Assembly (NCBI GenBank): GCA_964611295.1
Contig: CAZSWV010000002.1
Span: forward strand, 74,988-138,987
Reading direction: 5' to 3'
Source of the DNA: an uncultured Thermodesulfobacteriota bacterium
Lineage (GTDB): Bacteria; Desulfobacterota; B13-G15
Length of the DNA stretch: 64,000 bases
The position numbers and the translations under genes were made by a program. The notes below the pieces were generated by a model. The model was not told where the DNA came from, made no database searches, and was given only the letters and a program-made list of their open reading frames with translations. Positions 1-64,000 of this stretch are shown here, one piece after another. Numbering within the stretch: position 1 is the stretch's first letter; each line of letters opens with the position of its first letter.

Positions 1-936
1 GAGGTATTCGGCCTCTATATGCAATTGAGTGAATTTCATCAAGCTGAACAAGCCCAAAAGGCAGCAGAATTATTGGGCATTCCCCTTATAGTTTTGGATT
101 ACAGAGAAGAGTTTACAAGATTGATAATCGAGCCCTTTTTATCGGCTTACCTTGTGGGTAGAACTCCCAATCCATGTGTTATGTGCAATGAGTTAATTAA
201 ATTTGATATATTAAAAAATAAAGCTTTAGAAATGGGAGCAGAGTTTTTTGCCACAGGGCATTATGTAAGATTAAAAAACGACAAAGGTATGAATGTAATT
301 CTGAGAGCAGTTGATAGTAACAAAGATCAGTCTTATTTTCTTCATAGATTAGGGCAAAAGCATTTGGAAGGCGTTATTTTTCCGTTGGGCAATTTGGAGA
401 AAGAAGAAGTTTATAAAATAGCTCAAGAATATGGATTCAAAGCAGTAAAGAGCCGTGATGTTTGTTTTATAAAAGGCAATTATAGAGATTTTATAAAGAT
501 GCATGTTGACGACAGTAAAGTAAAGAAGGGTCCTATAATAGATCTTAAAGGTAATATCCTTGGGTGGCACGAAGGCGTTCATTTGTTCACAGTAGGGCAA
601 AGGCATGGATTAGGTATAAAAGCCCCAAAGGCCTATTACGTGGTGAAAATAATCGATGACAAGGTTGTTGTAGGAGATGAAAAAGACCTGTTAGCCAAAA
701 AGGTCATGGCAACTCAAGTTAACTGGATAAGAGGATATCCACCTGCAAAAATTTTCTGGGCCGAAGGACAAATCAGATATAGACAAAAGGCGTCTCCATG
801 TAAAGTAGAAGTTAGAGGGGAAGAAATCTTTTGTGAATTTTTAACACCTCAAAAAGCTATAACACCAGGTCAAGCTTTAGTGCTCTATGCAGGCTGTGAA
901 CTTTTAGGTGGAGGATGGATAAGCGACAGCTTGTGA
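1..936 (+). CDS. mnmA: tRNA-specific 2-thiouridylase MnmA, C-terminal part; the 5' end lies upstream of the window
   Basis: The reading frame is open from base 1. The motif NPCVMCNELIKF and the overall C-terminal sequence are MnmA-like. Confidence 0.8.
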   Translation, partial: EVFGLYMQLSEFHQAEQAQKAAELLGIPLIVLDYREEFTRLIIEPFLSAYLVGRTPNPCVMCNELIKFDILKNKALEMGAEFFATGHYVRLKNDKGMNVILRAVDSNKDQSYFLHRLGQKHLEGVIFPLGNLEKEEVYKIAQEYGFKAVKSRDVCFIKGNYRDFIKMHVDDSKVKKGPIIDLKGNILGWHEGVHLFTVGQRHGLGIKAPKAYYVVKIIDDKVVVGDEKDLLAKKVMATQVNWIRGYPPAKIFWAEGQIRYRQKASPCKVEVRGEEIFCEFLTPQKAITPGQALVLYAGCELLGGGWISDSL

Positions 937-937
937 A

Positions 938-2374
938 TTATTTTTTTACGTATTCTGCTGCATTTTCACCAGCAATGCGTCCTGAGTTAACAGCAAACCC
1001 CATGGTATTTCCAGGAAGTATAAACACATAAGTATCAGCATTAATTGTATTAGCATCTGTTCCTGCAGCGTACAATCCTTTTATCAATTGATTGTCTTTG
1101 TCAACCACTTCGCACTTATAGTTGATACTTATTCCCCCTAAACTTCCATATCCGCCTAAAGCTAACTTGCCTGCGTAAAATTTCGGTTTCTTAATAGGTC
1201 TTAGGTAACGTGTGTTTTTATTAAAATCTGGGTCAAAACCTTTTTCACAATAATAATTGTACTTTTCCAATTGTTCTTTTAAACCATCCATGTCTATGCC
1301 GGTTTTCTCTGCTAACTCTTCTATAGAATCGCAAATAAATATTACGTCTTTTATTCCTCTTTTAAAGCAGTTTTCGATTAAAATTTCAAAGTTATTCAAT
1401 TTAAAAAATGGAAAAGGTACATGAATAAAATCAAATCCTACATTTTCCATATGCTGTTTTATGTTTTCGTCAAATATCATATAGGCTATTTTATTGGGCT
1501 GATTGAATATAGCATTGGCTACAAAAGTGGAATTGAAAATAATCCCCTCGTTTATGAATCGTTGACCTTTTAAATTTACGAGTAAATGTGGTTGTCGAAA
1601 AGCCTCGGCTAATTGAGGATGTACTTCCCCTGGCATTATGTAGATCAATTGCATAGTAATTTTTGTAGGTTTTGCACCTATTTCCCATGCCATGCGGATG
1701 CCATCTCCGTCTATACCCGCTACCCTGAAGGAAAATAGGTCTTTGCCCCATTCCAAGCCAGTATGTTGTTTGATCATATGGGGATTATTACCGCATCCTC
1801 CTGTAGCGATTATCACTGCTTTAGCCTTTACCATTATTTCGCCGTCTTGATTTTCAGCCACACATCCTGTGATTTTATCCTTTTCTTTTACAAGACGTTT
1901 AACAGGCGTGTTAAAGTAAAATTGCACTCCGAGCTTTTTCGCATAAAGGGTCATCTTTTTAAACATATTCGCAGCACAGCCAGGTCCTCCACCAGGTTTT
2001 ACTATATGCCAAGTTGGCCACCCTCCTGGGAAATATGCCATTGGTTCTAGGAATTCAACTCCCATACTTTCAAGCCATTCTATTGTATCCGCAGACTTTT
2101 CTATGTAGGTTCTGACTAAAAGGGCATCAACACGCCAGTGGGTAAATTCCATAAACACTCTAAAAGCGTCTTCTTTAGAAGGTCCCATTTGACGTAATTT
2201 CTGATGTCTGCTTTCAACGGCAAATAACCCCATTCCCATATTTCCAGTTCCGCCAGTAGTTTTACCTTTTTCAAATACAGACACCTGAACCCCTTTTTCA
2301 GCAGCTGCAATGGCAGCACTTAGCCCTGCTGCACCAGCTCCAATTACTGCTACATCAGTTTCAATCGTACGCAT
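938..2374 (-). CDS. FAD-dependent oxidoreductase of the fumarate reductase / 3-ketosteroid dehydrogenase / TcuA flavoprotein family
   Basis: N-terminal dinucleotide-binding motif DVAVIGAGAAGLSAA, length 478 aa, FAD_binding_2-like layout. Confidence 0.7.
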   Translation of the reverse strand: MRTIETDVAVIGAGAAGLSAAIAAAEKGVQVSVFEKGKTTGGTGNMGMGLFAVESRHQKLRQMGPSKEDAFRVFMEFTHWRVDALLVRTYIEKSADTIEWLESMGVEFLEPMAYFPGGWPTWHIVKPGGGPGCAANMFKKMTLYAKKLGVQFYFNTPVKRLVKEKDKITGCVAENQDGEIMVKAKAVIIATGGCGNNPHMIKQHTGLEWGKDLFSFRVAGIDGDGIRMAWEIGAKPTKITMQLIYIMPGEVHPQLAEAFRQPHLLVNLKGQRFINEGIIFNSTFVANAIFNQPNKIAYMIFDENIKQHMENVGFDFIHVPFPFFKLNNFEILIENCFKRGIKDVIFICDSIEELAEKTGIDMDGLKEQLEKYNYYCEKGFDPDFNKNTRYLRPIKKPKFYAGKLALGGYGSLGGISINYKCEVVDKDNQLIKGLYAAGTDANTINADTYVFILPGNTMGFAVNSGRIAGENAAEYVKK

Positions 2375-2386
2375 CTTTTTCCTCTT

Positions 2387-4453
2387 TTAATATTCAGCCC
2401 AAAATTTGATATTTGGGATACGTAACCTACTATCACATTGCAAACACCGACTAGCTTCCCTTTTAACTTCCTCTTCAGATGTTTCTTCTTTGATATCTAC
2501 CCTAGGAAGGTTTGCAAATTCTGGAATTTTTGCAAAAACAAATTTAGGTACCCTTTCTATATCCCTAAAGGGTATTTTTATCCCTAAATACTTGGCTATT
2601 GCGTAAGCAGCTTTTCTACCTTGACCGCAAGCATCTGATACACTTCTCATGCCATATACGACATCTCCACACGCAAAGACTCCCTCTTTTGATGTAAGGA
2701 AAGTATGAGGATCTATTTCCAATGTGCCATTGTTTTTTATCTTTAACCCAAAACTATCAGGGACTTCTGGCAATTGTCCAATGGCAAAAATAACGGTGTC
2801 ACAAATAACCTTCACTGTTTCTTTCTGAGGATACAACACCTTTATCTCTCCGTTTTCAAAAAGAAACCCCTCTATTTTTTGGAATATCATTTCCCATTTA
2901 TGGTTTTTTGCTATGATTTCCTTTAAATACAGTCGCGTATTAATTTTCACCTCTTTTGATTCTAATGCCTCTATTTCTTCCCTTCCCCATGTAAGCTCAG
3001 TTTTATCTTCTAAGCAGAATAGACTTACCGCTTTTGCTCCCAATCTTTTGGCAGTGAGGGCACAATCTACAGCTGATAGCCCTCCACCTATTACCACCAC
3101 GCTATCGCCTATTGTGAATTTTTCGCCTAAATTGAATTTTCTTAGAAAATCAACAGCCGTGTACAGCCCAGCAAGCCCCCGTGGAACACCTTTAGGCCAT
3201 ACGGGTTTGTTTGCCCCTATGGCTATAAGGATTGCTGAGAAGCCCTGTTCTTTTAAAGTTTCTAATTCCAAAACTTCGTGATTCAATTTAACATCTACCC
3301 CTGAACGGATTATAGCCTCAATTTCAGAATCAAGTATTTCACGAGGTAACCTAAAATAAGGAATGGCCACCCTCATCATTCCTCCTAGCGATACCTCCTT
3401 CTCAAATACGGTTACTTCAAGATTTAACTTAGTTAAAAAGTAAGCTGCAGTAAGTCCTGAAGGTCCTCCTCCTATTATTGCGATCTTTTTCTTTTTATTC
3501 CCTACGCGTGGAATTCTCTTCTTGTTTTCATGGTTTACATTTAACGTTTCGTCTAACATCTTAAGGGCGTAAAATTTAAGCCCTTTTATAGCAACTGATT
3601 CATTAACGTAGCCTCTTCTGCAACTTTTTTCACATGGACGATGACAAATATAAGAAAGTACTCTTGAAAAAGGGCTTTTATCTTTAAGTACTTTTACAGC
3701 TTTATAATAATTACCTTCTTTTATATGCCTTATGAACTCTGGAATATTAATCTCTAAAGGGCACGCTTCTTTACACGGTGTACTTTTTTTCTTTATATTT
3801 TGGATTGGCGTTTCTTTTTCTCTTATTGCAGCAGTAGGACATACTTCTACACAAGTACCACAGAAAATGCACCCTTCCTCTTTCAACGTTTTTCCAGAGT
3901 TGGTATACACATATTTATACCCATCTGTTTCTTTTACATCAAGTACGCCAATCCCTCTTAGTTCCCTGCATGCACGTACACATCTTTTACAAACTACACA
4001 CTTTGTAGGTTCAAATAATATCAAAGGGTTCTCATCAATTACAGGAAGAGGCTTTACAGGATAAGTCAGCAGTTCTTCTTGATTAACTCCAATAAACTGT
4101 TTTAAAGATTGCAATTCGCAGTTTAGATACTTGGGACAACCTATGCATTCATGAGGGTGACCTTTTAATAATTCTGTGAGTTTCTTTTTACGTATTAAAT
4201 AAATTTCTTCATCGTTTGTCAAGATGGACATGTTCTCTTGAACTTGGATACTACAGGAATTCTGTAATCCATCTATCCCTTTTATTTTAACTACACAAAG
4301 TCCACACTCTTCAATAGTAGAAACAATTGGGTGATAACATAAGTGTGGTATATAAATGCCCGCACTTAGCGCTGCCTCAAGTACTGTTGTTCCCTCATAA
4401 GTTTCGATTATATTACCATCAATCAGCAATTTAACTCTTCGCCTGTTGGGCAT
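2387..4453 (-). CDS. Fe-S flavoprotein: NuoG/FdhA-like N-terminus (2Fe-2S, His-ligated cluster, two 4Fe-4S motifs) fused to a GltD-like FAD/NAD(P)H oxidoreductase domain
   Basis: PHLCYHP...CGLCVV, HPHECIGCP, CVVCKRCVRAC...CIFCGTCVEVCP, then IAIIGGGPSGLTAAYFL and a second Rossmann motif. Confidence 0.7.
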   Translation of the reverse strand: MPNRRRVKLLIDGNIIETYEGTTVLEAALSAGIYIPHLCYHPIVSTIEECGLCVVKIKGIDGLQNSCSIQVQENMSILTNDEEIYLIRKKKLTELLKGHPHECIGCPKYLNCELQSLKQFIGVNQEELLTYPVKPLPVIDENPLILFEPTKCVVCKRCVRACRELRGIGVLDVKETDGYKYVYTNSGKTLKEEGCIFCGTCVEVCPTAAIREKETPIQNIKKKSTPCKEACPLEINIPEFIRHIKEGNYYKAVKVLKDKSPFSRVLSYICHRPCEKSCRRGYVNESVAIKGLKFYALKMLDETLNVNHENKKRIPRVGNKKKKIAIIGGGPSGLTAAYFLTKLNLEVTVFEKEVSLGGMMRVAIPYFRLPREILDSEIEAIIRSGVDVKLNHEVLELETLKEQGFSAILIAIGANKPVWPKGVPRGLAGLYTAVDFLRKFNLGEKFTIGDSVVVIGGGLSAVDCALTAKRLGAKAVSLFCLEDKTELTWGREEIEALESKEVKINTRLYLKEIIAKNHKWEMIFQKIEGFLFENGEIKVLYPQKETVKVICDTVIFAIGQLPEVPDSFGLKIKNNGTLEIDPHTFLTSKEGVFACGDVVYGMRSVSDACGQGRKAAYAIAKYLGIKIPFRDIERVPKFVFAKIPEFANLPRVDIKEETSEEEVKREASRCLQCDSRLRIPNIKFWAEY

Positions 4454-5042
4454 ATCTTATCTTGTCTCCTTTGTGTTCAATGCGGAAACAGAAAAAGGGA
4501 TTTGCGTTTGGGTCCTTTACTACTTGCCATATCTTAAATAAAGAGGGAAGGAAACGTCCTAGATTTGTCATTTCCTCTCTGCTGTGTTTCATCCACGCTT
4601 TTATTGTCTCAGGAGCTTCTGGGATTAAAGAAATAGCATATGAAGTACCTCGAACTCCGAAATCGGTTTTTTCCCATTGATGAATTCTATAGGAAATAGG
4701 TGGATTATCTTCTCGGAAATCCGCTTCGGTAAGTGATATACATGCAGCCACAAGGACATGGTCGTACTTAAGGAGCCCTTTAAGATCGTCTGATAAATTT
4801 GAAACGTCTTCCCACCTTATGTAAGGGGTTATCTCGTTACCATCCCAAACTTGAGGAGCTACATGAATAGCCCCAATTACGGAATGGCCTACCGGTTTTT
4901 TGATCCACTCGAAGCCTTTGTGGTCCTTGGGATGCCAAAGGAGGAAACCTTTATCCAAGTTACAGAACCACCAATCAAGCATTTCAGCTGTAATGCCTTT
5001 CAATTTCCAGGAGACTGAAGGCCATTTTCCTTCATCTTTCAT
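4431..5042 (-). CDS. Hypothetical protein of 203 aa inside the redox operon
   Basis: Long ORF packed between neighbouring genes on the same strand. I recognise no family. Confidence 0.5.
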   Translation of the reverse strand: MKDEGKWPSVSWKLKGITAEMLDWWFCNLDKGFLLWHPKDHKGFEWIKKPVGHSVIGAIHVAPQVWDGNEITPYIRWEDVSNLSDDLKGLLKYDHVLVAACISLTEADFREDNPPISYRIHQWEKTDFGVRGTSYAISLIPEAPETIKAWMKHSREEMTNLGRFLPSLFKIWQVVKDPNANPFFCFRIEHKGDKIRYAQQAKS

Positions 5043-5080
5043 GTTTCAACTCCTTTTTACTTTTTGCTTTTAAATCTCGA

Positions 5081-5593
5081 TCACCATAATCCTGTAGGAG
5101 GACCTCCCCCTGGAAGCCCTAATCGTTCGGTCCATGTCATGAGACTTATCTTCCAACGTCCTTTCTCTCGTACGTATTCATTGCGATAGTAACCTTGCAC
5201 CCAAAATAGCGATTGACCTGTTCTCGGGTACATGTACATCAGGTAAAGAAGCCACCTTCCTTTCGCTTTATCACCACTTACCTCAATTATAGGATGCACT
5301 ACAAAGTCCCCTTCTTTGCCTGCATGGGTTTTTGAAAGTTCTTCTTTAAACCATCTTCTAATAGCTTCTTTACCATGAACTGGTTCGTGTAGATACACGT
5401 TTACTGTTGCATCTTCAGCAAAACATTCAGCACATTCATCCCACTCAGTACATATCAATGCATCAACATACTTATGTTGTAACTCACGTATTTCATCTTT
5501 ATCTTCTAAAACTTGCAACCTTTGTTCAAGTTTTTTTATTTTTTCTTCAAGTTCAACAATCCTTTTCTCAAGTTCTTCCAATGTGCGTCCCAT
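5081..5593 (-). CDS. NTF2-like (SnoaL / ketosteroid-isomerase / BaiE-like fold) protein with an N-terminal coiled coil
   Basis: The start was moved to the internal ATG that follows AAAGGAGG. EELEKRIVELEEKIKKLEQR is a coiled coil, followed by an NTF2-like C-terminus. Confidence 0.55.
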   Translation of the reverse strand: MGRTLEELEKRIVELEEKIKKLEQRLQVLEDKDEIRELQHKYVDALICTEWDECAECFAEDATVNVYLHEPVHGKEAIRRWFKEELSKTHAGKEGDFVVHPIIEVSGDKAKGRWLLYLMYMYPRTGQSLFWVQGYYRNEYVREKGRWKISLMTWTERLGLPGGGPPTGLW

Positions 5594-5618
5594 ATTAATT
5601 CCTCCTTTTTTGAAAAAT

Positions 5619-7715
5619 TTATATTTTTCTTGCAGTTTCCCAAGCACTCGCTATAGCATCTACAATTAATGAAGGCTCTTTGCAATCACCTATTACATAA
5701 ATTTCTTTGGCAAAGTTTTTAAATATCTCCACCAATTCCTCATTAGGCATCATCGGAGCTAACGGTATAACAGTATCGGCTTCTAACAAAAGTCTGTCAC
5801 CGTTTTTTTCAATAATAACCCCTTTATTTGTTATTTCTAACACCTTCGCATTATTGTATATACTTACGCCCTTTTTGTTAAACCACTCTAAAAGCAATGC
5901 AAGACGGAAATCTACTACACCTTGTCCTATTTTTTCTCCTTCTTCTACAATTGTAACCTGCCTTCCTCTTTTTACAAGAAACTCTGCAATCTCACATCCT
6001 TGCAAGTTGCCTCCTATTATCACTACCCTTTTGCCGATAGGAATCCATATTTTTGTCAATAAATACAACAAACGTGGCCCAAAAATTTTTAGATATTTCT
6101 TGGCCTGCTTATGTAAAATGTCACTTGTTAGCACTATTTTACTATCAATCCCTTTAATTTGTGGTGTAACGATTTTTCCACCAGCAGCAATTATTAGAAC
6201 ATCAGGACTTAATTTTTTGATCAGTTCAATATCGGCTTTTTTGTTGGTTATAACATTAACTTTTAGTCTTTTAAGTTGAGTTTTATAATATTTAACTATG
6301 CTAAGTACATCTTCTGGAGTAGGACCTTTGACTAAGAAGGCTAGATCAAGAAGACCTCCTATTTTGGGTTCTTTTTCGATAAGGGTAACTTCATGTCCCC
6401 TTAAAGCCGATATCCTCGCTGCTTCCATTCCTGCTGGTCCTGCTCCTATTATTACTACTTTTTTTCTATCTCTTGAGGTCTCTATTGTTGGGTCTTCCTT
6501 TCCCATTGCGGCATTTATCCTACATCGTCTTTCCATACCTTTGCTTTGGTCAAGACAAGTACCACAAGCTGTGCAGGGTGCTATTTCATCTTCTCGACCT
6601 TCGGCAAGTTTACGGGGCAATTCTGGATCTGCCAAGAGCCGCCTGTTCATAGCTATAAAATCTGCTTTGCCCTCCCTTAGGGCTTTTTCGCCCAAATCAG
6701 GGTCCATTTTCCCTACAAGGATGATGGGGATCTTCAAGTATTTCTTTAATTGAGCTGCCAGGAGTATATTCGCCGCTTTACCGTGGAGTTTGGCGTAATA
6801 AAGGCTAGGGAAGTCTTTCACTGGGGGTTCAGGATAAAAGAAATAATCTGGTAAAAAACCGCCTACATGATAGCCCAACCAGTGGCTTCTTACATGAAGG
6901 GCATCTGCTCCCGCTTCTTCTAACAAAAGGGCGATTTTTTTGGCTTCTTCAAAGGTTAAACATTTGTCATCTTGTACCCCAAAAGCGCGTCCTAATTCAA
7001 TGGCGTTCATAATAACAGAAACGGCAAAATCCTTTCCTGCTCTGTTTTTAATTTCTTTAATGGTGTTGATTAAAATCCTAGCTCGATTTTCGGTACTACC
7101 TCCATAATCATCTTCTCGTCTATTCCAAAAAGGTGACAAGAAGTTGTGAAAAAGATGACTACTAGCGGCATTTATCTCGACTCCATCAAATCCTGCTTTC
7201 TTTGCACGAAGAGCCGCCTGTGCAAATTTATCTATAATTTCTTCAATTTCGGATATCGTTAACTTACGAGGCAAATCCCGATGGAAATCCAACGGTGTAT
7301 CCAACTTTATTGGATATGACCCTACAGGAGGACCTTCATAAAGAGGCGGCACATCAGGAAAAAGAGGATTTTGCCAAGGTCCGTCATGCCAAAGCAACAA
7401 GAAAGTAGGACAATCGTGTTTATGGATCACTTCCACGAGTTCCTTTAAACCGTCTATAAACCTGTCATCATCAAGACGATAGCGCTGAGGCCATCTTCCT
7501 CCCAAGGGATAATCCACAATAGGCGATTCCACAACTAATAAGCCAACCCCTCCTTTTGCAAAAGCTTCATAAAACGCTTTAACTTTTGGGTTCATTTTCA
7601 AGTCGTCCTTATGCCAATAATTCATAGCGGCTCCTGTTTTTATGATCCTATTCCTAGTCTTGACCTTCCCTATGTACCCAGGTTCTAAGAGTTTTTTATA
7701 TCGTGACATTAACAC
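5619..7715 (-). CDS. NADH:flavin oxidoreductase of the Old Yellow Enzyme / 2,4-dienoyl-CoA reductase (FadH / BaiCD / enoate reductase) family, with 4Fe-4S and a C-terminal FAD/NAD domain
   Basis: OYE-like N-terminus, the cluster motif CTACGTC...C, then VVIIGAGPAGMEAA and a second Rossmann motif. AAGGAGG precedes the ATG. Confidence 0.8.
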   Translation of the reverse strand: MLMSRYKKLLEPGYIGKVKTRNRIIKTGAAMNYWHKDDLKMNPKVKAFYEAFAKGGVGLLVVESPIVDYPLGGRWPQRYRLDDDRFIDGLKELVEVIHKHDCPTFLLLWHDGPWQNPLFPDVPPLYEGPPVGSYPIKLDTPLDFHRDLPRKLTISEIEEIIDKFAQAALRAKKAGFDGVEINAASSHLFHNFLSPFWNRREDDYGGSTENRARILINTIKEIKNRAGKDFAVSVIMNAIELGRAFGVQDDKCLTFEEAKKIALLLEEAGADALHVRSHWLGYHVGGFLPDYFFYPEPPVKDFPSLYYAKLHGKAANILLAAQLKKYLKIPIILVGKMDPDLGEKALREGKADFIAMNRRLLADPELPRKLAEGREDEIAPCTACGTCLDQSKGMERRCRINAAMGKEDPTIETSRDRKKVVIIGAGPAGMEAARISALRGHEVTLIEKEPKIGGLLDLAFLVKGPTPEDVLSIVKYYKTQLKRLKVNVITNKKADIELIKKLSPDVLIIAAGGKIVTPQIKGIDSKIVLTSDILHKQAKKYLKIFGPRLLYLLTKIWIPIGKRVVIIGGNLQGCEIAEFLVKRGRQVTIVEEGEKIGQGVVDFRLALLLEWFNKKGVSIYNNAKVLEITNKGVIIEKNGDRLLLEADTVIPLAPMMPNEELVEIFKNFAKEIYVIGDCKEPSLIVDAIASAWETARKI

Positions 7716-7867
7716 CTCCTTGACTCACAAGTTCACCTTTAAGGTGTCACAACATTCATGCCAACTGGATTAAAAGTCAAAAAGCCCAAAGGATACAGAA
7801 ACGAGTGAGGACATTTTGGCAACATTTTGCTGAAACGACCAATATCTGACTTCCTGAAAAGCCCTTT

Positions 7868-10800
7868 CTAAATGAGGCCTTCTGGAGAGGGACGCTTAAT
7901 GCCTAACTTCTTCATCTTAAAACGCAAAGTGCTCGGTTTTACCTTAAGGATAGTAGCAGCCCCCTTTGGGCCACTTATCCTCCAACCAGTTAGCTGTAAT
8001 ACTTTTTCTATATGTTCTTTCTCAACATCTGCTAGCGCTTTAAGAGGAGAAGAAACCTCCTCACCCTTGGAGGGCCTCTCTTCTCCAATTGTAAACTTCA
8101 CACTATACCCATTCGAAAGGATAACCGCCCTTTCAATGGTGTGTTTTAATTCTCTTACGTTACCAGGCCAATGGTAATCCAGTAATTTCTTTAACTCTAT
8201 CTGAGGAATGTTTTTTATCTTTTTGCCATATTTTTCACAGAACTTTTTCAAAAAGTGATTAACAAGGGGTATTATATCTTCCTTCCTCTCCCTAAGGGGC
8301 GGTATGTAAATTGGGAACACATTCAAGCGATAATACAAGTCCTGCCTAAAGGTTCCCTTTTTCACTTCTTCCCAAAGGTTTTTATTTGTAGCAGCTATTA
8401 TCCTAAAGTTTGACCTTATGGGCTTTGCTCCTCCTAGTCTCGTAAAAGTACCCTCCTCTAATACCCTCAACAATTTAACTTGAATGCTTAAAGGCAAATC
8501 ACCTATCTCATCGAAGAAAATCGTACCTCCATCAGCTAACTCCAATAAGCCCCTTTGTCTTTCATAAGCACCTGTAAAAGCTCCTTTTTCATGCCCAAAA
8601 AGTTCACTTGCAATTAATTCTTGAGGGATAGCTGCAAGATTGACCGCAATAAAAGGACCATTCCTTCTATCGCTGAGGTTATGAATAGTGCGAGCTACTA
8701 ATTCCTTTCCTACACCAGTTTCTCCTAATATGAGAACAGTGGCATCAGTTAACGCTACTTGTTTAATTTGCTCTATGATCGTTTTTATTGCTTGAGATTC
8801 TCCTATAATTGCAATTTTTTCTTTTTGTTCACTATTGTCAACAGTATATTCATTAAACGCAACACATAACATGTTATTAGCAGAGACTTCTTGTAAATAC
8901 AGGTTTGTAACAGCCAAAGAAACAAAAGCACATAGCATTCTTATGAAAGCTATAGTATCAGTTGAAAATTCTTCTTGGTCAATTTTTCCTTCTAGATATA
9001 GACAACCGCTTCGTTTAGCATCTAGCTTTATAGGCATACAAATGATAGGTTCTTTTAAATCGTCACGTGGAGACAATACTAATTCATATTCGTTTCGAAT
9101 CAAATCTAGGAAATTAATAGAGGATTTATCTTTGTTAAAAGAATAAGGATCTTTATTCCTGCTCACGAGAACTTTAATTTCGCCTTCTTCTTCGCTTAAC
9201 ACTGCCCCACGCATTGCGAGTGATATGTCCATTGCAACGTTTAATGCCTTTTCTAAAAACGAAGGTATTTCTCTTGCTGTTCGCAGTGCTTCGTTTAGTT
9301 TGATTATTCTATTCAATGTGACCTCAACCCTTTGATCGTCTGAAACCCATCCGACAAGGTCCTCTGGAAAAAGTCTGGGATCAATAGACGAAAGGACCTC
9401 CCAGGCTTTCTTTAAATAACCTTTGGCCTTTTTGATTTCACCTTTTTTCATGAAGTACCGGCCTAGTGATATCCAGGTACGGGACAGTTCAATCTGCGCG
9501 CCCGAATACCGCAGGTATCTTTCGCTACTCAAAAAATATTCCAAGGCTTTTTCATCTCCGGCTTCTAAATGTTTCAAACCCCTGTACCTAAGCGCAACGC
9601 CCTTCACAAAAAGATCGTCATACGAAAGCGCTTGTTCTATAAGGGATTCCAAATTGAAATCAGGGATTTCATAACCTGCCCTTTCTAAAATATACAAAGT
9701 TTCAAACAACCAAGGATAAAAAGTCAAAACTCTTCGTTTTTCACTTTTAAACTGGAAAGCCTTCTTTAGAAGAGCTTGGGCTTCTTTGTAGTTCTCGTAT
9801 AAAGTTTCTAAATAAGCCTTATGTATTAACACACCCCAGTAAAGGATATCTCCCAGGTCTTCCTGAGCTATGTTTAAAAGGTTTTCTAAGGATTTTTTAG
9901 CATCTTCTATTCTGTTAAGCGAAAAATAAGATATTACTTCTGCTTGGTGACAATAATTTACCACTTGACTATAGTTGAGCCTTTTGGCTTTTTCCTTAAC
10001 TGCTTCAATCATTCCTAATCCTCGCGAGACTCTCCCACACAATACAAGGCTAAAACCGATTAATTGAGTAGCCATCAATGCGTTCTCGTCTTCTTCGAAT
10101 TCCTCTATTTCATTGAGCAACTTTTCATAACACGCAATAGCTTCCTTAAACTTTCCTTTCCAGACGTAATATTCGCTCAAACAATGAGAGGAAAGCTTGA
10201 TTTCTTCGTTTTCTTCTAATAAATTAGCTAAATTCAAAAAACGCTCTATGTATTCTGAGGCTTCTGTGTACCATCCTATATCTTGAAAGGCTCTTCCTAA
10301 CTTAAGGCAAATTAATGCAAGTTTACTTTGGAAATTGTACATTTCTGCTAGTTCTTTTGCCTTTTGCAGTAAATGAATCTGATCTTGAGGTTGCATGCGA
10401 TGCATCAAAACATAAGCTTTCGCTATAGCACTGTCGACAAATAAAGAAGCTTCTTCTGCAGATTTTGGGTTATGTTTGGCAAAATGTTCTAAAATATAAT
10501 CGTAATAAGTAATTGATGAAAGTTTATCGTGGCTCTTGAGTAATAGATCAGCTGCCTCTTTTATTATTTTTAAACCTTCAATTGTTGGCAGTACTTTTTT
10601 AAATAGATCGGCCAAAGCCAGGGTTTTTCTTTCATAAGGTATCATCGCTTCTTTGTAATGATTTATTAACTTTTCTATAATATCAGCAACGTCTTCCAGG
10701 GGTATGGAATCTCTAAGTTCATTTAAACATGAAGGTTGCTTCAGAGAAAAAAGACCCCGTCCCGCTTCTTTGTGTTCTACCACCAACCCCCTTCGCCTTA

Positions 10801-10981
10801 GTTTTTCCATAAGGTTCAATACTGAAGTAGCCGGAGCCCCTGTTAACAGGCTAAGGCTATCAACAGACACTGGATGCTCAAAATAAAGAAAAGCAGTAAA
10901 TACTTTCTTTTCAGTTGAATCAAAAAGACCCCATAAACGTTTGAATTTTTCAAACTTCTCCATCGGGCAACATTTTGCCAA
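7868..10981 (-). CDS. Sigma-54-dependent transcriptional activator (bEBP) with a wHTH + TPR-like + GAF-like N-terminal region of about 700 aa
   Basis: AAA+ Walker A GETGVGKE, the sigma-54 contact motif GAFTGA, and a C-terminal Fis-type HTH. The N-terminal region is helical-repeat rich. Confidence 0.85.
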   Translation of the reverse strand: MAKCCPMEKFEKFKRLWGLFDSTEKKVFTAFLYFEHPVSVDSLSLLTGAPATSVLNLMEKLRRRGLVVEHKEAGRGLFSLKQPSCLNELRDSIPLEDVADIIEKLINHYKEAMIPYERKTLALADLFKKVLPTIEGLKIIKEAADLLLKSHDKLSSITYYDYILEHFAKHNPKSAEEASLFVDSAIAKAYVLMHRMQPQDQIHLLQKAKELAEMYNFQSKLALICLKLGRAFQDIGWYTEASEYIERFLNLANLLEENEEIKLSSHCLSEYYVWKGKFKEAIACYEKLLNEIEEFEEDENALMATQLIGFSLVLCGRVSRGLGMIEAVKEKAKRLNYSQVVNYCHQAEVISYFSLNRIEDAKKSLENLLNIAQEDLGDILYWGVLIHKAYLETLYENYKEAQALLKKAFQFKSEKRRVLTFYPWLFETLYILERAGYEIPDFNLESLIEQALSYDDLFVKGVALRYRGLKHLEAGDEKALEYFLSSERYLRYSGAQIELSRTWISLGRYFMKKGEIKKAKGYLKKAWEVLSSIDPRLFPEDLVGWVSDDQRVEVTLNRIIKLNEALRTAREIPSFLEKALNVAMDISLAMRGAVLSEEEGEIKVLVSRNKDPYSFNKDKSSINFLDLIRNEYELVLSPRDDLKEPIICMPIKLDAKRSGCLYLEGKIDQEEFSTDTIAFIRMLCAFVSLAVTNLYLQEVSANNMLCVAFNEYTVDNSEQKEKIAIIGESQAIKTIIEQIKQVALTDATVLILGETGVGKELVARTIHNLSDRRNGPFIAVNLAAIPQELIASELFGHEKGAFTGAYERQRGLLELADGGTIFFDEIGDLPLSIQVKLLRVLEEGTFTRLGGAKPIRSNFRIIAATNKNLWEEVKKGTFRQDLYYRLNVFPIYIPPLRERKEDIIPLVNHFLKKFCEKYGKKIKNIPQIELKKLLDYHWPGNVRELKHTIERAVILSNGYSVKFTIGEERPSKGEEVSSPLKALADVEKEHIEKVLQLTGWRISGPKGAATILKVKPSTLRFKMKKLGIKRPSPEGLI

Positions 10982-11022
10982 AAAGAGAAAATTTCGTCAA
11001 TATTTAAAGCAGAACCTTAATT

Positions 11023-12684
11023 TCAAAGGCTAAGCTTAGTGAGTCCTTTCTCCTTGTAGGCGAGATAAGTAAGATATCCACCGCTTAAGTTTTCGGCTTG
11101 GTAACCTTTTTGCATGAGAATACGGCACGCTATGTAACTGCGCAGGCCTTGGGAACAATACACTTTTATCAGTCGGTTTTGTGGCAATTTGTCGAGATTA
11201 AACCGTAAACTTTCTAAAGGAATGTTAACCGCATAAGGGACATGTCCTTTTTTAAATTCTTCTTCACTCCTTACGTCTAACAAAAAATCCCCTGAGTCCA
11301 CGCGATCCCAGTGAGTGACATTTACAATATTTTTTATGATATTCTCTGCAATAAAACCAACCATGTTTATAGGATCTTTAGCACTCCCATAAGGTGGACT
11401 ATAAGCCAAATGTAGATCTTTAAGATCAATTATATTAAGGCCGCCATAAATAGCAGTGGCTATTACATCAATCCTTTTATCCACTCCTATTTGTCCTATC
11501 ATTTGAGCTCCTAGAATTCTTTTGGATTTTTTAGAAAACAGTATTTTCATATGAATTGGAGAAGCTCCTGGGTAATAAGTTGCATGGTCATAAGGATGAA
11601 GGTAAATTTTTTCGTAATCCTCATTGATCAACGGTAAACTACGCTCATTTATACCAGTTGACGCTACTGTGATATTAAAAACTTTCAATATTGATGTTGC
11701 AAGTGTCCCTTTGTAACGCTCTTGTCTTCCACATATGTTGTTTGCAACTACCCTTCCTTGTTTATTGGCAGGACCAGCAAGAGGTATGATCATTTTGCGT
11801 TTTGAAATGAGTTCTTCTGTTTCAATGGCATCACCAACCGCATAAATATCCGGATCGTTAGTCTGAAGAAACTCATTGACTTTTATCCCCCCATTTTCTC
11901 CAATATCTAGACCGGCATCAATCGCAAGTTTGACTTCAGGTTTTATACCAGTGGCCAGAATTACGAAATCGCATTCCTTTTCTTCCCCATCTTCCCAACG
12001 TACAGAGATTTTTTCCCCTTTTTTCTCAAAGGTTAAGACAGGTTGTCCTAGTTTCAGGCTTATTCCCTCTTGTTTAAGGTTTTCTTCCACGTAAAAGGAC
12101 ATTTCTTGATCTAGGTAGGGAAGTACTTGATTAAGGACGTCAGTCAGAGTGACTTCAAGCCCTCTTTTGCGAAAGTTTTCAGCAACTTCTAAGCCTATCG
12201 CTCCAGCCCCTAGTATAATGGTTTGTTTTGCCTTCCGGTAAGCGATGAACCTGTTTATAGCTTCGGCGTCGGGTATAGTTCGTAAAGTAAAAACCCCTTC
12301 TAAGTCTATACCTTTTATAGGTGGGCGGAAAGGTTCAGCTCCTGGTGAAAGTACTAATTTGTCATAACTTTCTCGGTATGTTCTGCCGTTTATCCTATCA
12401 AAAACCTCCACTTGTTTTTGGCTTCTGTCGATCTTTATAACTTCGTGTCCTATTCTCACGTCTACTTTAAAACGTTTCTTAAAGATTTCAGGTGTCATTA
12501 TAATGAGATGCTCCTTTTTGCCGATTACGCCACCCAAATAATAAGGAAGACCACAGTTAGCATAAGATATATATTCACCTCTTTCAAATAAAATGATCTC
12601 CGCTTCTTCGTTAAGACGCCTAAGCCTCGCAGCTACAGAAGCTCCTCCTGCCACACCTCCTACAATTAAAACCTTTAAGCCCAT
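11023..12684 (-). CDS. CoA-disulfide reductase / NADH-dependent persulfide reductase with a C-terminal rhodanese domain
   Basis: Active-site motif YANCGLPYY, two Rossmann motifs, and a C-terminal rhodanese loop VYCSQGLRS. Confidence 0.75.
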   Translation of the reverse strand: MGLKVLIVGGVAGGASVAARLRRLNEEAEIILFERGEYISYANCGLPYYLGGVIGKKEHLIIMTPEIFKKRFKVDVRIGHEVIKIDRSQKQVEVFDRINGRTYRESYDKLVLSPGAEPFRPPIKGIDLEGVFTLRTIPDAEAINRFIAYRKAKQTIILGAGAIGLEVAENFRKRGLEVTLTDVLNQVLPYLDQEMSFYVEENLKQEGISLKLGQPVLTFEKKGEKISVRWEDGEEKECDFVILATGIKPEVKLAIDAGLDIGENGGIKVNEFLQTNDPDIYAVGDAIETEELISKRKMIIPLAGPANKQGRVVANNICGRQERYKGTLATSILKVFNITVASTGINERSLPLINEDYEKIYLHPYDHATYYPGASPIHMKILFSKKSKRILGAQMIGQIGVDKRIDVIATAIYGGLNIIDLKDLHLAYSPPYGSAKDPINMVGFIAENIIKNIVNVTHWDRVDSGDFLLDVRSEEEFKKGHVPYAVNIPLESLRFNLDKLPQNRLIKVYCSQGLRSYIACRILMQKGYQAENLSGGYLTYLAYKEKGLTKLSL

Positions 12685-12711
12685 GTGCTAATCCTCCTAT
12701 AATTAAAAAAT

Positions 12712-12742
12712 AAAAAAGGGCCCTTTTAAGGGCCCATTTTTT
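12712..12742 (-). terminator. Rho-independent terminator downstream of atpE
   Basis: AAAAAAGGGCCC-TTTTAA-GGGCCCATTTTTT: a palindromic GC stem flanked by A and T runs. Confidence 0.6.
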
Positions 12743-12783
12743 AAAAACATAAGGCAAACAAAAATGCCATGGAAGAGTAACAA

Positions 12784-13107
12784 TTATAACTTGAAGACCA
12801 TCAATAAAGCTACAAGAAGTGCATAAATTACTAGAGATTCTATCATTGCAAGGCCTATGATCATAGGGGTAACTATTCTACCTGAGGCAGCAGGATTTCT
12901 AGCAATGCCGTCCAAAGCAGCCGCTATTGCCCTTGCCTGGGAAATGGCTCCCCCTATTGCAGCGATAGCGATGCCAAAACCTGCAGCAAAGGCAATAGCC
13001 CTTTTCACATCTGGGGTTATCCCCGCTACTTCAGGTTCTGCAGCAAAAGCTAAAACCTCCAACAGAAAAAACACCCCTACTCCCACTAACCATCGCCACT
13101 TACCCAT
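12784..13107 (-). CDS. atpE: ATP synthase F0 subunit c
   Basis: Two-helix proteolipid with the loop ARNP and the carboxylate in MIESLVIY. Confidence 0.9.
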   Translation of the reverse strand: MGKWRWLVGVGVFFLLEVLAFAAEPEVAGITPDVKRAIAFAAGFGIAIAAIGGAISQARAIAAALDGIARNPAASGRIVTPMIIGLAMIESLVIYALLVALLMVFKL

Positions 13108-13145
13108 GAACCTACCTCCTTACAAAAAAATTTCTAAAAACATGA

Positions 13146-13868
13146 TCAATGAGATTCCTCTTCCATTTCCCCTATTGCACCTGCAAAATATGCCATAGAG
13201 AGAAGCACAAACACTAACGTTTGGACAATAGCCACAAATACACCTAATAACATCATAGGTAACGGCACAATGATAGGAATTAAACTTGCGACTACCCCTA
13301 CAATAAAATGATCTGCAAAAATATTTCCAAAAAGACGAATAGAGAGAGATATAGGACGGACGATGTGACTTATCATTTCTATAGGAAAGAACAAAGGAGC
13401 AAGCCAAGGTACAGGCCCCATGAAATGTTTTATATATTTCCATCCGTGCTCTTTTATACCATAGTAATGGGTTAATACGAAAACCGTTAAAGCACATGCT
13501 CCTGTGGTGTTTATTGTCTCAGTGGGGGAGTGAAATCCAGGTATTAGTCCCCAAATATTGGAAAAGAATATGAAGAAAGCCAATGCCCCTATTATCATCA
13601 TGAACTCTGGACCTCTTGGCCCCATGTTCTCCTTTACGAACCGAAGTAGATTGTCTACTGTAAGGTCGAAGAAGTTCCTTAAGGTAAGTCGCCCCTCAGG
13701 GACCACGTATTTTTCGGGGTCCTTTAGAAGTTTCCTTCTAGCTATGTAAGCACTTGCTAATAGAACCGAGACTATAAATATGGCATTAGAAACGTGAGGA
13801 GGTAAATCCTTTAGCCCAGGTAAAAAACCTAGGATGTCTTTGCTTCCGTGTGTCACTTCTTGTGACAT
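13146..13868 (-). CDS. atpB: ATP synthase F0 subunit a
   Basis: Polytopic membrane protein with the conserved Arg in LSIRLFGN. Confidence 0.9.
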   Translation of the reverse strand: MSQEVTHGSKDILGFLPGLKDLPPHVSNAIFIVSVLLASAYIARRKLLKDPEKYVVPEGRLTLRNFFDLTVDNLLRFVKENMGPRGPEFMMIIGALAFFIFFSNIWGLIPGFHSPTETINTTGACALTVFVLTHYYGIKEHGWKYIKHFMGPVPWLAPLFFPIEMISHIVRPISLSIRLFGNIFADHFIVGVVASLIPIIVPLPMMLLGVFVAIVQTLVFVLLSMAYFAGAIGEMEEESH

Positions 13869-13887
13869 CTTAGCGTCTCGTAAGTTT

Positions 13888-14241
13888 CTACCTTTTAAAT
13901 GACTTCAAATTTTTAAAACCATAAAGGCCAATTGTCAAGGGAGTACTTAACATACCCATACCAAGCCCAAGGGGATTAACCCATTTTCGTAAAAAAACCA
14001 AGACGAACACAATGGCTGAAATAATCCCCAGGAACTTTATGGAGTACTGTATAACGCTTTTTGCCTTTCTTGCCAAAAAGGCACCTTCGAAGATTTTCCT
14101 AGTCAGATGGAGATTTAACGCCATAACGGCTCCCCCCACAGTAACTCCTAATGTTAAGGATAAAGATTGAAATAGAAGGCTTATGCCGATCAATATTACG
14201 CATATCAAAAGGTTTAATCGTTCTATGTCTTTTGATTCCAA
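13888..14241 (-). CDS. atpI: ATP synthase protein I-like small membrane protein
   Basis: Hydrophobic 117-aa protein immediately upstream of atpB. Confidence 0.6.
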   Translation of the reverse strand: MESKDIERLNLLICVILIGISLLFQSLSLTLGVTVGGAVMALNLHLTRKIFEGAFLARKAKSVIQYSIKFLGIISAIVFVLVFLRKWVNPLGLGMGMLSTPLTIGLYGFKNLKSFKR

Positions 14242-14459
14242 TTTTCTCTCTCCAATTTTTTTAAAGCACGAAAAAGGCCCTTTATTCCCGCTCCCAATCC
14301 AAAGAAAAGAAAGGTGATAGTCAAAAAAGGATATGTATTGAACTTTTTATCCAAAAACCATCCAATGGCAATGCCTACGATAACTGAAAGTGCAAATTCT
14401 AAACCAATTGAGCTATAAAGGATAATATTTTTGAGAGTCTTATCCCTTTTCAAATCCAA
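14223..14459 (-). CDS. AtpZ/AtpI-family small membrane protein (putative F0F1 ATPase accessory subunit)
   Basis: 78 aa with two transmembrane helices, at the head of the atp gene string. Confidence 0.55.
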   Translation of the reverse strand: MDLKRDKTLKNIILYSSIGLEFALSVIVGIAIGWFLDKKFNTYPFLTITFLFFGLGAGIKGLFRALKKLERENWNQKT

Positions 14460-15475
14460 TAATTATCCCTTTCAAGTCTCTCTTCTATATTGATACCGTA
14501 AAAAAGTTCAAGAGGTTCAAATATCTTGGGATTTCTCTCGTATGCTGTTTTTACTGCTTCTTTAACCTTTTTTAGTCCGTTAGGCCCCATTCTTCCAAGG
14601 GGGGGCCTGCATGGCCCAGCTGGTATACCTAAGGCCCGCATAATGGTCTTGATAGGTGTAGGGTTTCTATATTTACACGTAATATTGAATCCCTCAACCT
14701 CCTCTGCGACATTGAAAGATACAATTTCAAAAAGCGGTTTAAGAGATTCGTGAATCTCAAAAGCCCGCTGAAGCTCTCCCTTGCGGGCCATTTCGACCAA
14801 TTCTTTGACCGCTAGTGGTAAAAGGTTAGAAATTACTGAAATTACACCTTGCCCCCTTATATCCGGACGAGTCAAAATTTCCAGTGTTAAACCGTCATCT
14901 CCCGATAATATGTCAAAATCGTTACCGAGAATCCTCCTCGTCTTTGCTATCCTTTCAAGATCAGCACTTGCCTCTTTCACAGACCGTATATTTGGGTATT
15001 TGCGATTCAGTATGTAAAGATCCTCTACAGAAAGTTGAGTACCTGTTCTTGAAGGTATAATATAAGGTGTTAAATTAACATAAGGGAACGTTTTTGCTAT
15101 AACTTCATAATAATTAGTCCGTAATTCAAGTGTTGAAGGTGCATTGTAATAACAATCTATAAGAAGAACAGCTCGGACACCTATTTCGACAGCTTCTTTT
15201 GTCCCTTTAATAGCCTCAGCCGTGGAATTGCTGCCTGTACCTGCCATTACGAGCGCTTTGCCTTTAGCTAGTTCATATACCTCTTTTATAACACGTATAT
15301 GTTCATGCCATTCCAAGGTGGGGGATTCACCCGTTGTGCCGGTTGGGACTAAATGGACCCCACATTCGATTTGATACCTCACGTTTTTCCTAAGGCCTTC
15401 TATGTCCAAGTTACCTTCGGGGGTAAAAGGTGTAACCAAGGCTGTCCAGCACCCCTCTATTCTCTCGAACCCCAT
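14450..15475 (-). CDS. Dihydrodipicolinate synthase / N-acetylneuraminate lyase family aldolase (DapA-like) with a C-terminal extension of about 50 aa
   Basis: GTTGES motif, Tyr in TPYIIPSRTG, and the Schiff-base Lys in VKEAS. Confidence 0.7.
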   Translation of the reverse strand: MGFERIEGCWTALVTPFTPEGNLDIEGLRKNVRYQIECGVHLVPTGTTGESPTLEWHEHIRVIKEVYELAKGKALVMAGTGSNSTAEAIKGTKEAVEIGVRAVLLIDCYYNAPSTLELRTNYYEVIAKTFPYVNLTPYIIPSRTGTQLSVEDLYILNRKYPNIRSVKEASADLERIAKTRRILGNDFDILSGDDGLTLEILTRPDIRGQGVISVISNLLPLAVKELVEMARKGELQRAFEIHESLKPLFEIVSFNVAEEVEGFNITCKYRNPTPIKTIMRALGIPAGPCRPPLGRMGPNGLKKVKEAVKTAYERNPKIFEPLELFYGINIEERLERDNYWI

Positions 15476-15509
15476 CTGGATACTCCCTTTTGAGTTTTCT
15501 TTTGCATTT

Positions 15510-15566
15510 TAAGGAGCTTTTCCCTGAGGGGTCAAGTGAAAGTCCCATATGGGTACTTCCTTCAAG
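15510..15566. promoter_or_regulatory. Nested dyad-symmetry element in a divergent promoter region (candidate operator)
   Basis: Outer inverted repeat GGGTCAAGT...ACTTGACCC enclosing the palindrome AAGTCCCATATGGGTACTT. Confidence 0.4.
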
Positions 15567-15644
15567 GGCCTATCGAACTTGACCCTTAAGTTTCTTTTTT
15601 GATAGCATCAACTTACTCACTTCCATATCTCAACGGAGGTCCAT

Positions 15645-17027
15645 ATGGGAAGGAATCCGTTAAAGATAACGGATACTACCTTCAGAGACGGACACCAATC
15701 GGTAATAGCCACCCGTTTGAAAACTGAAGATATGATCCCTATAGCCCCCAAAATGGACCAAATAGGGTTCCATTCCATGGAAGTATGGGGAGGGGCTACT
15801 TTTGACGTATGCATCCGCTACCTTAACGAAGATCCATGGGAAAGGTTAAGGACCCTCAAGAAGCTTATGCCTAATACTCCTTTACAAATGCTATTAAGGG
15901 GACAGAATTTAGTCGGATATCGTAACTATCCTGATGATGTGGTTAAAGAATTCATATATGAGGCTTCGGAAAGTGGCATTGATATTTTTAGAATATTTGA
16001 CGCTCTAAATGACGAAAGGAACTTAGAAGTTCCTATAAAGACAGTGAAAGAATGTGGAAAACACGCCCAAGCTGTAATATGTTATTCTCTTACAGAAAAA
16101 CGAATGGGAGGTGAAATTTTTACTTTAGAATATTACGTACAAAAAGCCAAAAAATTGCAAGAAATGGGAGCAGATAGCCTATGTATAAAAGACATGGCGG
16201 GTCTTCTCTCTCCTTATGATGCTTATGATCTTGTTAAAGAGTTAAAGAAACACTTGGATATTCCTGTACAACTTCATACTCATTACACTACAGGAATGGG
16301 TTCTATGACTTATCTCAAAGCTTCTGAGGCAGGAGTAGATGTTGTTGATTGTGCTCTTTCGCCTCTTGCCCTTCGTTCCTCACAGCCGGCTGTAGAACCC
16401 TTGTTAGTGTCCCTATACGCTACAGAACGGGATCCAGGTCTTGATCTAAAGTCGATAATAGAGGCCGGGAATTATTTAGAAGAGATACTTAGAACTAAGT
16501 ACAATTCTTTTTTGGATGCGACGAAATTTTCGGTTATAGACGTTCAAGCTTTGGAGCATCAGATACCTGGGGGGATGATCACCAATTTGATTGCCCAGTT
16601 AAAGGAGGCTAAGGCTTTAGAAAGGTTACCCCAGGTTTTGGAAGAGATCCCGCGTACAAGGGCTGATATGGGCTATCCACCTTTGGTGACCCCTACAAGC
16701 CAAATCGTGGGGGTACAGGCGGTATTGAACGTCCTTTTTGGGCGATACAAGATGATCACTCAACAGACTAAGGATTATTTCTACGGCCTTTACGGAAAAC
16801 CCCCTGCTCCGGTTAACCCAGAGGTCCAAAAGCTGGCTCTCAAAGGTTACCCCAGGGGAGAGAAACCTATCGACTGTCGCCCTGCTGATATCCTTGAGCC
16901 CGAGATGGAAAAAGCCCGTCAAGCAGTAAAAGGCTTGGCCAAAAATCGTGGAGATGTTTTGATCTACGCTTTATACCCACAAGTCGGCTTGGAATTCTTG
17001 AAGAAAAAATATGGAATCGAAAAATAA
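15645..17027 (+). CDS. Pyruvate/oxaloacetate carboxyltransferase domain protein (OadA / PycB / transcarboxylase 5S-like) without a biotinyl domain
   Basis: N-terminus ITDTTFRDGHQS with a TIM-barrel carboxyltransferase layout. It ends at 460 aa with no biotin-attachment (AMKM) motif. GGAGG precedes the ATG. Confidence 0.8.
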   Translation: MGRNPLKITDTTFRDGHQSVIATRLKTEDMIPIAPKMDQIGFHSMEVWGGATFDVCIRYLNEDPWERLRTLKKLMPNTPLQMLLRGQNLVGYRNYPDDVVKEFIYEASESGIDIFRIFDALNDERNLEVPIKTVKECGKHAQAVICYSLTEKRMGGEIFTLEYYVQKAKKLQEMGADSLCIKDMAGLLSPYDAYDLVKELKKHLDIPVQLHTHYTTGMGSMTYLKASEAGVDVVDCALSPLALRSSQPAVEPLLVSLYATERDPGLDLKSIIEAGNYLEEILRTKYNSFLDATKFSVIDVQALEHQIPGGMITNLIAQLKEAKALERLPQVLEEIPRTRADMGYPPLVTPTSQIVGVQAVLNVLFGRYKMITQQTKDYFYGLYGKPPAPVNPEVQKLALKGYPRGEKPIDCRPADILEPEMEKARQAVKGLAKNRGDVLIYALYPQVGLEFLKKKYGIEK

Positions 17028-17111
17028 CCTTAAGCTCATCTATCTCATATAAAGAGAGAAAATCCATAAACGCAGAAAAACCTTCCGATTTATGCCTTTG
17101 AACCCCTTCCA

Positions 17112-17300
17112 TCAGGCAGCTTGAGTCATCTTCTTTAACTTCCGACGAAGCTTCCTAATGGCCTTTGCCCGCTTCATCCTTTCGCGTTCGCTCTTACTGA
17201 TAAAGTGCGCATGCTTCTTCAGCTCAGGTTGTACATTTTGTTGAAAATCTCTCTTTAGCCGTTTTAACATCCTTTCGAGATCTTCAAATTCAGCTGCCAT
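17112..17300 (-). CDS. rpsU: 30S ribosomal protein S21
   Basis: 62 aa and very basic, with an S21-like ERERMKRAKAIRKLRRK segment. Confidence 0.7.
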   Translation of the reverse strand: MAAEFEDLERMLKRLKRDFQQNVQPELKKHAHFISKSERERMKRAKAIRKLRRKLKKMTQAA

Positions 17301-17445
17301 TCCCCTTTCACCTCCTACAGGTTCACTTTAAACATTTCAAACAGTACGAATAATATATACCACACTTAAATGGACATCAAGCCCAAAAAGGGGAAACCTA
17401 CCATGGGGTCTTCTTTTTATAGCTGATGTGGTTTTAAAATAAAAA

Positions 17446-17475
17446 GTTGACATTTTTAAAAATTCCGTTTAAAAT
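17446..17475 (+). promoter_or_regulatory. Candidate sigma-70 promoter of katG
   Basis: TTGACA, an 18-nt spacer, then TAAAAT, about 25 nt upstream of the AGGAGG ribosome-binding site. Confidence 0.4.
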
Positions 17476-17497
17476 TAAAAAAACTACAAAAGGAGGC

Positions 17498-19699
17498 ATG
17501 ATGAAAGGGCAAACCCGGAAAAGGTGGATAACGGATTGGTGGCCTCAAAGGTTAAACCTTAAGGTGTTGCGTCAAAACTGCATTTGTTCTAATCCTTTCG
17601 GTCCTGATTATGACTATGCAGAAGAATTTGAGAGCCTTGATCTGTCGAAAGTAAAGGAAGACCTTCGAGAGATTATGACTAAATCTCAAGATTGGTGGCC
17701 AGCAGATTTTGGTCATTACGGCCCATTATTTATACGTCTAGCGTGGCACAGTGCGGGTAGTTATAGGGTTTTTGATGGAAGAGGAGGTGCAAGAAGCGGT
17801 GATATAAGGTTCCCTCCGCGCATCAACTGGCCTGACAATATGAATCTCGACAAAGCTCTGAGGTTGTTATGGCCTATTAAACAAAAATATGGGAGAAAGT
17901 TGTCTTGGGCAGATTTGATCATCCTTGCAGGTAACGTAGCGTTAGAGTCAATGGGAGTGAAAACCATTGGATTTGCAGGAGGCAGAGAGGATATTTGGGA
18001 GCCTGACGAAAGTGCAGATTGGGGGCCTGAACAAGAAATGCTTTCGGGTAAGGAAAGGTTCAAAGAGGGAGAATTGGAAAGGCCGTTTGCTGCTACTGAA
18101 ATGGGTTTGATATACGTAAACCCAGAAGGCCCAGAGGGAAACCCAGATCCCATGGCCTCCGCCAAACAGATAAGGGAGGCTTTTTCGCGTATGGGTATGA
18201 ACGATGAAGAAACGGTAGCCCTTATAGCAGGTGGGCATGCCTTTGGTAAATGTCATGGTGCATGTGCGGATACATACGTTGGACCAGATCCAAGTTCTTC
18301 ACCTATTGAGGAGCAAGGTCTTGGATGGAAAAATACTTACAAAAGTGGAAAAGGTCCCGATACTTTTACCTCTGGATTTGAGCTAACATGGTCACCTACA
18401 CCTACAAAGTTCGGTTTAAATTACTTACATATATTGTTTAACTATGAATGGGAATTGACCAAAAGCCCTGCAGGAAAATACCAATGGGTTGCTAAGGACG
18501 CTCCAGCTATTATCCCTGATGCATATGACCCACAAAAAAAACATCCTCCTATGATGCTAACTGCTGATTTGGCTTTGCGTTTTGATCCAGTCTATGCTGA
18601 AATAGCAAAACGTTATCTCCATAATCCAAAACAGTTCGAGGAAGCTTTCGCTAAAGCGTGGTTTAAACTTACTCACCGTGATCTTGGCCCTAAAGAGTGT
18701 TATCTTGGTCCAGAAGTCCCCGAGGAGACCTTTTTATGGCAAGATCCGCTTTCTTTGCGTGATTACGAGCTTATAGACGAAGAAGACATAGAAGAGTTGA
18801 AAAAAGTCCTTTCTGAGTCAGGTTTGGGGATCTCGGAGATGGTGTACACTGCGTGGTCTGCTGCCTCTACCTATAGGAATTCGGATAGACGCGGAGGGGC
18901 AAACGGAGCCCGTATACGACTTCTTCCCCAAAGGCAATGGGAAGTAAACCATCCTGATGATCTTATACGCATACTTAAGGTCTATGGAACCATCCAGGAG
19001 AAGTTCAATTCTGAACAGAAAAAGCGGAATACTGGGAAGAAGGTGTCAATGGCCGACCTTATCGTATTAGCTGGCTGTGTAGCAGTAGAGCTGGCAGCCC
19101 AAAAAGCAGGTTTCAATATAAAAATACCCTTTGTGCCTGGTAGAGTAGATGCTGAACAAGAACACATCGATTTGAACTTTTGGTCGTTATTGGAGCCTTT
19201 CGCTTGCGGTTTTCGTAATTACATAAAAGATCCTTCAAAAATAAAAGCAGAAGAAGCCCTTATCGATAAAGCACAATTGTTAACACTTAAGGTAACCGAA
19301 CTTGTAGTGTTAATAGGTGGTCTTAGAGTTTTAGGGGCTACCTATAAATATTCGAATTATGGTGTATTCACCGAAAAAAGAGGAGTTCTTACAAATGACT
19401 TTTTTGTAAACCTTTTAGATATGTCTGTTACATGGGAAGCGCTTGACAAGTACCGTTACCTTTTTAAGGGTATTGATAGAAAAACAGGCAGTGCGAAGTG
19501 GTTAGCTACTCGAGTAGATTTAATTTTTGGACACCATGATGAATTAAGGGCAATATGCGAGGTTTATGCTTCATCAGATGGGAAAGAAAAATTTATAGAA
19601 GATTTTGTAAAAACATGGACCAAGGTGATGCATCTTGATAGGTTTGACTTATGGCGGAACAACAGGAAACTTTATAAACAGCTTGTAGCAGGCATCTAA
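17498..19699 (+). CDS. katG: Catalase-peroxidase
   Basis: The start is set at ATGATG after AGGAGG. Typical KatG N-terminus [11 protein letters not shown], two-domain length. Confidence 0.92.
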
Positions 19700-21444
19700 C
19701 CATATAGTGGTTTTCGATAGTAATTAGTTATCGGCAAGCGCCATTCCCTGCCTAAGGAACGTAAAGTTATCTTAATCCCTGGTGGTGCTTGCCTTCTCTT
19801 GAATTCGTTGGTGGCAACCATTTCCATTACTTTTTCAACTGTTTCTATTTCGTACCCAGCAGCTACTATTTCTTCAAAAGAGGCCCCTTCCTCAACATAT
19901 AACCTAATAATAGGATCAAGGACTTCATATGGCGGTAAAGTATCTGTATCCTTTTGACCAGGCCTTAATTCTGCAGATGGTTCTTTTTCTAATATGCTTC
20001 GCGGTATTAAATCAAACCCGGCCTTGGAATTCCTCCATTTTGAAAGCTCGTAAACTAAACTTTTTGGTATATCCTTTATGACTGCTAGACCTCCTGACAA
20101 ATCTCCATAAAGTGTTGCATATCCACAGGCCAATTCACTTTTATTGCCTGTAGATAACACAAGCCATCCAAATTTGTTGGACAAGGCCATGAGGATAGTG
20201 CTTCTAATCCTAGCCTGGATGTTCTCTTCAGTGACGTCTATCTTTCTATCGACAAAATGGGGTTGAAGGACTTTGATATAAGTTTCAAAGATCGGCTCGA
20301 TGGATATTTCCTTTAACTCTATTCCCAAATTATGTACTAACTTCAAAACATCTCGTTTGCTTCTTTCAGAAGTAAATTGTGAGGGCATAAATACACCTAT
20401 CACATTCTCTTTACCAAGGGCGTCTACAGCTATTGAAGCGACTAAACTTGAGTCAATTCCTCCTGACAACCCTATTACTACCTTTCTGAACCCGTTTTTC
20501 CTCACATAATCCCTTGTACCAACGACAAGGGCCTCATACACTTCCTCTATTAGGGGTAAGGGGGGGGTGAGGGTATTTTGGGTTGAAGACCTCTTATGCA
20601 AAGGAGGGGTATCAGTGACTTTTAAGATCTTGGGGGCTCCTGTGAACACCCCATCGCATACTGTGGGGGGCTTACCACCTTTCAAAAAGAAAGAGGGTAA
20701 TTCCACTCTTGCTCTAAAGTCCTCCAAATCTGCCACCACCAAATCTTCGTGAAAAGCCTTAGCTCTGCATAATATTTCCCCTTTATGATTTACAATCACA
20801 CTTGATCCTTCAAACACCAATTCATCCTGACCACCTGCCGAATTGACAAAGACTAAAGGTAAGGAGTGTTCTTTAGCTAAAAAAGAAAGAAACCTTTCTC
20901 TCTGTTCTCTTTTACCTATGTAATAAGGAGAGGCATTTAAATTTATCAAAAGCTCAGTCCCCCAAAGTGATAAGGTAGTTATTGGCAGTAAAGGTAGGAA
21001 AATTTCCTGGCCAATGGTAATTGCTACTTTTTTCCCTTTTATAAAGAAAAGCATATAACTATTCCCTCGATCAAAATAGCGTTCTTCATCAAAAGTCTCA
21101 GAGTTTGTAATATGAATTTTTTTGTATATACCTTTTATTTCTCCTTTATAGATTACAGCTGCAGCATCATATATACCGTCTGAACAATCTACATATCCTA
21201 CTATCACAACCATTTCTTTGTCTGATGTAAAACTCACTAATTCTTGCAAGGCTAAAGAGTTGTCTCGTAAAAAGGAAGCATTAAACAAAAGGGCTTCTAA
21301 AGGGCAACCCGTAAGTGCAAGTTCGGGGAAACAGAGAAGGTCCACCTCCTTTTTTTCAGCTTCTTGGACAAAAAGCTTGATTTTCTCTAGGTTTCCTTTG
21401 AGATCGCCTACCGTAGGGTTGATTTGACCTATGCCTATCCTCAT
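19696..21444 (-). CDS. nadE: NAD+ synthetase with an N-terminal C-N hydrolase (glutaminase-type) domain
   Basis: Nitrilase-fold N-terminus with the Glu in FPELALTG. The C-terminal synthetase domain has SGGIDSS. Confidence 0.88.
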
Positions 21445-21591
21445 AGGTTACCTCCTTTTTCCTTGCAACAAAAGATTATAAATCCCTCCCCTTTTTCTTG
21501 TCTATTTTGAAAAACAGTTTAAGGTCTTATCGTCATCGTTCTCCTTTTGGCATTATAATAATGAGTGGAAAGTCAAAAAGGAGGGTGTGCT

Positions 21592-22158
21592 ATGAAAGAA
21601 GCACAAAACCTTCGTGAGGGGGAAGTGATAATCCTAAACGGTGAATTATATAAAGTGGTAGGGCTTTCCCGCCATGCGGGAAAGGCTCAGTTTTCTGGTA
21701 TTATAAAGGCAACTCTTAGGCACATGAAATCGGGAAAAGTAAGCGAATTCAGGTGGACACCTGAAGAAAAGGTGGAGGACGTACAACTAGAGAGGAAAGA
21801 GATGGAATTTCTATATCAGGATAAAGATGAAGTTGTGTTAATGGATCCAGAAACATATGATCAAGTTAGCCTTCCTAGATCATCTGTTGAAAATTATCTT
21901 CCTTTCCTGAAAGAAGGTACAAAGGTAAAGGTAGAACTTTACAATGGGGTTCCCATAGGGATAGATTTTCCAAGGATGGTTCAACTACGAGTAGAATCTA
22001 CAGGAAGTGGAATAAAGGGACAAATGGATAATACATGGAAAGAAGCAACCTTAGAAAACGGATTGGTAATCCTTGTTCCTCAGTTTATCGAAACAGGGGA
22101 CCTCATCATCGTGGACGTTGAAACTAAACGATACGTAGATAGGGCTAAGAAGCTATAA
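21592..22158 (+). CDS. efp: Elongation factor P
   Basis: The start is set at MKEAQ after GGAGG. Three-domain EF-P with a Lys-type loop HAGKAQ. Confidence 0.9.
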   Translation: MKEAQNLREGEVIILNGELYKVVGLSRHAGKAQFSGIIKATLRHMKSGKVSEFRWTPEEKVEDVQLERKEMEFLYQDKDEVVLMDPETYDQVSLPRSSVENYLPFLKEGTKVKVELYNGVPIGIDFPRMVQLRVESTGSGIKGQMDNTWKEATLENGLVILVPQFIETGDLIIVDVETKRYVDRAKKL

Positions 22159-22159
22159 G

Positions 22160-22894
22160 ATGGATTATTTAGAAGAAGCCCGCAATCGACTTCTCAAGCT
22201 ACTGAGCGGAAAGATCGATATGGACCTTCCTGTAACGGTGAGTCCCCTTCCGATTAATGAAGCCATAGGTGAACCTCATATAGAGGACCTGCCACTCCTC
22301 AAGGGCAAAGAAAGGCTTTTGGAGGCTAAAATCAAAGACGCCAAAGGACAGGCCTTCACCGATTCCCCCAAATCCTTTAAAGGTAGTTTAAAAGAGGCAT
22401 TTTCTTTGGACATTGCTAAATGCGAAAATCGCGCAATTTTCGTTGCTACACTTAATGCTGTATTGAGATATTTAGGATTTATATCCAAAAGCATACATTG
22501 CAAAGATAATGCGCCATTAAGATGTGCTTTTGAAATTCTAAATTTAGTGAAACCATTTAGAAAAATTGGAATAATTGGATTCCATCCTGCAATTGCTCAA
22601 GTTCTTGCGTCAAACGTTGGTGTAGATAATATAATGATAACAGATCTTGATAAAGAAAACATAGGAAAAGTAAAGTTTGGAATTGAAATTTTGGATGGAG
22701 AGCGATATACAGATAAGTTGATATCAGAAGCACAAATTGTATTGCTAACAGGTACAACTTTTATTAATGGGACTTTTAGTTATATTTTTGAAAAGATATC
22801 TATGACTCAAAAACCATATTATGTTTACGGAATAACAGCATCAGGAATATGCCGTTTATTGTCGCTTAATCACGTGTGTCCTTATGGCTATTAA
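22160..22894 (+). CDS. Uncharacterised Rossmann-fold protein (DUF364/DUF4213-like, putative metal-chelation domain)
   Basis: 244-aa ORF beginning 2 nt after the efp stop. C-terminal Rossmann-like motif KIGIIGFHP. Confidence 0.5.
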   Translation: MDYLEEARNRLLKLLSGKIDMDLPVTVSPLPINEAIGEPHIEDLPLLKGKERLLEAKIKDAKGQAFTDSPKSFKGSLKEAFSLDIAKCENRAIFVATLNAVLRYLGFISKSIHCKDNAPLRCAFEILNLVKPFRKIGIIGFHPAIAQVLASNVGVDNIMITDLDKENIGKVKFGIEILDGERYTDKLISEAQIVLLTGTTFINGTFSYIFEKISMTQKPYYVYGITASGICRLLSLNHVCPYGY

Positions 22895-22915
22895 GTTAAT
22901 AATAAGGGGAGGAAA

Positions 22916-23125
22916 ATGTACGATGTAAGATATTTAAAAACGGTCATCCAGCATTGGATTAGGCATAACGAAAGCCATCTCGAGGAGTATAGGAAATGGA
23001 AGGAGATAGCCTTTTCCTTAGGGTATCCCGAAGTCAGTGAAAGGTTAAATTCATCTTTAAAACTCATTTCTGAGATAAACGCTCTGTTAGAAGAGGCCCT
23101 TAATAAGCTCCCCTCAGACATTTGA
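22916..23125 (+). CDS. Small hypothetical protein of 69 aa
   Basis: A strong GGGGAGG ribosome-binding site 6 nt before the ATG. Predicted helical. Confidence 0.45.
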   Translation: MYDVRYLKTVIQHWIRHNESHLEEYRKWKEIAFSLGYPEVSERLNSSLKLISEINALLEEALNKLPSDI

Positions 23126-23203
23126 GGCTTGTAATAGTCCTATGAATTTGGTTTATTTTTTAGACAAAATTCTCAGATACAAAGTTGGAAGGGGGTAGAT
23201 GGG

Positions 23204-24403
23204 ATGAAAGACTTAAACGCCATAGAAGAAAGGAACAAACTGCTGAGGGAATCCGTCAGACAAATTGCTAGAACTAAAGTAGCAAAAAGAGCAGCAGAAA
23301 TCGATCGGGCTGGAGTTTTTCCATGGGATATAGCAGAACTTTTTGCACAACAGGGGTATTTAAGCATCCTCTTCCCCGAAGAATATGGAGGATTTGATGG
23401 TAGCATTACAGCTCTTTGCATAGTAGCTGAAGAAATAGCATACGCATGTGCCTCAAGTTCATTAATGATTGTTGCTCACTCCGTAGGCTTAATACCATTG
23501 ATGATATCGGGTACAAAAGAACAAAAAGAGTATTTTTACAGTCGTGTAGCTAAAGAAGGAGCTTTAGTAGCGTTTGCCTTAACAGAACCAGAAGCTGGCT
23601 CAGATGCCTCAGCTTTAAAAACCACTGCAATTCGCAAGGGAGATTATTACGTGGTAAACGGGAGAAAGACATTTGTAACTAATGGAGGAGTAGCTGATAT
23701 TTATACTGTTTTTGTAACAACAGATCCATCAAAGGGGAAGAAAGGGATTGCAGTTCTAATGATTGAAAAAGATACAAAAGGAATGTATATAGGTAAACCT
23801 GAAGACAAAATGGGAATGAGAGGCTCCGATACAACTGATCTTATTTTTGAAGATGCTATAGTACCTGCAGAAAACCTCATCGGAGGTGAGGGCAACGGTT
23901 GGGAAATTGCAATGATGACATTGAATTTATCGCGTCCCTCTGTTGGAGCATTAGCTATAGGAATAGCCCAAGGAGCTTTGGACTGTGCACTTGAGTATAC
24001 CACTCAACGGGTTCAATTTGGACAAAAGCTAGCAGATTTTCAAGGAGTGCAATTTATGTTAGCTGATATGGCGATGAAAATTGAAGCAGCGCGTGCTTTA
24101 GTATACAAAGCAGCTGCTTTATTAGATGAAAAAGTTTACGAAAGAGACAAAATGTCAGCCTTAGGTGTGGATACTTTGTCTGCAATGGCAAAATGTTTTG
24201 CTTCAGATGTGGCAATGCAAGTTACTACAGATGCCGTACAACTATTAGGTGGGTATGGATATTTAAAAGATTACCCAGTAGAAAGAATGATGCGTGATGC
24301 TAAGGTAACTCAAATTTTTGAAGGAACTAACCAAATTCAGAGAATAATAATAGCTCGCAATCTTTTAAAGCCATTTTGGAAAAAAGAACTGAGAAAGGAT
24401 TAA
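23204..24403 (+). CDS. Acyl-CoA dehydrogenase
   Basis: ACAD fold across the whole length, with the C-terminal catalytic-region motif IFEGTNQIQR. Confidence 0.88.
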   Translation: MKDLNAIEERNKLLRESVRQIARTKVAKRAAEIDRAGVFPWDIAELFAQQGYLSILFPEEYGGFDGSITALCIVAEEIAYACASSSLMIVAHSVGLIPLMISGTKEQKEYFYSRVAKEGALVAFALTEPEAGSDASALKTTAIRKGDYYVVNGRKTFVTNGGVADIYTVFVTTDPSKGKKGIAVLMIEKDTKGMYIGKPEDKMGMRGSDTTDLIFEDAIVPAENLIGGEGNGWEIAMMTLNLSRPSVGALAIGIAQGALDCALEYTTQRVQFGQKLADFQGVQFMLADMAMKIEAARALVYKAAALLDEKVYERDKMSALGVDTLSAMAKCFASDVAMQVTTDAVQLLGGYGYLKDYPVERMMRDAKVTQIFEGTNQIQRIIIARNLLKPFWKKELRKD

Positions 24404-26823
24404 ATAGTACAGTTTTTTTTATCTTAAAGGATTTTTATTTTAAGTCCCCTTTTTCCCCTCTCTGTGCTTCTTTGGTAACAGGGATGTTGCTAGCAAATTG
24501 CGAATGGTTGTTTTTTTGTGTCTCCGCATTTATTTCTCTTCTTGGACTTTTTTGCATCAGTAAAAAGGTTGGAGCTAAAGCATGTTTTCTTGCCTTGATT
24601 TTTGCAGCTTTAGGTTATTGGAACGCATCGAAAATATTGAATCCTAAACTAGGTAAGGATCATATTTCTCAGTTATCATTAGAAGAAATAACAAAAGTAG
24701 AAGGTTATACTTTTAAACCTTCTGATTTAAGTATGCAAAGAACAACGATATATTTAGAGGTAAAAAGAGCTTTTGTAAATAACAAATGGATAAAAGTAAA
24801 AGGAAGATTAAAGTTAAATTACAGAGGGAAATTACAGTTAAATCAAGGAGCATTTATAAGAGTAAAAGTAAAATTGAGAAAACCTACTGGGTATTTTAAT
24901 CCTGGTTCTTTTCAATATCATAAATATCTCCAAAGACAGGGGATATTAGTAATCGGCAGTGCTTTAAGTCCTCCAGAAATTCTGAATACTTCCAAAAGTA
25001 CCTTGACGTTAATAAGGGAACACTATTTATATGCTTTATCATTCGCTTCACCAAAAACGAGGGGAATCCTTAAGGCGCTTATATTAGGACAACGTGATGA
25101 AATCCTGCAAGATGTAAGAGAGTTGTTTCAAATAACAGGAGTGTCGCATATATTAGCTGTCTCAGGAATTCACGTTAGCGTTTTGTTTCTCTTTTCTACG
25201 TATTTTGTGAAAATTATATTAAAATGGCTCCATATAAACATAAGTAAAAACATCCTTACATTCTTATCTTTACCTTTAGTATGGGGATATATATACCTTG
25301 TAGGCGGTCCCCCTTCAGCCCTTAGAGCAGGCTTAATGTTTACAACAACAGTTTTCTTGGTCTCATTTTATCGTCCTTTCTCAGCGGTTAACAATTTATT
25401 TATTGCAGCATTTTTTATACTTTTAATAAATCCCTCTAGTTTATGGACTCCATCTTTTCAGCTATCTTTTGCTGCAACATCTGGTATTTTACTATTAGCT
25501 CCCAGAGTTTCTACTTTTATAGATAAGCTTTTTATCGATTATGGTACTTCTTACGAAAAAAAGAAAATTTCAGTCAGAAAAACAATTAAATGGTTTTTTT
25601 CTATTATTTACATTTCAGTTATAGCTCAGATTTTCACAGTGCCTATTTTAATTGCTCATTTTAACCATGTTTCTCTTATCGGTCCAATAGCAAATCTGGT
25701 TGTCGTCCCTATTATGAGCGTTTTAATTTTGCCAATGTCTTTTATAGCAGCTGTTTTTTCTTTATTTTCAATTTATTTCGCTAAAACTTTAATACAAATA
25801 TCTTCTTTAACACTAGAAATTGTTTTAAATATATTAAAAATATTTGCGGAAATTTCTTATTTAAATTTATGGGTTTTTAGTTTTAATAATATAGAATATT
25901 TATGTTTTTATTTTACTTTGATCCTTTTACTTATCTTTTTTAGATCTAAAAATCTCTTTTGGCCTTTTATTATTGTCATAAGTCTATTATGGGGACTTTA
26001 TGTCTTTTCACAATCAGAGAAAAGTAAGGAACTAGGTGACTTTAAGCTAACTTTTTTGGATGTAGGACATGGAGATTCCATCTTTGTACAGTTACCATTA
26101 GGGAGCACCATGTTGATCGACGGAGGGACTGCAGTAAATGATTTTGACACAGGAAGAAATATTGTAGCTCCATTCTTGTGGTCACAAAGGGTTTTAAAAG
26201 TTGATTATGTAGTTTTAAGCCATGCCGAGCCAGATCATTATGGAGGATTGCTTTTCATACTGAAAAACTTCAAACCAAAGGAATTTTGGTATGCGGGTGA
26301 GTCATTACCAGATGAATTGGTAAAAGTTTTAAATGACTTAAAAAAACAAGGGCTAGTGATAAGGAAATTAAAAAGAGGGGATACAATGCGAGTATCTGGT
26401 GTTGACATTTTTGTGCTTCACCCTCCAGAAAATTGGTCATCAGATCCCAATGATAGTTCTTTAGTTTTGAAAATAGAAAAAGCCAATAGATCCATACTCT
26501 TTACAGGGGATATCAGCAAAAAAGTGGAAATAGAGCTCTTAAAATCAATTAGCGAACTAAAAGCAGAAGTGATAAAGGTTCCCCATCACGGTTCTAAATA
26601 TTCCTCATCCTATTCTTTTTGCCAAGCAGTAAGTCCTAAAATTGCAATCTTTTCAGTAGGGAAGAATAACCCGTACGGTCATCCTTCTGAAAAAATCATA
26701 CAACGCTATAAAGGCATTGGAGCAATAATTTTACGTACAGATACTTGTGGAGCAATAACACTAACTGCAGATGATTACGGTTGGAGAATTTCTACTTATT
26801 TAAAATGTAATCTTTACCCTTAA
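24376..26823 (+). CDS. comEC: DNA internalisation competence protein ComEC/Rec2 with a C-terminal metallo-beta-lactamase domain
   Basis: Polytopic competence domain, then HAEPDHYGG. The true start is probably the internal M at about 24484, because the called start overlaps the acd stop. Confidence 0.8.
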   Translation: MEKRTEKGLNSTVFFILKDFYFKSPFSPLCASLVTGMLLANCEWLFFCVSAFISLLGLFCISKKVGAKACFLALIFAALGYWNASKILNPKLGKDHISQLSLEEITKVEGYTFKPSDLSMQRTTIYLEVKRAFVNNKWIKVKGRLKLNYRGKLQLNQGAFIRVKVKLRKPTGYFNPGSFQYHKYLQRQGILVIGSALSPPEILNTSKSTLTLIREHYLYALSFASPKTRGILKALILGQRDEILQDVRELFQITGVSHILAVSGIHVSVLFLFSTYFVKIILKWLHINISKNILTFLSLPLVWGYIYLVGGPPSALRAGLMFTTTVFLVSFYRPFSAVNNLFIAAFFILLINPSSLWTPSFQLSFAATSGILLLAPRVSTFIDKLFIDYGTSYEKKKISVRKTIKWFFSIIYISVIAQIFTVPILIAHFNHVSLIGPIANLVVVPIMSVLILPMSFIAAVFSLFSIYFAKTLIQISSLTLEIVLNILKIFAEISYLNLWVFSFNNIEYLCFYFTLILLLIFFRSKNLFWPFIIVISLLWGLYVFSQSEKSKELGDFKLTFLDVGHGDSIFVQLPLGSTMLIDGGTAVNDFDTGRNIVAPFLWSQRVLKVDYVVLSHAEPDHYGGLLFILKNFKPKEFWYAGESLPDELVKVLNDLKKQGLVIRKLKRGDTMRVSGVDIFVLHPPENWSSDPNDSSLVLKIEKANRSILFTGDISKKVEIELLKSISELKAEVIKVPHHGSKYSSSYSFCQAVSPKIAIFSVGKNNPYGHPSEKIIQRYKGIGAIILRTDTCGAITLTADDYGWRISTYLKCNLYP

Positions 26824-27247
26824 ATCTTATTACAAAGTTTTCACCGATTTGAAAAGCATATTGTCCTAGTTGGTAAAAGGCAAGACGTGAAATCTTTGCG
26901 GGAAATTTCCTATCTTTAACTTTACAATAAGGTATCCCCTTGGAACTTAAATAAAATGTGTCTAAGTCAAGTATTTCTTCTGTTCCATCATTAAGGTGTA
27001 TTTTAAAAACGTCATCTTTTTTTTCGATCCATTTAACGATAAAAACGGTGTCTTCTACTTCAACAGGTTCTTTATACCCCTCCCACTCAATCCAATAATT
27101 ACCTTTATCATCTGTTCTTAAGTTGTTTAAAAATTCTTTTATGATATCCTTTCTAATTATTTCCTGATCGCAATAATACCAGCGGCCTTCGCTATCTACT
27201 CGAATTAAAGCCTTATCCTTCATCACCGAGCCTTTTTGATTTTTCAT
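26792..27247 (-). CDS. Hypothetical protein, about 143-151 aa
   Basis: ORF tightly coupled to proC. I recognise no family. Confidence 0.45.
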   Translation of the reverse strand: MKNQKGSVMKDKALIRVDSEGRWYYCDQEIIRKDIIKEFLNNLRTDDKGNYWIEWEGYKEPVEVEDTVFIVKWIEKKDDVFKIHLNDGTEEILDLDTFYLSSKGIPYCKVKDRKFPAKISRLAFYQLGQYAFQIGENFVIRFKGKDYILNK

Positions 27248-28007
27248 ATGCTGCGTAGATGGCTTCCATTATGGCTGCCCTTACTCCCCAGCGTTCCAAA
27301 ACAAACATCCCTTCCGCTGTAGTCCCTGCCGGGGAAGTAACCTCTTCCCTAAGAATAGCAGGATGTTTACCAAGTAACACCATTTTAGCAGTCCCCATTA
27401 CCGTTTGAGCCGACAATATCAGGGCGTCCTCTCTTTTTAATCCCAACCTAACCCCTGCTTCGACCATAGCTTCTATAAAGAGAGACACATATGCAGGACC
27501 ACTACCACTTAAGCCAGTTATCGCATCCATTTTGTTTTCTTCTACGATAATCACCTTCCCCATGGTACTAAGCAAAGAAACTACTTGATTGATATCTTCT
27601 TCTGATGCCTCCGTTCCTTTGCATACTGCAATCGCTCCTTCATTTACCAAAAGCGGGAGATTTGGCATTACACGTATAACCTTTGCATTTTTCTTCAGTA
27701 CTGAAATAATCTTCGATATCTTCAAACCTGCTATAACTGATACAATAATTTTTTTCTCTGTAATAAAGGGGCTTATTTCTTCAAGAACATCAATAGCTTC
27801 TTGAGGTTTAACAGCAATCCACACTATATCAGCTTTTTTCGCAATATGGGAATTGTTTTCATAAACCGATATACCGAGTTCTTCAGCTAAACGACACCGC
27901 TCTTTAGACTTATCTGATGCTATTATTTCCTCTTTTTTTAAGCTTCTTAAGAAACTATTAATAAGTGCTAACCCTATTTTCCCTATCCCAATAACACCTA
28001 CCACCAT
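27213..28007 (-). CDS. proC: Pyrroline-5-carboxylate reductase
   Basis: N-terminal motif VGVIGIGKIG and ProC-like length and C-terminus. Confidence 0.85.
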   Translation of the reverse strand: MVVGVIGIGKIGLALINSFLRSLKKEEIIASDKSKERCRLAEELGISVYENNSHIAKKADIVWIAVKPQEAIDVLEEISPFITEKKIIVSVIAGLKISKIISVLKKNAKVIRVMPNLPLLVNEGAIAVCKGTEASEEDINQVVSLLSTMGKVIIVEENKMDAITGLSGSGPAYVSLFIEAMVEAGVRLGLKREDALILSAQTVMGTAKMVLLGKHPAILREEVTSPAGTTAEGMFVLERWGVRAAIMEAIYAAYEKSKRLGDEG

Positions 28008-28050
28008 GGAGTTTTTATAATACTTAGTTATTGATAAATTGTCAATGCAA

Positions 28051-29790
28051 TTAGTATTTATATCCTCTTGAAGTGACCATTTTCGATTTTTTTATAAAAG
28101 TTTGGGAATTGCCAACTATTATAGTAGTATCCATCTCTATAGGGTAATTTTCTAACTCTACTAAACTTGTTATCCAAAATTTACATCCCTCTCGGTATGC
28201 TTTTTTTACTATTGCAACAGGTGTATTGGGTTTTTTATATTGAAGCAAAATTTCCTTTATTTCTTTTATCCTATCACGATTTTTGCTTCGAGGGTTTAAC
28301 AAAACCAATACAAAATCTGCAGCAGCTGCTTTCCTAAGCCTATCTTCTATAAGCTCCCATGGGACTAAACGATCGGATAAGCTAATGACCGAAAAATCGC
28401 CAATCAAAGGGGCTCCTACTAGAGAAGCTGCTGCATTAATGCTAGAAATACCAGGTATTATTTCCACATCTATGGTATGATCTTCAAGTAACTCAAATAC
28501 AATTCCAGCCATCCCGTAAACACCAGGATCACCTGCACTTACAATGCTTACTATTTTACCGCTTGCAGCCTCTTCTAGCGCTCTTTTAGCTCTTTCTACT
28601 TCATGGGTCATGCCGTACACAAGAAGTTTTTTGTCTTTAATGATAGGTTCTATCAATTTAACATAAGTACTATATCCTATTACCACATCAGACTCCCTTA
28701 AAGCCTTTACAGCCTGTGGAGTAATAAGCTCTAAATCACCTGGTCCAATTCCCACCACATAAAGCTTACCTTTTGGCCTAAACGCAACTTCAGCTAAAGC
28801 AAAAGTGACGTGATCAAAAACCCTCTTAGGAGCTATTAATACTCCTCCACTTGCTAAAAGAGCTGCTTGCTCTGAGAGTGAATCTATTCCTATGGCCTTC
28901 TTCACCTTATCAGAAGAGCTAACAGATTTTACCTTTCTTAATTCCTCTTCTGAATAACCAAGGATTTCCACTTTCAAAGCTTCCTTCAAAGAAACAATAA
29001 CTGGATGTTGTACTTTGCGTCTAAGTGTCGCTATAGCCTTGATAGCTTCAGGTAAAACTCCTAAAGAATCCAGCCATTTCTGCAATGTGACTTTAACATA
29101 TTCTGGATTTACTAAATCGTGAAAACCTATCCCAACAAAAAGATTTTGGGGGACAAACTGTACTTTACTTTCTAACGAAACAAATTTACGATTAGAAATC
29201 AATATGTCGGCTTTTTCTGGGTCTTCCACTTCTTCTATACCTTTTGGTAAATTAATGTGAACTTTTTTATCGACAAACGCTAAAAGTTTTCCATTATTCA
29301 ATAACTTTTCTTGTATCGATGGTAACTTTGATTTATTAATTATACGGAACCCCAATTTTTTAGCCCAAAGATCTAAAGCTTCAACTTCCCATAGGTCAGA
29401 GGAAGTTGATATAACAACTTGTGCTCCCAATAAGGTAGATATCTCATTTGCCAAGTGATTTGCTCCTGCTAAATGTCCTCCGCAGAGTGGTATAACAAAA
29501 TTACCTTTTTCATCGATTACTAACACTGCAGGGTCTTTCTCTTTGTCATGAAGAAGGCGTGCTATGATACGAACTACAATCCCTGTAGCCATTACAAAGA
29601 TCAAGAAGTTATTTTGTTTCCATAAAGAGTCTACTAGTTTCGGTTCTAATCTCCTAACATTGGCATTAGGATAAAAAGGTCTTAATTTTTCTATCAATTT
29701 ATAACCGCGGTCACTTATGTAAATAAACACTATATTTCCCTTATCGTGCTTCATGTTTTTTATTCCCATAAAGTTTGGACCTTTTCCCAA
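28051..29790 (-). CDS. cbiGH: CbiG-CbiH fusion (cobalt-precorrin-5A hydrolase / precorrin-3B C17-methyltransferase)
   Basis: CbiG-like N-terminal portion of about 330 aa, then a tetrapyrrole methylase domain starting KLYVVGIGPGD. The start codon is uncertain (M1, M8 or M13). Confidence 0.8.
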   Translation of the reverse strand: MGKGPNFMGIKNMKHDKGNIVFIYISDRGYKLIEKLRPFYPNANVRRLEPKLVDSLWKQNNFLIFVMATGIVVRIIARLLHDKEKDPAVLVIDEKGNFVIPLCGGHLAGANHLANEISTLLGAQVVISTSSDLWEVEALDLWAKKLGFRIINKSKLPSIQEKLLNNGKLLAFVDKKVHINLPKGIEEVEDPEKADILISNRKFVSLESKVQFVPQNLFVGIGFHDLVNPEYVKVTLQKWLDSLGVLPEAIKAIATLRRKVQHPVIVSLKEALKVEILGYSEEELRKVKSVSSSDKVKKAIGIDSLSEQAALLASGGVLIAPKRVFDHVTFALAEVAFRPKGKLYVVGIGPGDLELITPQAVKALRESDVVIGYSTYVKLIEPIIKDKKLLVYGMTHEVERAKRALEEAASGKIVSIVSAGDPGVYGMAGIVFELLEDHTIDVEIIPGISSINAAASLVGAPLIGDFSVISLSDRLVPWELIEDRLRKAAAADFVLVLLNPRSKNRDRIKEIKEILLQYKKPNTPVAIVKKAYREGCKFWITSLVELENYPIEMDTTIIVGNSQTFIKKSKMVTSRGYKY

Positions 29791-30499
29791 AGGGTTCTTT
29801 TATTGCCTTTAAAGCTTCCCCGACGTATATAAGTGCTGTCCTTTTGATGGAATTTCTTTCAATAATCAGATCAAGCTCAGAAAGTTTTCCTAAGAAGACT
29901 TGTCCATCTGGCCAAGTTATTTTGTGCAGAACCGCTATCGGTGTGTCCCCCGGTAGTGTTTCTAACAAAGTTTCTTTGAGTGGTTTTACCAAAGAAGTGC
30001 TCAAGAAAAAGACCATGGTAGCCCTAAGTGAAGCTATTCGCTTTATTTCCTCTTTTGTAAGCCCTCCTGTATTTCCTTTAAACCTCAATAATATGACAGC
30101 TTCTGAAATCTCGGGTACCGTGAGTTCTACGGCCATAATCGCTGCTCCAGCCATGGCTGATGACACTCCAGGGATAACCTCATAAGGTATTCCCCTTGAT
30201 TTCAGCTCTTCCATCTGTTCTTGGATAGCGCTGTAAATACTCGGGTCACCGCTTACAAGCCTAACGACATCTTCACCCTTTTTAACGTGTTGTTCCATTA
30301 AATCAACTAACTCCTCCAAAGCCATCTTTGAAGAGTCAAAGAGCGTAGCTCTTATGCCCTTTATTATCTCAGGATTCAACAGACTACCAGGGTAGATGAC
30401 ACACGAAGCAGTTTCAAGAAGCCTCTTGGCTTTGACCGTTAGAAGCTCCGGATCTCCTGGACCCGCCCCTACGAAATATACTTTTCCTAACTTCTGCAC
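29741..30499 (-). CDS. cbiF: Cobalt-precorrin-4 C11-methyltransferase
   Basis: VYFVGAGPGDPELLTVKA and a CbiF-like length. Confidence 0.85.
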   Translation of the reverse strand: MQKLGKVYFVGAGPGDPELLTVKAKRLLETASCVIYPGSLLNPEIIKGIRATLFDSSKMALEELVDLMEQHVKKGEDVVRLVSGDPSIYSAIQEQMEELKSRGIPYEVIPGVSSAMAGAAIMAVELTVPEISEAVILLRFKGNTGGLTKEEIKRIASLRATMVFFLSTSLVKPLKETLLETLPGDTPIAVLHKITWPDGQVFLGKLSELDLIIERNSIKRTALIYVGEALKAIKEPFGKRSKLYGNKKHEAR

Positions 30500-31158
30500 T
30501 TTTTAACTACCACAAGAGAAAGGTAATCCTCGTCGTTATCTTCTAATGCCTCTAATCCCTCCCATATCTTTTGTTCGGGTAAGGTAGCCCTCTTAATGTA
30601 AAAAACCCTATAACGGTCAACGTCGATAAACTCCTTCAAATCCTTTATCTTACCTTTAACTTTTAAGAACACAAGGGTATCAAAATCGTTTATGTAAGTG
30701 CTTAAATTTTCACAGTATAAAACAGGGATAAGGGCAAGTTTTTCTTCACCTAGAACCAAAGGAAGTGGAATAGCACAAGCAGCAGCTGTAAAAGAACTAA
30801 CACCTGGTATTATTTCTACCGAAACTTTTTCCCTCAAATGATCGTAAATCCAAAAAAAAGTACAGTATAAGGAAGGATCGCCCAAGGTAACGTAAGTCCC
30901 TGTTTTAAAACGTTCTAACTCTTTAAGGATGACTTCCGAAGCCTTTGTAAGATGGACTTTTGGGTTTTGGGCCTTCATTGGAAATTCCAACAATACAACT
31001 TTTTGGCCTTTTAAAAATCCTCTTATGATCTCTAAAGCTCTACTATGCCCCTTTGTGGACGGACAAAAGACCACAGGGGCTTCTTCAAGGACCTTTCTGC
31101 CCTTAAGGGTTATAAGCTCAGGATCTCCCGGGCCTACCCCTACTACGTAAAGTTTCAC
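30487..31158 (-). CDS. cbiL: Cobalt-precorrin-2 C20-methyltransferase
   Basis: LYVVGVGPGDPELITLKG. The start forms an ATGA overlap with the upstream gene. Confidence 0.8.
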   Translation of the reverse strand: MKLYVVGVGPGDPELITLKGRKVLEEAPVVFCPSTKGHSRALEIIRGFLKGQKVVLLEFPMKAQNPKVHLTKASEVILKELERFKTGTYVTLGDPSLYCTFFWIYDHLREKVSVEIIPGVSSFTAAACAIPLPLVLGEEKLALIPVLYCENLSTYINDFDTLVFLKVKGKIKDLKEFIDVDRYRVFYIKRATLPEQKIWEGLEALEDNDEDYLSLVVVKKCRS

Positions 31159-32396
31159 CGTTTCCCCCTTATTACAAATACTGGGTTTAAAGCTTTAAAG
31201 CCCTTTTTGGTCCCAATGGGTTTGAGCCTAACTACGTTGACCTGCACCACATCGAGCTCGAAACCACATCCTTCAAAGCACTTTAAGGCTTCTGAAAAGG
31301 TCTCCACTGTCACAGCTGTAGTGACCACAACCTTAAGGCGTTCGATTTTGGTCAGTGTCCTTAATATTTCACCCAATTTTCCACCTGTCCCCCCTATGAA
31401 AACCCTATGTGGGGCTTCAAGCCCCATAAGGCATTCAGGAGCTTCACCTTTTATTACGATTAAATTGTCTAGACCAAACTTTTCCTTATTTTCCAACAAG
31501 GACTCAATGTCTCCCTTCTCAACAGCATAAACCTTAAGGGAGCGACTCAGTCTTGCCAACTCTACACTTATAGCTCCTGATCCAGCTCCTATGTCCCATA
31601 CTATACCCCTCCAAGGGGGTCTTAACTTATGGATGACAATAGCTCGTAACTCATCTTTCGTTATCATGCTCATTTTGTGATATATTTCGCTTTCCTCTAG
31701 ACCTATGATCGGTCCTCCAGGCTCTTCATGCGTTACGATTACAAAATGGGGATCTTCAATCTCCCACTTAAGGACCTCGTCTGCCGTTCCTTTCATCACC
31801 TTGAAATCGCTGTCCCCAAGCTTTTGGAATACAAAAAAAATGAGCCTTCCAGAAATAGTGTTTTTTAAAAAGTTTGCTAAGAACTTAGCATTTTTATTTG
31901 AGTCGGTAAGTACCGCCACTTTACCTTCTTCTTCCAAAACTCTTACTACTGCTTCTAGGGCAATTCCTTTGCCATGTAGACTTATAGTAGTTATACCGTG
32001 CCAGGGCTTTTTTATTATGCTAAGACCTATATTTAAACAAGAAACATCAGGCAAGATTTCGATTTTTTCCTCTCCTAACTCTTTAATAGCTTTTTCCGCT
32101 ATGCCAAAATACAAAGGATCCCCCGAAGCCAAAATTACAACATTTCCTTTGTGTAAAAAGGACGAAACTTTCGTGAAAAGCGTAGCTATATCTTGAACTT
32201 CGTACAGTTTGTTTTTTACTTTGTCATATTCCTTATACGATTTGAATATTTCATGTGAACGCGGAAGAGCAAAAATCACATCTGCCTCCTCAACGATTTT
32301 AAGAGCATCTCCGTCCAGAGGTTTGAAACCAATCCCTATGACAAAAACTTTATGTTTCTCTGTAACTAAGGAGATATATCTCCATGATGTATCCAT
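31155..32396 (-). CDS. cbiET: CbiE-CbiT fusion (cobalt-precorrin-6Y C5,C15-methyltransferase, decarboxylating; CobL-like)
   Basis: N-terminal tetrapyrrole methylase, then a C-terminal SAM methyltransferase with IVWDIGAGSGAISVE. Confidence 0.8.
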   Translation of the reverse strand: MDTSWRYISLVTEKHKVFVIGIGFKPLDGDALKIVEEADVIFALPRSHEIFKSYKEYDKVKNKLYEVQDIATLFTKVSSFLHKGNVVILASGDPLYFGIAEKAIKELGEEKIEILPDVSCLNIGLSIIKKPWHGITTISLHGKGIALEAVVRVLEEEGKVAVLTDSNKNAKFLANFLKNTISGRLIFFVFQKLGDSDFKVMKGTADEVLKWEIEDPHFVIVTHEEPGGPIIGLEESEIYHKMSMITKDELRAIVIHKLRPPWRGIVWDIGAGSGAISVELARLSRSLKVYAVEKGDIESLLENKEKFGLDNLIVIKGEAPECLMGLEAPHRVFIGGTGGKLGEILRTLTKIERLKVVVTTAVTVETFSEALKCFEGCGFELDVVQVNVVRLKPIGTKKGFKALNPVFVIRGKR

Positions 32397-33087
32397 GTTT
32401 TTCCCTCAAGGAACGTCTCAGTTTTATCAGTTGGTCTTTTACTTCGACCAACCTTCCTGAAAAAACCGTCTCTTTCTCGGTGCCAAGATAAGCCCCCCAA
32501 TAAATCCAAATATTTGGATCATTAATAAAGCGGAAACTTTCGTAGTTATCAAGAAATACAACGGTATTATCGCGGATTTCCTTTTTTTTCCTCATCACAC
32601 GCGGAGTGGTCAAAACGACTGATCCGGCTATATCGTTTAAGGATATTTTATGTTTAGCAGAAAGAAGCTGGATAGACGAAATTCCAGGAATTACTTCAAA
32701 ATGAATTGGTATAATTGTGGAAAGATAACGTAGTATCTCTATATAACCATCGTAAAGAGAAGGATCTCCTAAGACCAAAATACCAGCTTCTTCAATTTCT
32801 TGAATGGCACTTAATAACAATTTTGCTTTGTGTTTTCTCCATTCTTTAACCGAATCTACATAAGGCAACTCTGTTGGTCTCTGCCCGAAATCTAATCGTA
32901 TCAGTTCATAATCTTTTTGAGGACGTAAATGATTTAGGATTCTTTCTCGTAATAAAGTAAGGTGTTCCTTTTCACCCTTTTTATCAGGGATAATGAAATA
33001 CTGTAATTTTTTAATTAAGTCACAAGCTTCAAGGGTCAAATATTTAGGGTCACCTGGTCCTATGCCTATTATATAAACCTTCTTCAT
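32350..33087 (-). CDS. cobF: CobF-like precorrin-6A synthase (deacetylating) type tetrapyrrole methylase
   Basis: IIGIGPGDPKYLT at the N-terminus. The C-terminal motifs IYWGAYLGT...SGRLVEVKD...IMEIYLL are characteristic of CobF as far as I recall. Confidence 0.6.
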   Translation of the reverse strand: MKKVYIIGIGPGDPKYLTLEACDLIKKLQYFIIPDKKGEKEHLTLLRERILNHLRPQKDYELIRLDFGQRPTELPYVDSVKEWRKHKAKLLLSAIQEIEEAGILVLGDPSLYDGYIEILRYLSTIIPIHFEVIPGISSIQLLSAKHKISLNDIAGSVVLTTPRVMRKKKEIRDNTVVFLDNYESFRFINDPNIWIYWGAYLGTEKETVFSGRLVEVKDQLIKLRRSLREKHGYIMEIYLLSYRET

Positions 33088-33938
33088 TTTTCATTTATAG
33101 GAAATACGCCCTTCAAATGTTCTAACCAAATCCTTATTATCCTATTGCTCTCTGCAAGTCCTCTCAGCAGAGGTACTACTTTAAAACCTTCCTTTTCGAG
33201 TATGGACTTCCAACTGCTTGGATCTTCACCAGCCATGTCGTTTAAGACGTGATCTCCCGCAACAGCCATGAATGGTATGAGGTATACTTTCTTTACTTTA
33301 TTAATACGCAACTTGGGTATTATTTCCTCAAATTTAGGCCATCCTTCTACGGTAGCTAAAAATACGTTTGGGTCCTTTTGGTTAAGAACATAGGCTATTG
33401 CTACATACAAGTTGCCTGCGGGATGAGAGGTGCCATGTCCCATAAAAATGACACCATCTTTTGATGTCCTTTCCTTTGGGAGTTCCTCCAGGAGTATCTG
33501 AGCCACGTGTTCCAAATCTTCGTAAGAAGAGAGCAAAGGTGGAGAAACCACTATGTATTTCAACTTGTTTGACATCTTGGAAAACAATTCTGCGCTCCTC
33601 TTTAACTCATGGTATTCCTCACCGGGTATTACATGAAGGGATAATATTCCTATTTCTTCAACCCCTTCCTCTAGCATACGACAAAGGGCCATTTCAGGAG
33701 AGTCAACGTTAACCCCCTGCTCCCTTAGCTTTTCCCTGACCATCCTCGACGTATAGGCCCAACGGACGCTGGCCTCGGGGAATTCACCCTTAACCACTCG
33801 ATCCACCGCGTCGTAAACTTTTCTCGCTTCAGGAACACTGGTCCCAAAGGCAACGATCAATATGCCTTTTTTTGAGGTACTATGGCATATACCTATAACA
33901 CAAAGAACAAAAAAACTCACTATAACCAACACCCTCAT
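33084..33938 (-). CDS. cbiK: Sirohydrochlorin cobaltochelatase CbiK with an N-terminal signal peptide (periplasmic CbiK(P)-type)
   Basis: Hydrophobic leader MRVLVIVSFFVLCVIGICHS, then a CbiK fold with the metal-binding His residues. Confidence 0.75.
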   Translation of the reverse strand: MRVLVIVSFFVLCVIGICHSTSKKGILIVAFGTSVPEARKVYDAVDRVVKGEFPEASVRWAYTSRMVREKLREQGVNVDSPEMALCRMLEEGVEEIGILSLHVIPGEEYHELKRSAELFSKMSNKLKYIVVSPPLLSSYEDLEHVAQILLEELPKERTSKDGVIFMGHGTSHPAGNLYVAIAYVLNQKDPNVFLATVEGWPKFEEIIPKLRINKVKKVYLIPFMAVAGDHVLNDMAGEDPSSWKSILEKEGFKVVPLLRGLAESNRIIRIWLEHLKGVFPINEK

Positions 33939-33941
33939 ACT

Positions 33942-34547
33942 CTACCCCTCCTTTTGATTTTTAACAATTTTCAATAAAGCATTTACCACAGCAGCTGTTG
34001 CTGCTGATCCTCCTTTACGACTCAAGTTTGTTATAAATGGAAAATCTTGCTTACTTAAAATAATTTTGGCCTCCAACGCTTTAATGAAACCCACAGGCAT
34101 GCCTATTATTATTTTATCTTTTATCTTATTTACATTAAACAACTCAATTGCTGATAACAATGCAGTAGGCGAATTACCGATAGCGACAATTCCGATTTCC
34201 TGTCCTTTTTCAAAAAAAGCTACTCGTATAGCTTCTTCACACATAGTTCCAGAAGCAGTACTTACTTTATCAAGGTAGCATATAACCTCTATATCTGAGG
34301 ATAAATTTTTAGAAATACCTGCTTCAAGCATTTTTACGTCTACCAGAATTGCTTTTTTCTTTAATAGAGCATCTATGGCTACTGCAATTGCTTTGGGATG
34401 AAAGACCATAGTGTATCGGAATTCTGGATCGGCTGTGGCATGGATGACCCTTTTTATAATCTCTTTCTGTTCAAAAGGTATTCCTTCGAAATCAATTTCT
34501 CTTTCTATGAGTTCCAAGCTCTCTTTTTCTATTTGTTCACCACCCAT
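33942..34547 (-). CDS. cbiC: Cobalt-precorrin-8 methylmutase
   Basis: CbiC/CobH family features and length (201 aa). Confidence 0.8.
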   Translation of the reverse strand: MGGEQIEKESLELIEREIDFEGIPFEQKEIIKRVIHATADPEFRYTMVFHPKAIAVAIDALLKKKAILVDVKMLEAGISKNLSSDIEVICYLDKVSTASGTMCEEAIRVAFFEKGQEIGIVAIGNSPTALLSAIELFNVNKIKDKIIIGMPVGFIKALEAKIILSKQDFPFITNLSRKGGSAATAAVVNALLKIVKNQKEG

Positions 34548-34558
34548 GTGAAAAACTC

Positions 34559-35344
34559 CTAAAGGACATAGGGTACTATTACGGAAAACCCGTTGGTTTT
34601 TATGGAGTACACCTTTATCCCATAGACCTCTTCGATAAGATCTTCAGTTATGACTTCGGAAGGGGCTCCTTGTACCACGATTTCTCCTTTGTTTAATACC
34701 AAGACCCAATCGCCAAAAAACAGAGCCAAGTTCGGATCGTGTAAGCTAATTAAAACTCCTTTGCCCTCGTTATGTGAAAACTCCCTTATTTTAGACAAAA
34801 CCGTCCATTGGTTTTTAAAGTCCAAATGTGAAGTCGGCTCATCGAGTAGCACATAAGAAGCCCCTTGGGCAATGGCCCTTGCAAGGAGGGTCAATTGTCT
34901 TTCGCCTCCGCTTACCTTAGTATAGGTTTTTTCCCCCAAGTGCCCTATTCCAAGCATTTCCAAAGCCCTCTTGGCGATAAGAAGGTCTTTGTCTCCGGGG
35001 GTGGAGAAAACACCAAGGTGAGATACCCTCCCCATAAGTACGATTTCAAGGACTTTATAAGGAAAAGAAGGCTCGTGATCTTGTGGTACGTAGGAAATCC
35101 TTTTCGCCCTCTCCTTATAGGTTAAGGAGTTCACACTTTTACCATCTATCTTTATCGTCCCTTTTTGAGGTTTCCATATGCCTACAAGACATCTAAACAA
35201 GGTGCTTTTCCCAGAACCATTTGGGCCAAGTAAGACCGTGATTTCTCCTTTACGAACTCGGAAAGATACATCCCTCAGGATTTCCTGAGGTTGCCCCTTG
35301 TGTCTGAAAGTTAAGCCTTCAACTTCTAACATCAGCTTTCCCAA
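34559..35344 (-). CDS. ABC transporter ATP-binding protein, FepC/BtuD/HmuV type
   Basis: Walker A GPNGSGKST, signature LSGGERQ, Walker B LLDEPTSHLD. Confidence 0.88.
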   Translation of the reverse strand: MGKLMLEVEGLTFRHKGQPQEILRDVSFRVRKGEITVLLGPNGSGKSTLFRCLVGIWKPQKGTIKIDGKSVNSLTYKERAKRISYVPQDHEPSFPYKVLEIVLMGRVSHLGVFSTPGDKDLLIAKRALEMLGIGHLGEKTYTKVSGGERQLTLLARAIAQGASYVLLDEPTSHLDFKNQWTVLSKIREFSHNEGKGVLISLHDPNLALFFGDWVLVLNKGEIVVQGAPSEVITEDLIEEVYGIKVYSIKTNGFSVIVPYVL

Positions 35345-36333
35345 GTTTCTTTTCCCTTTTTCCTCATCAGATAAACGAAAAACGGAGCACCTGTAAGGGC
35401 CGTTATTATACCTACAGGAACGTCAAAACCCACAAAAGTCCTCGAAAGAGTATCTGCTCCTATCATAAAGGCGGCACCTCCAAATAACGAAAGAGGCAAA
35501 AGAACACTATGCTCTGGTCCAACCATCATCCTTACAATATGTGGCACCATTAACCCAACCCATCCAATAATTCCACATGTTGAAGTAGCAACAGCTACAG
35601 AAAAAGTCGAGAATAAGATAAATATCATCCGATCTCTCTTCACATTTACACCTAACGCATAAGCTTCTTCTTCTGAAAGACTCATTACGTTTAACCTCCA
35701 TCTCATAAGCACTATTGGCAATATTCCTACTATGGTTCCTATCAAAGCTATTTTAAAGTTACGCCAATCAGAAAGAGAAAAACTGCCCATTGTCCAAAAA
35801 ATTATACCTTGTAATTTATGGGGATCCACTAATATTTTTACAATAGAAACCAGAGCTGTGAAAAAAGCTGAAACTATTACACCTGAAAGCACCAATGGAA
35901 GTCTAGAAATTTCTTGTTGACTTTTTGCTACCATATAAGTAAGTGATACTGCTAAAAGTCCAAATATAAAAGCCATAGTTTGAACTGACCAAGATGGTAA
36001 AAACCCTATAGTTATAGCACATCCAAAAGCTGCTCCTGCTGAAATCCCTAAGATGTAAGGGTCGACCAAAGGATTCCGTAGCAGTCCTTGTAATACTGCC
36101 CCGGATCCTGCCAAAGAAGCCCCTACTGTTGCTGCCATTAATATTCGCGGTAGGCGTATATCTAAGATAATTGCCTTTTCTGGAATATTACTAATACCGT
36201 TATAGTTGGTGATTCCCTGGAATAATATCTTAATTACTGTAATTGGAGGGATATCATAAGTTCCTATAAAAAGGGAAAACAACCCTATTGCGAAGGGAGA
36301 AAGTATTATAAAGGACGTTTTAATCCTTTTCAT
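35332..36333 (-). CDS. FecCD-family ABC permease (BtuC/HmuU-like)
   Basis: Polytopic membrane protein with FecCD-type features. Confidence 0.85.
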   Translation of the reverse strand: MKRIKTSFIILSPFAIGLFSLFIGTYDIPPITVIKILFQGITNYNGISNIPEKAIILDIRLPRILMAATVGASLAGSGAVLQGLLRNPLVDPYILGISAGAAFGCAITIGFLPSWSVQTMAFIFGLLAVSLTYMVAKSQQEISRLPLVLSGVIVSAFFTALVSIVKILVDPHKLQGIIFWTMGSFSLSDWRNFKIALIGTIVGILPIVLMRWRLNVMSLSEEEAYALGVNVKRDRMIFILFSTFSVAVATSTCGIIGWVGLMVPHIVRMMVGPEHSVLLPLSLFGGAAFMIGADTLSRTFVGFDVPVGIITALTGAPFFVYLMRKKGKETWES

Positions 36334-37303
36334 ATGTTTTCACCTCTTGCCAAGATATGCTAAAAACCTTCTTGAAGAAAGCGTTCATTAGTTCTTGGAT
36401 TGTTGTACTTTCTATCCTTTCGAGGTGTAAATATTGATCCATCCACAAAGCCAATCCAATAATGGATGGTGACCATGTTTGTAGGTGGGGCATTCTGTAA
36501 ACCCTTTGGTTTTGTACTGCGCTGATCTTTTGCCATGCAGGATGTTTTAATATCCACTCTGGACCGTAACTTGTACTTCTCCAAAGGAATATAGTATCAG
36601 GATTCCATCCGATTATGCGTTCAAGGGAAACGTTTGCGTATTTTACTCCTAAGCCGCACGCTACATTTTCAGCGTTAAGGCACCTGAGCACGTCGTTAAT
36701 TATGCCTTGATCAGCGATTACCCGCGTTGGAGGATCGCTGAGGATGAGCACCCTTTTGTGGTTACCTTTTTTGTTTTCTAAATAGGACAGAAACCTCCTC
36801 ATCTCCATAATGATCTCCTTGGCTCTTTCTTCTTTTGCAAACAGCCTTCCGTGGACTTCTATAAGTTCAAAGAGGTCCTTTAATCCGTCAGGCCAGAAAG
36901 CCATGACTTTTATCCCTTTGTTTTCAAGGAATTGAAGAAGTTCGGGGTTGTTTGCCCACATGATGACTACGTCTGGGTTAAGTTGGGTTAGTTTTTCTAG
37001 ATCTATTTGCCATGGTGTTCCTATGATTGGCCTTCTCAAAGAAGGGTTTTTACGCAATAGAGCTTTAAAAACGGGAGAAAACTCGTAGGCATTTTGAGAT
37101 ATGCCTACCACGCGGTCCATTGCTCCAAGGGAACAAACGACCTCGTAGGTCATAGTAACCACGGCCCTTTTAACGGGGACTTCTAAGGTTATCCTTTTCC
37201 CTCTTGAGTCCCAAAAGGTCTCTTCTTTTCCCCAAAGCCGTCCATGGAAACTTGAGGCAATCAAGTACAATGCTGACAATAAGATGAAAGATTTGAGCCT
37301 CAT
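36320..37303 (-). CDS. Periplasmic substrate-binding protein (BtuF/HmuT-like)
   Basis: Signal peptide MRLKSFILLSALYLIASS. The start is re-called at ATG 37303, because the track's GTG start at 37336 lies inside the riboswitch terminator hairpin. Confidence 0.75.
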   Translation of the reverse strand: MRLKSFILLSALYLIASSFHGRLWGKEETFWDSRGKRITLEVPVKRAVVTMTYEVVCSLGAMDRVVGISQNAYEFSPVFKALLRKNPSLRRPIIGTPWQIDLEKLTQLNPDVVIMWANNPELLQFLENKGIKVMAFWPDGLKDLFELIEVHGRLFAKEERAKEIIMEMRRFLSYLENKKGNHKRVLILSDPPTRVIADQGIINDVLRCLNAENVACGLGVKYANVSLERIIGWNPDTIFLWRSTSYGPEWILKHPAWQKISAVQNQRVYRMPHLQTWSPSIIGLALWMDQYLHLERIESTTIQELMNAFFKKVFSISWQEVKTYEKD

Positions 37304-37304
37304 T

Positions 37305-37560
37305 AATAAAAAAACCCCACGTTTGTGGGGCTGCACCCGTTTTTCTCTTCGCCCCTTCCCCTATCCCTCGAGGGGATTAGGGTTATATGGTGGGCAGGTC
37401 TTCCGGCTCCCGGATCTTCCTACTCCCCGCACCTTCCCAGGGCCAGAGGCCCCAGTGGCCTACTGCGGGTTTCGTCCCCGGTCACGGCGGCGGGACCGCG
37501 GGGGATTTTCACCCCACTTCCCTTTTAAGCCCACAATGGGCACCCACCTATATTTTATTT
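37305..37560 (-). promoter_or_regulatory. Cobalamin (B12) riboswitch: aptamer at about 37405-37555, plus an expression-platform hairpin and U-tract at 37305-37330
   Basis: The minus-strand RNA reads GGUGCC...AAAAGGGAAGUGGGGUGAAAAUCCCCCGCGGUCCCGCC...AGGCCACUGG, which contains the B12 box GCCACUG. It is followed by CCCCACAAACGUGGGG and a U7 run just before the btuF ATG. The region is a GC-rich island in AT-rich DNA. Confidence 0.85.
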
Positions 37561-37618
37561 TCCCTCTCAATGAGTTTATGGTCAACAGTGTAGTCTTCTT
37601 GATAGAATCTTTTAGCTC

Positions 37619-38194
37619 ATGGGACTTTTGGTTGAACTTGACCTCAGAGGGAAAAGAGTCCTCTTAATAGGAGGAGGTTGTATAGCGACGAGGAGATTTT
37701 TAAAACTATACCAAGCCCGTCCTTCGCTATTAAGGGTAGTAGCAAAAAGGATACAGGAGGAAATCAAAAAAGTGGCTTTTGTCACCCCATGGATTGAACT
37801 TTTTGAAAGGGATTTTCAAGAAGAAGACCTAGAGGGCTTCCATATGGTATTGGCTGCAACAGATGACGCGGATCTCAATCGTAGGATAGCCTTTTTGGCA
37901 AGGGGAAAAGGTATGTGGGTCAACGTGGCAAATGATAGAGGACTTTCTGATTTTTTCTTCCTTGCTACTGTGGAAAGACCACCTTTGTCTATAGGGGTTT
38001 CTTCTTCAGGAACGCTTCCCGCCTTTTCAAGTGCCCTTAAGGAAGCTTTAGAATCAACTCTCCCATGGGATGAGCTTGTCCGTGAACTCCATCTACTGGT
38101 TATGCAAAGAGGCAAAATTCCTTCTTCGGAAATGCGCAAAAGATGTTTAAATAGGATACTTTCAGTGTGGCCTAAATTTACAAAGGACAAATAA
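37619..38194 (+). CDS. sirC: Precorrin-2 dehydrogenase / sirohydrochlorin ferrochelatase (SirC / CysG N-domain-like)
   Basis: LRGKRVLLIGGG Rossmann N-terminus, length 191 aa. Confidence 0.75.
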   Translation: MGLLVELDLRGKRVLLIGGGCIATRRFLKLYQARPSLLRVVAKRIQEEIKKVAFVTPWIELFERDFQEEDLEGFHMVLAATDDADLNRRIAFLARGKGMWVNVANDRGLSDFFFLATVERPPLSIGVSSSGTLPAFSSALKEALESTLPWDELVRELHLLVMQRGKIPSSEMRKRCLNRILSVWPKFTKDK

Positions 38195-38196
38195 AT

Positions 38197-39582
38197 TTAC
38201 TCTTTCTTAAAGAGGGTGGAAAAATTTGTCTCTAACGATAGACAATCAAAAAAAGGGGGAAGTATGAACTTTTCTTTTTTTTCCATAACTTTTTCCCCTT
38301 TCTCTCCGAACCTATCAAGGTAAGCTTCTAAGCAGACTTGATCACCAAAGACAAAGGTCGTAAAAGTATCCAGGTGTTCTTCTATTATCTTAGAAACGTT
38401 CTTACCAGAGGGAAGTACTTCTAAGAAATCTAAAAAATACACTTCAGCTCCAAGATCGCTTAAAAACATGTAAGTTGCTTTGTCCTTCATAGGAAGTCCT
38501 ATTTTCCTACCTTTTAGTCCATCTTTTTTTACATCGATCTCGAAAAGTTTATAGGGTATACCTTTTTCGAACAATATGGGTTTGCCATCTGCAGGACAGA
38601 GGATCTCAAATCTCATTTCCCTCAGGTCCAAGCCTAGACGATTAAAGGCCCTCAGCATAGGGGTCAGTAAGGCCCTTCTTGGAATAGCCAGGAAATCCAA
38701 GCCTTTTATTCTCTGTATCTCCTCCTTACAGGATGCCTTTGGCTCGTATTTCAAAACAGGAAAGACAAAGACCTTCGCCCCTTTTTCCTTTAGAAAGCTT
38801 GAAAGGAACAGCCCTTCTTCCTTAGGGGTTACTAACAAAATTTCCTTCCCTAACAGAGGACGTTTTTCAAACCAATTAAGTTTAAATCTGAGGTTACAGA
38901 CATCCCCGAGGACGATTAAAGAGGGAGACACTAGGTCGATACTAGACATTTCCTTTAGCTTGCCTTCTATTACCTTCTGCCTTGTTGTAGCCCCCCACGT
39001 TATAGCTGTAACAGGTGTATCAGGATCCATTCCAAGCGCAAGGAGACGCTGCAATGTTTCTTTCGCATTTTTAGCCCCCATAAATAATACCACCGTTCCT
39101 TTAAATTGAGCTATGGAAGCCCAGTTAATTGCTTGGTCTTTTTGAGGATCTTCATGACACGTAGCAGCGCAAAAACAAGAAGATATACGCCGATGAGTCA
39201 AAGGGATTCCTGCATAAGCAGGAACTGCATAAAGAGAACTTACACCTGGTACTACTTCAACATCAATATCTTTTTCAACTAGATACTCAACTTCTTCTCC
39301 TCCCCGACCAAATATAAAGGGATCTCCTCCTTTAAGTCTTACTACAAGTTTACCTTCCTTTGCTTTTTGTTCCATTACATAATTTATTTGTTCTTGAGTG
39401 ACATTGCGACGTTTACCGACAGGGATAAGTTCGGCTTCTTCTTTACAGTGAACCAAAATTTCATGAGGAATAAGGTCATCATAAAGCACAACGTCTGCCT
39501 TTTTTAACACTTCTAATCCTCTACAGGTAATCAGACCTGGATCTCCTGGACCTGCCCCTACTATGTAAACTTTTCCAGCCAC
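38197..39582 (-). CDS. cobA-hemD: Uroporphyrinogen-III C-methyltransferase fused to uroporphyrinogen-III synthase (CobA-HemD)
   Basis: VYIVGAGPGDPGLIT SUMT domain, then a HemD-like C-terminal portion of about 220 aa. Confidence 0.82.
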   Translation of the reverse strand: MAGKVYIVGAGPGDPGLITCRGLEVLKKADVVLYDDLIPHEILVHCKEEAELIPVGKRRNVTQEQINYVMEQKAKEGKLVVRLKGGDPFIFGRGGEEVEYLVEKDIDVEVVPGVSSLYAVPAYAGIPLTHRRISSCFCAATCHEDPQKDQAINWASIAQFKGTVVLFMGAKNAKETLQRLLALGMDPDTPVTAITWGATTRQKVIEGKLKEMSSIDLVSPSLIVLGDVCNLRFKLNWFEKRPLLGKEILLVTPKEEGLFLSSFLKEKGAKVFVFPVLKYEPKASCKEEIQRIKGLDFLAIPRRALLTPMLRAFNRLGLDLREMRFEILCPADGKPILFEKGIPYKLFEIDVKKDGLKGRKIGLPMKDKATYMFLSDLGAEVYFLDFLEVLPSGKNVSKIIEEHLDTFTTFVFGDQVCLEAYLDRFGEKGEKVMEKKEKFILPPFFDCLSLETNFSTLFKKE

Positions 39583-39729
39583 AGGATATTTACCGTATGA
39601 GGGTAAGAGCGAAGTAAGCGTATGTCTTTTCCTGATTCATTCCGGCTGTCCTTTAGGCAAAATAATCTTTCCGCTTTTGTCCTTTTGCGAGATACGAAAC
39701 AACTCCTACGCTAAAATTGTAAAAACAAA

Positions 39730-39804
39730 TGGTGGAGATGGGGGGATTCGAACCCCCGACCCTCACGTTGCGAACGTGATGCTCTCCCCCTGAGCTACAT
39801 CCCC
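39730..39804 (-). tRNA. tRNA-Ala (anticodon CGC)
   Basis: The reverse complement folds as a cloverleaf: GGGGATG acceptor with G3:U70, anticodon arm TCACG-TTCGCAA-CGTGA, T-loop GGTTCGAATCC, and a 3' CCA. Confidence 0.85.
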
Positions 39805-39956
39805 CTTTTTAATTATCCTTCCTTTCTTCTTCCGCATCAAGGGTTTAAGAGGGTAAAACAAACGGCTTGCCACCTAGGCCTGTTGGAGTTGACTAGTTTT
39901 GGCTGAGTGTGTTAAAAAAGTTTGCGACATTCTTCACAAAAGCCAGGAGGTGAAAA

Positions 39957-40748
39957 ATGGAGATTTTGGTTTGCTTAAAACAGGTGCCCGATACCGAAGC
40001 TGATATCCGTCCTACCCCGGATATGGGTTCCATAGACTATTCGGGTGTGAAGTTCATAATGAACGTTTATGATGAATACGCTGTTGAGGAAGCCCTGAGG
40101 TTAAAGGAGAAAGTAGGGGGAAAGGTCACTGTTATTTCCCTTGGTCCAGATAGGGTAGTCGAAGCTATAAGGACGGCTTTGGCTATGGGAGCAGACGAGG
40201 CTATACATCTCAATGACCCTGCATTATTTGATGGAGACGCTTATACAACTGCAAAAGCCCTAGCGGCCGCGATAAAAATGATCCCTTACGATGTGATCTT
40301 CTGTGGGAAACAAGCCATAGATGACGATTTGGCCCAAGTTCCCAGTATTTTGGGCGAGATGTTAGGGATACCAACCGTTACCAACATTCAGCGATTTGAA
40401 GTCTTAGATGGGAAAAAGGTAAGAGTCCACCGGCAGGTAGAAGGGGGACTTGATGTTATTGAACTACAGCTTCCTGCAATATTTACAGCTACAAAAGGAC
40501 TTAATGAACCCCGTTATCCTTCCTTGCCGGGAATAATGAAAGCCAAGAAAAAACCGTTGAAGACAATGGGGTTATCAGAACTTGGGCTAAATGAGAATGA
40601 AGTTGGCTCAAAGGGAGCGCTGACAAAAATCCTTCGGTATTCTTTGCCTCCTATGAGACAGGCAGGAAAGATAATAGAAGGCGAAACGCCTGAGGAAAAG
40701 GCTGCAAAACTTGTAAAGCTGTTGCGCGAAGAAGCTAAAGTAATCTAA
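39957..40748 (+). CDS. etfB: Electron transfer flavoprotein beta subunit
   Basis: MEILVCLKQVPD N-terminus typical of EtfB. AGGAGG ribosome-binding site. Confidence 0.9.
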   Translation: MEILVCLKQVPDTEADIRPTPDMGSIDYSGVKFIMNVYDEYAVEEALRLKEKVGGKVTVISLGPDRVVEAIRTALAMGADEAIHLNDPALFDGDAYTTAKALAAAIKMIPYDVIFCGKQAIDDDLAQVPSILGEMLGIPTVTNIQRFEVLDGKKVRVHRQVEGGLDVIELQLPAIFTATKGLNEPRYPSLPGIMKAKKKPLKTMGLSELGLNENEVGSKGALTKILRYSLPPMRQAGKIIEGETPEEKAAKLVKLLREEAKVI

Positions 40749-40760
40749 AGGAGGGGAAAG

Positions 40761-41753
40761 ATGGCTGGGATATGGGTATACGCGGAAGTAAAGGATGGAA
40801 AAGTGAAGAAGGTCACATATGAGATGTTAGGTGCAGCTAAGAAAATGTCGGAGAAAAAGGGCGAGCCAGTTTGTGCTTTGTTGATAGGTAAAGATGTCTC
40901 TCCTCTTGCCTCTGAGTTAGGGGCTTATGGAGCTGATAAAGTCTTTGTAGTAGAAGGTGATGCCTTTGCAAAATACACCACTGGGGCTTACACAAAAGCT
41001 ATTTGTGATTTAGTGAAGCAGTATGAACCTTCTATTTTGCTCTTCGGTGCTACTATAAATGGAAAAGACCTTTCAGCTAGGATAGCAGGAAGGCTTGGAG
41101 TTGGATTGGCCACAGATTGTACTGAGGTGTGGCTGGATGAAGGAGGAAACTTGGTAGTTAAGCGTCCGATGTTTGCAGGCAAGGTATATGCAGAAGTGAT
41201 TTTTTCCGATAGAAAACCGCAAATGGCTTCGATAAGGCCAAATGCATTAGGTATACCAGAAGCAGATCCTTCACGTAAAGCGGAAGTGTTGAAAGTAGAT
41301 ATAAGCGTTAACGATGAAGAGTTTGGATATAAAGTGGTAGGCTTTGAACCAGTTGGTACCGGGAAGATCGACCTAACGGAAGCCGAGATCATCGTATCGG
41401 GTGGTAGGGGTATGAAGGCTGCTGAGAACTTCAAGCTTCTTGAAGAACTGGCAGAACTTTTAGGAGGAGCAGTAGGGGCTTCCAGGGCAGCTGTTGACGC
41501 TGGATGGCGTCCTCAGTCAGATCAAGTGGGGCAAAGCGGTAAAGTAGTAAGCCCCAACCTTTACATTGCCTGTGGTATTTCGGGTGCTATCCAACATCTG
41601 GCGGGGATGGGGACATCTAAGGTAATAGTCGCAATAAATAAGGACCCAGAAGCCCCTATCTTTAAAAAAGCTGACTATGGGATAGTAGATGATTTGTTTA
41701 AGGTGGTACCGGCCTTGATCGAGGAAGTAAAAAAGTTAAAAGCCCAGGGATAA
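40761..41753 (+). CDS. etfA: Electron transfer flavoprotein alpha subunit
   Basis: EtfA fold with the C-terminal FAD-binding region containing GISGAIQHLAG. Confidence 0.9.
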   Translation: MAGIWVYAEVKDGKVKKVTYEMLGAAKKMSEKKGEPVCALLIGKDVSPLASELGAYGADKVFVVEGDAFAKYTTGAYTKAICDLVKQYEPSILLFGATINGKDLSARIAGRLGVGLATDCTEVWLDEGGNLVVKRPMFAGKVYAEVIFSDRKPQMASIRPNALGIPEADPSRKAEVLKVDISVNDEEFGYKVVGFEPVGTGKIDLTEAEIIVSGGRGMKAAENFKLLEELAELLGGAVGASRAAVDAGWRPQSDQVGQSGKVVSPNLYIACGISGAIQHLAGMGTSKVIVAINKDPEAPIFKKADYGIVDDLFKVVPALIEEVKKLKAQG

Positions 41754-41756
41754 AGT

Positions 41757-41790
41757 CCTTTGGGGAGGCCTTATAAGGCCTCCCCAAAGG
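41757..41790 (+). promoter_or_regulatory. Perfect 14-bp stem-loop between etfA and the membrane oxidoreductase gene (attenuator or processing/stability element)
   Basis: CCTTTGGGGAGGCC-TTATAA-GGCCTCCCCAAAGG with no strong U-tract after it. Confidence 0.5.
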
Positions 41791-41827
41791 GAAAGATCGT
41801 TTTGAATCATACGTAGGAGGTCAATCC

Positions 41828-43843
41828 GTGGAACATAGGGAGTTGTTTTGGAATGTCAAGGAAGTAGGTTTTATCACTTACCTGATAATGGGGCTCGCAG
41901 TCCTGATATGGGTATACTTGTTTTACGAACGGGTAAAGTTGTGGAAAAGGGGTAAAGCCGAAAAACGGTGTGAGAAGTTGCCCACAAGGATCTTGGGGAC
42001 AATAGGGAACGTTTTAGGACAAATAAAGGTTTTCCGTGAAAAATACCCTGGATTGATGCACGGCTTTATATTCTGGGGGTTTGTGATACTTCTTGTGGGA
42101 ACTGCAGTGGAGGCCTTTGACCATTATGCAAAGGTCCATTTTTTGGAGGGCAGACCATACCTTGTATTCGCTTTTCTTATGGACTTAGGTGGCGCTATGG
42201 CTTTAGCGGGTACGATAATGGCAGTAATACGCAGGTATGTTTGGAAACCGCGTGCTTTGGACAATCGAAAAGAAGACGCTTTTGTACTTGTGATGTTAGC
42301 CATCGTCTTAATCACGGGATTTTTAGTAGAAGGCGCAAGGTTAGCTGCACAAACAACTGATTCCCCCTGGGAAAAGTGGTCCTTTGTTGGTTGGAATGTT
42401 TTCAGGTGGTTTTTTGACCAGTCAAATGTCTTGATATATCATAAGTTATTCTGGTGGATACATTTATTATCGTCTTTCGTATTCGTAGTTGTATTGGTAA
42501 ACACCAAACTTTTACATTTAGTGACCTCTATACTAACTACTTTTTTCCGCAATCTTTCTCCACAATCCCTTAAATTAATAGAAAATATAGAAGAAGCAGA
42601 ATCTTTCGGGGTAAATAGAATAGAAGAATTTACGTGGATAGATTTGATGCAATTAGATGCATGTGTTCGTTGCGGAAGGTGTCAAGAACATTGTCCAGCT
42701 TTTTTGACCAATAAACCTTTAAATCCTAAAGACGTAATCCAAAATCTTAAATCGCATTTTATCAGAACGTCTCGTCCTGTTATCTCGCGTCTCAGGATAT
42801 GGGGAGTCGAAGATAGCAATAACACCGACTCAGATGTAAAGCCGATTATCGGGACAGTAATAGAAGAAGATGCTATTTGGTCTTGTACAACTTGTGGTTC
42901 CTGTGTAATTCAGTGTCCAATGTACATAGAACAATACCCGAAACTTATAGAAATGAGAAGATACCTGGTGCTTATGGAAAGTCGGTTCCCTCCAGAATTG
43001 CAAACAGCTTTCAGAAATTTGGAAAATAACTCAAACCCGTGGGGAATAGGAATGCATACAAGAGGAGACTGGGCAAAAGAAGGTGGAATAAACCTTATTT
43101 CTGAAAACCCAGAGGTGGAATACCTTTTCTTTGTAGGATGTGCGGGGTCTTTCGATGACAGAAACAAAAAAGTCGCTCTTTCCATTTCCAAAATCCTTCA
43201 GGCCGCTGGGATTAAATTCGCCGTCATGGGCCCAGAAGAAGGGTGTTGTGGAGATCCTGCAAGAAGGTTAGGCAATGAATATCTATATCAGATCTTAGCA
43301 AAGCAAAACATAGAAATTATGAAGAATTATGGTGTCAAGAAAATCATAACTATGTGTCCACATTGCTATAATACACTTAAAAATGAATATCCACAATTGG
43401 GCGGGACGTTTGAAGTTTACCACTATGTGGAGATATTTTCAAAACTAATAAAAGATAAGAAACTTAACCTTACTAATAGCATTTCATTAAGCGTAACATA
43501 TCATGATAGTTGTTACTTAGGACGTTATAACAAGATATACAAAGAACCCCGTTTCATTCTTAAGTCCATTCCATCTATTCAATTGTTTGAGATGAAACGG
43601 TCAAAAGACAAAAGTTTTTGTTGCGGAGCAGGAGGTGGTAGGTTCTGGATGGAAGAACATCTTGGGACACGCATAAATCATTCACGAATAGAAGACGCAA
43701 AGAACACTAATGCTCAGATAGTGGTAAGTTCATGTCCCTTCTGCCTGACGATGTTATCAGACGCTATTAAAGAGAGAGAATTAGAAGATAAATTACAAGC
43801 CAAAGACCTCTCGGAGATTTTAAAGGAGGCTATTGGTGTATGA
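41828..43843 (+). CDS. Etf-associated membrane Fe-S oxidoreductase (NarI-like transmembrane heme-b domain, two 4Fe-4S motifs, HdrD/GlpC-like CCG domains)
   Basis: GTG start after AGGAGG. N-terminal hydrophobic helices, then CVRCGRCQEHCP and CTTCGSCVIQCP, then CCG-type motifs (CCGDP, CPHC, CCGAGGG, SCPFC). Confidence 0.8.
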   Translation: MEHRELFWNVKEVGFITYLIMGLAVLIWVYLFYERVKLWKRGKAEKRCEKLPTRILGTIGNVLGQIKVFREKYPGLMHGFIFWGFVILLVGTAVEAFDHYAKVHFLEGRPYLVFAFLMDLGGAMALAGTIMAVIRRYVWKPRALDNRKEDAFVLVMLAIVLITGFLVEGARLAAQTTDSPWEKWSFVGWNVFRWFFDQSNVLIYHKLFWWIHLLSSFVFVVVLVNTKLLHLVTSILTTFFRNLSPQSLKLIENIEEAESFGVNRIEEFTWIDLMQLDACVRCGRCQEHCPAFLTNKPLNPKDVIQNLKSHFIRTSRPVISRLRIWGVEDSNNTDSDVKPIIGTVIEEDAIWSCTTCGSCVIQCPMYIEQYPKLIEMRRYLVLMESRFPPELQTAFRNLENNSNPWGIGMHTRGDWAKEGGINLISENPEVEYLFFVGCAGSFDDRNKKVALSISKILQAAGIKFAVMGPEEGCCGDPARRLGNEYLYQILAKQNIEIMKNYGVKKIITMCPHCYNTLKNEYPQLGGTFEVYHYVEIFSKLIKDKKLNLTNSISLSVTYHDSCYLGRYNKIYKEPRFILKSIPSIQLFEMKRSKDKSFCCGAGGGRFWMEEHLGTRINHSRIEDAKNTNAQIVVSSCPFCLTMLSDAIKERELEDKLQAKDLSEILKEAIGV

Positions 43844-44207
43844 ATTGTCAGTTAAATTAAATTTCTCTGCTGCTCACAATTTAAGAAAACTAAAAGGAAA
43901 ATGTGAAGCTTTACATGGTCACAACTATAAAGTGGAGATTTTAGTAAGTTCAAAAGAGCTTACAGAAGAAGGAATTGTGATGGACTTTGGCGATTTGAAG
44001 TCAGCTCTCAAAGAAGTCTTAGAAAAACTGGATCACAAGTATCTAAACGAGATACCTCCTTTCGATAAAGAGGAGCCTTCCTGCGAAAATTTGGCTAAAT
44101 TTATCACAAATGAATTATTACGACACATTCCTAGTAATGTAGTTATAAAAAAAGTTACTGTTTGGGAATCTGAAGACACTTCAGCAAGTTATCTCCCTAC
44201 ACCATGA
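43833..44207 (+). CDS. queD: 6-carboxy-5,6,7,8-tetrahydropterin synthase / PTPS family
   Basis: CEALHGHNY (Cx3HGH) catalytic motif, length 124 aa. Confidence 0.8.
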   Translation: MVYELSVKLNFSAAHNLRKLKGKCEALHGHNYKVEILVSSKELTEEGIVMDFGDLKSALKEVLEKLDHKYLNEIPPFDKEEPSCENLAKFITNELLRHIPSNVVIKKVTVWESEDTSASYLPTP

Positions 44208-44966
44208 AGGACGTTCAAAACGAAAAAGATACCCGTAACCAAGAAATCCAAAAAGTAGGAGTTAAAGGAGTACGTTATCCTATCACTGTTCTGGATAAAA
44301 AAGAAGGCTTCCAGCATACTGTAGCGACGGTCAACATGTACGTAGACTTGTCTCCTCATTTCAAAGGTACTCATATGAGTCGATTTATTGAAATTTTGAA
44401 TAAATATCGTGGGCAAATTGGAATAAAAGAACTTACATCCATTATTCAAGAAATGAAAAAAAAATTAAAAGCGAAAAGTGCTTTTGTTGAAATAGAATTT
44501 CCTTATTTCATCGAGAAGCAAGCTCCTGTTACAAAAGCAACTGGTTTTATGGAATACAAATGCAAGTTTCTTGCTTTCAGTAAAGACTCAACAATCGATT
44601 TATGCATAGAGGTAAATGTGCCTATAAGTACAGTTTGTCCGTGTTCAAAAGCAATAAGTACACATGGAGCTCACAATCAGAGGGGTACAGTGAGGTTAAA
44701 AGTACGATCCAAGAAACTTGTTTGGATAGAAGATTTGATAAAATTGGTGGAAAGCTCTGTAAGTTCCGATCTTTATACCATTTTGAAACGTCCGGACGAA
44801 AAATATGTAACAGAACGAGCCTATGAAAATCCCATGTTTGTTGAAGATGTAGTAAGGGAGATAGCAGTGAAATTAAAAAACGACCCTAATATAGTATGGT
44901 TTCTCGTCGAAGCCGAAAATTACGAATCAATTCACAACCATAATGCATATGCATGTATTGAATGGG

Positions 44967-44983
<17 letters not shown>
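44204..44983 (+). CDS. folE2: GTP cyclohydrolase FolE2/MptA (type IB)
   Basis: FolE2-family length and motifs (CPCSK...HNQRG). Confidence 0.75.
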
Positions 44984-47713
<2,730 letters not shown>

Positions 47714-47717
<4 letters not shown>

Positions 47718-49060
47718 TCAGCCGTTTCCCCTTTCCACAGGTCTTTAAAGGTAGTAAGTTCAGGTATATAAGCCAATTCTACCGTCCCAGTGGGACCATT
47801 ACGTTGTTTACCTATGATTACCTCTGCTATGCCCTTTTTGGATGTGTTGGGATTATAAACCTCATCACGGTATATAAAGAGGATCAAATCAGCATCTTGT
47901 TCTATGGCTCCTGACTCCCTGAGATCTGCAAGCTGAGGCCTACGGCCAGGACGGTCTTCAGCTCGTCGAGACAGTTGACTTATAGCAATGACTGGAATCT
48001 GCAATTCTTTGGCTAGAGCTTTCAAAGAACGCGATATTTCCGAAATTTCTTTTTCACGTGTTTCAGCATTTGACCGCCCCCTCATAAGTTGAAGATAGTC
48101 TATTATTATCAGCCCAAGTGACATTTCACCCTTTAATCTTCTTGCTTTAGCTCTTAATTCAAGTACTGACAATGCTGGTGTATCATCAATGACAATAGGT
48201 GCATCACTTAAGATACTCGCTGCTAGCGTTAGTTTTTGTAAATCAGCCTCTGACAAAAATCCGCTCCTTACTTTTGAAGCATTAACCTTAGCTTCAGCAC
48301 ATAACATACGCATAGCTACCTGTTCTTTTGACATCTCCATGGAAAAAATAGCCGTAGGTACCCTCGCATGGACCGCGGCATAATGGGCTATATTCAGACA
48401 AAAGGCAGTTTTACCCATGGATGGCCTTCCTGCTACAATGATCAAATCAGATGGTTGAAATCCAGCCGTCAATCTATCCAAGTCTTTAAATCCCGAAGGT
48501 ACACCCGTTACTAGCTCCTTACGTTCATATAAACGTTCTATTACCCTGAAAGTCTCCTTTAAAATCTCTCTTATAGGATAGAAGGAAGGTCTAACGCGGT
48601 ACTCGGAGATACTGAAAATAAGTTGTTCAGCACGATCCAAAAGCTCTTCAATGTCTTCTTCTTCTTTATAACAATCTGTGATGATCTCAGTAGCTGCAGA
48701 TATCAATTGTCTAAGGAGGGCTTTTTCTTTTACTATTCGCGCGTAATGCAAGACATTAGCCGCAGTTGGTACACATTCAGCTAATTGTGCCAAATATGTG
48801 GCTCCTCCTACTTTATCTAAGACTTTCAGCCGTTTGAGTTCATCTGTAAGCGTGATCAGATCTAAAGGCTCACCTCGCTCGTAAAGGGATATCATTGCTT
48901 GGTAAATTTTCTGGTGAGATTCTTTATAGAAATCTTCAGGACGCAAAAGTTCGATAACTTTATGGATGGCGTCGTTATCTATTATTATGCCACCTAATAC
49001 CGACTGTTCAGATTCTATACTCTGAGGAGGGAGTTTATGAAAGGGAAACTCCCTCGTCAT
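47714..49060 (-). CDS. dnaB: Replicative DNA helicase
   Basis: DnaB N-terminal domain, Walker A GRPSMGKT, RecA-like C-terminus. No intein. Confidence 0.92.
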
Positions 49061-49063
49061 TTT

Positions 49064-49510
49064 TCAATCCTCTTTTTCTACCCATACTTCAAGAGGAACC
49101 TTGACCTCTGAATGAAGTCTTACGTAAACCGTATGCGACCCAAGGTGCCTAATGGGTTCTTTCAACTCTATCCTTTTCCTATCTACCTCAATTCCCATTT
49201 CCCGAAGGGCCACTTCTATGTCATGTGGAGTAACTGCACCGAAAAGTTTGCCTTCGACCCCTGCAGACCTTTTTATCACACACTTTATTCCTGCTAACTT
49301 TTCCGCCAATCCTTGCGCACGCTCCTTTTCCCTTTGGAGTTTCCTCTCGATAAGCTTCTGACGCTCTTTAATGCGCGTTATATTTTTTGAGGTCGCAGGT
49401 TCGGCTAATCCTTTGGGAATCAGATAATTCCTTGCGTAGCCCTCTTTTACTCGCACTACTTGTCCTGCCTTACCTAAGGAAGGTACATCCTCTAGTAAAA
49501 TCACCTCCAT
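49064..49510 (-). CDS. rplI: 50S ribosomal protein L9
   Basis: MEVILLEDVPSLGKAGQVVRVKEGYARNYLIP. Confidence 0.92.
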   Translation of the reverse strand: MEVILLEDVPSLGKAGQVVRVKEGYARNYLIPKGLAEPATSKNITRIKERQKLIERKLQREKERAQGLAEKLAGIKCVIKRSAGVEGKLFGAVTPHDIEVALREMGIEVDRKRIELKEPIRHLGSHTVYVRLHSEVKVPLEVWVEKED

Positions 49511-49524
49511 TTTTTCATCCCCCC

Positions 49525-49776
49525 TTATTCAGGTATCGCGACAAAAGGCAAAAGGGCTACGTGACGCGCTCTCTTTATGGCTATTGCAAGCCGACGCTGA
49601 TGCTTAGCACAAGTACCCGTCTGCCTTCTTGGTAGTATTTTGGCACGTTCATTTAAGAACCTCTTTAGCAAATCAGCATTTTTATAATCAATCTCCAGTG
49701 AAGGATTACTACAAAACAGACATTGTTTCTTTTTTGGTGTGTAATATTTTACGGGTTTTTTTTCAGTATTTGTCAT
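49525..49776 (-). CDS. rpsR: 30S ribosomal protein S18
   Basis: CLFCS...[25 protein letters not shown]. Confidence 0.92.
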
Positions 49777-50105
49777 GCTTCTCCTCCCTTCAATAATGCT
49801 ATTTTTTGGGCCACAACAGTAAGGGCCTTTTTCACTCCTAGTTCCATTTTTATAACCCGTTCTTCTAAAGATCCTTCAACAAATACATTGTGTCCTTTCA
49901 TAATAGCTTTAGCAACTTTCTCATTTTCAACTCCAAAAGCCATCACTTCTATCTCTGGTTCTTGCTCCATCTCTTGTTTACGATGTTTAATGCCTGAACG
50001 TACTTTTAAGGTAAACCACAATACAACTTCACCATTTGTAGTATACCTTACTTCCACAGGAGCAGAAACCGTACCAGCCAAAATCACGCGGTTGAAGTAG
50101 AACAA
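49773..50105 (-). CDS. Short OB-fold single-stranded DNA-binding protein (PriB-like / tail-less SSB)
   Basis: [10 protein letters not shown]-terminus, 110 aa with no acidic tail. It sits in the rpsF-x-rpsR-rplI position. Confidence 0.65.
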
Positions 50106-50425
50106 ACGCCTTCACCTCCTTCTGCGCTGACAATTGGCTTTTCCAATTTTATGGTTAAATACCTCAATATGCTGTCTTTTAACTCCAGCCATCTTTCGTA
50201 CTCTCTTATAAAATCGGGTTTCGCACGAAAACGGATAATGTAGTAATAAGCTTTCTCTTTTTTCTTAATTTTATATGCTAGGTTTCGCATCCCCCATTCC
50301 TGTATTTCTATAACTTCACCACCTGAAGAGGATATAAGGTTTTGAATCTCATCAAGGGTGCTTTTGGTACTCCCTATTTCTTCATCAGGACTGATTAAAA
50401 TCATCGACTCATAATATCTCTCCAT
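50084..50425 (-). CDS. rpsF: 30S ribosomal protein S6
   Basis: The start is set at MERYYESMIL after GGAGG. Conserved operon position. Confidence 0.85.
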   Translation of the reverse strand: MERYYESMILISPDEEIGSTKSTLDEIQNLISSSGGEVIEIQEWGMRNLAYKIKKKEKAYYYIIRFRAKPDFIREYERWLELKDSILRYLTIKLEKPIVSAEGGEGVCSTSTA

Positions 50426-50485
50426 CCTCCACACCTCCTCTTGGACATAACAGCCCTTTTTCAATAGGGCGAGGAGAAAAACGTC

Positions 50486-50800
50486 TTATTCCCTTACTAC
50501 ACCCGCTATGTAATTCCTATTGACTTTGACCCTAACTCTGTCCGCTAACTCTAAGGTAACTGTGTTCCCTTCTATATCTACTATGGTCCCGTAAAGACCT
50601 CCGGCCGTAAGTACCCTGTCTCCTCTTTTCAAACTCTCCAAAAGCCTCTTGTGCTCCTTCATCCTCTTTTGTTGAGGCCTTATCAGAAGGAAGTAAAAGA
50701 TCACAAATATCAATATAAGAGGTATCAAAGCAGCAATCCCCCCTCCTCCACCCCCTCCTTCTCCTTGTGGAGCCATCGCAAAAACCAGGTCCCCGATCAT
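50486..50800 (-). CDS. yajC: Preprotein translocase subunit YajC
   Basis: Single transmembrane helix plus LIRPQQKR...LKRGDRVLT. Confidence 0.85.
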   Translation of the reverse strand: MIGDLVFAMAPQGEGGGGGGGIAALIPLILIFVIFYFLLIRPQQKRMKEHKRLLESLKRGDRVLTAGGLYGTIVDIEGNTVTLELADRVRVKVNRNYIAGVVRE

Positions 50801-50973
50801 CCATCCCTCCTTTTAGGCTTTTGCATAAAATAACACGCCCTAGCGAGTTTAGCAAGCTTTAAGGACCTTTCCAAGAAAATAAGGAAGAACGAATCAAATT
50901 TCTAGACCAGCTTAGGTCTTTAAAGATAATTTTATTTGTGGGATAATATATACCTTCTCTACAAGGTTGAAAC

Positions 50974-51735
50974 ATGAAAGGAGACATCGAAAAAATAAGA
51001 AAGATCATAAAAGAATTGAGAGGAGAAAACGGTTGCCCCTGGGATAAAAAGCAAAATATTGAAACGCTAAAGCCTTTTCTTATCGAGGAAACTTATGAAG
51101 TAATTGAGAATATAGACAACAAAAATTGGCAAGGATTATCAGAAGAATTAGGAGATCTTCTATTCCTATTATTTTTCATTATCACAATTGCCGAAGAAGA
51201 GAACTTGTTTAGTTTATCTGATGTAGTGGATAAAGTATGTAATAAAATAATTAATCGCCATCCTCATGTGTTTCAGAAAGACAATAAAATCACAACACCA
51301 GAAGAAGTAGAAAAACAATGGTACAGATTAAAACAACTTGAGAAAAGGAGTGTTATGGAAGGAATACCTAAAGCTTTACCTGCATTAATGAGAGCCTATA
51401 AAATCACAAAAAGAGCTCAACAGATAGGTTTCGATTGGAATAGTGCTTGTGAAGTTTTTCAGAAGATTAAAGAAGAAATAGAAGAGCTAGAAAAAGAAAT
51501 AAAAGGGAATAACTTGAATAATATCAAGCTTGAAATAGGAGATGTATTACTTAGTATTGTAAACCTTGCAAGATTGTTAAATATAAATGCAGAAGAGGCC
51601 CTTCATAATGCGTGCGATCGTTTTTTAGAGCGTTTTAATTATATAGAACAAAAAATAAAAGAAATGGGAAAAGATTTTGGGGAAGTATCCTTTCACGAAA
51701 TGGATGCGTTATGGGATGAAGCGAAAAGGAAATGA
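50974..51735 (+). CDS. mazG: Nucleoside triphosphate pyrophosphohydrolase MazG
   Basis: Tandem MazG domains (EETYEV...ELGDLL). Confidence 0.85.
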   Translation: MKGDIEKIRKIIKELRGENGCPWDKKQNIETLKPFLIEETYEVIENIDNKNWQGLSEELGDLLFLLFFIITIAEEENLFSLSDVVDKVCNKIINRHPHVFQKDNKITTPEEVEKQWYRLKQLEKRSVMEGIPKALPALMRAYKITKRAQQIGFDWNSACEVFQKIKEEIEELEKEIKGNNLNNIKLEIGDVLLSIVNLARLLNINAEEALHNACDRFLERFNYIEQKIKEMGKDFGEVSFHEMDALWDEAKRK

Positions 51736-52415
51736 AAGGGGTACTTTATATTGTAGCTACTCCGATAGGCAATTTAGAAGATGTAACATTGCGCGCTTTG
51801 AAGATACTGCGAGAAGTAGATGTAATAGCAGCTGAAGATACGCGAAAAGTTCGCATTTTATTAAGACGTTACAAGATAACTTCGTCTTCGGTGATAAGTT
51901 TTTTCCAAGGCAATGAAGAAAGAAGAACCAAGGAGATTATCGAAATGCTTCTCGAAGGCAAAAAGGTGGCTTTAGTGTCGGAATCCGGTACCCCTACTAT
52001 CTCCGATCCAGGCTATAAACTTGTTAAAGAGGCTATTGAGCAAGGACTGCACGTGGTCCCTATACCTGGACCTTCTGCTTTAATAGCAGCATTAAGCGCT
52101 TCTGGTTTACCTACAGATTCCTTTTGTTTTTTTGGCTTTCTTCCCCCAAAAGGTTCCAAACGCAGAAAACGTTTAGAACAATTGGCAAGGTGTCGCCCAA
52201 CCGTGATTTTGTATGAATCGCCACGACGTTTAGAAGCTACTTTAGAAGACCTATTGAAATGGTGCGGTAATAGACGAATAGTCTTAGCCAGGGAGATCAC
52301 AAAATTTCATGAAGAGTTTTTACGGGGTACTATTGAAGAAGTATTGGAAGAGATAAGACGTCTTCCTCGACAAGGGGAGATAACGTTAATAATGGAGGGG
52401 CTTGGATGGCGTTGA
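51732..52415 (+). CDS. rsmI: 16S rRNA (cytidine1402-2'-O)-methyltransferase
   Basis: [19 protein letters not shown]-terminus of the tetrapyrrole-methylase-like RsmI family. Confidence 0.85.
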
Positions 52416-52780
52416 AACTCAATTTTGAGAAACTTGGAGGACTTATACCTGTGGTAGTACAAGACTACGAAACGGGAGAAGTATTAATGGTAGCTTTTAT
52501 GAACGAGGAAGCATTAAAGATGACCTTGGAAACTGGTAAAGCTACTTATTGGAGTCGCTCACGAAAAGAACTCTGGATAAAAGGAGCTACTTCAGGTAAT
52601 TATCAAGAAGTAAAAGAAATTTACGTTGATTGCGATGATGATACTATTTTGTTAAAAGTTATTCAACATGGAGGAGCAGCATGTCATACTGGTTATAAAA
52701 GTTGTTTTTATAAAAAGTATGATATCAACACAGGTGAAATTGAAATAACAGGACAAAAAATTAAGGAGGAAAACCCATGA
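52406..52780 (+). CDS. hisI: Phosphoribosyl-AMP cyclohydrolase
   Basis: HisI motifs (YWSRSR...LWIKG, CDDDTIL). Confidence 0.85.
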
Positions 52781-53649
52781 AGTGTTTAAAACTTGGCATT
52801 CCTACCGGGAGTTTGGAAAAGTCAACTATTGAATTGTTCCGTAAAGCAGGCTGGAACATAAATGTAAGTTCTAGAAGTTTTTTCCCTCAAATAGATGATG
52901 AAGAGATAAGGTGTACCATGGCTAGGCCTCAAGAGATGTCTAAATTTGTAGAAATAGGCACTCTAGATGCAGCCATTACGGGGAGAGATTGGATACTGGA
53001 AAACGAATCAAAGGTGGTCATAGTCGAAGACCTAGTGTATTCAAAGGAAACGCGTCAGCCTGCAAGATGGGTATTAATTGTGCCAGAAAATTCACCTGTG
53101 CAAAAACCTGAAGATTTGGAAGGTAAAAAGGTTTACACTGAACTTGTAAACTTCACTAAAAAGTATTTCGCGCAAAAAGGGATTAACGTAACTGTGGAAT
53201 TTTCTTGGGGGGCAACTGAAGCAAAAGTATTAGAAGGTCTAGCCGATGCAGTAGTGGATGTGACTGAAACAGGGGCTACGCTTAGGGCAAATGGCTTGAG
53301 GATAGTGGATGAGGTACTTGTGACTTATCCCCAATTGATCGCAAATGTTGAGGCTTGGGAAGACCATTGGAAACGCTCAAAAATTCAAGCCATAGCTAGA
53401 CTTCTTAAAGGGGCCTTACAGGCAAGCAGTATGGTGGGGTTGAAAATGAACGTTCCAAAGAGCTGTCTAAAAAAAATAATGGAGATCTTGCCAAGTATAA
53501 CAGCACCTACCATTGCTGATCTTTACAATAAGGAATGGGTAGCTGTAGAAACGGTGATAAGTGAAAAGAAAGTAAGAGAATTAATACCCCAACTTATTGA
53601 AGCAGGCGCAGTCGGCATAATAGAATATCCTCTCAATAAAGTGATATAA
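52777..53649 (+). CDS. hisG: ATP phosphoribosyltransferase, long form
   Basis: [15 protein letters not shown]-terminus, 290 aa with a C-terminal regulatory domain. Confidence 0.88.
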
Positions 53650-53651
53650 AT

Positions 53652-55022
53652 TTAGGTTTCAAGTAGGAGAAAAAAAGGACGGTAGTTATCTTTTTCAGAT
53701 CTAACTGTTAAAAGAAGGGACGATTGAGTCCCGTATTTTTCCATCAATGCTTGAAAAGAATTAAGATCGTAAACTGGCTCTCCCTCTACCTCCATTATTA
53801 TATCGCCTATTGCCAAGCCTGCTTTTTGGGCAGGGGAATTTGGATAAACTTTTGATACTAGCACTCCTTCTTTTATACCTTTAAGTTTCGCAAATTCTAG
53901 ATCTATTTCCTTGACTTCAAACCCCCATTTTTCTTCGTAAAGTTCAGCAGCTGCCTCCTGTTTTCCTAAGACTACAGTTACAGAAATAGGGGTACCATTC
54001 CTTATTATTTCTAATCTCACTTTCTGCCCAGGGGTAGAGGTAGCTATAAGTTTTACAAGCGTGTATCTATCCTTAACTTCTCTGTCATTGAACTTAACGA
54101 TCACATCTCCTTTTCGCAAACCCGCTTTGGAAGCAGGCGAATTTGGAATAACATCGGTTATCAAAGCCCCCTTTGCCTCTTTTAATCCCAATCGACGCGC
54201 AAGGCCTGGAGTAAGATCTTGGAGGAAAACCCCAAGAAAGGCATGATAAACCCTCCCCTTTTTCAATTGAGGCAAAAGGTTCTTGGCCATATTAATAGGT
54301 ATGGCAAACCCAATACCTTGACCTCCAGCCACAATAGCCGTGTTTATGCCCACCACTTCTCCTTTAAGGTTAAAAAGAGGACCTCCACTGTTTCCTGGGT
54401 TTATCGAGGCATCCGTTTGTAGGAAGTCATCATAAGGACCCATTCCGATTACCCTCCCTTTTGCACTTATAATGCCTGCGGTAACCGTATGTTCTAAACC
54501 AAAAGGATTACCTATAGCAATTACCCAGTCTCCTACCCTTACTTTGTCTGAATCACCCAACTTGGCAACAGGAAGGTCTTCTCCTTTAGGATCTATTTTC
54601 AACAATGCTATATCTACTTTAGAATCTCTTCCTATAACTTTGGCGTCAAAAATTTTGCCATTATAAAGTTTTATCTTAATATCTTGTGCTCCCTCGATGA
54701 CATGGTTATTCGTTAAAATATGACCTTCTTTATCTATTATGAATCCAGACCCAAGGCTCTGAGTTCTCAACTCAGGTAAAGGTGGCAATAACTCCCTGAA
54801 GTCTTCTCCGAAGAATTCCTTAAATTGCCTTCTGAAATATTCTTCCAAAGGGCTTCTTATAACTTTAGTAGTGCTAATATTGACCACCACAGGCTTTAAT
54901 TCTTCTACAAGGTCTGCAAAGGAAGGCAGTCCTTCTAACGGTAAGGTTTTGGAAAACGCCAAAGGAAAAAGCAAAAAGGTCATCCCCCAAACCCCTAACA
55001 AGATCTTGGCCAAACGCCTCAT
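53652..55022 (-). CDS. degP: Periplasmic serine endoprotease DegP/HtrA (trypsin domain plus two PDZ domains)
   Basis: Signal peptide, catalytic GNSGGPL, two PDZ-like regions. Confidence 0.9.
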   Translation of the reverse strand: MRRLAKILLGVWGMTFLLFPLAFSKTLPLEGLPSFADLVEELKPVVVNISTTKVIRSPLEEYFRRQFKEFFGEDFRELLPPLPELRTQSLGSGFIIDKEGHILTNNHVIEGAQDIKIKLYNGKIFDAKVIGRDSKVDIALLKIDPKGEDLPVAKLGDSDKVRVGDWVIAIGNPFGLEHTVTAGIISAKGRVIGMGPYDDFLQTDASINPGNSGGPLFNLKGEVVGINTAIVAGGQGIGFAIPINMAKNLLPQLKKGRVYHAFLGVFLQDLTPGLARRLGLKEAKGALITDVIPNSPASKAGLRKGDVIVKFNDREVKDRYTLVKLIATSTPGQKVRLEIIRNGTPISVTVVLGKQEAAAELYEEKWGFEVKEIDLEFAKLKGIKEGVLVSKVYPNSPAQKAGLAIGDIIMEVEGEPVYDLNSFQALMEKYGTQSSLLLTVRSEKDNYRPFFLLLET

Positions 55023-55092
55023 TTTGAGCCTCCTTCTTATGATTTCGGTTTATTAATTATGTCTGTCAAACCTAGCAAATTCAACTTAACTT

Positions 55093-56424
55093 TTGACATT
55101 CCCAAAACTCTTTGTTAATTTTAAGATCCCCATGGAGGTACTCCTTAATTTTAGACGTTATCTTCTCGATAACGGTTTAAGGGTCTTGATTTTAGAAGAT
55201 CGAACCCTTCCCATTGTGTCTTTCCAAGTACATTTTGCAGCTGGTTCCAGGTACGAACTACCTGGGATCACCGGGATTTCCCATCTATTCGAACACATGA
55301 TGTTTCGCGGAACTTCTAAACTCGGTCCAGAAGAGTTTTCGAAGATCATACAGGCCAGGGGAGGAGTCGTCAATGCCTTCACTACATTTGACCATACCAC
55401 TTATTGGGAAAACATCCCTTCTAAAGAACTGGAATTAGTAATCGAGCTAGAAGCCCACAGGCTAAAGGAACTCAGGATAACAGAAGAAAACCTGGCCACA
55501 GAGCTAGAAGTAGTACGAAGCGAAAGGAAGATGCGAATAGCCAACACCCCTTATGGTGCTGCCTTAGAAGAGCTCTTTTCCTTGGCGTACTTGCGGCATC
55601 CCTACCGCTGGCCAGTCATTGGATGGGATCAAGATTTGCGCAGGCTCACAGTTAAGGATTGCCTAGAGTATTTCCGACGTCGATACGCCCCTTCTCGCGC
55701 TGTAATAGTAGTAGCGGGAGATGTAAATCCTGAAAGGACTCTAAAATTGATCGAACAAAATTACGCAGACCTTCCTGCTTCTGATGAGGAAAAGGACTTT
55801 ATAGAGATCGAACCCCCTCAAAGAGGGGAAAGGACAGCTGTATTTAAAAAACGAGTGGAATTAGGGGCTTTCTTTTGGGCTTTTCACGTGCCTGGGATTG
55901 AATCCGAAGACGTATACGCTTTGTTGCTCCTCGCTTACATCCTATCCGTTGGGAAAACCTCGCGCTTTTGGAAACGTTTTGTCAAGAACGGATCCCTCAC
56001 CGAGCTGAAGGCCCAAGTGGACCCCCCTCCTTTTTGGCCTAAGGATCCCGCTTTGTTTATAATATACGGCATAGCAAGTCCAAAGGTACCTTTAGCCGAA
56101 GTTGAAGAGGAAGTTTGGAAAGAACTAAATTCTTTGAAAGATACCCTATCGGATGACGAGGTAAAAAAGGCTCAAAAATTATACCTAAGTTCCCTATGGG
56201 ATCAATTAGAATCCTTATTTTTCAGGGCTTTATTAGGTGGAATATACGAAGTGAAAACCGGAGACTTTCGTAAAGCATGGGAAATCGAAGAAAAAATAAA
56301 ACGTACAGAAAAAGAGGACATAACGAGGGTACTTGAACGATACTTTCAAAAGGATAACCGTACGCGTTTAATCGTGGAACCGATAACCGTTGAAGAGGAA
56401 GAAAAGTTCGGGTTAATCGAATGA
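55093..56424 (+). CDS. M16-family zinc peptidase, catalytic subunit
   Basis: HxxEH motif HLFEHMMF. The start may be at M14, about 55132. Confidence 0.82.
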   Translation: MTFPKLFVNFKIPMEVLLNFRRYLLDNGLRVLILEDRTLPIVSFQVHFAAGSRYELPGITGISHLFEHMMFRGTSKLGPEEFSKIIQARGGVVNAFTTFDHTTYWENIPSKELELVIELEAHRLKELRITEENLATELEVVRSERKMRIANTPYGAALEELFSLAYLRHPYRWPVIGWDQDLRRLTVKDCLEYFRRRYAPSRAVIVVAGDVNPERTLKLIEQNYADLPASDEEKDFIEIEPPQRGERTAVFKKRVELGAFFWAFHVPGIESEDVYALLLLAYILSVGKTSRFWKRFVKNGSLTELKAQVDPPPFWPKDPALFIIYGIASPKVPLAEVEEEVWKELNSLKDTLSDDEVKKAQKLYLSSLWDQLESLFFRALLGGIYEVKTGDFRKAWEIEEKIKRTEKEDITRVLERYFQKDNRTRLIVEPITVEEEEKFGLIE

Positions 56425-57782
56425 GAGATCGAATGAGAGAATTGTTTTCTGGAGTAAAGACCTCAGTATCCTCTTCAGGGGTGAAAATTGTCGCAATACC
56501 TTGGGGGAAAACGCCCAAAATCACCGCTACTTTTGTCATACGGAGTGGTGCAGAAAAAGACCCCCTAGGGAAAGAAGGCTTGGCCAATCTGACAATAGAG
56601 GCCCTTGGTTTCGGAACGACAACCATGGGTTTTGACGTTTTACACGAAGAGATGGAAAAACAAGGGGCTTCCCTTGAAATGGGTTCTAGTTGGGACTTCT
56701 CTTACATTACGTTATCTGCTCCTAGTGACTCCTTTGAATTTTTAGTGCCCTTATATAAAGAAATTTTTTTTCAACCTGCTTTTCCCCAAAAAGAAGTCCA
56801 CGAAGCCAAAAACAGACGTAAGGCAAAGTTACAAAAGCTAAGCGATATTCCCTCATGGGTCGCTGATCAATTAATTTGGAATTTGTCATTAAAAAACAGT
56901 CCTTATGGCCATTGCTATATGGGAAATCTTAGGTCAATTGATAATTTGACTTGTGAAGATTTAAAAGGATTTCACGATAAGTATTGTCGTGATGCTTCAA
57001 ATGTATCTATTATAATAGTAGGAAAAGAGGACGCATTTAGGCTTTTAGATCTTGGACTCAAGATAGTAGAGGGTTTTGATGATCATGATAACACACACTT
57101 TTCTGAAAAAGGTACTTTTACAGCTTCTTGCACTGAAGAGCCTAAGATTATAATAATAGATCGGCCAGACTTAACTCAAAGCGAGATTCGCGTGGCGTTT
57201 CCTGGGATTTCAAGGTATGATCCTGACTATCATGCCTTTATAGTTTTCAACTACATTTTAGGAGGAGGGGGTTTTTCTTCTATACTTATGGACATACTTA
57301 GATCAAAAAAAGGGCTTACTTATGGAGTAAAATCTTATTTCTACCCTTTGAAGATTAGAGGACCAATGGTAATCTCTACTTATACCCCTACAGCTTATAC
57401 ATCTAAGATTTTTGAAGAAATAATAGATATTATCAGCTCCTTTCCCCATCAAAAAAACCTTGAGCAGTATCTTTATGAAAGCAAAGAGTTTTTCAAAGGC
57501 AGTTTCCCCCTACGTTTTGAAACTCCTGAAAAATTGCTCAAAGAATTGGTACATCTAGAAACATACCAAATGCCACTGGACGAATTGTTACTTTTTTTAA
57601 ATAAAATCTCTGAGGTTAAAATAGATAACATCATGAAGCTAGCAGATTCTTATTTAAAATTAGAGCATTTAAAGGTAATTATTGTGGGGAGAGCCAAGGA
57701 TTTTCTAAAAGATATTGAACAGTATTGGGGAAAATCTAAAGTTACAGTTATTGATTATAAAGATATAGTTGGACTATTGTAA
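56421..57782 (+). CDS. M16-family peptidase-like protein, non-catalytic partner
   Basis: M16 fold without the HxxEH motif. Overlaps the preceding gene by 4 nt. Confidence 0.75.
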   Translation: MRDRMRELFSGVKTSVSSSGVKIVAIPWGKTPKITATFVIRSGAEKDPLGKEGLANLTIEALGFGTTTMGFDVLHEEMEKQGASLEMGSSWDFSYITLSAPSDSFEFLVPLYKEIFFQPAFPQKEVHEAKNRRKAKLQKLSDIPSWVADQLIWNLSLKNSPYGHCYMGNLRSIDNLTCEDLKGFHDKYCRDASNVSIIIVGKEDAFRLLDLGLKIVEGFDDHDNTHFSEKGTFTASCTEEPKIIIIDRPDLTQSEIRVAFPGISRYDPDYHAFIVFNYILGGGGFSSILMDILRSKKGLTYGVKSYFYPLKIRGPMVISTYTPTAYTSKIFEEIIDIISSFPHQKNLEQYLYESKEFFKGSFPLRFETPEKLLKELVHLETYQMPLDELLLFLNKISEVKIDNIMKLADSYLKLEHLKVIIVGRAKDFLKDIEQYWGKSKVTVIDYKDIVGLL

Positions 57783-57795
57783 TTAAGAATGCAAA

Positions 57796-60700
57796 ATGAT
57801 TAAAGCGATATTTAAAGGCTTGTGCCCTAACTGTAAGGGAGATATCTCTTCGGATAGACTCGAAAAGGGCCTACCGTGTGAACGCTGTTTACCTAATGAA
57901 ACTGACCCTGAGTACTTAATAAAAGGCGCCCTAACTGATTTTTTGAGCTTAAGAGAGGAAGAAAGACAATGGGTGGAGCATTTTACAAAATATATGAAAT
58001 CACCTCCTTGGAGTTTACAAATAGCGTGGGCTCGAAGGGTCTTTCTGGGACGTTCGTTTGCGTTACTTGCTCCTACTGGGGTTGGTAAGACATCATTTGG
58101 AGTATCCATGTCTAGTTACCTTGCTAAAAAAGGAAAGAAAACGTACATTATCGTTCCTACCCGTTTATTGGTAGAACAAATTACAGAAAAGCTTCTTTTA
58201 TTTGGAGTAGAAAAAAAGACAATTTTGGCCTTTGGAGATGAGGGCTCTGATCGTCGTGAGAAAAAACTACAACTTAAAGAAGGTTTTTTTAACGTCCTTA
58301 TTACTACTTCTATGTTTCTTTATAAAAATTACGATATCATACCTCGGTTTTTTGATTTCATTTTTATCGATGATGTAGATTCTTTCCTTAAAACAGCTAA
58401 AAATATCGATAAAGTGCTTCTTCTATTGGGATTTTCTGAAGAAAGCATAGAAAAAGCGTTAAATCTAATAAAATTGCGAAGTAAACGCTATAAAGAGGAA
58501 CATGATCGGTCTCAAATCGAATACTTCTTGAAAGAATTAAAGGAACTCCGGCAGAAAAACAGGGTATTGGTAGTATCTTCTGCGACTTCTACTCCCAAAT
58601 CGGACAGGGTAAGGCTCTTTAAAGAACTTTTGGGATTTGAAGTGGGAGCCCCTATGTTTTATTTAAGAAACGTAGTAGACGTTTATACTAAAAGCAATCT
58701 CCCATTATATGAATGGATAAAGGAACTGGGACAGGGGGGATTAGTCTTTGTCCCTTCTGATGTTGGGCGAGAAAAGATAGCTGAAATAATAAAAGAATTG
58801 CAAACACAAGGAATAAGTGCTATTTCCTATGAGGACGTTTCAGAGAGCACTTTAAGAAAATTTGAAAATGGTCAAATAGATGTAATAATAGGAATTGCCT
58901 CTTATAGAAATCCATTAGCTCGAGGCCTTGATCTCCCTCACGCCATAAGGTATGCGTTGTTTTGGGGAGTACCTAAAATTGTCATTTCGTTAAAATTTGA
59001 GACTAACATTTCTCATCTCCTTTGGGCACTTTCTTCATTAAGATCTGCAATTGCCAAAAACCTTCCTCAATACATTACCAAAGTCGACAGATGGATATCC
59101 CAATTAAGGCATTTACAACATTTTTCGGAAGACTTCCTTTCAACTAAACCTTGGTTGAATGATAAAGCCAAAAGATTGAGAGAAGAAATTCATTCTTTTT
59201 TAAATGCTGACATTTTTATAAATTTAATGTCTTCGTCGAATGAAGTAACTTTACGCCGACTGCAGGATGGCTACTATATGGTAATTTCGGACGCGACAGG
59301 ATATCTCCAAGCAAGTGGGAGGACTTCACGGATGTTTGCAGGTGGTGTTACTAAGGGATTGAGTCTCTTGATTGTGGACGACGAGAGAGCTTTTACACAC
59401 TTACAGAAAAAACTCAGATGGTTTAGCGAAGAGATAAAATTCAAAGAGCTTGGTGAAATAGACCTTTCTCAAATACTCAGAGAAATAGATGAAGATAGGG
59501 AAAAGATTAAAAAAATAAAGTTAGGTGAAATCTCTTCTGGACACAAAGAAATTTTAAAGCCTGTACTTATAATCGTTGAATCTCCGAATAAAGCACGAAC
59601 TATCGCAAATTTCTTTGGAAAAGCAATAAGAAGAAAAATAGGAGAACAAGAAGTGCTCGAAACCTCCGTTGAAGATAAATATCTAATGATTACTTCTTCA
59701 TTTGGACATATTTTAGACTTATGTACAGAAGGAGGATTTTATGGGGTAAAAGTAAATGAAGAAGTTGTTCCCATATACGAACCTATTGATAATAGAGAAA
59801 GCATAATTCAAAGTTTAAGACTAATATCAGAAGAAGTATTTGAAGTACTAATAGCTACTGATCCTGATACTGAAGGGGAAAAAATAGGATGGGATATATT
59901 AATGCTTTTAATGCCATTTGTTAATAAGATACGACGCATGGAATTCCATGAAGTAACAAAAAAAGCAATAATCAATTCTTTAAAAAACCCTCGAGATTTT
60001 CATGAAAGTTTAGTAAAGGCCCAAATACTTAGAAGGGTTGCTGACAGGTGGATTGGGTTTGAGTTTTCCAGATTGTTGTGGAAGGAATTTGGAACAAATA
60101 TCCTTTCTGCAGGAAGAGTTCAAACTCCTGTACTTGGTTGGATTATAGCTAAAGAGGCTGAATATAGGAAAAGAATTTATAAAGTAATAGTTAGAATTGG
60201 AGTAAATAGAAAACCGCTTCGCGTAGAGTTTGTTTTTGAAGAAAAAGATAAAGCTAAACAATTCTTTGAAAACTTAAAAGAAGTAGAGGTGACGATAAAT
60301 ACTGTCATAGAAGAAGAAAGACACCCTCCACCTCCTTTACGAACTGACACCTTGCTAAAGGAAGCTAATGATAAATTGAGGTTTTCAGTTCCCTTGACCA
60401 TGCAACTTGCTCAAATCCTTTTTGAACTTGGATTTATTACCTATCACCGAACAGATTCTATACGCGTTTCTGATTATGGGATAAGTTTAGCTAAAGAATA
60501 TGTAAAAGAAGAGTTTGCTGAGGAGTACTTCGCTGGTAGATCATGGTCACAAGAAGGTGCACATGAATGTATAAGACCAACTAAACCCCTTGATGGGAAT
60601 GAATTAAGGGCACTAGTTTTAAGTGGCCAAATAGAAGGCTTGTCTCGCGATCACGTTCTTTTATACGATCTGATATTTAAAAGGTTCATCGCCAGTCAGA

Positions 60701-61200
60701 TGAGGCCCATAAAAGTAAAAGAAGCTGAAATTTGTATAAAAGCTTTAGGGGAAGAAAAAAACCTAAGAGTGTGTACAGATATATTAACAGATGGATGGAA
60801 CAGAATGGTTAGTTTTGATACTTACAATATTCAAGAAGGCATAATTAACGTAGAAAATAACAAAGAATTCAGAAGTGAACCTAAAGCTTTTTTATATACT
60901 CAAGGAGAGTTAGTTCAGGAAATGCGCGAAAAGGGTATCGGAAGGCCGTCTACTTACGCAACAATTGTTGAAAAGTTATTAGAAAGACATTACGTAATAG
61001 AAAAAAAGGGACGTCTAATACCAACTAAGTTAGGGAAAAAAGTCTATCAATATCTCCTTCAATACGAAAAGGTACGAAACTTTTTGTCCGAGAATTTTAC
61101 AAAACACCTTGAAAAACTTATGGACGAAGTAGAAGAAGGGAAAGGAGATTACGAGTACATTCTAAAACAATTATATACTCAAATCTGTAATATTACATAA
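57796..61200 (+). CDS. rgy: Reverse gyrase
   Basis: N-terminal Zn-finger CPNCKG...CERC, a helicase-like domain with LLAPTGVGKT, and a C-terminal topoisomerase IA (Toprim plus catalytic Tyr) region. 1134 aa. Confidence 0.9.
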   Translation: MIKAIFKGLCPNCKGDISSDRLEKGLPCERCLPNETDPEYLIKGALTDFLSLREEERQWVEHFTKYMKSPPWSLQIAWARRVFLGRSFALLAPTGVGKTSFGVSMSSYLAKKGKKTYIIVPTRLLVEQITEKLLLFGVEKKTILAFGDEGSDRREKKLQLKEGFFNVLITTSMFLYKNYDIIPRFFDFIFIDDVDSFLKTAKNIDKVLLLLGFSEESIEKALNLIKLRSKRYKEEHDRSQIEYFLKELKELRQKNRVLVVSSATSTPKSDRVRLFKELLGFEVGAPMFYLRNVVDVYTKSNLPLYEWIKELGQGGLVFVPSDVGREKIAEIIKELQTQGISAISYEDVSESTLRKFENGQIDVIIGIASYRNPLARGLDLPHAIRYALFWGVPKIVISLKFETNISHLLWALSSLRSAIAKNLPQYITKVDRWISQLRHLQHFSEDFLSTKPWLNDKAKRLREEIHSFLNADIFINLMSSSNEVTLRRLQDGYYMVISDATGYLQASGRTSRMFAGGVTKGLSLLIVDDERAFTHLQKKLRWFSEEIKFKELGEIDLSQILREIDEDREKIKKIKLGEISSGHKEILKPVLIIVESPNKARTIANFFGKAIRRKIGEQEVLETSVEDKYLMITSSFGHILDLCTEGGFYGVKVNEEVVPIYEPIDNRESIIQSLRLISEEVFEVLIATDPDTEGEKIGWDILMLLMPFVNKIRRMEFHEVTKKAIINSLKNPRDFHESLVKAQILRRVADRWIGFEFSRLLWKEFGTNILSAGRVQTPVLGWIIAKEAEYRKRIYKVIVRIGVNRKPLRVEFVFEEKDKAKQFFENLKEVEVTINTVIEEERHPPPPLRTDTLLKEANDKLRFSVPLTMQLAQILFELGFITYHRTDSIRVSDYGISLAKEYVKEEFAEEYFAGRSWSQEGAHECIRPTKPLDGNELRALVLSGQIEGLSRDHVLLYDLIFKRFIASQMRPIKVKEAEICIKALGEEKNLRVCTDILTDGWNRMVSFDTYNIQEGIINVENNKEFRSEPKAFLYTQGELVQEMREKGIGRPSTYATIVEKLLERHYVIEKKGRLIPTKLGKKVYQYLLQYEKVRNFLSENFTKHLEKLMDEVEEGKGDYEYILKQLYTQICNIT

Positions 61201-62686
61201 AATAATTACGCTTCACCTTCAGTGAAAGTATAGAAAATATAAGTATTACGAAAATAATAAACAAACGTGTTATCAGAAGGTTCCAGGTTAACTTTGTTAA
61301 GGATAGAATAGGATTCGCTATTATCCATTGATAAAGTAAAGCGGTGAGAATTGCTGTGGGTATAATGTAGAAAAACGACATCCTTCGTGTAATGTTAATA
61401 TTAAAGTTTTCGCTTAAGCTAACTATAACGTTTCTATCCTTGGGAAGTAATATAAACACAAAAGCTACAGTTTCTACCAAAGCAAAGATCACCAAAAATA
61501 AGGTACCGATCCAAAAATCCAGTTCATCGATGAAAGAAGGCACAAAAGCAGAAAGCGCTCCTCCAATGGAAATCAGGATTATGGTGGCTAAAACTGCTTT
61601 TCTATGAGGCCACCCCCTTTCTTCTTCAAAAAACGCTATTACAGGCTGGGCAAGGGCCAAAGACGATGTCAAGGCAGCTAAGAAAAGAAGCAAGAACCAC
61701 ATAAAAGCTACAACGTTTCCTAGAGGCAAACTCAGTAGTATAGCCGGCATACTCATAAAACCAATGCGGAAAGTTCCTTCCTGTGCCAGTTTTTGTACGG
61801 AACTAGCACCAAACATAGCGAAAGCTGCAGGTATCGCAATAGTGGCTCCAAGCCCAATTTCAACCACTTCGTTGAGCATCGTCGTCTGTAAAGCTGCTTT
61901 CAGAACGGCTTCTTTTTTTCTTATGTAACTTGCATAAGCAGCCATACACCCCATACCCAAGGAAAGGGTGAAGAAAATTTGACCAGTAGCTTCTATCCAT
62001 ACCTGAGGGTCGGCCAGTTTACTTAAATCTGCTTTAAAAATAAACAAAAGACCTTCCACTCCTCGACCCCCTTTAAGGGACAGGGACAATATAGCTAAAA
62101 ATACTCCCATTCCTATAAGCAAAGGGATCCCGATTATAGCGGTTTTTTCTATACCTTTCCTTATACCGAGTAAAAGAACAAAAGCATTAAATGCAAGGGT
62201 GATCCCTAGAAAGAAAAGGGCCCAAAATGAAGGTCTTAAATAATCCCTCAAAAAGTTCAAGAAGGGTTCTAAACTTTCCTCCAACCCCTTTGTTACAAGG
62301 GGTTTAGGCAACTCCCCAAAAAGGGACATCCAAGCAAATCCCAGTGTCCAAGATTCTATGTAAATGTAATAGCAACAAATCAACAAAGGGATCACAACTC
62401 CTAAACTGCCTATAATCCTTGCAACATTAGACTCTTTGAACATAGCCCCAAAGATCCCCACCATTGATCCACGGCCTTTTACCCCTCCATAAGCCCCTAT
62501 AACCCACTCAAGGAACATCAACGGTATACCCATAAAGAAAAGCGCTAGGAAATAAGGGAGCATAAAGGCTCCCCCTCCGTAAAGCGCCACCTTTGATGGA
62601 AAACGTAAGAGATTCCCTAATCCTATGGCATTACCAGCTGCAGCAAGAACAAGCCCTATACGTGAGGCCCAAACCTCTCTCCGCAT
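61193..62686 (-). CDS. Sodium-dependent transporter, NSS/SNF family
   Basis: N-terminus VLAAAGNAIGLGNLLRFP typical of NSS. 12-transmembrane protein. Confidence 0.85.
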   Translation of the reverse strand: MRREVWASRIGLVLAAAGNAIGLGNLLRFPSKVALYGGGAFMLPYFLALFFMGIPLMFLEWVIGAYGGVKGRGSMVGIFGAMFKESNVARIIGSLGVVIPLLICCYYIYIESWTLGFAWMSLFGELPKPLVTKGLEESLEPFLNFLRDYLRPSFWALFFLGITLAFNAFVLLLGIRKGIEKTAIIGIPLLIGMGVFLAILSLSLKGGRGVEGLLFIFKADLSKLADPQVWIEATGQIFFTLSLGMGCMAAYASYIRKKEAVLKAALQTTMLNEVVEIGLGATIAIPAAFAMFGASSVQKLAQEGTFRIGFMSMPAILLSLPLGNVVAFMWFLLLFLAALTSSLALAQPVIAFFEEERGWPHRKAVLATIILISIGGALSAFVPSFIDELDFWIGTLFLVIFALVETVAFVFILLPKDRNVIVSLSENFNINITRRMSFFYIIPTAILTALLYQWIIANPILSLTKLTWNLLITRLFIIFVILIFSILSLKVKRNYFM

Positions 62687-62765
62687 AACACCTCCCCGTC
62701 ACAAAGTTTGCAAAAAGGAAAGATAAACCATACAATTTATAAAAACTCCCTCACAGTCGCTAGCT

Positions 62766-63671
62766 ATGCAACCTTCATATATTGAGATGTTCAAAAAGGG
62801 AATCCTTCATGAACGAGTTCAAATTTTAAAACAGTTCCTCGAAGAATGTCAACTGTGTCCTCGCCGATGTAAAGTCAATCGAATTAAAGGGCAAAAGGGA
62901 TATTGTAAAGCTCCTGCAGAATTAATGGTCTCTAGTGCTTTTCCACATTTTGGAGAAGAACCGCCACTTGTAGGCACACATGGGTCAGGTACGATCTTTT
63001 TAACTCATTGCAACTTAAGGTGTGTGTTCTGCCAAAACTATGAGATAAGCCATCTAGGTCAAGGAGAAAAGATAACACCTAAAGAATTGGCAGAAATAAT
63101 GATCTATCTTCAAAAACAGGGATGTCATAACATTAATTTGGTAACTCCCACACATTATGTTCCTCAAATCGTTGAGTCACTTATGTATGCTATAGAAATG
63201 GGATTGGATATTCCTCTTGTTTATAATTGCGGAGGATACGAATCGTTAGAAATCATAAAGCTACTAGAAGGAATTTTTGATATATACATGCCTGACATTA
63301 AATTTCTTAATCCGACACACTCTTCTTTATTCTGTGAAGCTCCTGATTATCCTCAGATAGTAAAATCGATAGTAAAAGAAATGCATAGACAGGTAGGAGA
63401 TCTTAAATTAAACGAGAAAGGGATTGCTTTCAAGGGATTATTGATACGCCATTTGGTAATGCCAAATGGAACGAGTGATACTCCTGAGGTGTTGAAATTT
63501 GTAGCTACTGAAGTTTCCTTGCATAGTTATATTAACATAATGGCACAGTACCGTCCTCTGTACAGGGCTCATGAATTTCCCCTCATAAGTCGCCGCATAA
63601 CGCCCAAGGAATACTTGGAAGCTTTACATTTAGCTAGAGAATTGGGACTTTACAGGGGGTTCCCTTATTAA
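62766..63671 (+). CDS. Radical SAM protein, PflX/AmmeMemoRadiSam-like activase family
   Basis: CNLRCVFCQN (CX3CX2C) plus an N-terminal CQLCPRRC...C cysteine cluster. Confidence 0.6.
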   Translation: MQPSYIEMFKKGILHERVQILKQFLEECQLCPRRCKVNRIKGQKGYCKAPAELMVSSAFPHFGEEPPLVGTHGSGTIFLTHCNLRCVFCQNYEISHLGQGEKITPKELAEIMIYLQKQGCHNINLVTPTHYVPQIVESLMYAIEMGLDIPLVYNCGGYESLEIIKLLEGIFDIYMPDIKFLNPTHSSLFCEAPDYPQIVKSIVKEMHRQVGDLKLNEKGIAFKGLLIRHLVMPNGTSDTPEVLKFVATEVSLHSYINIMAQYRPLYRAHEFPLISRRITPKEYLEALHLARELGLYRGFPY

Positions 63672-63691
63672 ACCTTACAGGTATTACAGCT

Positions 63692-63732
63692 AAAAAAGGC
63701 GAAGATCCTTTTTGGACCTTCGCCTTTTCCTT
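63692..63732. terminator. Bidirectional rho-independent terminator between the radical-SAM gene and hup
   Basis: AAAAAAGGCGAAGATCC-TTTTT-GGACCTTCGCCTTTT: a stem with one mismatch flanked by A and T runs. Confidence 0.6.
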
Positions 63733-63765
63733 TGAAAAATTCTTCTCACTGCTACTATTTTAATT

Positions 63766-64000
63766 TTACTTTATAGCCTCCCTAAGGTTTTTTCCTACCT
63801 TAAACTTTGGCACCTTCACAGCAGGTATCTGAATCTCCTGTCCCGTCCTAGGATTGCGCCCTTTTCTAGCAGCCCTCTGAGCTACCATAAAGGTCCCAAA
63901 ACCTGGCAAAGCTACCTTGTCTCCCGCTTTAAGGGCTTCTGTTACGACATTCAAGAAGGCATTTATAGCTCTTTCAGCTGCAGCCCGTGGTATTTTGGCT
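63766..64000 (-). CDS. hup: DNA-binding protein HU, C-terminal part; the N-terminus lies beyond the window end
   Basis: GFGTF...[19 protein letters not shown] arm motif. The ORF stays open to base 64000. Confidence 0.85.

Follow-up and report, generated by a model that had tools for sequence, protein, structure and literature searches.

Why does an operon for the cobalt-early, oxygen-independent synthesis of the corrin ring carry a gene resembling cobF, and could the product of that gene do the work of CbiD? CobF belongs to the aerobic, late-cobalt pathway of Pseudomonas denitrificans, Sinorhizobium and Rhodobacter capsulatus, where it serves as the deacetylating precorrin-6A synthase (EC 2.1.1.152). 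In the window, that is, the whole 64-kb stretch of DNA analysed here, the genes follow one another as btuFCD-cbiC-cbiK-cobF-cbiET-cbiL-cbiF-cbiGH, with a cobalamin riboswitch at the head of the operon (Table 1).

The gene in question is a true member of the CobF family and specifies a SAM-dependent class III tetrapyrrole methyltransferase. Its product scores 222.8 bits against the NCBIfam equivalog model TIGR02434 (cut-off 195.8, E 5e-66, profile positions 1-248 of 250), while the runner-up family, cobI_cbiL, reaches 79.7 bits, far under its own cut-off; Pfam recognizes only the generic TP_methylase domain (PF00590, 95.9 bits). The protein aligns over its full length (phmmer) with the two solved CobF structures, PDB 2NPN (E 9e-41) and 3ND1 (E 5e-36), and the ending HG[WY]IM[DE]IYLL is common to all three. 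An AF2 model (pLDDT 89.5) compared by Foldseek gave a TM score of 0.87 with 3ND1 and 0.81 with 2NPN, versus 0.74 with CbiL. The sequence-only reading of this DNA had named a 245-residue methylase at this place, giving no strand, and had pointed to a CobF-like C-terminal block. The open reading frame is confirmed, begins with ATG and lies on the minus strand, and the block is present in its translation (...IWIYWGAYLGTEKETVFSGRLVEVKDQLIKLRRSLREKHGYIMEIYLLSYRET). The decision between TIGR02434 and the other methylase models, one of the two points on which that reading had let its proposal stand or fall, went to CobF by curated profile, by match to the solved structures and by predicted fold.

The protein shares family, length and predicted fold with the CobFs of the aerobic pathway, at 35-40% identity (38-40% to annotated rhizobial cobF). 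It also shares 38 invariant positions, each occupied by one and the same residue in 85% or more of the sequences of every one of the three groups compared (24 Thermodesulfobacteria-type, 34 Nitrospirota/Desulfobacterota-type and 21 aerobic-type sequences). They include W197, G198, Y200, G202, G232, M235 and Y238 of the C-terminal block (WG.Y.G...G..M..Y), and the SAM-site motifs GxGxG and GDPSLYD are among the positions common to CobFs of aerobic and anaerobic context. Since the window protein keeps every residue conserved in aerobic CobFs, nothing in its sequence alone points to adaptation to a substrate that carries cobalt. A signature separating the two contexts was also sought; the sole consistent position, 115, is His in most anaerobic-context CobFs, Thr in aerobic ones and Tyr in the window, and we draw no mechanistic conclusion from it. 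The gene is under purifying selection, with a dN/dS of 0.077-0.092, compared with 0.05-0.23 in the neighbouring cbi genes.

The neighbours expected from the sequence-only reading (CbiC, CbiK, CbiET, CbiL, CbiF and CbiGH) were all found, together with a CobA-HemD fusion and a SirC-like enzyme; the product of SirC-type enzymes, sirohydrochlorin, is the substrate for early cobalt insertion. CbiG is present in the CbiGH fusion, where residues 50-334 match cobalt-precorrin-5A hydrolase models (best 225 bits). The aerobic pathway goes with CobG (or CobZ), CobK and the CobNST chelatase; no match to CobG, CobK or CobN was found in the 64-kb window. Genes of the operon overlap or adjoin one another: the start of cobF shares 4 nt with the stop of cbiK, and 47 nt at its 3' end are shared with cbiET. 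Through the riboswitch, B12 turns the operon off, and the hairpin beside the aptamer is likely the expression platform. This hairpin falls on the btuF start that was called mechanically (a GTG at 37336); translation therefore probably begins at a later codon, and shorter calls of the gene are also seen. That the cluster lacks cbiD and is otherwise complete, as had been thought, stands in its first part and not in its second: cbiJ is missing too, and CbiK looks exported. The signal-peptide-like N-terminus of this CbiK, with about 22 hydrophobic residues that Salmonella CbiK does not have, resembles that of the periplasmic CbiK of D. vulgaris, and the protein is possibly exported. It may therefore not be the biosynthetic, cytoplasmic cobaltochelatase of the window organism; relatives instead carry a CbiX domain fused to CbiC as chelatase.

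Table 1. Features of the corrin operon and adjoining genes, in positions of the window, with the matches that identify them.
Feature	Position	Strand	Evidence
cobA-hemD fusion (uroporphyrinogen-III methyltransferase/synthase)	38197..39582	-	TIGR01469 277.9 bits (cut-off 185); upstream of riboswitch
sirC-like precorrin-2 dehydrogenase	37619..38194	+	TIGR01470 102.2 bits (cut-off 62.3)
cobalamin riboswitch aptamer	37376..37561	-	Rfam RF00174, 120.1 bits (gathering 31.5), E 1.5e-29, model 1-189 (full)
terminator-like hairpin and T-run	37313..37332	-	8-bp stem, 5 GC pairs, then TTTTTATT; just 3' of aptamer
btuF-like periplasmic binding protein	36320..37336	-	PF01497 Peripla_BP_2 on identical gene in L001/L002; start codon uncertain
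btuC-like ABC permease	35332..36333	-	PF01032 FecCD
btuD-like ABC ATPase	34559..35344	-	PF00005 ABC_tran
cbiC, cobalt-precorrin-8 methylmutase	33942..34547	-	PF02570; NCBIfam precorrin-8X methylmutase models up to 147 bits, all under curated cut-offs
cbiK-type sirohydrochlorin cobaltochelatase	33084..33938	-	PF06180; NF047852 201.9 bits (cut-off 400 not reached)
CobF-family methyltransferase	32350..33087	-	TIGR02434; 2NPN/3ND1; AF2 model
cbiE-cbiT fusion (C5 and C15 methyltransferase/decarboxylase)	31155..32396	-	TIGR02467 (CbiE) 116.3 bits (cut-off 92.9); TIGR02469 (CbiT) 90.3 bits (cut-off 78.3)
cbiL (C20 methyltransferase)	30487..31158	-	TIGR01467 196 bits (cut-off 163)
cbiF (C11 methyltransferase)	29741..30499	-	TIGR01465 263.7 bits (cut-off 259.65)
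cbiG-cbiH fusion (cobalt-precorrin-5A hydrolase and C17 methyltransferase)	28051..29790	-	TIGR01466 296.4 bits (cut-off 246), residues 343-578; PF11760; PF01890

The position of cobF within such operons is of particular interest. In 44 anaerobic-type loci from Thermodesulfobacteriota, Nitrospirota and Desulfobacterota, CobF is found beside CbiG and CbiX/K; CbiE(-T) directly follows it in 37 of the 44, and CbiC or CbiX-CbiC directly precedes it in 23. In the annotated reference clusters of Salmonella, Peptoclostridium, Manganitrophus, Thermus, Deinococcus and Thiodictyon, cbiD is the next gene after cbiC, the one just ahead of cbiE, or both. CobF holds the cbiC/cbiE slot that cbiD holds in these reference operons. 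Nor is the arrangement confined to the window: Thermodesulfobacteriota, Thermodesulfovibrionales/Nitrospirota and several lineages of Desulfobacterota have it widely, and it occurs in the cultured anaerobes Caldimicrobium thiodismutans and Thermodesulfobacterium hydrogeniphilum and on a contig bearing a CbiE protein named for Thermodesulfovibrio thiophilus. Virtually all anaerobic-type loci of sufficient length retain CbiG, usually fused to CbiH. CobG or CobK, one of which adjoins CobF in aerobic-type loci, was found only in 11 aerobic-type loci of the comparison set; neither lies near CobF in loci of the window type.

No CbiD was detected in the 64-kb window, either in Pfam scans of all sizeable ORFs (PF01888) or when every six-frame segment of at least 30 residues was searched with a CbiD profile. 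Queries with a single alphaproteobacterial CbiD or CobK (tblastn) had found nothing and were superseded by multi-sequence profiles. The CbiD search covered 64 kb of the window genome and about 20 kb for each of some 85 relatives; in its roughly 20,500 six-frame segments the profile found CbiD only in the positive control (E 5.5e-138) and in the relics described below. The positive control, a metagenomic locus (L103), reads CobQ-CbiB-CobD-CbiA-CbiX/C-CbiMNQO-BtuR-CbiD-CbiET-CbiL-CbiF-CbiGH-GATase-like. It is collinear with the CobF-type loci L036-L039, L064 and L075, ten flanking proteins being 45-75% identical, and its sole difference from them is CbiD in place of CobF. CbiD and CobF are thus interchangeable in otherwise collinear operons, although they are unrelated: CbiD (about 360-385 residues) has no sequence similarity to CobF, belongs to another fold family and is not a class III TP_methylase, and neither CbiD queries nor the CbiD profiles (PF01888/TIGR00312) revealed any homology to the window CobF. 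The latter is an analogue of CbiD by position, not a member of its family.

Two loci retain a truncated N-terminal relic of cbiD directly upstream of cobF. In L071, positions 5070-5315 match the first 55 or so residues of CbiD (E 7e-10 and 3e-11 with our own profile; TIGR00312 positions 1-52 of 346, E 1.9e-11), while L044 retains 28 N-terminal CbiD residues ending 4 nt ahead of the cobF ATG. The cobF junction sequence is the same in both, and at least one instance of the CobF-type operon arose by cobF landing inside cbiD. Together with the collinear operons, the relics are a clean example of in situ non-orthologous gene displacement. The shared slot, the collinear exchange and the two relics support the replacement of CbiD by CobF put forward in the sequence-only reading, and we think it probable that a CobF-family enzyme now performs the CbiD step of the oxygen-independent, cobalt-early corrin pathway.

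CbiD could instead be encoded elsewhere in the genome and be the real C1 methyltransferase, with the CobF-like enzyme accessory or redundant. The 64 kb visible here are only part of a genome, and cbi genes can scatter, as cbiA/P/B and cobS/T/U, which lie outside the window, illustrate. We nevertheless consider this unlikely. Many relatives have 15-18 cob/cbi genes in a single row from which only cbiD and cbiJ are missing, the collinear operon has CbiD instead of CobF and not in addition to it, a destroyed cbiD adjoins cobF in two loci, and the strong purifying selection on cobF speaks against redundancy. The database matches point weakly, and by eye, in the same direction: the best 120 matches of CobF and of CbiD have no apparent source in common, whereas each set shares many apparent sources with the best 120 matches of CbiET. 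No named CobF-carrying species appeared among the best 120 CbiD protein matches listed, which is not proof of absence. We infer that cbiD is absent from the rest of the window genome.

How might CobF work in place of CbiD? CbiH, CbiF and CbiG (the last fused to CbiH) would yield cobalt-precorrin-5B, with lactone opening and loss of the C2 fragment both due to CbiG. C1 would next be methylated by the CobF-type enzyme to give cobalt-precorrin-6A, presumably with no need for deacetylation; some other reductase would stand in for CbiJ, and CbiT/CbiE and CbiC would complete cobyrinic acid. The other ring methylations are assigned to CobA (C2/C7), CbiL (C20), CbiH (C17), CbiF (C11), CbiT (C15) and CbiE (C5), and since each has its own enzyme at the locus, C1 is the only vacancy. 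The substrate of the window CobF is accordingly expected to be cobalt-precorrin-5B, and both the reaction and the substrate would be those attributed to CbiD, which shares the slot after cbiC or btuR and before cbiE. In this the enzyme would differ from aerobic CobF: its substrate should be cobalt-bound, with the C2 fragment already removed by CbiG, leaving methyl transfer only. A further difference is the setting, loci of the window type having CbiG, CbiK/CbiX, SirC and a fused CbiE-T and occurring in anaerobic thermophiles.

The enzyme could also act as it does in the aerobic route, combining two-carbon removal and C1 methylation in a single step on cobalt-precorrin-5A and leaving CbiG an auxiliary or other role. 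None of the 38 positions conserved in aerobic CobFs has changed, and support for deacetylation may persist with them. The retention of CbiG in almost all anaerobic-type loci, and the chemistry of the anaerobic intermediate, which bears a lactone and not the C1 acetyl group of precorrin-5 (PMC7242693), make this quite improbable.

The second missing gene is cbiJ. A four-sequence CbiJ/CobK profile matched aerobic-type loci only (E below 1e-46); neither the window nor any anaerobic-type locus gave a match with E under 0.1. Without CbiJ the pathway as read is incomplete, and it could be non-functional or depart from the textbook route in other ways too. In the usual position of cbiJ, CbiD-type and CobF-type operons alike have a conserved, uncharacterised GATase-like gene of about 400 residues, at 15500-16798 in L036, for which no informative Pfam, NCBIfam or PDB match was found; it could be linked to the long-missing reductase step. 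The adjacent proC, at 27213-28007, was considered as an operon member or CbiJ substitute and rejected: it passes the proC equivalog model, has its own promoter match (11/12), and is adjacent only in the closest relatives of the window. We treat its presence here as probable coincidence. One may also ask if the corrin operon is incomplete or non-functional, the organism living by corrinoid salvage through the co-transcribed BtuFCD. Two canonical steps, those of CbiD and CbiJ, have no canonical gene, and a B12-type ABC importer is indeed part of the same riboswitch-controlled operon. Yet each of the eight biosynthetic genes of the operon is intact and has a dN/dS within 0.05-0.23, three phyla conserve this gene set, and cbiJ is commonly missing in anaerobes regarded as B12 producers (PMC545781); salvage as the sole source is thus very unlikely. 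Finally, class III methylases being paralogues, a generic domain such as the TP_methylase that Pfam reports is a poor guide to which of them a protein is, so this one might methylate another ring position (e.g. as a second C20 or C11 methylase) or another tetrapyrrole (a sirohaem or haem d1-type intermediate), but this is scarcely credible, as the CobF equivalog model far outscores all other methylase models, the operon or locus already has dedicated CbiL, CbiH, CbiF, CbiE, CbiT and CobA, and cobF accompanies the cbi operon in 44 loci.

If CobF does replace CbiD in these organisms, the replacement bears on how corrin pathways are recognized. In reviews and in surveys of genomes or metagenomes, CobF and CobG have been used as markers of the aerobic route and CbiD and CbiG of the anaerobic one (PMC545781, PMC6593275, PMC2667541). 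Because the same CobF/CbiD swap recurs over several anaerobic phyla, CobF is not a reliable aerobic-route marker. Should CobF be a working C1 methyltransferase here, marker-based surveys would go wrong for entire lineages of sulfate reducers and sulfur disproportionators from hot springs, the subsurface and seeps, scoring them as aerobic-pathway organisms or as incomplete producers lacking CbiD. Cobalt-bound precorrin-5B would then also be within the reach of a class III methylase, and B12 pathway engineering would gain an alternative to CbiD. The CobF-type operons further draw attention to the CbiJ gap in many anaerobes. In the literature searched we found no paper describing CobF as a substitute for CbiD or in a cobalt-early pathway, though an earlier remark is possible.

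In a neighbour-joining tree rooted on CbiL, the aerobic CobF clade is flanked by two clades of anaerobic context. A bolder proposal, which we hold to be doubtful, is that these operons represent a third corrin variant, widespread, old and so far unrecognised, that is cobalt-early, CbiG-dependent, CbiD-free and CbiJ-free, with a CobF-type enzyme as its native C1 methyltransferase, and that aerobic CobF was recruited from it. Such a variant would extend over Thermodesulfobacteriota, Nitrospirota and Desulfobacterota, and CobF would not be an invention of the aerobic pathway.

The replacement of CbiD by CobF has a counterpart in the reverse hybrid, in which CbiD is found in otherwise aerobic-type cob clusters without CobF, as proposed for Streptomyces and for plasmid pCMU01 of Methylobacterium extorquens CM4 (PMC3621897). 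In both cases the same pair of analogous enzymes is swapped across the aerobic/anaerobic divide, and in both the swap is deduced from gene context; the direction there is the opposite one, CbiD for CobF. We find cbiD on Ralstonia, Azospirillum and Thermus replicons too.

The 245-aa methylase of the window is a true member of the CobF family. The sequence-only reading had made this assignment from a C-terminal block, which does lie at the C-terminus of the ORF, and database and structural comparisons bear it out. The CobF equivalog TIGR02434 scores 222.8 bits against a curated cut-off of 195.8, covering positions 1-248 of 250 in the profile; the second-best NCBIfam family, cobI_cbiL, reaches 79.7 bits, far under its own cut-off, and Pfam assigns the generic TP_methylase domain only. 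The protein aligns end to end, terminal HG[WY]IM[DE]IYLL motif included, with both CobF proteins of known structure, 2NPN (E 9e-41) and 3ND1, the precorrin-6A synthase of Rhodobacter capsulatus (E 5e-36), and it is 38-40% identical to annotated rhizobial cobF products. The structure that AlphaFold predicts from 24 homologues (mean pLDDT 89.5) is closest to 3ND1 (TM 0.87), followed by 2NPN (0.81) and CbiL (0.74). The window holds a second TP_methylase-domain gene (51732-52415, plus; 227 aa) beside a MazG gene, which probably encodes the rRNA methyltransferase RsmI and not a corrin enzyme.

All ring methylations except that at C1 have their own enzyme in the window operon, and the earlier remark that cbiD is missing holds throughout the 64 kb: CbiD (PF01888) was found neither by a Pfam scan of all sizeable ORFs nor by a profile scan of every six-frame segment of at least 30 aa. 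The profile, made from 7 and later 8 sequences, recovered the CbiD of the metagenomic contig L103 as a positive control (E 5.5e-138) and detected no intact CbiD among about 20,500 six-frame segments from the window and all CobF loci. Annotated clusters of Salmonella, Peptoclostridium, Manganitrophus, Thermus, Deinococcus and Thiodictyon place cbiD immediately behind cbiC, immediately ahead of cbiE, or both. Of 44 anaerobic-type loci, 37 have CbiE(-T) directly following CobF and 23 have CbiC or CbiX-CbiC directly preceding it; the Peptoclostridium order CbiC-CbiD-CbiE-CbiT-CbiL-CbiF-CbiG-CbiH-CbiJ is collinear with CbiC-CobF-CbiET-CbiL-CbiF-CbiGH of Thermodesulfobacterium hydrogeniphilum. A natural exchange is seen in L103, a 1.04-Mb contig reached by searching with the neighbouring CbiE-T protein, whose operon reads CobQ-CbiB-CobD-CbiA-CbiX/C-CbiM-N-Q-O-BtuR-CbiD-CbiET-CbiL-CbiF-CbiGH-GATase-like. 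Compared with the CobF-type Nitrospirota loci L036-L039, L064 and L075, ten flanking proteins are 45-75% identical in conserved order, and the sole difference is CbiD in place of CobF. Two further points give weak support. The CbiDs closest to that of L103, among the matches listed, belong to MAGs of Nitrospirota, Dissulfurispira, Syntrophorhabdales and Desulfobacterota, which places both operon types in the same phyla. By eye, among the matches listed, those to CobF and to CbiD had no apparent common source and several CbiE-T matches apparently shared a source with a CobF or CbiD match.

Relics of cbiD were found beside cobF itself. On two Desulfobacterota-type MAG contigs, L071 and L044, the CbiD profile matched an N-terminal fragment directly upstream of cobF; that of L071 was confirmed independently by NCBIfam TIGR00312 (positions 1-52 of 346, E 1.9e-11), and the relic ORF of L044 ends 4 nt upstream of the cobF ATG. 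Since both contigs carry the identical 5' junction of cobF, GATAAGGAGATAGATGAAGAAAATATATCTTATTGG, the relics represent one ancestral event. As read from these remnants, cobF would have taken over most of cbiD in the common ancestor, an in-situ displacement after which what was left decayed. Between cbiL and the relic, both contigs encode a 349-aa membrane protein (L071:4012-5061 and L044:8850-9899, both plus) with no Pfam or NCBIfam match, which may be the predicted cobalt transporter CbtX of PMC545781.

Features of the window operon and of comparison contigs (L numbers; unprefixed coordinates refer to the window)
Feature	Position	Strand	Remarks
cobA-hemD	38197-39582	minus	
sirC-like precorrin-2 dehydrogenase	37619-38194	plus	
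cobalamin riboswitch, full-length	37376-37561	minus	120 bits; directly upstream of btuF
terminator-like hairpin	37332-37313	minus	just after riboswitch
btuF-like	36320-37336	minus	
btuC-like	35332-36333	minus	
btuD-like	34559-35344	minus	
cbiC	33942-34547	minus	
cbiK	33084-33938	minus	
cobF	32350-33087	minus	ATG-started ORF, 245 aa
cbiE-cbiT fusion	31155-32396	minus	
cbiL	30487-31158	minus	
cbiF	29741-30499	minus	
cbiG-cbiH fusion	28051-29790	minus	
cbiD of L103	8863-10017	plus	PF01888, 384 aa; in the CobF slot of collinear operons
cbiD relic of L071	5070-5315	plus	57 CbiD-like residues; profile positions ~9-69, E 7e-10 and 3e-11
cbiD relic of L044	~9908-9997	plus	28 CbiD-like residues; 30-aa ORF MKLNRKLRKGFTTGTAAAASAKAVLMLIRR
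GATase-like gene	L007:12526-13713	minus	
GATase-like gene	L014:15093-16352		
GATase-like gene	L036:15500-16798		
GATase-like gene	L103:14545-15828		also at about 14 more loci

The CobF-type operon is widespread in anaerobic Thermodesulfobacteriota, Nitrospirota and Desulfobacterota. A protein identical to the window CobF is present on hot-spring-type metagenome contigs; relatives at 50-60% identity belong to Thermodesulfobacteria, including the cultured Caldimicrobium thiodismutans and T. hydrogeniphilum, and those at 42-48% to Thermodesulfovibrionales MAGs. When one genome per species was scanned with a sequence pattern, 481 relatives were obtained; 80 loci were kept and their neighbours classified by local phmmer against reference proteins from the window and annotated plasmid records. 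The 44 anaerobic-type loci (window and Caldimicrobium counted) have CbiG and/or CbiX/CbiK without CobG or CobK/CbiJ, 11 aerobic-type loci have CobG or CobK, and the rest are too short to class. Anaerobic-type carriers include Caldimicrobium, Thermodesulfatator and Thermodesulfobacterium among the Thermodesulfobacteriota, and elsewhere Nitrospirota/Thermodesulfovibrionales, SEEP-SRB2, Eth-SRB1, Syntrophobacter and Desulfaltia. Their common architecture is (CobT CobS CobQ CbiB CobD CbiA) CbiX-CbiC, CobF, CbiE-T, CbiL, CbiF, CbiG-H, with CbiQ, a BtuR adenosyltransferase and a ThiC/BzaB-like gene added in Nitrospirota. The CobF of L102 (9277-10011, plus), a contig with a Nitrospirota CbiE named for Thermodesulfovibrio thiophilus, shares 59% identity with the window protein and 69% with that of locus L011. 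It groups with Thermodesulfobacteria-type and not with other Nitrospirota CobFs, a placement suggestive of lateral transfer between thermophiles; the neighbour-joining tree of CobF was rooted on CbiL paralogues only, its branches being without support values. The window protein's 90%-identity cluster includes one entry labelled "Candidatus Bathyarchaeia archaeon" (MEM0487791.1); all other relatives are bacterial, and this is probably a mis-binned contig.

Taken with the slot, the exchange in L103, the relics and C1 as the one unfilled methylation, selection on cobF supports the earlier proposal that it replaces CbiD: its dN/dS is as low as that of the other cbi genes (0.077-0.092 and 0.05-0.23; window versus two relatives, 78-82% identity), ratios that are approximate because synonymous sites are near saturation. 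We therefore consider it likely that the CobF-family protein is the C1 methyltransferase of the cobalt-early pathway in CbiD's place. With the chemistry of both canonical routes as reviewed (PMC7242693), CbiH, CbiF and CbiG would make cobalt-precorrin-5B, and the CobF-type enzyme would transfer the methyl group of SAM to C1, giving cobalt-precorrin-6A, substrate and reaction both being inferred; the remaining steps would be reduction, methylation at C15/C5 with decarboxylation, and the methyl shift. The anaerobic-type loci keep CbiG as a fusion with CbiH, an argument that the methyltransferase function of CobF is all that is required here. There is no sequence sign of a remodelled active site, since 38 positions are invariant (at least 85% same residue) between aerobic-context and both anaerobic-context CobF groups, and the one consistent difference is at position 115: His (at least 85%) in anaerobic contexts, Thr in aerobic ones and Tyr in the window. 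Equally, the sequence offers no positive evidence for cobalt-substrate specialisation. Position 115 falls within the SAM-site loop GDPSLYDG[H/T] (window codon near 32743-32745).

In the literature searched, CbiD/CbiG and CobF/CobG are treated as pathway-specific markers (PMC545781, PMC6593275, PMC2667541), and only the opposite exchange, in which CbiD stands in for a missing CobF in aerobic-type clusters, is discussed (PMC3621897). The gene family is already known, annotation pipelines labelling these proteins precorrin-6A synthase. We found no description of CobF at work in a cobalt-early operon in the full-text literature searched; what appears to be new is this context and its implication.

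CbiJ (PF02571) is likewise absent from the window by both the Pfam scan of sizeable ORFs and the six-frame profile scan, profile searches of all 44 anaerobic-type loci gave no CbiJ/CobK homologue, and CbiJ was not found in the CbiD-type operon of L103. Missing cbiJ was reported for delta-proteobacteria in 2004 (PMC545781) and for haloarchaea in 2012 (PMC3403918). Directly after cbiG-cbiH, the cbiJ position of canonical operons, many loci of both CbiD and CobF type without cbiJ carry a GATase-like gene of about 400-430 codons, which is not in the window; its product has a class I glutamine-amidotransferase/BPL_N-like N-terminal domain with a GICGGA motif and no Pfam, NCBIfam or PDB assignment. 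In the window this position is held by a proC-type NAD(P)H reductase gene (27213-28007, minus; TIGR00112, 269.7 bits), as in the two closest relatives (L100, L101) and not in more distant ones. A strong promoter-like site (11/12 match, 28045-28017) between cbiGH and proC suggests a separate transcription unit, and with the lack of adjacency in distant relatives makes coincidence the probable explanation.

The window operon is compact, with genes that abut or overlap (cobF and the cbiK stop by 4 nt, cobF and cbiET by 47 nt), and the riboswitch directly upstream of btuF places the whole string, cobF included, under B12 control. For btuF, the GTG start assigned by mechanical gene calling (37336) falls in the overlap with the terminator-like hairpin, and the true start probably lies downstream. 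Genes cbiA, cbiP, cbiB and cobS/T/U were not found within the 64 kb. The window CbiK has a hydrophobic, signal-peptide-like N-terminus of about 22 aa (MRVLVIVSFFVLCVIGICHSTS...) not present in Salmonella CbiK and shared by most CbiK homologues of these loci (L023, L044, L065, L071, L100, L101); the extended forms, that of the window included, adjoin BtuFCD-type transporters. Together these features recall the periplasmic CbiK of D. vulgaris (PMC4063343) and, in Desulfovibrio, the cbiK-cbiL/btuCDF unit under B12-element control (PMC545781), so that the biosynthetic, cytoplasmic cobaltochelatase of the window organism may be another enzyme. The chelatase of relatives is a CbiX-CbiC fusion. Next to CobF-type clusters, L014 (3-2762), L015, L056 and L068 encode a large chelatase subunit of CobN type (PF02514); in T. 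hydrogeniphilum, one carrier, no CbiX/CbiK was found within the same 20 kb.

A 318-aa ORF of the window (44967-45923, minus) has no Pfam family at E <= 1e-6. The source organism is a thermophile, as its reverse gyrase (57796-61200, plus) indicates, and presumably anaerobic; its window encodes a catalase-peroxidase-type protein (PF00141; 17447-19699, plus), and on L102 genes for a cytochrome bd oxidase lie close to the cbi operon.

Follow-up and report, generated by a model that had tools for sequence, protein, structure and literature searches.

An operon under a B12 riboswitch combines an ABC importer, a leader-bearing CbiK and cytoplasmic corrin-ring enzymes in an uncultured Thermodesulfobacteriota bacterium

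The 64,000-nucleotide stretch of DNA that we analysed (the window) carries on its minus strand an operon under a cobalamin riboswitch, comprising an ABC importer, a leader-bearing CbiK and cytoplasmic corrin-ring enzymes (Table 1). The gene order is binding protein, FecCD permease, ATPase, CbiC, CbiK, CobF-like methylase, CbiE/T, CbiL, CbiF and CbiG/H, with intergenic gaps of at most 11 nt or overlaps from the first gene to the last; the five ORFs from binding protein to CbiK span exactly 33084-37303. The original prediction had cbiK directly downstream of the importer genes: the two do share an operon, but cbiC sits between the ATPase gene and cbiK, which lies 3 nt from cbiC and overlaps the CobF-like methylase gene by 4 nt. 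The binding protein starts at an ATG, and a GTG at 37336 falls inside the terminator stem. Called mechanically, the ATPase ORF opens at a TTG at 35344; its orthologues in L001 and L002 have 257 residues. CbiL is the consumer of the chelatase product. A strong promoter-like site follows the CbiG-CbiH gene, ahead of proC.

Table 1. Features of the operon and its divergent neighbourhood, by position in the window.
Feature	Coordinates	Strand	Evidence and remarks
CbiG-CbiH fusion	28051..29790	-	TIGR01466 296 bits, plus CbiG models; last gene of the operon
CbiF	29741..30499	-	TIGR01465, 263.7 bits (cut-off 259.65)
CbiL (cobalt-factor II C20 methyltransferase)	30487..31158	-	TIGR01467, 196 bits (cut-off 163)
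CbiE-CbiT fusion	31155..32396	-	TIGR02467 and TIGR02469 domains
CobF-like tetrapyrrole methylase	32350..33087	-	TIGR02434 CobF, 222.8 bits (cut-off 195.8); 4-nt overlap with cbiK stop
CbiK(P)-type class II chelatase, 284 aa	33084..33938	-	PF06180, 246 bits
CbiK leader, residues 1-20	33879..33938	-	n-region MR, hydrophobic core V3-C18, candidate cleavage after C18 or S20
CbiC (cobalt-precorrin-8 methylmutase)	33942..34547	-	PF02570, 181 bits; between ATPase and cbiK
ABC ATPase	34559..35332	-	PF00005; probable start ATG 35332, 1-nt overlap with permease stop
FecCD-family permease, type II ABC importer	35332..36333	-	PF01032, 310 bits
Exported substrate-binding protein (Peripla_BP_2), NiuB/CeuE-like	36320..37303	-	PF01497; signal peptide MRLKSFILLSALYLIASSFHG
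Intrinsic-terminator hairpin and U-tract	37313..37332	-	8-bp stem with 5 GC pairs, then TTTTTATT
Cobalamin (AdoCbl) riboswitch aptamer	37376..37561	-	Rfam RF00174, 120.1 bits (gathering score 31.5), full-length 1-189
Promoter-like site TTGACC-17-GAAAAT	37557..37585	-	consensus scan 9/12, weak pattern match; just 5' of riboswitch
CysG-N-terminal/SirC-like precorrin-2 dehydrogenase, divergent	37619..38194	+	TIGR01470, 102 bits (cut-off 62)
Uroporphyrinogen-III C-methyltransferase (CobA/SirA), makes precorrin-2	38197..39582	-	TIGR01469, 278 bits; C-terminal extension

The riboswitch lies on the strand of the genes that it regulates and 5' of them, with the terminator hairpin next. This hairpin is the top terminator-like site of the region, ends 9 nt 5' of the first ATG, and is the predicted expression platform of the riboswitch. 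With adenosylcobalamin plentiful, the riboswitch would permit the terminator hairpin and the operon would be off; with B12 scarce, one transcript would supply an exported CbiK(P)-type chelatase together with the type II ABC importer and the corrin enzymes of the early-cobalt-insertion (anaerobic) pathway. Riboswitch, hairpin and cbiC had not featured in the original prediction.

The 20-residue hydrophobic leader previously ascribed to CbiK is real. Residues 1-22 (MRVLVIVSFFVLCVIGICHSTS) contain Arg2, a 16-residue hydrophobic core and the small residues C18 and S20, and the Pfam CbiK domain begins at residue 24. By sequence rules the candidate small residues at -3/-1 are G-I-C or C-H-S, and neither a twin arginine nor a lipobox was found in the leader. 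A strong Shine-Dalgarno sequence (AAGGAGGGG) stands 7-8 nt 5' of the ATG at 33938; this sequence, the ATG and the hydrophobic leader are kept in two relatives (75% identity), whose leaders differ by 3- and 6-nt in-frame indels, and a 99%-identical variant has a one-residue in-frame insertion within the leader. AlphaFold2 places residues 2-16 in a helix detached from the core. A leader is present in 187 of 198 unique homologues, and in 98 an (x)HG motif follows directly on small -3/-1 residues; residue 1 of 2xvx lies ~10 residues ahead of the first strand, in agreement with a cleavage point there.

It is barely credible that the leader is an annotation artefact and that a true start downstream yields an ordinary cytoplasmic CbiK. 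A weak AAAGG does precede the TTG at codon 27, the sole alternative start nearer than codon 66, and ~10% of the wider family have a Met exactly at the start of leaderless members (MKK-A/G-ILL). However, relative L002 reads CTG at codon 27, the window CbiK carries Ser where the family has its internal Met, the leader ORF stays open through its in-frame indels, and the ATG with the strong Shine-Dalgarno sequence is followed by no other in-frame ATG until codon 66, within the conserved fold. A start mis-called upstream of a usable ATG, the flaw that the original prediction had allowed for, was therefore not found. We infer that this leader acts as a Sec signal peptide and that CbiK functions extracytoplasmically, like CbiK(P) of Desulfovibrio vulgaris. 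Two lysines 3-6 residues past the candidate cleavage sites, unusual in Sec substrates, could slow export.

The window CbiK is very probably an exported CbiK(P)-type protein, in line with the original assignment: its top sequence and fold matches are the periplasmic CbiK of D. vulgaris, the leader is a trait of the family, and the gene shares a riboswitch operon with an importer. It scores 243 bits against 2xvx (D. vulgaris periplasmic CbiK) and 153 bits against 1qgo (cytoplasmic Salmonella CbiK), and Foldseek aligned its AlphaFold2 model (pLDDT 93) to 2xvz/2xvx with TM 0.96 and rmsd 1.1-1.2 Å, and to 1qgo with TM 0.93. The window CbiK and its D. vulgaris counterpart are class II chelatases of 45% identity and near-identical fold, each with an N-terminal leader. 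Residue mapping aligns the predicted metal ligands H168, E198 and H230 to D. vulgaris His154, Glu184 and His216, and the metal site is intact; in an alignment of 207 sequences, the leader-bearing members have the equivalent of His154 in 198/198 cases and that of His216 in 197/198. Equivalents of the tetramer contacts Arg54 and Glu76 are likewise present (R68 and E90). H110 aligns to His96, reportedly a haem ligand in D. vulgaris (Romao 2011; Lobo 2017); the position is Glu in Salmonella CbiK and Asp in FetB, and is His in 174/198 leader-bearing sequences and in 8/9 scored leaderless, of which several are simply truncated by the end of a contig. In place of the other haem ligand, His103, the window CbiK has E117; with His there in only 42/198 leader-bearing sequences, this residue is not a defining mark of the family.

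The importer's binding protein had been called BtuF/HmuT-like, a description that the scores do not bear out. Its best solved relative is Helicobacter pylori CeuE/NiuB (101 bits, E 5.6e-28, residues 39-323), against 25 bits for BtuF structures, 27.8 for ShuT (2r7a) and 38.5 for IsdE. All its NCBIfam matches fall far under their cut-offs, BtuF reaching 31.6 against 234. We accordingly rejected both a BtuF orthologue and a haem binder of the ShuT/HmuT/IsdE type, the latter scoring well under NiuB. The permease's best NCBIfam model is BtuC (NF007081; 255 bits, cut-off 461); the permease itself scores 390-460 bits against permeases of loci that join a TonB receptor, an ABC importer and CobN, and 180-220 against those beside Desulfobacterota cbiK(P). 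Judged by these scores, the importer is not orthologous to the cbiK(P)-linked importer of Desulfovibrio.

Homologues of the binding protein and permease adjoin CobN-ChlI-ChlD chelatases in at least eight loci. These uncharacterised metagenomic loci, in the order TonB receptor, binding protein, FecCD permease, ATPase, CobN, ChlI and ChlD, hold the true orthologues of the two proteins (29-38% identity) and likewise place a tetrapyrrole chelatase beside the importer. Theirs, however, is a class I chelatase without a leader, they have no cobalamin riboswitch, and their TonB-dependent receptor has no counterpart here. NiuBDE (CeuE/FecDE) of H. pylori, which imports nickel and cobalt (PMC5140060), shares the FecCD permease and ATPase along with the closest solved binding-protein relative, but the match is only ~100 bits, and NiuBDE is under NikR, with no riboswitch and no chelatase partner. 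The BtuF-like ABC importer CbtJKL of Sinorhizobium meliloti, which an AdoCbl riboswitch controls, carries Co(II) and not cobalamin (PMC7689651); by description it has the same regulatory logic of riboswitch and importer, but stands alone, outside a cbi operon and without an exported chelatase. By sequence and by analogy with these two systems, the window's importer most likely carries Co(II) or a small cobalt chelate, over cobalamin or haem. No other cobalt transporter was found in the 64-kb window.

With nhmmer, leader-bearing cbiK lies downstream of a B12 riboswitch in 66 of 77 testable species, and Rfam finds the riboswitch ahead of the window's cbiK as well as in 10 of 11 other tested loci that include the upstream region. 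This near-universal B12-riboswitch control suggests that the family serves cobalt or corrinoids, not iron or haem. Same-strand cbi genes occur within 9 kb in 24 of 83 survey loci (L003-L086 minus duplicate L010), cbiL nearly always among them. The leaderless members L012 and L019 keep the riboswitch. A TonB-dependent receptor neighbours cbiK in 16/83 loci, five of which also have cbiZ, and the binding protein of L005 is truly BtuF-like (93-106 bits).

An exported CbiK in this operon raises the question of which protein inserts cobalt in the cytoplasm. That cbiK is the only one in the operon was correctly foreseen and extends to the window and to ~10 kb beyond either end, read from contigs whose proteins are identical to those at its ends: no second CbiK/CbiX-like ORF was found within these ~84 kb. 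The divergent CysG-N-like protein is a candidate cytoplasmic chelatase from its similarity to solved relatives (CysG 56 bits, SirC 48, Met8p 29). SirC, an equally close relative, is not known to have chelatase ability.

The best overall explanation, which we hold with a little less than even confidence, is a B12-repressed operon whose exported CbiK serves a cobalt importer; the specific role of CbiK in cobalt acquisition is proposed somewhat more tentatively. In the periplasm its His/His/Glu site would capture cobalt, or recover it from metallo-tetrapyrroles, for the importer, and cytoplasmic insertion into sirohydrochlorin would fall to another protein, either the CysG-N-like enzyme or a CbiX or CbiK encoded elsewhere. 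Counted against this role are the leaderless CobN partner in related importer loci and the riboswitch retained by leaderless L012 and L019, both of which would suit a CbiK that is itself the sirohydrochlorin cobaltochelatase. Such an enzyme might be exported only in part or slowly, giving dual localisation, or be tethered to the membrane beside the importer, passing cobalt via sirohydrochlorin to CbiL; we regard this as unlikely, if a serious contender. The translational coupling of cbiK amid cytoplasmic pathway genes, tightly packed between cbiC and the C1-methylase-like gene, and the lack of another chelatase in ~84 kb are what would be expected of a pathway enzyme, and the catalytic histidines invariant across the family, the recurrence of cbi genes (mostly cbiL) nearby on the same strand and the KK shortly after the leader all point the same way. 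CbiK(P) of D. vulgaris, stripped of its leader, is also reported to complement an E. coli cysG mutant (Lobo 2008). On the other side, ~94% of the family have leaders with canonical A-x-A sites, the D. vulgaris orthologue is reportedly periplasmic (Lobo 2008 and 2017), the positive n-region speaks for a topology with the N terminus inside and the domain outside, and a stable membrane anchor would normally have a core longer than 16 residues.

A carrier role is the proposal made for D. vulgaris CbiK(P), and the title of Lobo 2017 (cited in PMC11124144) speaks of an evolved haem-binding protein. Here it would make CbiK a periplasmic haem or tetrapyrrole carrier that hands haem or corrinoid to the importer, its chelatase chemistry vestigial, which we consider improbable. 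The conserved His96 equivalent, the equivalents of Arg54 and Glu76, and the loci with TonB-dependent receptors, cbiZ or the BtuF-like L005 binding protein favour it. Yet the His96 equivalent is shared by nearly all sequences scored leaderless, His103 has become Glu, a pure carrier would not need invariant metal-site histidines, regulation is by B12 and not iron, and the window's binding protein reaches only 25-38 bits against BtuF, ShuT and IsdE. It is very improbable that the organism has the exported CbiK as its sole sirohydrochlorin cobaltochelatase, with the importer delivering cobalt-sirohydrochlorin or cobalt directly to CbiL. If it were, the first committed step of B12 synthesis would lie outside the cytoplasm or at the importer's membrane face; such an extracytoplasmic step in cofactor biosynthesis would explain why leader-bearing cbiK stands behind a B12 riboswitch in most surveyed species. 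A reading in which CbiK metallates sirohydrochlorin in the periplasm and the importer returns cobalt-sirohydrochlorin to CbiL is likewise very improbable, although it would account in one step for the leader, the invariant catalytic site and the recurrent riboswitch-cbiK-ABC-cbiL unit, and for the lack of a known cobalt transporter and a second chelatase nearby. FecCD importers do carry tetrapyrrole-sized cargo; against this reading, D. vulgaris has a cytoplasmic CbiK as well, no sirohydrochlorin exporter is known or was seen here, and the nearest solved relative of the binding protein binds metal chelates, not tetrapyrroles. Delta-proteobacteria of the cbiK type do, in its favour, lack known cobalt transporters (Rodionov 2004, PMC545781).

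The operon is a variant of the already known periplasmic CbiK(P) system, a kind known since 2004-2008. Passages of PMC13065792 and PMC4063343 term the D. vulgaris protein (DVU0650; 2xvx/2xvy/2xvz) periplasmic, citing Lobo 2008. A further CbiK homologue, FetB/IhtB of Porphyromonas gingivalis (PDB 9b86; 166 bits), offers a precedent for the proposed role and is tied to a TonB-receptor/ABC uptake locus; it is described as outer-membrane and needed for Mn-protoporphyrin production, and the recombinant protein was assayed for chelatase activity (PMC13065792). Unlike the window CbiK, FetB is a lipoprotein with Asp in place of His96, in a haem/porphyrin context and with no B12 operon. D. vulgaris has a riboswitch-controlled cbiK-ABC-cbiL unit (PMC545781); there, as in the window, one transcription unit joins cbiK to a FecCD-type importer under a B12 riboswitch. 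The differences are that no cytoplasmic CbiK(C) was found here within ~84 kb, that the importer is of another subfamily, its binding protein scoring at most 63 bits against Desulfobacterota partners, and that here the importer genes come first and cbiK stands within a set of nine cbi functions. A further difference is the linker that follows the leader, five residues shorter here and without the family's (A/G)HGEK motif.

A single minus-strand operon carries a cobalamin riboswitch, an ABC importer, cbiC, cbiK and further cbi genes, and its genes from the binding protein to CbiG/H overlap or lie no more than 11 nt apart. Re-deriving the ORFs on the minus strand reproduced the coordinates and gene calls of the original prediction, which had also placed cbiK in one operon with the importer; this holds, but cbiK does not directly follow the ATPase as stated, with cbiC intervening, and the riboswitch at the head of the operon had been overlooked. 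An exported-type CbiK is the sole chelatase of this complete, translationally coupled, B12-repressed corrin operon.

Features of the riboswitch-headed corrin operon and its neighbours, in window coordinates.
Feature	Position	Strand	Remarks
Promoter-like site	37557-37585	-	Upstream of riboswitch; weak consensus pattern match
Cobalamin riboswitch	37376-37561	-	RF00174, 120 bits, full-length
Terminator-like hairpin and U-tract	37313-37332	-	Top-ranking such site of the region; ends 9 nt 5' of the first ATG
Peripla_BP_2 binding protein	36320-37303	-	Own signal peptide
FecCD permease	35332-36333	-
ABC ATPase	34559-35332	-
CbiC	33942-34547	-
CbiK	33084-33938	-
CobF-like methylase	32350-33087	-	TIGR02434 precorrin-6A synthase, 222.8 bits (cut-off 195.8)
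CbiE/T fusion, CbiL, CbiF, CbiG/H fusion	to 28051	-	In this order downstream of CobF-like methylase
proC	27213-28007	-	3' of cbiG/H; own 11/12 promoter-like site 28045-28017; passes TIGR00112
CysG-N/SirC-like gene	37619-38194	+	Just upstream of operon
Uroporphyrinogen-III methyltransferase gene	38197-39582	-	Just upstream of operon

On sequence grounds, we conclude that the hydrophobic leader originally ascribed to CbiK is real. The Pfam CbiK domain starts at residue 24, behind residues 1-22 (MRVLVIVSFFVLCVIGICHSTS), and a Shine-Dalgarno sequence (AAGGAGGGG) stands 7-8 nt upstream of the ATG at 33938. The operon order, Shine-Dalgarno sequence, ATG and hydrophobic leader are all kept in two 75%-identical relatives, L001 and L002, whose leaders differ in sequence and carry in-frame indels of 3 and 6 nt; a 99%-identical CbiK variant has a one-residue insertion in its leader. 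Signal peptides evolve by such sequence drift and in-frame indels. A mis-called start, with a downstream in-frame ATG yielding a cytoplasmic CbiK, is all but ruled out by the Shine-Dalgarno sequence, by the indels, by the lack of a closer ATG (the next is codon 66, within the fold), and by the sole closer alternative, TTG codon 27, being CTG in L002. In the AlphaFold2 model (pLDDT 93) residues 2-16 form a helix detached from the core, and confidence in the linker is low; by sequence rules the small residues C18 and S20 are plausible signal-peptidase I sites, and KK comes shortly after the leader. We infer that CbiK is exported. A lipoprotein signal was rejected, with no lipobox at Cys13 or Cys18 (one relative, P0003, has L-S-A-C, which is not general), as was a Tat signal, the twin arginine being absent.

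The closest solved relative of the window CbiK is the periplasmic CbiK of Desulfovibrio vulgaris, CbiK(P) (243 bits), ahead of Porphyromonas gingivalis FetB (166 bits) and cytoplasmic Salmonella CbiK (153 bits), and the modelled fold matches CbiK(P) with a TM of 0.96 and an rmsd of 1.1-1.2 Å. In the alignment (window number is D. vulgaris number plus 14; the 2xvx chain numbering agrees with published residue numbers) the metal ligands His154, Glu184 and His216 correspond to H168, E198 and H230, His96 to H110, and Arg54 and Glu76 to R68 and E90. In CbiK(P), His96 is a haem ligand and His103 a second one, and Arg54 and Glu76 are tetramer contacts. CbiK(P) is reported to be periplasmic (Lobo 2008 and 2017) and, stripped of its leader, to complement an E. 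coli cysG mutant (Lobo 2008). The window CbiK is very probably an exported protein of the CbiK(P) type. The locus differs from its D. vulgaris counterpart in four respects: the importer belongs to a different subfamily, cbiK is embedded within a full operon, the linker after the leader is shorter and without the HGEK motif, and His103 is missing, its position being taken by Glu117.

To place the window protein, we aligned 207 homologue sequences, comprising the top 120 database matches and those from fetched loci. Among the 198 unique full-length proteins, 187 (~94%) have a hydrophobic leader, and 117 of these 187 carry HG behind the hydrophobic core, usually as A-x-A followed by (A/G)HGEK, in agreement with where the mature chain begins in D. 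vulgaris. The His of (A/G)HGEK, right behind the leader, is the second residue of the mature protein as predicted, where the window has HSTSKK; the motif could be an N-terminal metal-binding tail. Of the 198 aligned sequences scored leader-bearing, all retain one catalytic histidine and 197 the other; 174 have a counterpart of His96, but only 42 one of His103. Such constancy of the metal site argues for a family that still handles metal, not haem alone.

Rfam places a cobalamin riboswitch 5' of cbiK in the window, and does so for 10 of 11 other tested loci that include the upstream region. With a profile seeded from Rfam riboswitch matches, 66 of the 77 loci (species) with enough upstream sequence show one no more than 900 nt upstream. 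Gene context was counted in 83 loci (L003-L086 minus L010, a duplicate of L006). There cbiK is alone in 33, has a TonB-dependent receptor nearby in 16 (five also with cbiZ), a corrinoid-salvage setting, and in 20 accompanies an ABC importer and cbi genes, typically as cbiK-FecCD-ATPase-binding protein-cbiL, an order described for Desulfovibrio (Rodionov, 2004; PMC545781). Four of these 20 (L028, L030, L075, L084) lie in large cbi clusters, so the combination of an importer and a leader-bearing cbiK inside a cbi cluster recurs across sequence data. The prevalence of the leader and riboswitch and the invariant catalytic histidines argue that the CbiK(P) family serves the cobalt and B12 economy rather than haem or iron uptake.

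A few leaderless members still have the riboswitch: L012, with its own Shine-Dalgarno sequence before MKKAILL, and L019, where a decayed leader lies 5' of an internal Met, in whose column the window has Ser22. In 25 of the 207 sequences a Met precedes (A/G)ILL by three residues, at the very position from which leaderless members begin (MKKAILLVAFGTS). A subset of the family, excluding the window gene, might use two starts to make one exported and one cytoplasmic isoform. At L045 a diverged paralogue without a leader (11129-12034) comes in tandem after a leader-bearing CbiK (9893-10858), so that exported and cytoplasmic forms are encoded side by side. Four Bacteroidota loci (L015, L033, L040 and L047, from Labilibaculum and Marinifilum) have the order TonB receptor - CbiK - FecCD - ATPase, resembling the P. 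gingivalis Iht/FetB arrangement; their riboswitch lies ~3.9 kb upstream, ahead of the receptor, and no binding protein was detected there with that of the window as query.

The window importer has other affinities. Its binding protein is nearest among solved structures to Helicobacter pylori CeuE, now NiuB (101 bits), against 25 bits for BtuF, 28 for ShuT and 38 for IsdE, scores that rule out a BtuF or haem-binder identity; NiuBDE carries nickel and cobalt inward (PMC5140060). Next to cbiK(P) of O. marinus lies a binding protein similar to those for haem and B12, and that of a TonB-receptor/cbiZ locus is clearly BtuF-like (93-106 bits). Against the Desulfobacterota cbiK(P) partners the window binding protein does not exceed 63 bits and the permease scores 180-220 bits, ruling out orthology with the importer linked to cbiK(P) in Desulfovibrio. 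A word-indexed search with the binding protein returned only 5 proteins, and an alignment-based metagenome scan revealed its family: true relatives have 29-38% identity, with permeases at 390-460 bits. Their home is an uncharacterised locus type, TonB receptor - binding protein - FecCD - ATPase - CobN - ChlI(MoxR-like) - ChlD(VWA). We found at least eight such loci (L087, L092, L098-L102, L109), showing that members of this subfamily regularly lie beside a tetrapyrrole chelatase; the loci have no cobalamin riboswitch, and their CobN has no leader. The BtuF-like, riboswitch-controlled CbtJKL of Sinorhizobium meliloti can carry Co(II) (PMC7689651), and Pfam detected no other cobalt transporter among the large ORFs of the 64-kb window. 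With the NiuB likeness, these points lead us to rank cobalt or a small cobalt chelate as the likeliest cargo, ahead of a corrinoid and then haem.

A CbiK-family HMM run on all six-frame ORFs found no second CbiK/CbiX-like ORF in the window, and no second chelatase emerged from Pfam on the window's large ORFs or from the 10-kb flanks on each side, so the exported CbiK stays the sole cbiK over this span, and not just within the operon, as first proposed. The divergently encoded CysG-N-like protein, of 191 aa, passes TIGR01470 and is almost equally like CysG (56 bits) and SirC (48 bits); CysG and Met8p chelate, SirC is not known to do so. About 5 kb past the operon end, directly after EF-P, lies a DUF364 'putative heavy-metal chelation' protein (22160-22894, +; PF04016, E 1.3e-9) with no NCBIfam match.

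The best overall explanation, which we hold tentatively, combines a cobalt importer, a cobalt-capturing periplasmic CbiK and a separate cytoplasmic chelatase. Scarce B12 would switch on the operon, supplying the importer, periplasmic CbiK and cytoplasmic ring enzymes; CbiK would capture or recover cobalt for the importer, and another protein would perform chelation in the cytoplasm. CbiK might instead be the pathway chelatase itself, through partial export or membrane tethering, as suggested by the coupling of cbiK to genes of the pathway, the lack of a second chelatase within ~84 kb, the KK behind the leader, leaderless orthologues under riboswitch control, and the analogy with cytoplasmic CobN at related importer loci; canonical leaders throughout the family and the reported periplasmic location of CbiK(P) speak against this, and we consider it unlikely. 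Slightly less likely again is the role proposed in D. vulgaris, that of carrying haem or a corrinoid: in its favour the haem-ligand position is kept as H110, and against it a pure carrier would not need an invariant metal site. That cobalt-sirohydrochlorin is made in the periplasm and then imported is improbable, and an artefactual leader, given the conserved start, scarcely credible.

Knowledge of CbiK(P) dates from 2004-2008: published work already covers its riboswitch and ABC partner (PMC545781), and Lobo 2008 and 2017, cited in PMC13065792 and PMC11124144, treat the protein. Its physiological role was described in 2024 as without genetic proof as yet (PMC11568245). The window is a variant of this system, not a new kind, and sharpens the puzzle by joining an intact metal site, an exported-type sole chelatase and an importer nearest to a nickel/cobalt carrier. 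As a case it is clean, and the survey of the family yields a lead (cobalt/B12, not haem) testable in tractable Desulfovibrio strains. For annotation, 'BtuF-like' importers of cbi operons may carry cobalt, and a 'cbiK' call may not mean the cytoplasmic cobalt-insertion step.

The CobF-like methylase is an odd member of an otherwise anaerobic-type cbi operon. It is kept in L001 and L002 and missing from the Desulfobacterota cbi clusters surveyed, and neither cbiD nor cbiJ was found within ~84 kb around the operon; the methylase may stand in for CbiD as a non-orthologous replacement. ProC, which holds the same place after cbiG/H in both relatives, was rejected as a substitute for CbiJ: it satisfies the equivalog model for proC, and the strong promoter-like site of its own makes it probably a separate transcription unit. 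The uroporphyrinogen-III methyltransferase has 461 aa, of which methylase models cover residues 1-240 only, and its C-terminal ~220 residues have no Pfam match where a HemD fusion might be expected.

EF-P, ComEC, SecA and Ffh identify the host as a bacterium. Identical proteins are labelled Bathyarchaeia archaeon and WOR-3 bacterium among NCBI MAGs, at least one of which is probably mis-binned or mislabelled. A reverse gyrase (57796-61200, +) indicates a thermophilic host, and a KatG-type catalase-peroxidase lies at 17447-19699 (+).

Follow-up and report, generated by a model that had tools for sequence, protein, structure and literature searches.

Among riboswitch expression platforms, Barrick & Breaker (2007, Genome Biol 8:R239; PMC2258182) define a category called "dual transcription and translation attenuation", to which a riboswitch is assigned when a terminator is present and the hairpin-to-start-codon distance is 10 nt or less (PMC2258182). 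Class-I cobalamin riboswitches are defined by their P2 module and long P6 extension (PMC7367189), and a kissing loop between L5 and L13 is common to all classes (PMC7367189). The B. subtilis yvrC riboswitch is laid out as P13, a P14 terminator and poly-U (Chan & Mondragon 2020; PMC7367189), and AdoCbl represses the yvrC operon via Rho-independent termination (PMC7367189). In Sinorhizobium meliloti, cbtJKL encodes an ABC importer with a BtuF-like binding protein under the control of an AdoCbl riboswitch (PMC7689651).

On the minus strand of the 64-kb stretch of DNA analysed here (hereafter the window), a class-I AdoCbl OFF riboswitch with a dual terminator/ribosome-binding-site platform probably heads an operon that joins an importer to corrin biosynthesis. 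Like yvrC, the locus combines an aptamer, a P13/L13 hairpin (predicted here; in yvrC it kisses L5), a separate terminator and poly-U with a downstream gene for an ABC-transporter substrate-binding protein. Distinct from the yvrC aptamer, an atypical hybrid whose P6 extension is short and which has an additional P8-P9 hairpin, the aptamer in the window is a full class-I aptamer with a long P6, and its terminator, unlike that of yvrC, abuts the start codon. It shares a P1-P6 core, P2 module, P6 extension and B12 box with class-I AdoCbl riboswitches of known structure (Thermoanaerobacter tengcongensis 4GMA) and with E. coli btuB, together with a C-rich L5 whose G-rich partner sits in the loop of a hairpin immediately 3' of P1; however, E. 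coli btuB is mainly translational (PMC2258182), whereas the window has a canonical terminator. From the dual platforms of Barrick & Breaker it does not differ in kind, the OFF logic being the same, although its Shine-Dalgarno (SD) element is a weak G-run rather than GGAGG. The first-pass annotation had implied that uniting a terminator with sequestration of the ribosome-binding site was new, but this combination already bore a name in 2007 (PMC2258182). The riboswitch is genuine but ordinary, one more example of a catalogued type, because its arrangement has been a standard one since that year.

The cobalamin aptamer and its orthologous leaders

The 5' part of the leader contains the following features:

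37557..37585, minus strand: candidate sigma-70-type promoter, TTGACC (37585-37580), 17-nt spacer and GAAAAT (37562-37557), from a consensus scan
37376..37561, minus strand: cobalamin riboswitch aptamer with class-I features (P1, P2 module, P3-P6 junction, long P6 extension), from RF00174
37491..37495, minus strand: C-rich loop L5, UCCCG, proposed to kiss L13, placed by the covariance-model alignment, with its role taken from PMC7367189 and PMC2258182
37453..37459, minus strand: B12 box GCCACUG in the P6 region, by direct reading and RF00174 alignment

The first-pass annotation described a canonical cobalamin aptamer in the minus-strand leader and asked for an Rfam scan, and the scan agrees with it: RF00174 covers 37376-37561 with the full model (1-189), its 120.1 bits (E 1.5e-29) exceeding the gathering score of 31.5. 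The B12 box that it named is read at 37459-37453 and aligns with the conserved CCACUG of the model. The P2 module aligns with high posterior probability, as does the long P6 (P7-P11) extension, and such class-I peripheral elements would imply that the aptamer is selective for AdoCbl. The candidate promoter has 9 of 12 consensus matches, a score reached by three sites in the region versus 1.7 by chance, and at this chance-level frequency the match would support a promoter weakly; with transcription starting near 37550, as predicted, the core of P1 would be retained. Three plus-strand open reading frames over the riboswitch (37284-37667, 37325-37528 and 37387-37593) have no family match and were treated as shadow ORFs.

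A search of genome contigs with the binding protein encoded by the first gene found no orthologous locus. In the protein database, just two lineages reach 74-75% identity to it, with the next at 38%, placing the protein in only three species-level lineages among 5.8 billion clustered proteins; the contigs of both other lineages (L008 and L009) end inside or just past the riboswitch. The leaders of the window and L008 are 94% identical (111/118), compared with 76% for the adjoining coding sequence, and their differences fall in predicted loops and linkers with every stem invariant, except for A37377 in the terminal pair of one P13 register (form B, below). Among the three orthologous leaders in the databases searched, two of them incomplete, no covariation is seen and all stems are identical.

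A permease-based scan extends the comparison to 80 loci, 79 of which were scanned for RF00174. The model matches at 4 of these 79, three from Caldatribacterium and one from Fervidobacterium, and the two of these leaders that were read (L078 and L080) each carry a distinct SD and diverge too far to be aligned. No RF00174 match occurs within the scanned flanks of the 19 closest permease loci (54-65% identity), nor at L010, a separate binding-protein locus that was also scanned. At the three of the 19 that were examined (L015, L016 and L027), the first gene encodes a TonB-dependent receptor and runs off the 2.5-kb flank, beyond which a riboswitch may lie.

The terminator hairpin and the start of the first gene

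Downstream of the aptamer, three features adjoin or overlap:

37308..37332, minus strand: intrinsic-terminator hairpin (P14-like), AGCCCCAC / AAAC / GUGGGGUU followed by U7, from terminator scans
37314..37318, minus strand: SD-like GGGGU in the 3' arm of the terminator, with a duplex energy of -6.0 kcal/mol against CACCUCCUUUC
36320..37303, minus strand: first gene of the operon, encoding a 327-aa Peripla_BP_2 substrate-binding protein with signal peptide MRLKSFILLSALYLIASSFHG, from Pfam PF01497

The hairpin of the first-pass annotation, CCCCAC (37330-37325) / AAAC / GUGGGG (37320-37315), is present with its U7 and the ATG at 37303 as placed, and exactly 11 nt, each one U or A, separate GUGGGG from AUG. 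Its GC core extends to an 8-bp stem, AGCCCCAC/GUGGGGUU (37332-37313), with five G-C pairs and a 4-nt loop, after which come U7 (37314-37308), AUUA and the ATG (37303-37301). The spacing from the aptamer needs correction: given as about 100 nt, the start of the hairpin is measured at about 121 nt past the B12 box. A37303 lies 9 nt beyond the last base of the 8-bp stem (37313), within the dual-platform limit, or 11 nt if counted from the G-C core; in L008 and L009 the distance is about 7-9 nt. The predicted free energy of the hairpin is -12.8 kcal/mol at 37 °C and -6.1 kcal/mol at 70 °C. The organism encodes a reverse gyrase, and a hairpin worth just about -6 kcal/mol at 70 °C counts against the proposed switch.

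With both strands of the 64-kb window taken together, a strict hairpin-plus-U-tract rule returns five sites, whereas simulations with matched dinucleotide content average 2.9. For the roughly 75-nt gap between aptamer and start codon, we estimate the chance of a terminator on the right strand at about 0.002, and it is unlikely that the terminator at 37308-37332 is there by chance. L008 keeps CCCCAC, GUGGGG and U6, and L009 keeps GUGGGG and U6, whereas the loop changes from AAAC to ACAAAA (for L009, the last loop bases alone lie within the sequence) and the spacer also differs. By this comparison of sequences, two orthologues preserve the structure of the terminator-like hairpin, a conservation that comes without compensatory changes.

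The U-tract bears on whether the hairpin terminates transcription at all. It might instead be purely an SD sequestor whose U-run is an A/U-rich spacer, as the position of GGGGU in the 3' arm and the 9-nt distance of the hairpin end from AUG would allow; translational control is common in Gram-negative cobalamin riboswitches (PMC2258182), and in L078, a related leader from Caldatribacterium, a C-rich anti-SD appears to take the place of a terminator. We regard this as highly improbable. In all three orthologues 6-7 U directly follow the GC-rich stem while the rest of the spacer varies, and the other best-formed stem-plus-U-tract site in the window (12718-12735, both strands) matches the hairpin in size and style. 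Additionally, for a sequestor at the first gene to regulate the cbi genes further down, some additional mechanism such as Rho polarity should be needed.

The conserved leader also fixes the start of the first gene at ATG 37303, against four differing lengths of the binding protein in public gene calls (338, 327, 319 and 277 aa). Several of these calls use GTG 37336, which would place the hairpin inside the coding sequence of a 338-aa protein. This GTG is in frame, and a second purine-rich stretch upstream of it, GGGGAAGGGGCGAAGAG, gives a duplex of -9.3 kcal/mol, though 14 nt off. However, in L009 the hairpin loop, just ahead of the conserved ATG, contains an in-frame TAA, and the upstream GTG start is therefore ruled out there. 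Between GTG and ATG, indels of +2 and -2 nt distinguish the window from L008, so that the intervening peptide (KRGVFLL versus TKVGFFV) is not conserved, unlike the RNA stems, whereas a start at ATG yields a standard signal peptide in 3 of 3 orthologues. Translation from GTG 37336 thus retains next to no probability. The first-pass annotation had judged ATG 37303 to be the real start and the GTG extension wrong, and L008 and L009, which keep the ATG right after the U-tract, bear this out. It erred in placing the called GTG inside the hairpin: GTG 37336-37334 precedes the 8-bp stem by 2 nt and the GC core by 4 nt, and in one minimum-free-energy prediction just a weak, G.U-rich lower helix extends to it. 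A different GTG, at 37320, does sit in the 3' arm but is out of frame.

The Shine-Dalgarno-like element and the proposed switch

The genome uses canonical SDs, and for a start at ATG 37303 GGGGU is indeed the only SD-like element, as first claimed, since the other spacer bases are all U or A. Its predicted pairing with the anti-SD (spacing 9-10 nt; 16S rRNA is absent from the window) is weaker than in the orthologues (-7.6 and -8.7 kcal/mol) and at GGAGG-type sites in the window (-10 to -15 kcal/mol). It is plausible that GGGGU acts as an SD and that its masking adds B12-dependent control of translation. On the other hand, GGGGU is predicted to be more than 98% paired already in the ligand-free equilibrium ensemble, so any ligand dependence of its masking would need to be kinetic, and the translational component may not respond to B12.

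These properties leave room for a simpler account, in which the hairpin is just a terminator, GGGGU overlaps it as a result of a very short leader without any regulatory role, and AUG 37303 is used independently of B12 through the unstructured U/A-rich tract or co-transcriptional ribosome loading. The weak pairing and the predicted masking without ligand are in line with this account, as are other genes in the window without any SD (such as those at 28007 and 37619); the conservation of GGGGU says nothing on SD function because the stem fully constrains it, and nothing other than termination could control the whole gene string. We nevertheless consider it somewhat unlikely that regulation stops at transcription. 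At -29 to -10 relative to the AUG, the hairpin lies where a 30S subunit has to fit, and if present on a full-length mRNA it should hinder initiation whatever the strength of the SD; G-run SDs at about 10 nt exist elsewhere in the window (e.g. at 47717), and the hairpin-to-start distance falls within the 10 nt of the dual-platform criterion (PMC2258182).

How the aptamer could communicate with the terminator is suggested by two further predicted elements:

37353..37382, minus strand: P13/L13 hairpin with two predicted registers (forms A and B), from minimum-free-energy and stepwise folds
37327..37355, minus strand: predicted antiterminator, GGGGC (37355-37351) / GCCCC (37331-37327), from suboptimal folding

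In predicted form A, CCCU (37382-37379) pairs with AGGG (37356-37353) and UCCCCU (37376-37371) with AGGGGA (37362-37357), leaving an 8-nt loop L13, CGAGGGAU (37370-37363), that exposes GGGA (37367-37364). P13 lies just 3' of P1, and this GGGA is complementary to UCCC of L5 (37495-37492). In predicted form B, AUCCC (37377-37373) pairs with GGGAU (37367-37363) and CCCU with GGGG (37361-37358), burying GGGA. Both forms are also predicted for L008, and the P13 stems are invariant between it and the window. While the 3' arm of the terminator is still untranscribed, all 42 suboptimal structures that lie within 3 kcal/mol contain the antiterminator pairing. Stepwise folding of both the window and L008 proceeds from form A to form B with the antiterminator once GCCCC has emerged, and to form A with the terminator once the 3' arm has emerged. 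The two end states are predicted to be close in energy (-26.2 kcal/mol with the antiterminator versus -29.0 with the terminator), a gap of about 3 kcal/mol that would lie within the error of nearest-neighbour predictions. Because the orthologous leaders show no covariation, the P13 registers and the antiterminator rest on such predictions; fold z-scores against shuffles (-1.3 to -1.5) are unremarkable and were left out of the evidence. The register-shifting P13 predicted for the window is undescribed for 4GMA-type RNAs or E. coli btuB.

Drawing on these folds and on the literature, we propose that P13, 3' of the aptamer, would offer GGGA in its 8-nt loop to the C-rich L5 (UCCC). With B12 bound, the L5-L13 kissing loop would lock P13 in the register that engages the two downstream G-runs, leaving GCCCCAC free to pair with GUGGGG, and RNA polymerase would terminate at U7. 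Without B12, P13 would slip to the AUCCC/GGGAU register and release GGGGC to capture GCCCC as the antiterminator, and transcription would proceed into the importer and cbi genes. In any readthrough transcript with the hairpin formed, the first gene would be poorly translated too, because the 3' arm holds the only SD-like GGGGU and the hairpin ends 9 nt before AUG.

The importer, the corrin genes and the host

The first gene is followed by a co-directional string of genes:

within 26792..36333, minus strand: FecCD permease, ABC ATPase, CbiC, CbiK, TP_methylase, CbiE/T, CbiL, CbiF and CbiG/H, from family matches
within 26792..36333, minus strand, at the end of the string past a gap of 43 nt: a ProC-like gene and another whose DUF1285 match is sub-threshold

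Family matches identify the first gene as encoding a Peripla_BP_2 (class III) binding protein (PF01497, 93.8 bits, E 1.4e-26), beside genes for a FecCD permease (PF01032, 310 bits) and an ABC ATPase (PF00005, 113 bits). Down to 28051, over about 9 kb, the open reading frames overlap or lie at most 11 nt apart, and control of all the downstream genes would need a transcriptional device. On the best-supported reading, about 10-12 closely spaced importer and cbi genes come under the terminator.

The name btuF, which the first-pass annotation gave to the first gene, finds no support in the NCBIfam BtuF model (NF002894/PRK03379), which scores 31.7 bits against a cut-off of 234, and the same automatic name should be treated with caution. 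Among solved structures, the binding protein is nearest to Ni/Co-binding NiuB/CeuE (4INO and 4LS3, E about 6e-28; compare NiuBDE of H. pylori, PMC5140060), with E. coli BtuF at E 7e-5, whereas the best-scoring models for the permease and ATPase, yet still short of cut-off, are the corrinoid BtuC and BtuD of the Halobacterium type. The substrate may be either a corrinoid or chelated Co/Ni. The arrangement resembles that of S. meliloti cbtJKL: downstream of a B12 riboswitch lies an ABC importer (binding protein, permease and ATPase), and its binding protein initially passed for BtuF.

The host is an uncultured thermophilic bacterium. An NCBI metagenome-assembled genome carries identical proteins under the name "Bathyarchaeia archaeon", a label we reject because the window encodes bacterial marker proteins (a sigma-54 activator, ComEC, DnaB, MnmA, HtrA and ribosomal protein L9); the archaeal assignment of this contig is thus contradicted by the window itself.

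Taken together, the mechanism is one more thermophile case of a riboswitch type known from 2007 and opens no new question. A stronger version, taken jointly, is that the platform is a kinetic, kissing-loop-gated register-shift switch and/or that the importer is a NiuBDE/CbtJKL-like one for chelated cobalt heading an anaerobic corrin-ring operon, which we consider unlikely. If the register shift were true, P13 would free or trap the antiterminator strand by sliding a single G-run, the SD would be masked in both thermodynamic end states, and the first gene would be translated only via co-transcriptional ribosome loading on antiterminated RNA. If the importer reading were true, the transporter would be of the rare NiuBDE/CbtJKL-like type rather than BtuFCD.

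A cobalamin aptamer followed by a terminator hairpin

The minus-strand segment 37561–37376 matches the Rfam cobalamin model RF00174 over the full length of the model, with a score of 120.1 bits (E = 1.5e-29; gathering score 31.5). The alignment takes in the P2 module, the four-way junction, the long P6 extension and the B12 box, in agreement with the first-pass annotation, which had described a canonical cobalamin aptamer with the box GCCACUG. By the definition of PMC7367189, its sequence marks it as a predicted class-I, AdoCbl-type aptamer. The G+C content of the riboswitch, like that of tRNA-Ala(CGC), is about 60%, as against about 39% for the window. Past the aptamer, the leader ends in AGCCCCAC AAAC GUGGGGUU UUUUU AUUA AUG.

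Features of the leader and its divergent neighbour
37459–37453, minus strand: B12 box GCCACUG, within the RF00174 alignment
37332–37313, minus strand: terminator hairpin from the terminator scan (8-bp stem with five G-C pairs, 4-nt loop, U-rich tail)
37579–37608, plus strand: candidate promoter (TGGTCA, 18 nt, TG-TAGAAT), a promoter-like site
37619, plus strand: start ATG of a divergent SirC-like gene, without a Shine-Dalgarno (SD) sequence

The hairpin is thus present as proposed, although it lies about 121 nt past the B12 box rather than about 100 nt. A permissive terminator scan of the riboswitch region returns 5 sites versus 2.5 ± 1.6 by chance, a roughly twofold excess that proves little alone. 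A strict rule (stem ≥6 bp including ≥4 G-C pairs, and ≥6 U in 8) leaves only 5 sites in the entire window, both strands counted, where dinucleotide-matched simulations give 2.9 on average, and the chance of such a site falling on the correct strand in the approximately 75-nt gap between aptamer and start is estimated at about 0.002. The window's other best-formed strict site, at 12718–12735 (both strands), is a perfect palindromic hairpin, GGGCCCUU AA AAGGGCCC, with T-runs flanking it on both strands; it matches the riboswitch hairpin in size and style and resembles a bidirectional intrinsic terminator.

Two further observations concern the aptamer region. The −35 element TGGTCA of the plus-strand site, which would give a nearly leaderless SirC-like mRNA, nearly coincides with the −35 element TTGACC of a candidate riboswitch promoter at 37557–37585 (minus strand). 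In addition, the Logan contigs L001, L002, L003, L006, L007 and L008 all have their position 1 at window position 37421, inside the aptamer, and open with AGGAAGATCCGGG. This same-base break recurs in several runs and in two different species, which have 33 identical bases in common there, and is likely an artefact of de Bruijn graph branching where the two share a k-mer.

Predicted folds of the leader and proposed control of the operon

Conservation is higher in the leader than in the gene behind it: between the window and the orthologous locus L008, positions 37421–37304 are 94% identical (111/118), as against 76% for the coding sequence, where identity per 118-nt segment varies between 67% and 82%. 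The differences fall in predicted loops or linkers, except A37377, which lies in the terminal pair of one alternative helix. In the fold predicted for the growing transcript up to 37333, a hairpin (P13) lies directly 3′ of the aptamer helix P1, pairing UCCCCU with AGGGGA and CCCU with AGGG (register A). Its loop (L13), CGAGGGAU, exposes GGGA (37367-64), the complement of UCCC (37495-92) in the C-rich aptamer loop L5. Once GCCCC (37331-27) emerges, the minimum-energy fold moves to a second register (AUCCC/GGGAU and CCCU/GGGG), which is predicted to bury GGGA and to release GGGGC (37355-51) for pairing with GCCCC; this antiterminator is in 42 of 42 suboptimal structures within 3 kcal/mol. Once GUGGGG emerges, register A is predicted to return together with the terminator. 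The end states are about 3 kcal/mol apart (−29.0 versus −26.2 at 37 °C; −13.6 versus −9.9 at 70 °C). The L008 leader has identical predicted folding behaviour. The three orthologous leaders compared are near-identical.

All cobalamin riboswitch classes share the L5–L13 kissing loop, which suffices to stabilise the platform hairpins of the Bacillus subtilis yvrC terminator riboswitch (PMC7367189). By this analogy and from the predicted folds, we infer as the most economical model that B12 and the kissing loop would lock register A, which would prevent the antiterminator and let the terminator form.

The hairpin had also been proposed to mask the ribosome-binding site. Purines before ATG 37303 are confined to GUGGGG, which is therefore, as first proposed, the sole SD candidate, yet a weak one: its best predicted anti-SD duplex, GGGGU (spacing 9 nt), reaches −6.0 kcal/mol, whereas most genes of the window have GGAGG-type sites 5–9 nt ahead of the start codon, whose predicted duplexes lie between −10 and −15 kcal/mol. 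The corresponding duplexes in the orthologous loci L008 and L009 reach −8.7 and −7.6 kcal/mol, respectively, at 7 nt. The stem by itself constrains GGGGU, so its conservation is no evidence for or against an SD role. Since GGGGU is predicted to be 98–99.6% paired in the ligand-free equilibrium ensemble, B12-dependent SD access would require a kinetic route in which ribosomes load onto antiterminated nascent RNA. If it persisted on full-length mRNA, a hairpin at −29 to −10 should hinder 30S binding whatever the SD strength. The proposed anatomy is essentially right, and the dual role is reasonable, with its translational half still hypothetical. Termination ranks as the primary device and masking as a plausible secondary effect, because control of the entire gene string requires termination; in this string, genes past the leader overlap or lie at most 11 nt apart over about 9 kb.

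Genes of the string and beyond it
36320–37303, minus strand: Peripla_BP_2 binding protein, the first gene, followed by FecCD permease, ABC ATPase, CbiC, CbiK and TP_methylase, and then by CbiE/T, CbiL, CbiF and CbiG/H
27213–28007, minus strand: ProC-like gene (pyrroline-5-carboxylate reductase) that passes the ProC cut-off, past a 43-nt gap
26792–27247, minus strand: small ORF whose DUF1285 match (26.7 bits) stays below the cut-off of 29.3

A CbiJ-like precorrin-6 reductase and CbiD were not found among the scanned ORFs of the cbi gene string.

Start, identity and host of the first gene

ATG 37303 begins a 327-aa ORF, and public assemblies give four lengths for the gene (338, 327, 319 and 277 aa). 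Both orthologues (L008 and L009; 74–75% protein identity) read GUGGGG UUUUUU GUU AUG, and in L009 an in-frame TAA immediately 5′ of GUGGGG makes an upstream GTG start impossible. The window and L008 differ by +2 nt in the hairpin loop and by −2 nt in the spacer, changes that retain the RNA stems and scramble the would-be GTG-to-ATG peptide. Translation from the ATG gives each of the three proteins an N-terminus in which a few basic residues lead into a hydrophobic signal peptide. The start proposed at ATG 37303 is therefore correct and the longest-ORF GTG is wrong, although that GTG (37336–37334) immediately precedes the stem and is not within the hairpin; the GTG at 37320, which does lie in the 3′ arm, belongs to another frame.

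The name btuF is not established, as the protein scores 31.7 bits against an NCBIfam BtuF cut-off of 234. Its closest solved structures are Helicobacter pylori NiuB/CeuE (4INO and 4LS3, E ~6e-28), with Escherichia coli BtuF at only E = 7e-5. NiuB binds Ni(II)-(His)2, and cobalt is also imported by NiuBDE (PMC5140060). Sinorhizobium meliloti CbtJKL, initially taken as a B12 transporter with CbtJ resembling BtuF, is a Co(II) importer behind an AdoCbl riboswitch (PMC7689651). Pointing the other way, the highest scores of the window permease and ATPase, both below cut-off, are to Halobacterium-type corrinoid BtuC and BtuD models. The substrate may be either a corrinoid or chelated cobalt, and one possibility is a cobalt importer of the CbtJKL/NiuBDE type. 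The family of the binding protein is very rare, five proteins reaching E ≤ 1e-20 in 5.8 billion clusters, with two lineages at 74–75% identity and the next at 38%.

Bacterial and thermophile markers of the window
7868–10981, minus strand
24376–26823, plus strand
47714–49060, minus strand
49064–49510, minus strand
57796–61200, plus strand

Reverse gyrase (1340 bits), together with a sigma-54-dependent activator, ComEC, DnaB, MnmA, HtrA and bacterial ribosomal protein L9, indicates a thermophilic bacterium. Proteins identical to those of the window (MEM0487795, MEM0487796 and MEM0487798) are labelled "MAG: ... [Candidatus Bathyarchaeia archaeon]" at NCBI, an origin that these bacterial genes contradict; the label probably reflects a contig mis-binned into an archaeal MAG. 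Among GTDB species representatives, the nearest permease homologues belong to Caldimicrobium, Nitrospirota and Syntrophales-type MAGs (54–65% identity).

Comparison with known systems

Barrick and Breaker (2007) described the same arrangement, with an operational criterion of at most 10 nt from hairpin to start (9 nt here), and pointed to earlier predictions of these mechanisms for AdoCbl riboswitches (PMC2258182). B. subtilis yvrC shares the layout of aptamer, P13, terminator and poly-U ahead of a binding-protein gene (PMC7367189). Among related-permease loci (80 found, 79 scanned), only 4 of 79 have an RF00174 match within the flank. Two of the four leaders were read: in that of Fervidobacterium (L080), a terminator-like hairpin precedes a separate GAGGAGG, and in that of Caldatribacterium (L078), a C-rich stretch faces a separate AAGGGGGU; platform types thus vary among relatives, as is usual.

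The closest GTDB permease homologues examined (L015, L016 and L027; 59–65% identity) have the order TonB-dependent receptor, binding protein, permease and ATPase, and no RF00174 match within their stored flank; the window lineage instead has the riboswitch, with no receptor gene at the same position. Locus L010, a distinct one retrieved with the binding protein (37% identity), runs on into a CobN/Mg-chelatase-like gene. Other riboswitches lie upstream of unrelated permease loci: Moco/tungsten (RF01055, 65.7 bits; L057, 37–159, plus strand) and c-di-GMP-II-GCG (RF03170, 59.5 bits; L065, 491–576, plus strand).

The feature is real, and the whole arrangement belongs to a textbook category. Its analysis also corrects the start codon of the first gene, urges caution over the gene name btuF and flags the taxonomic label of a public MAG.
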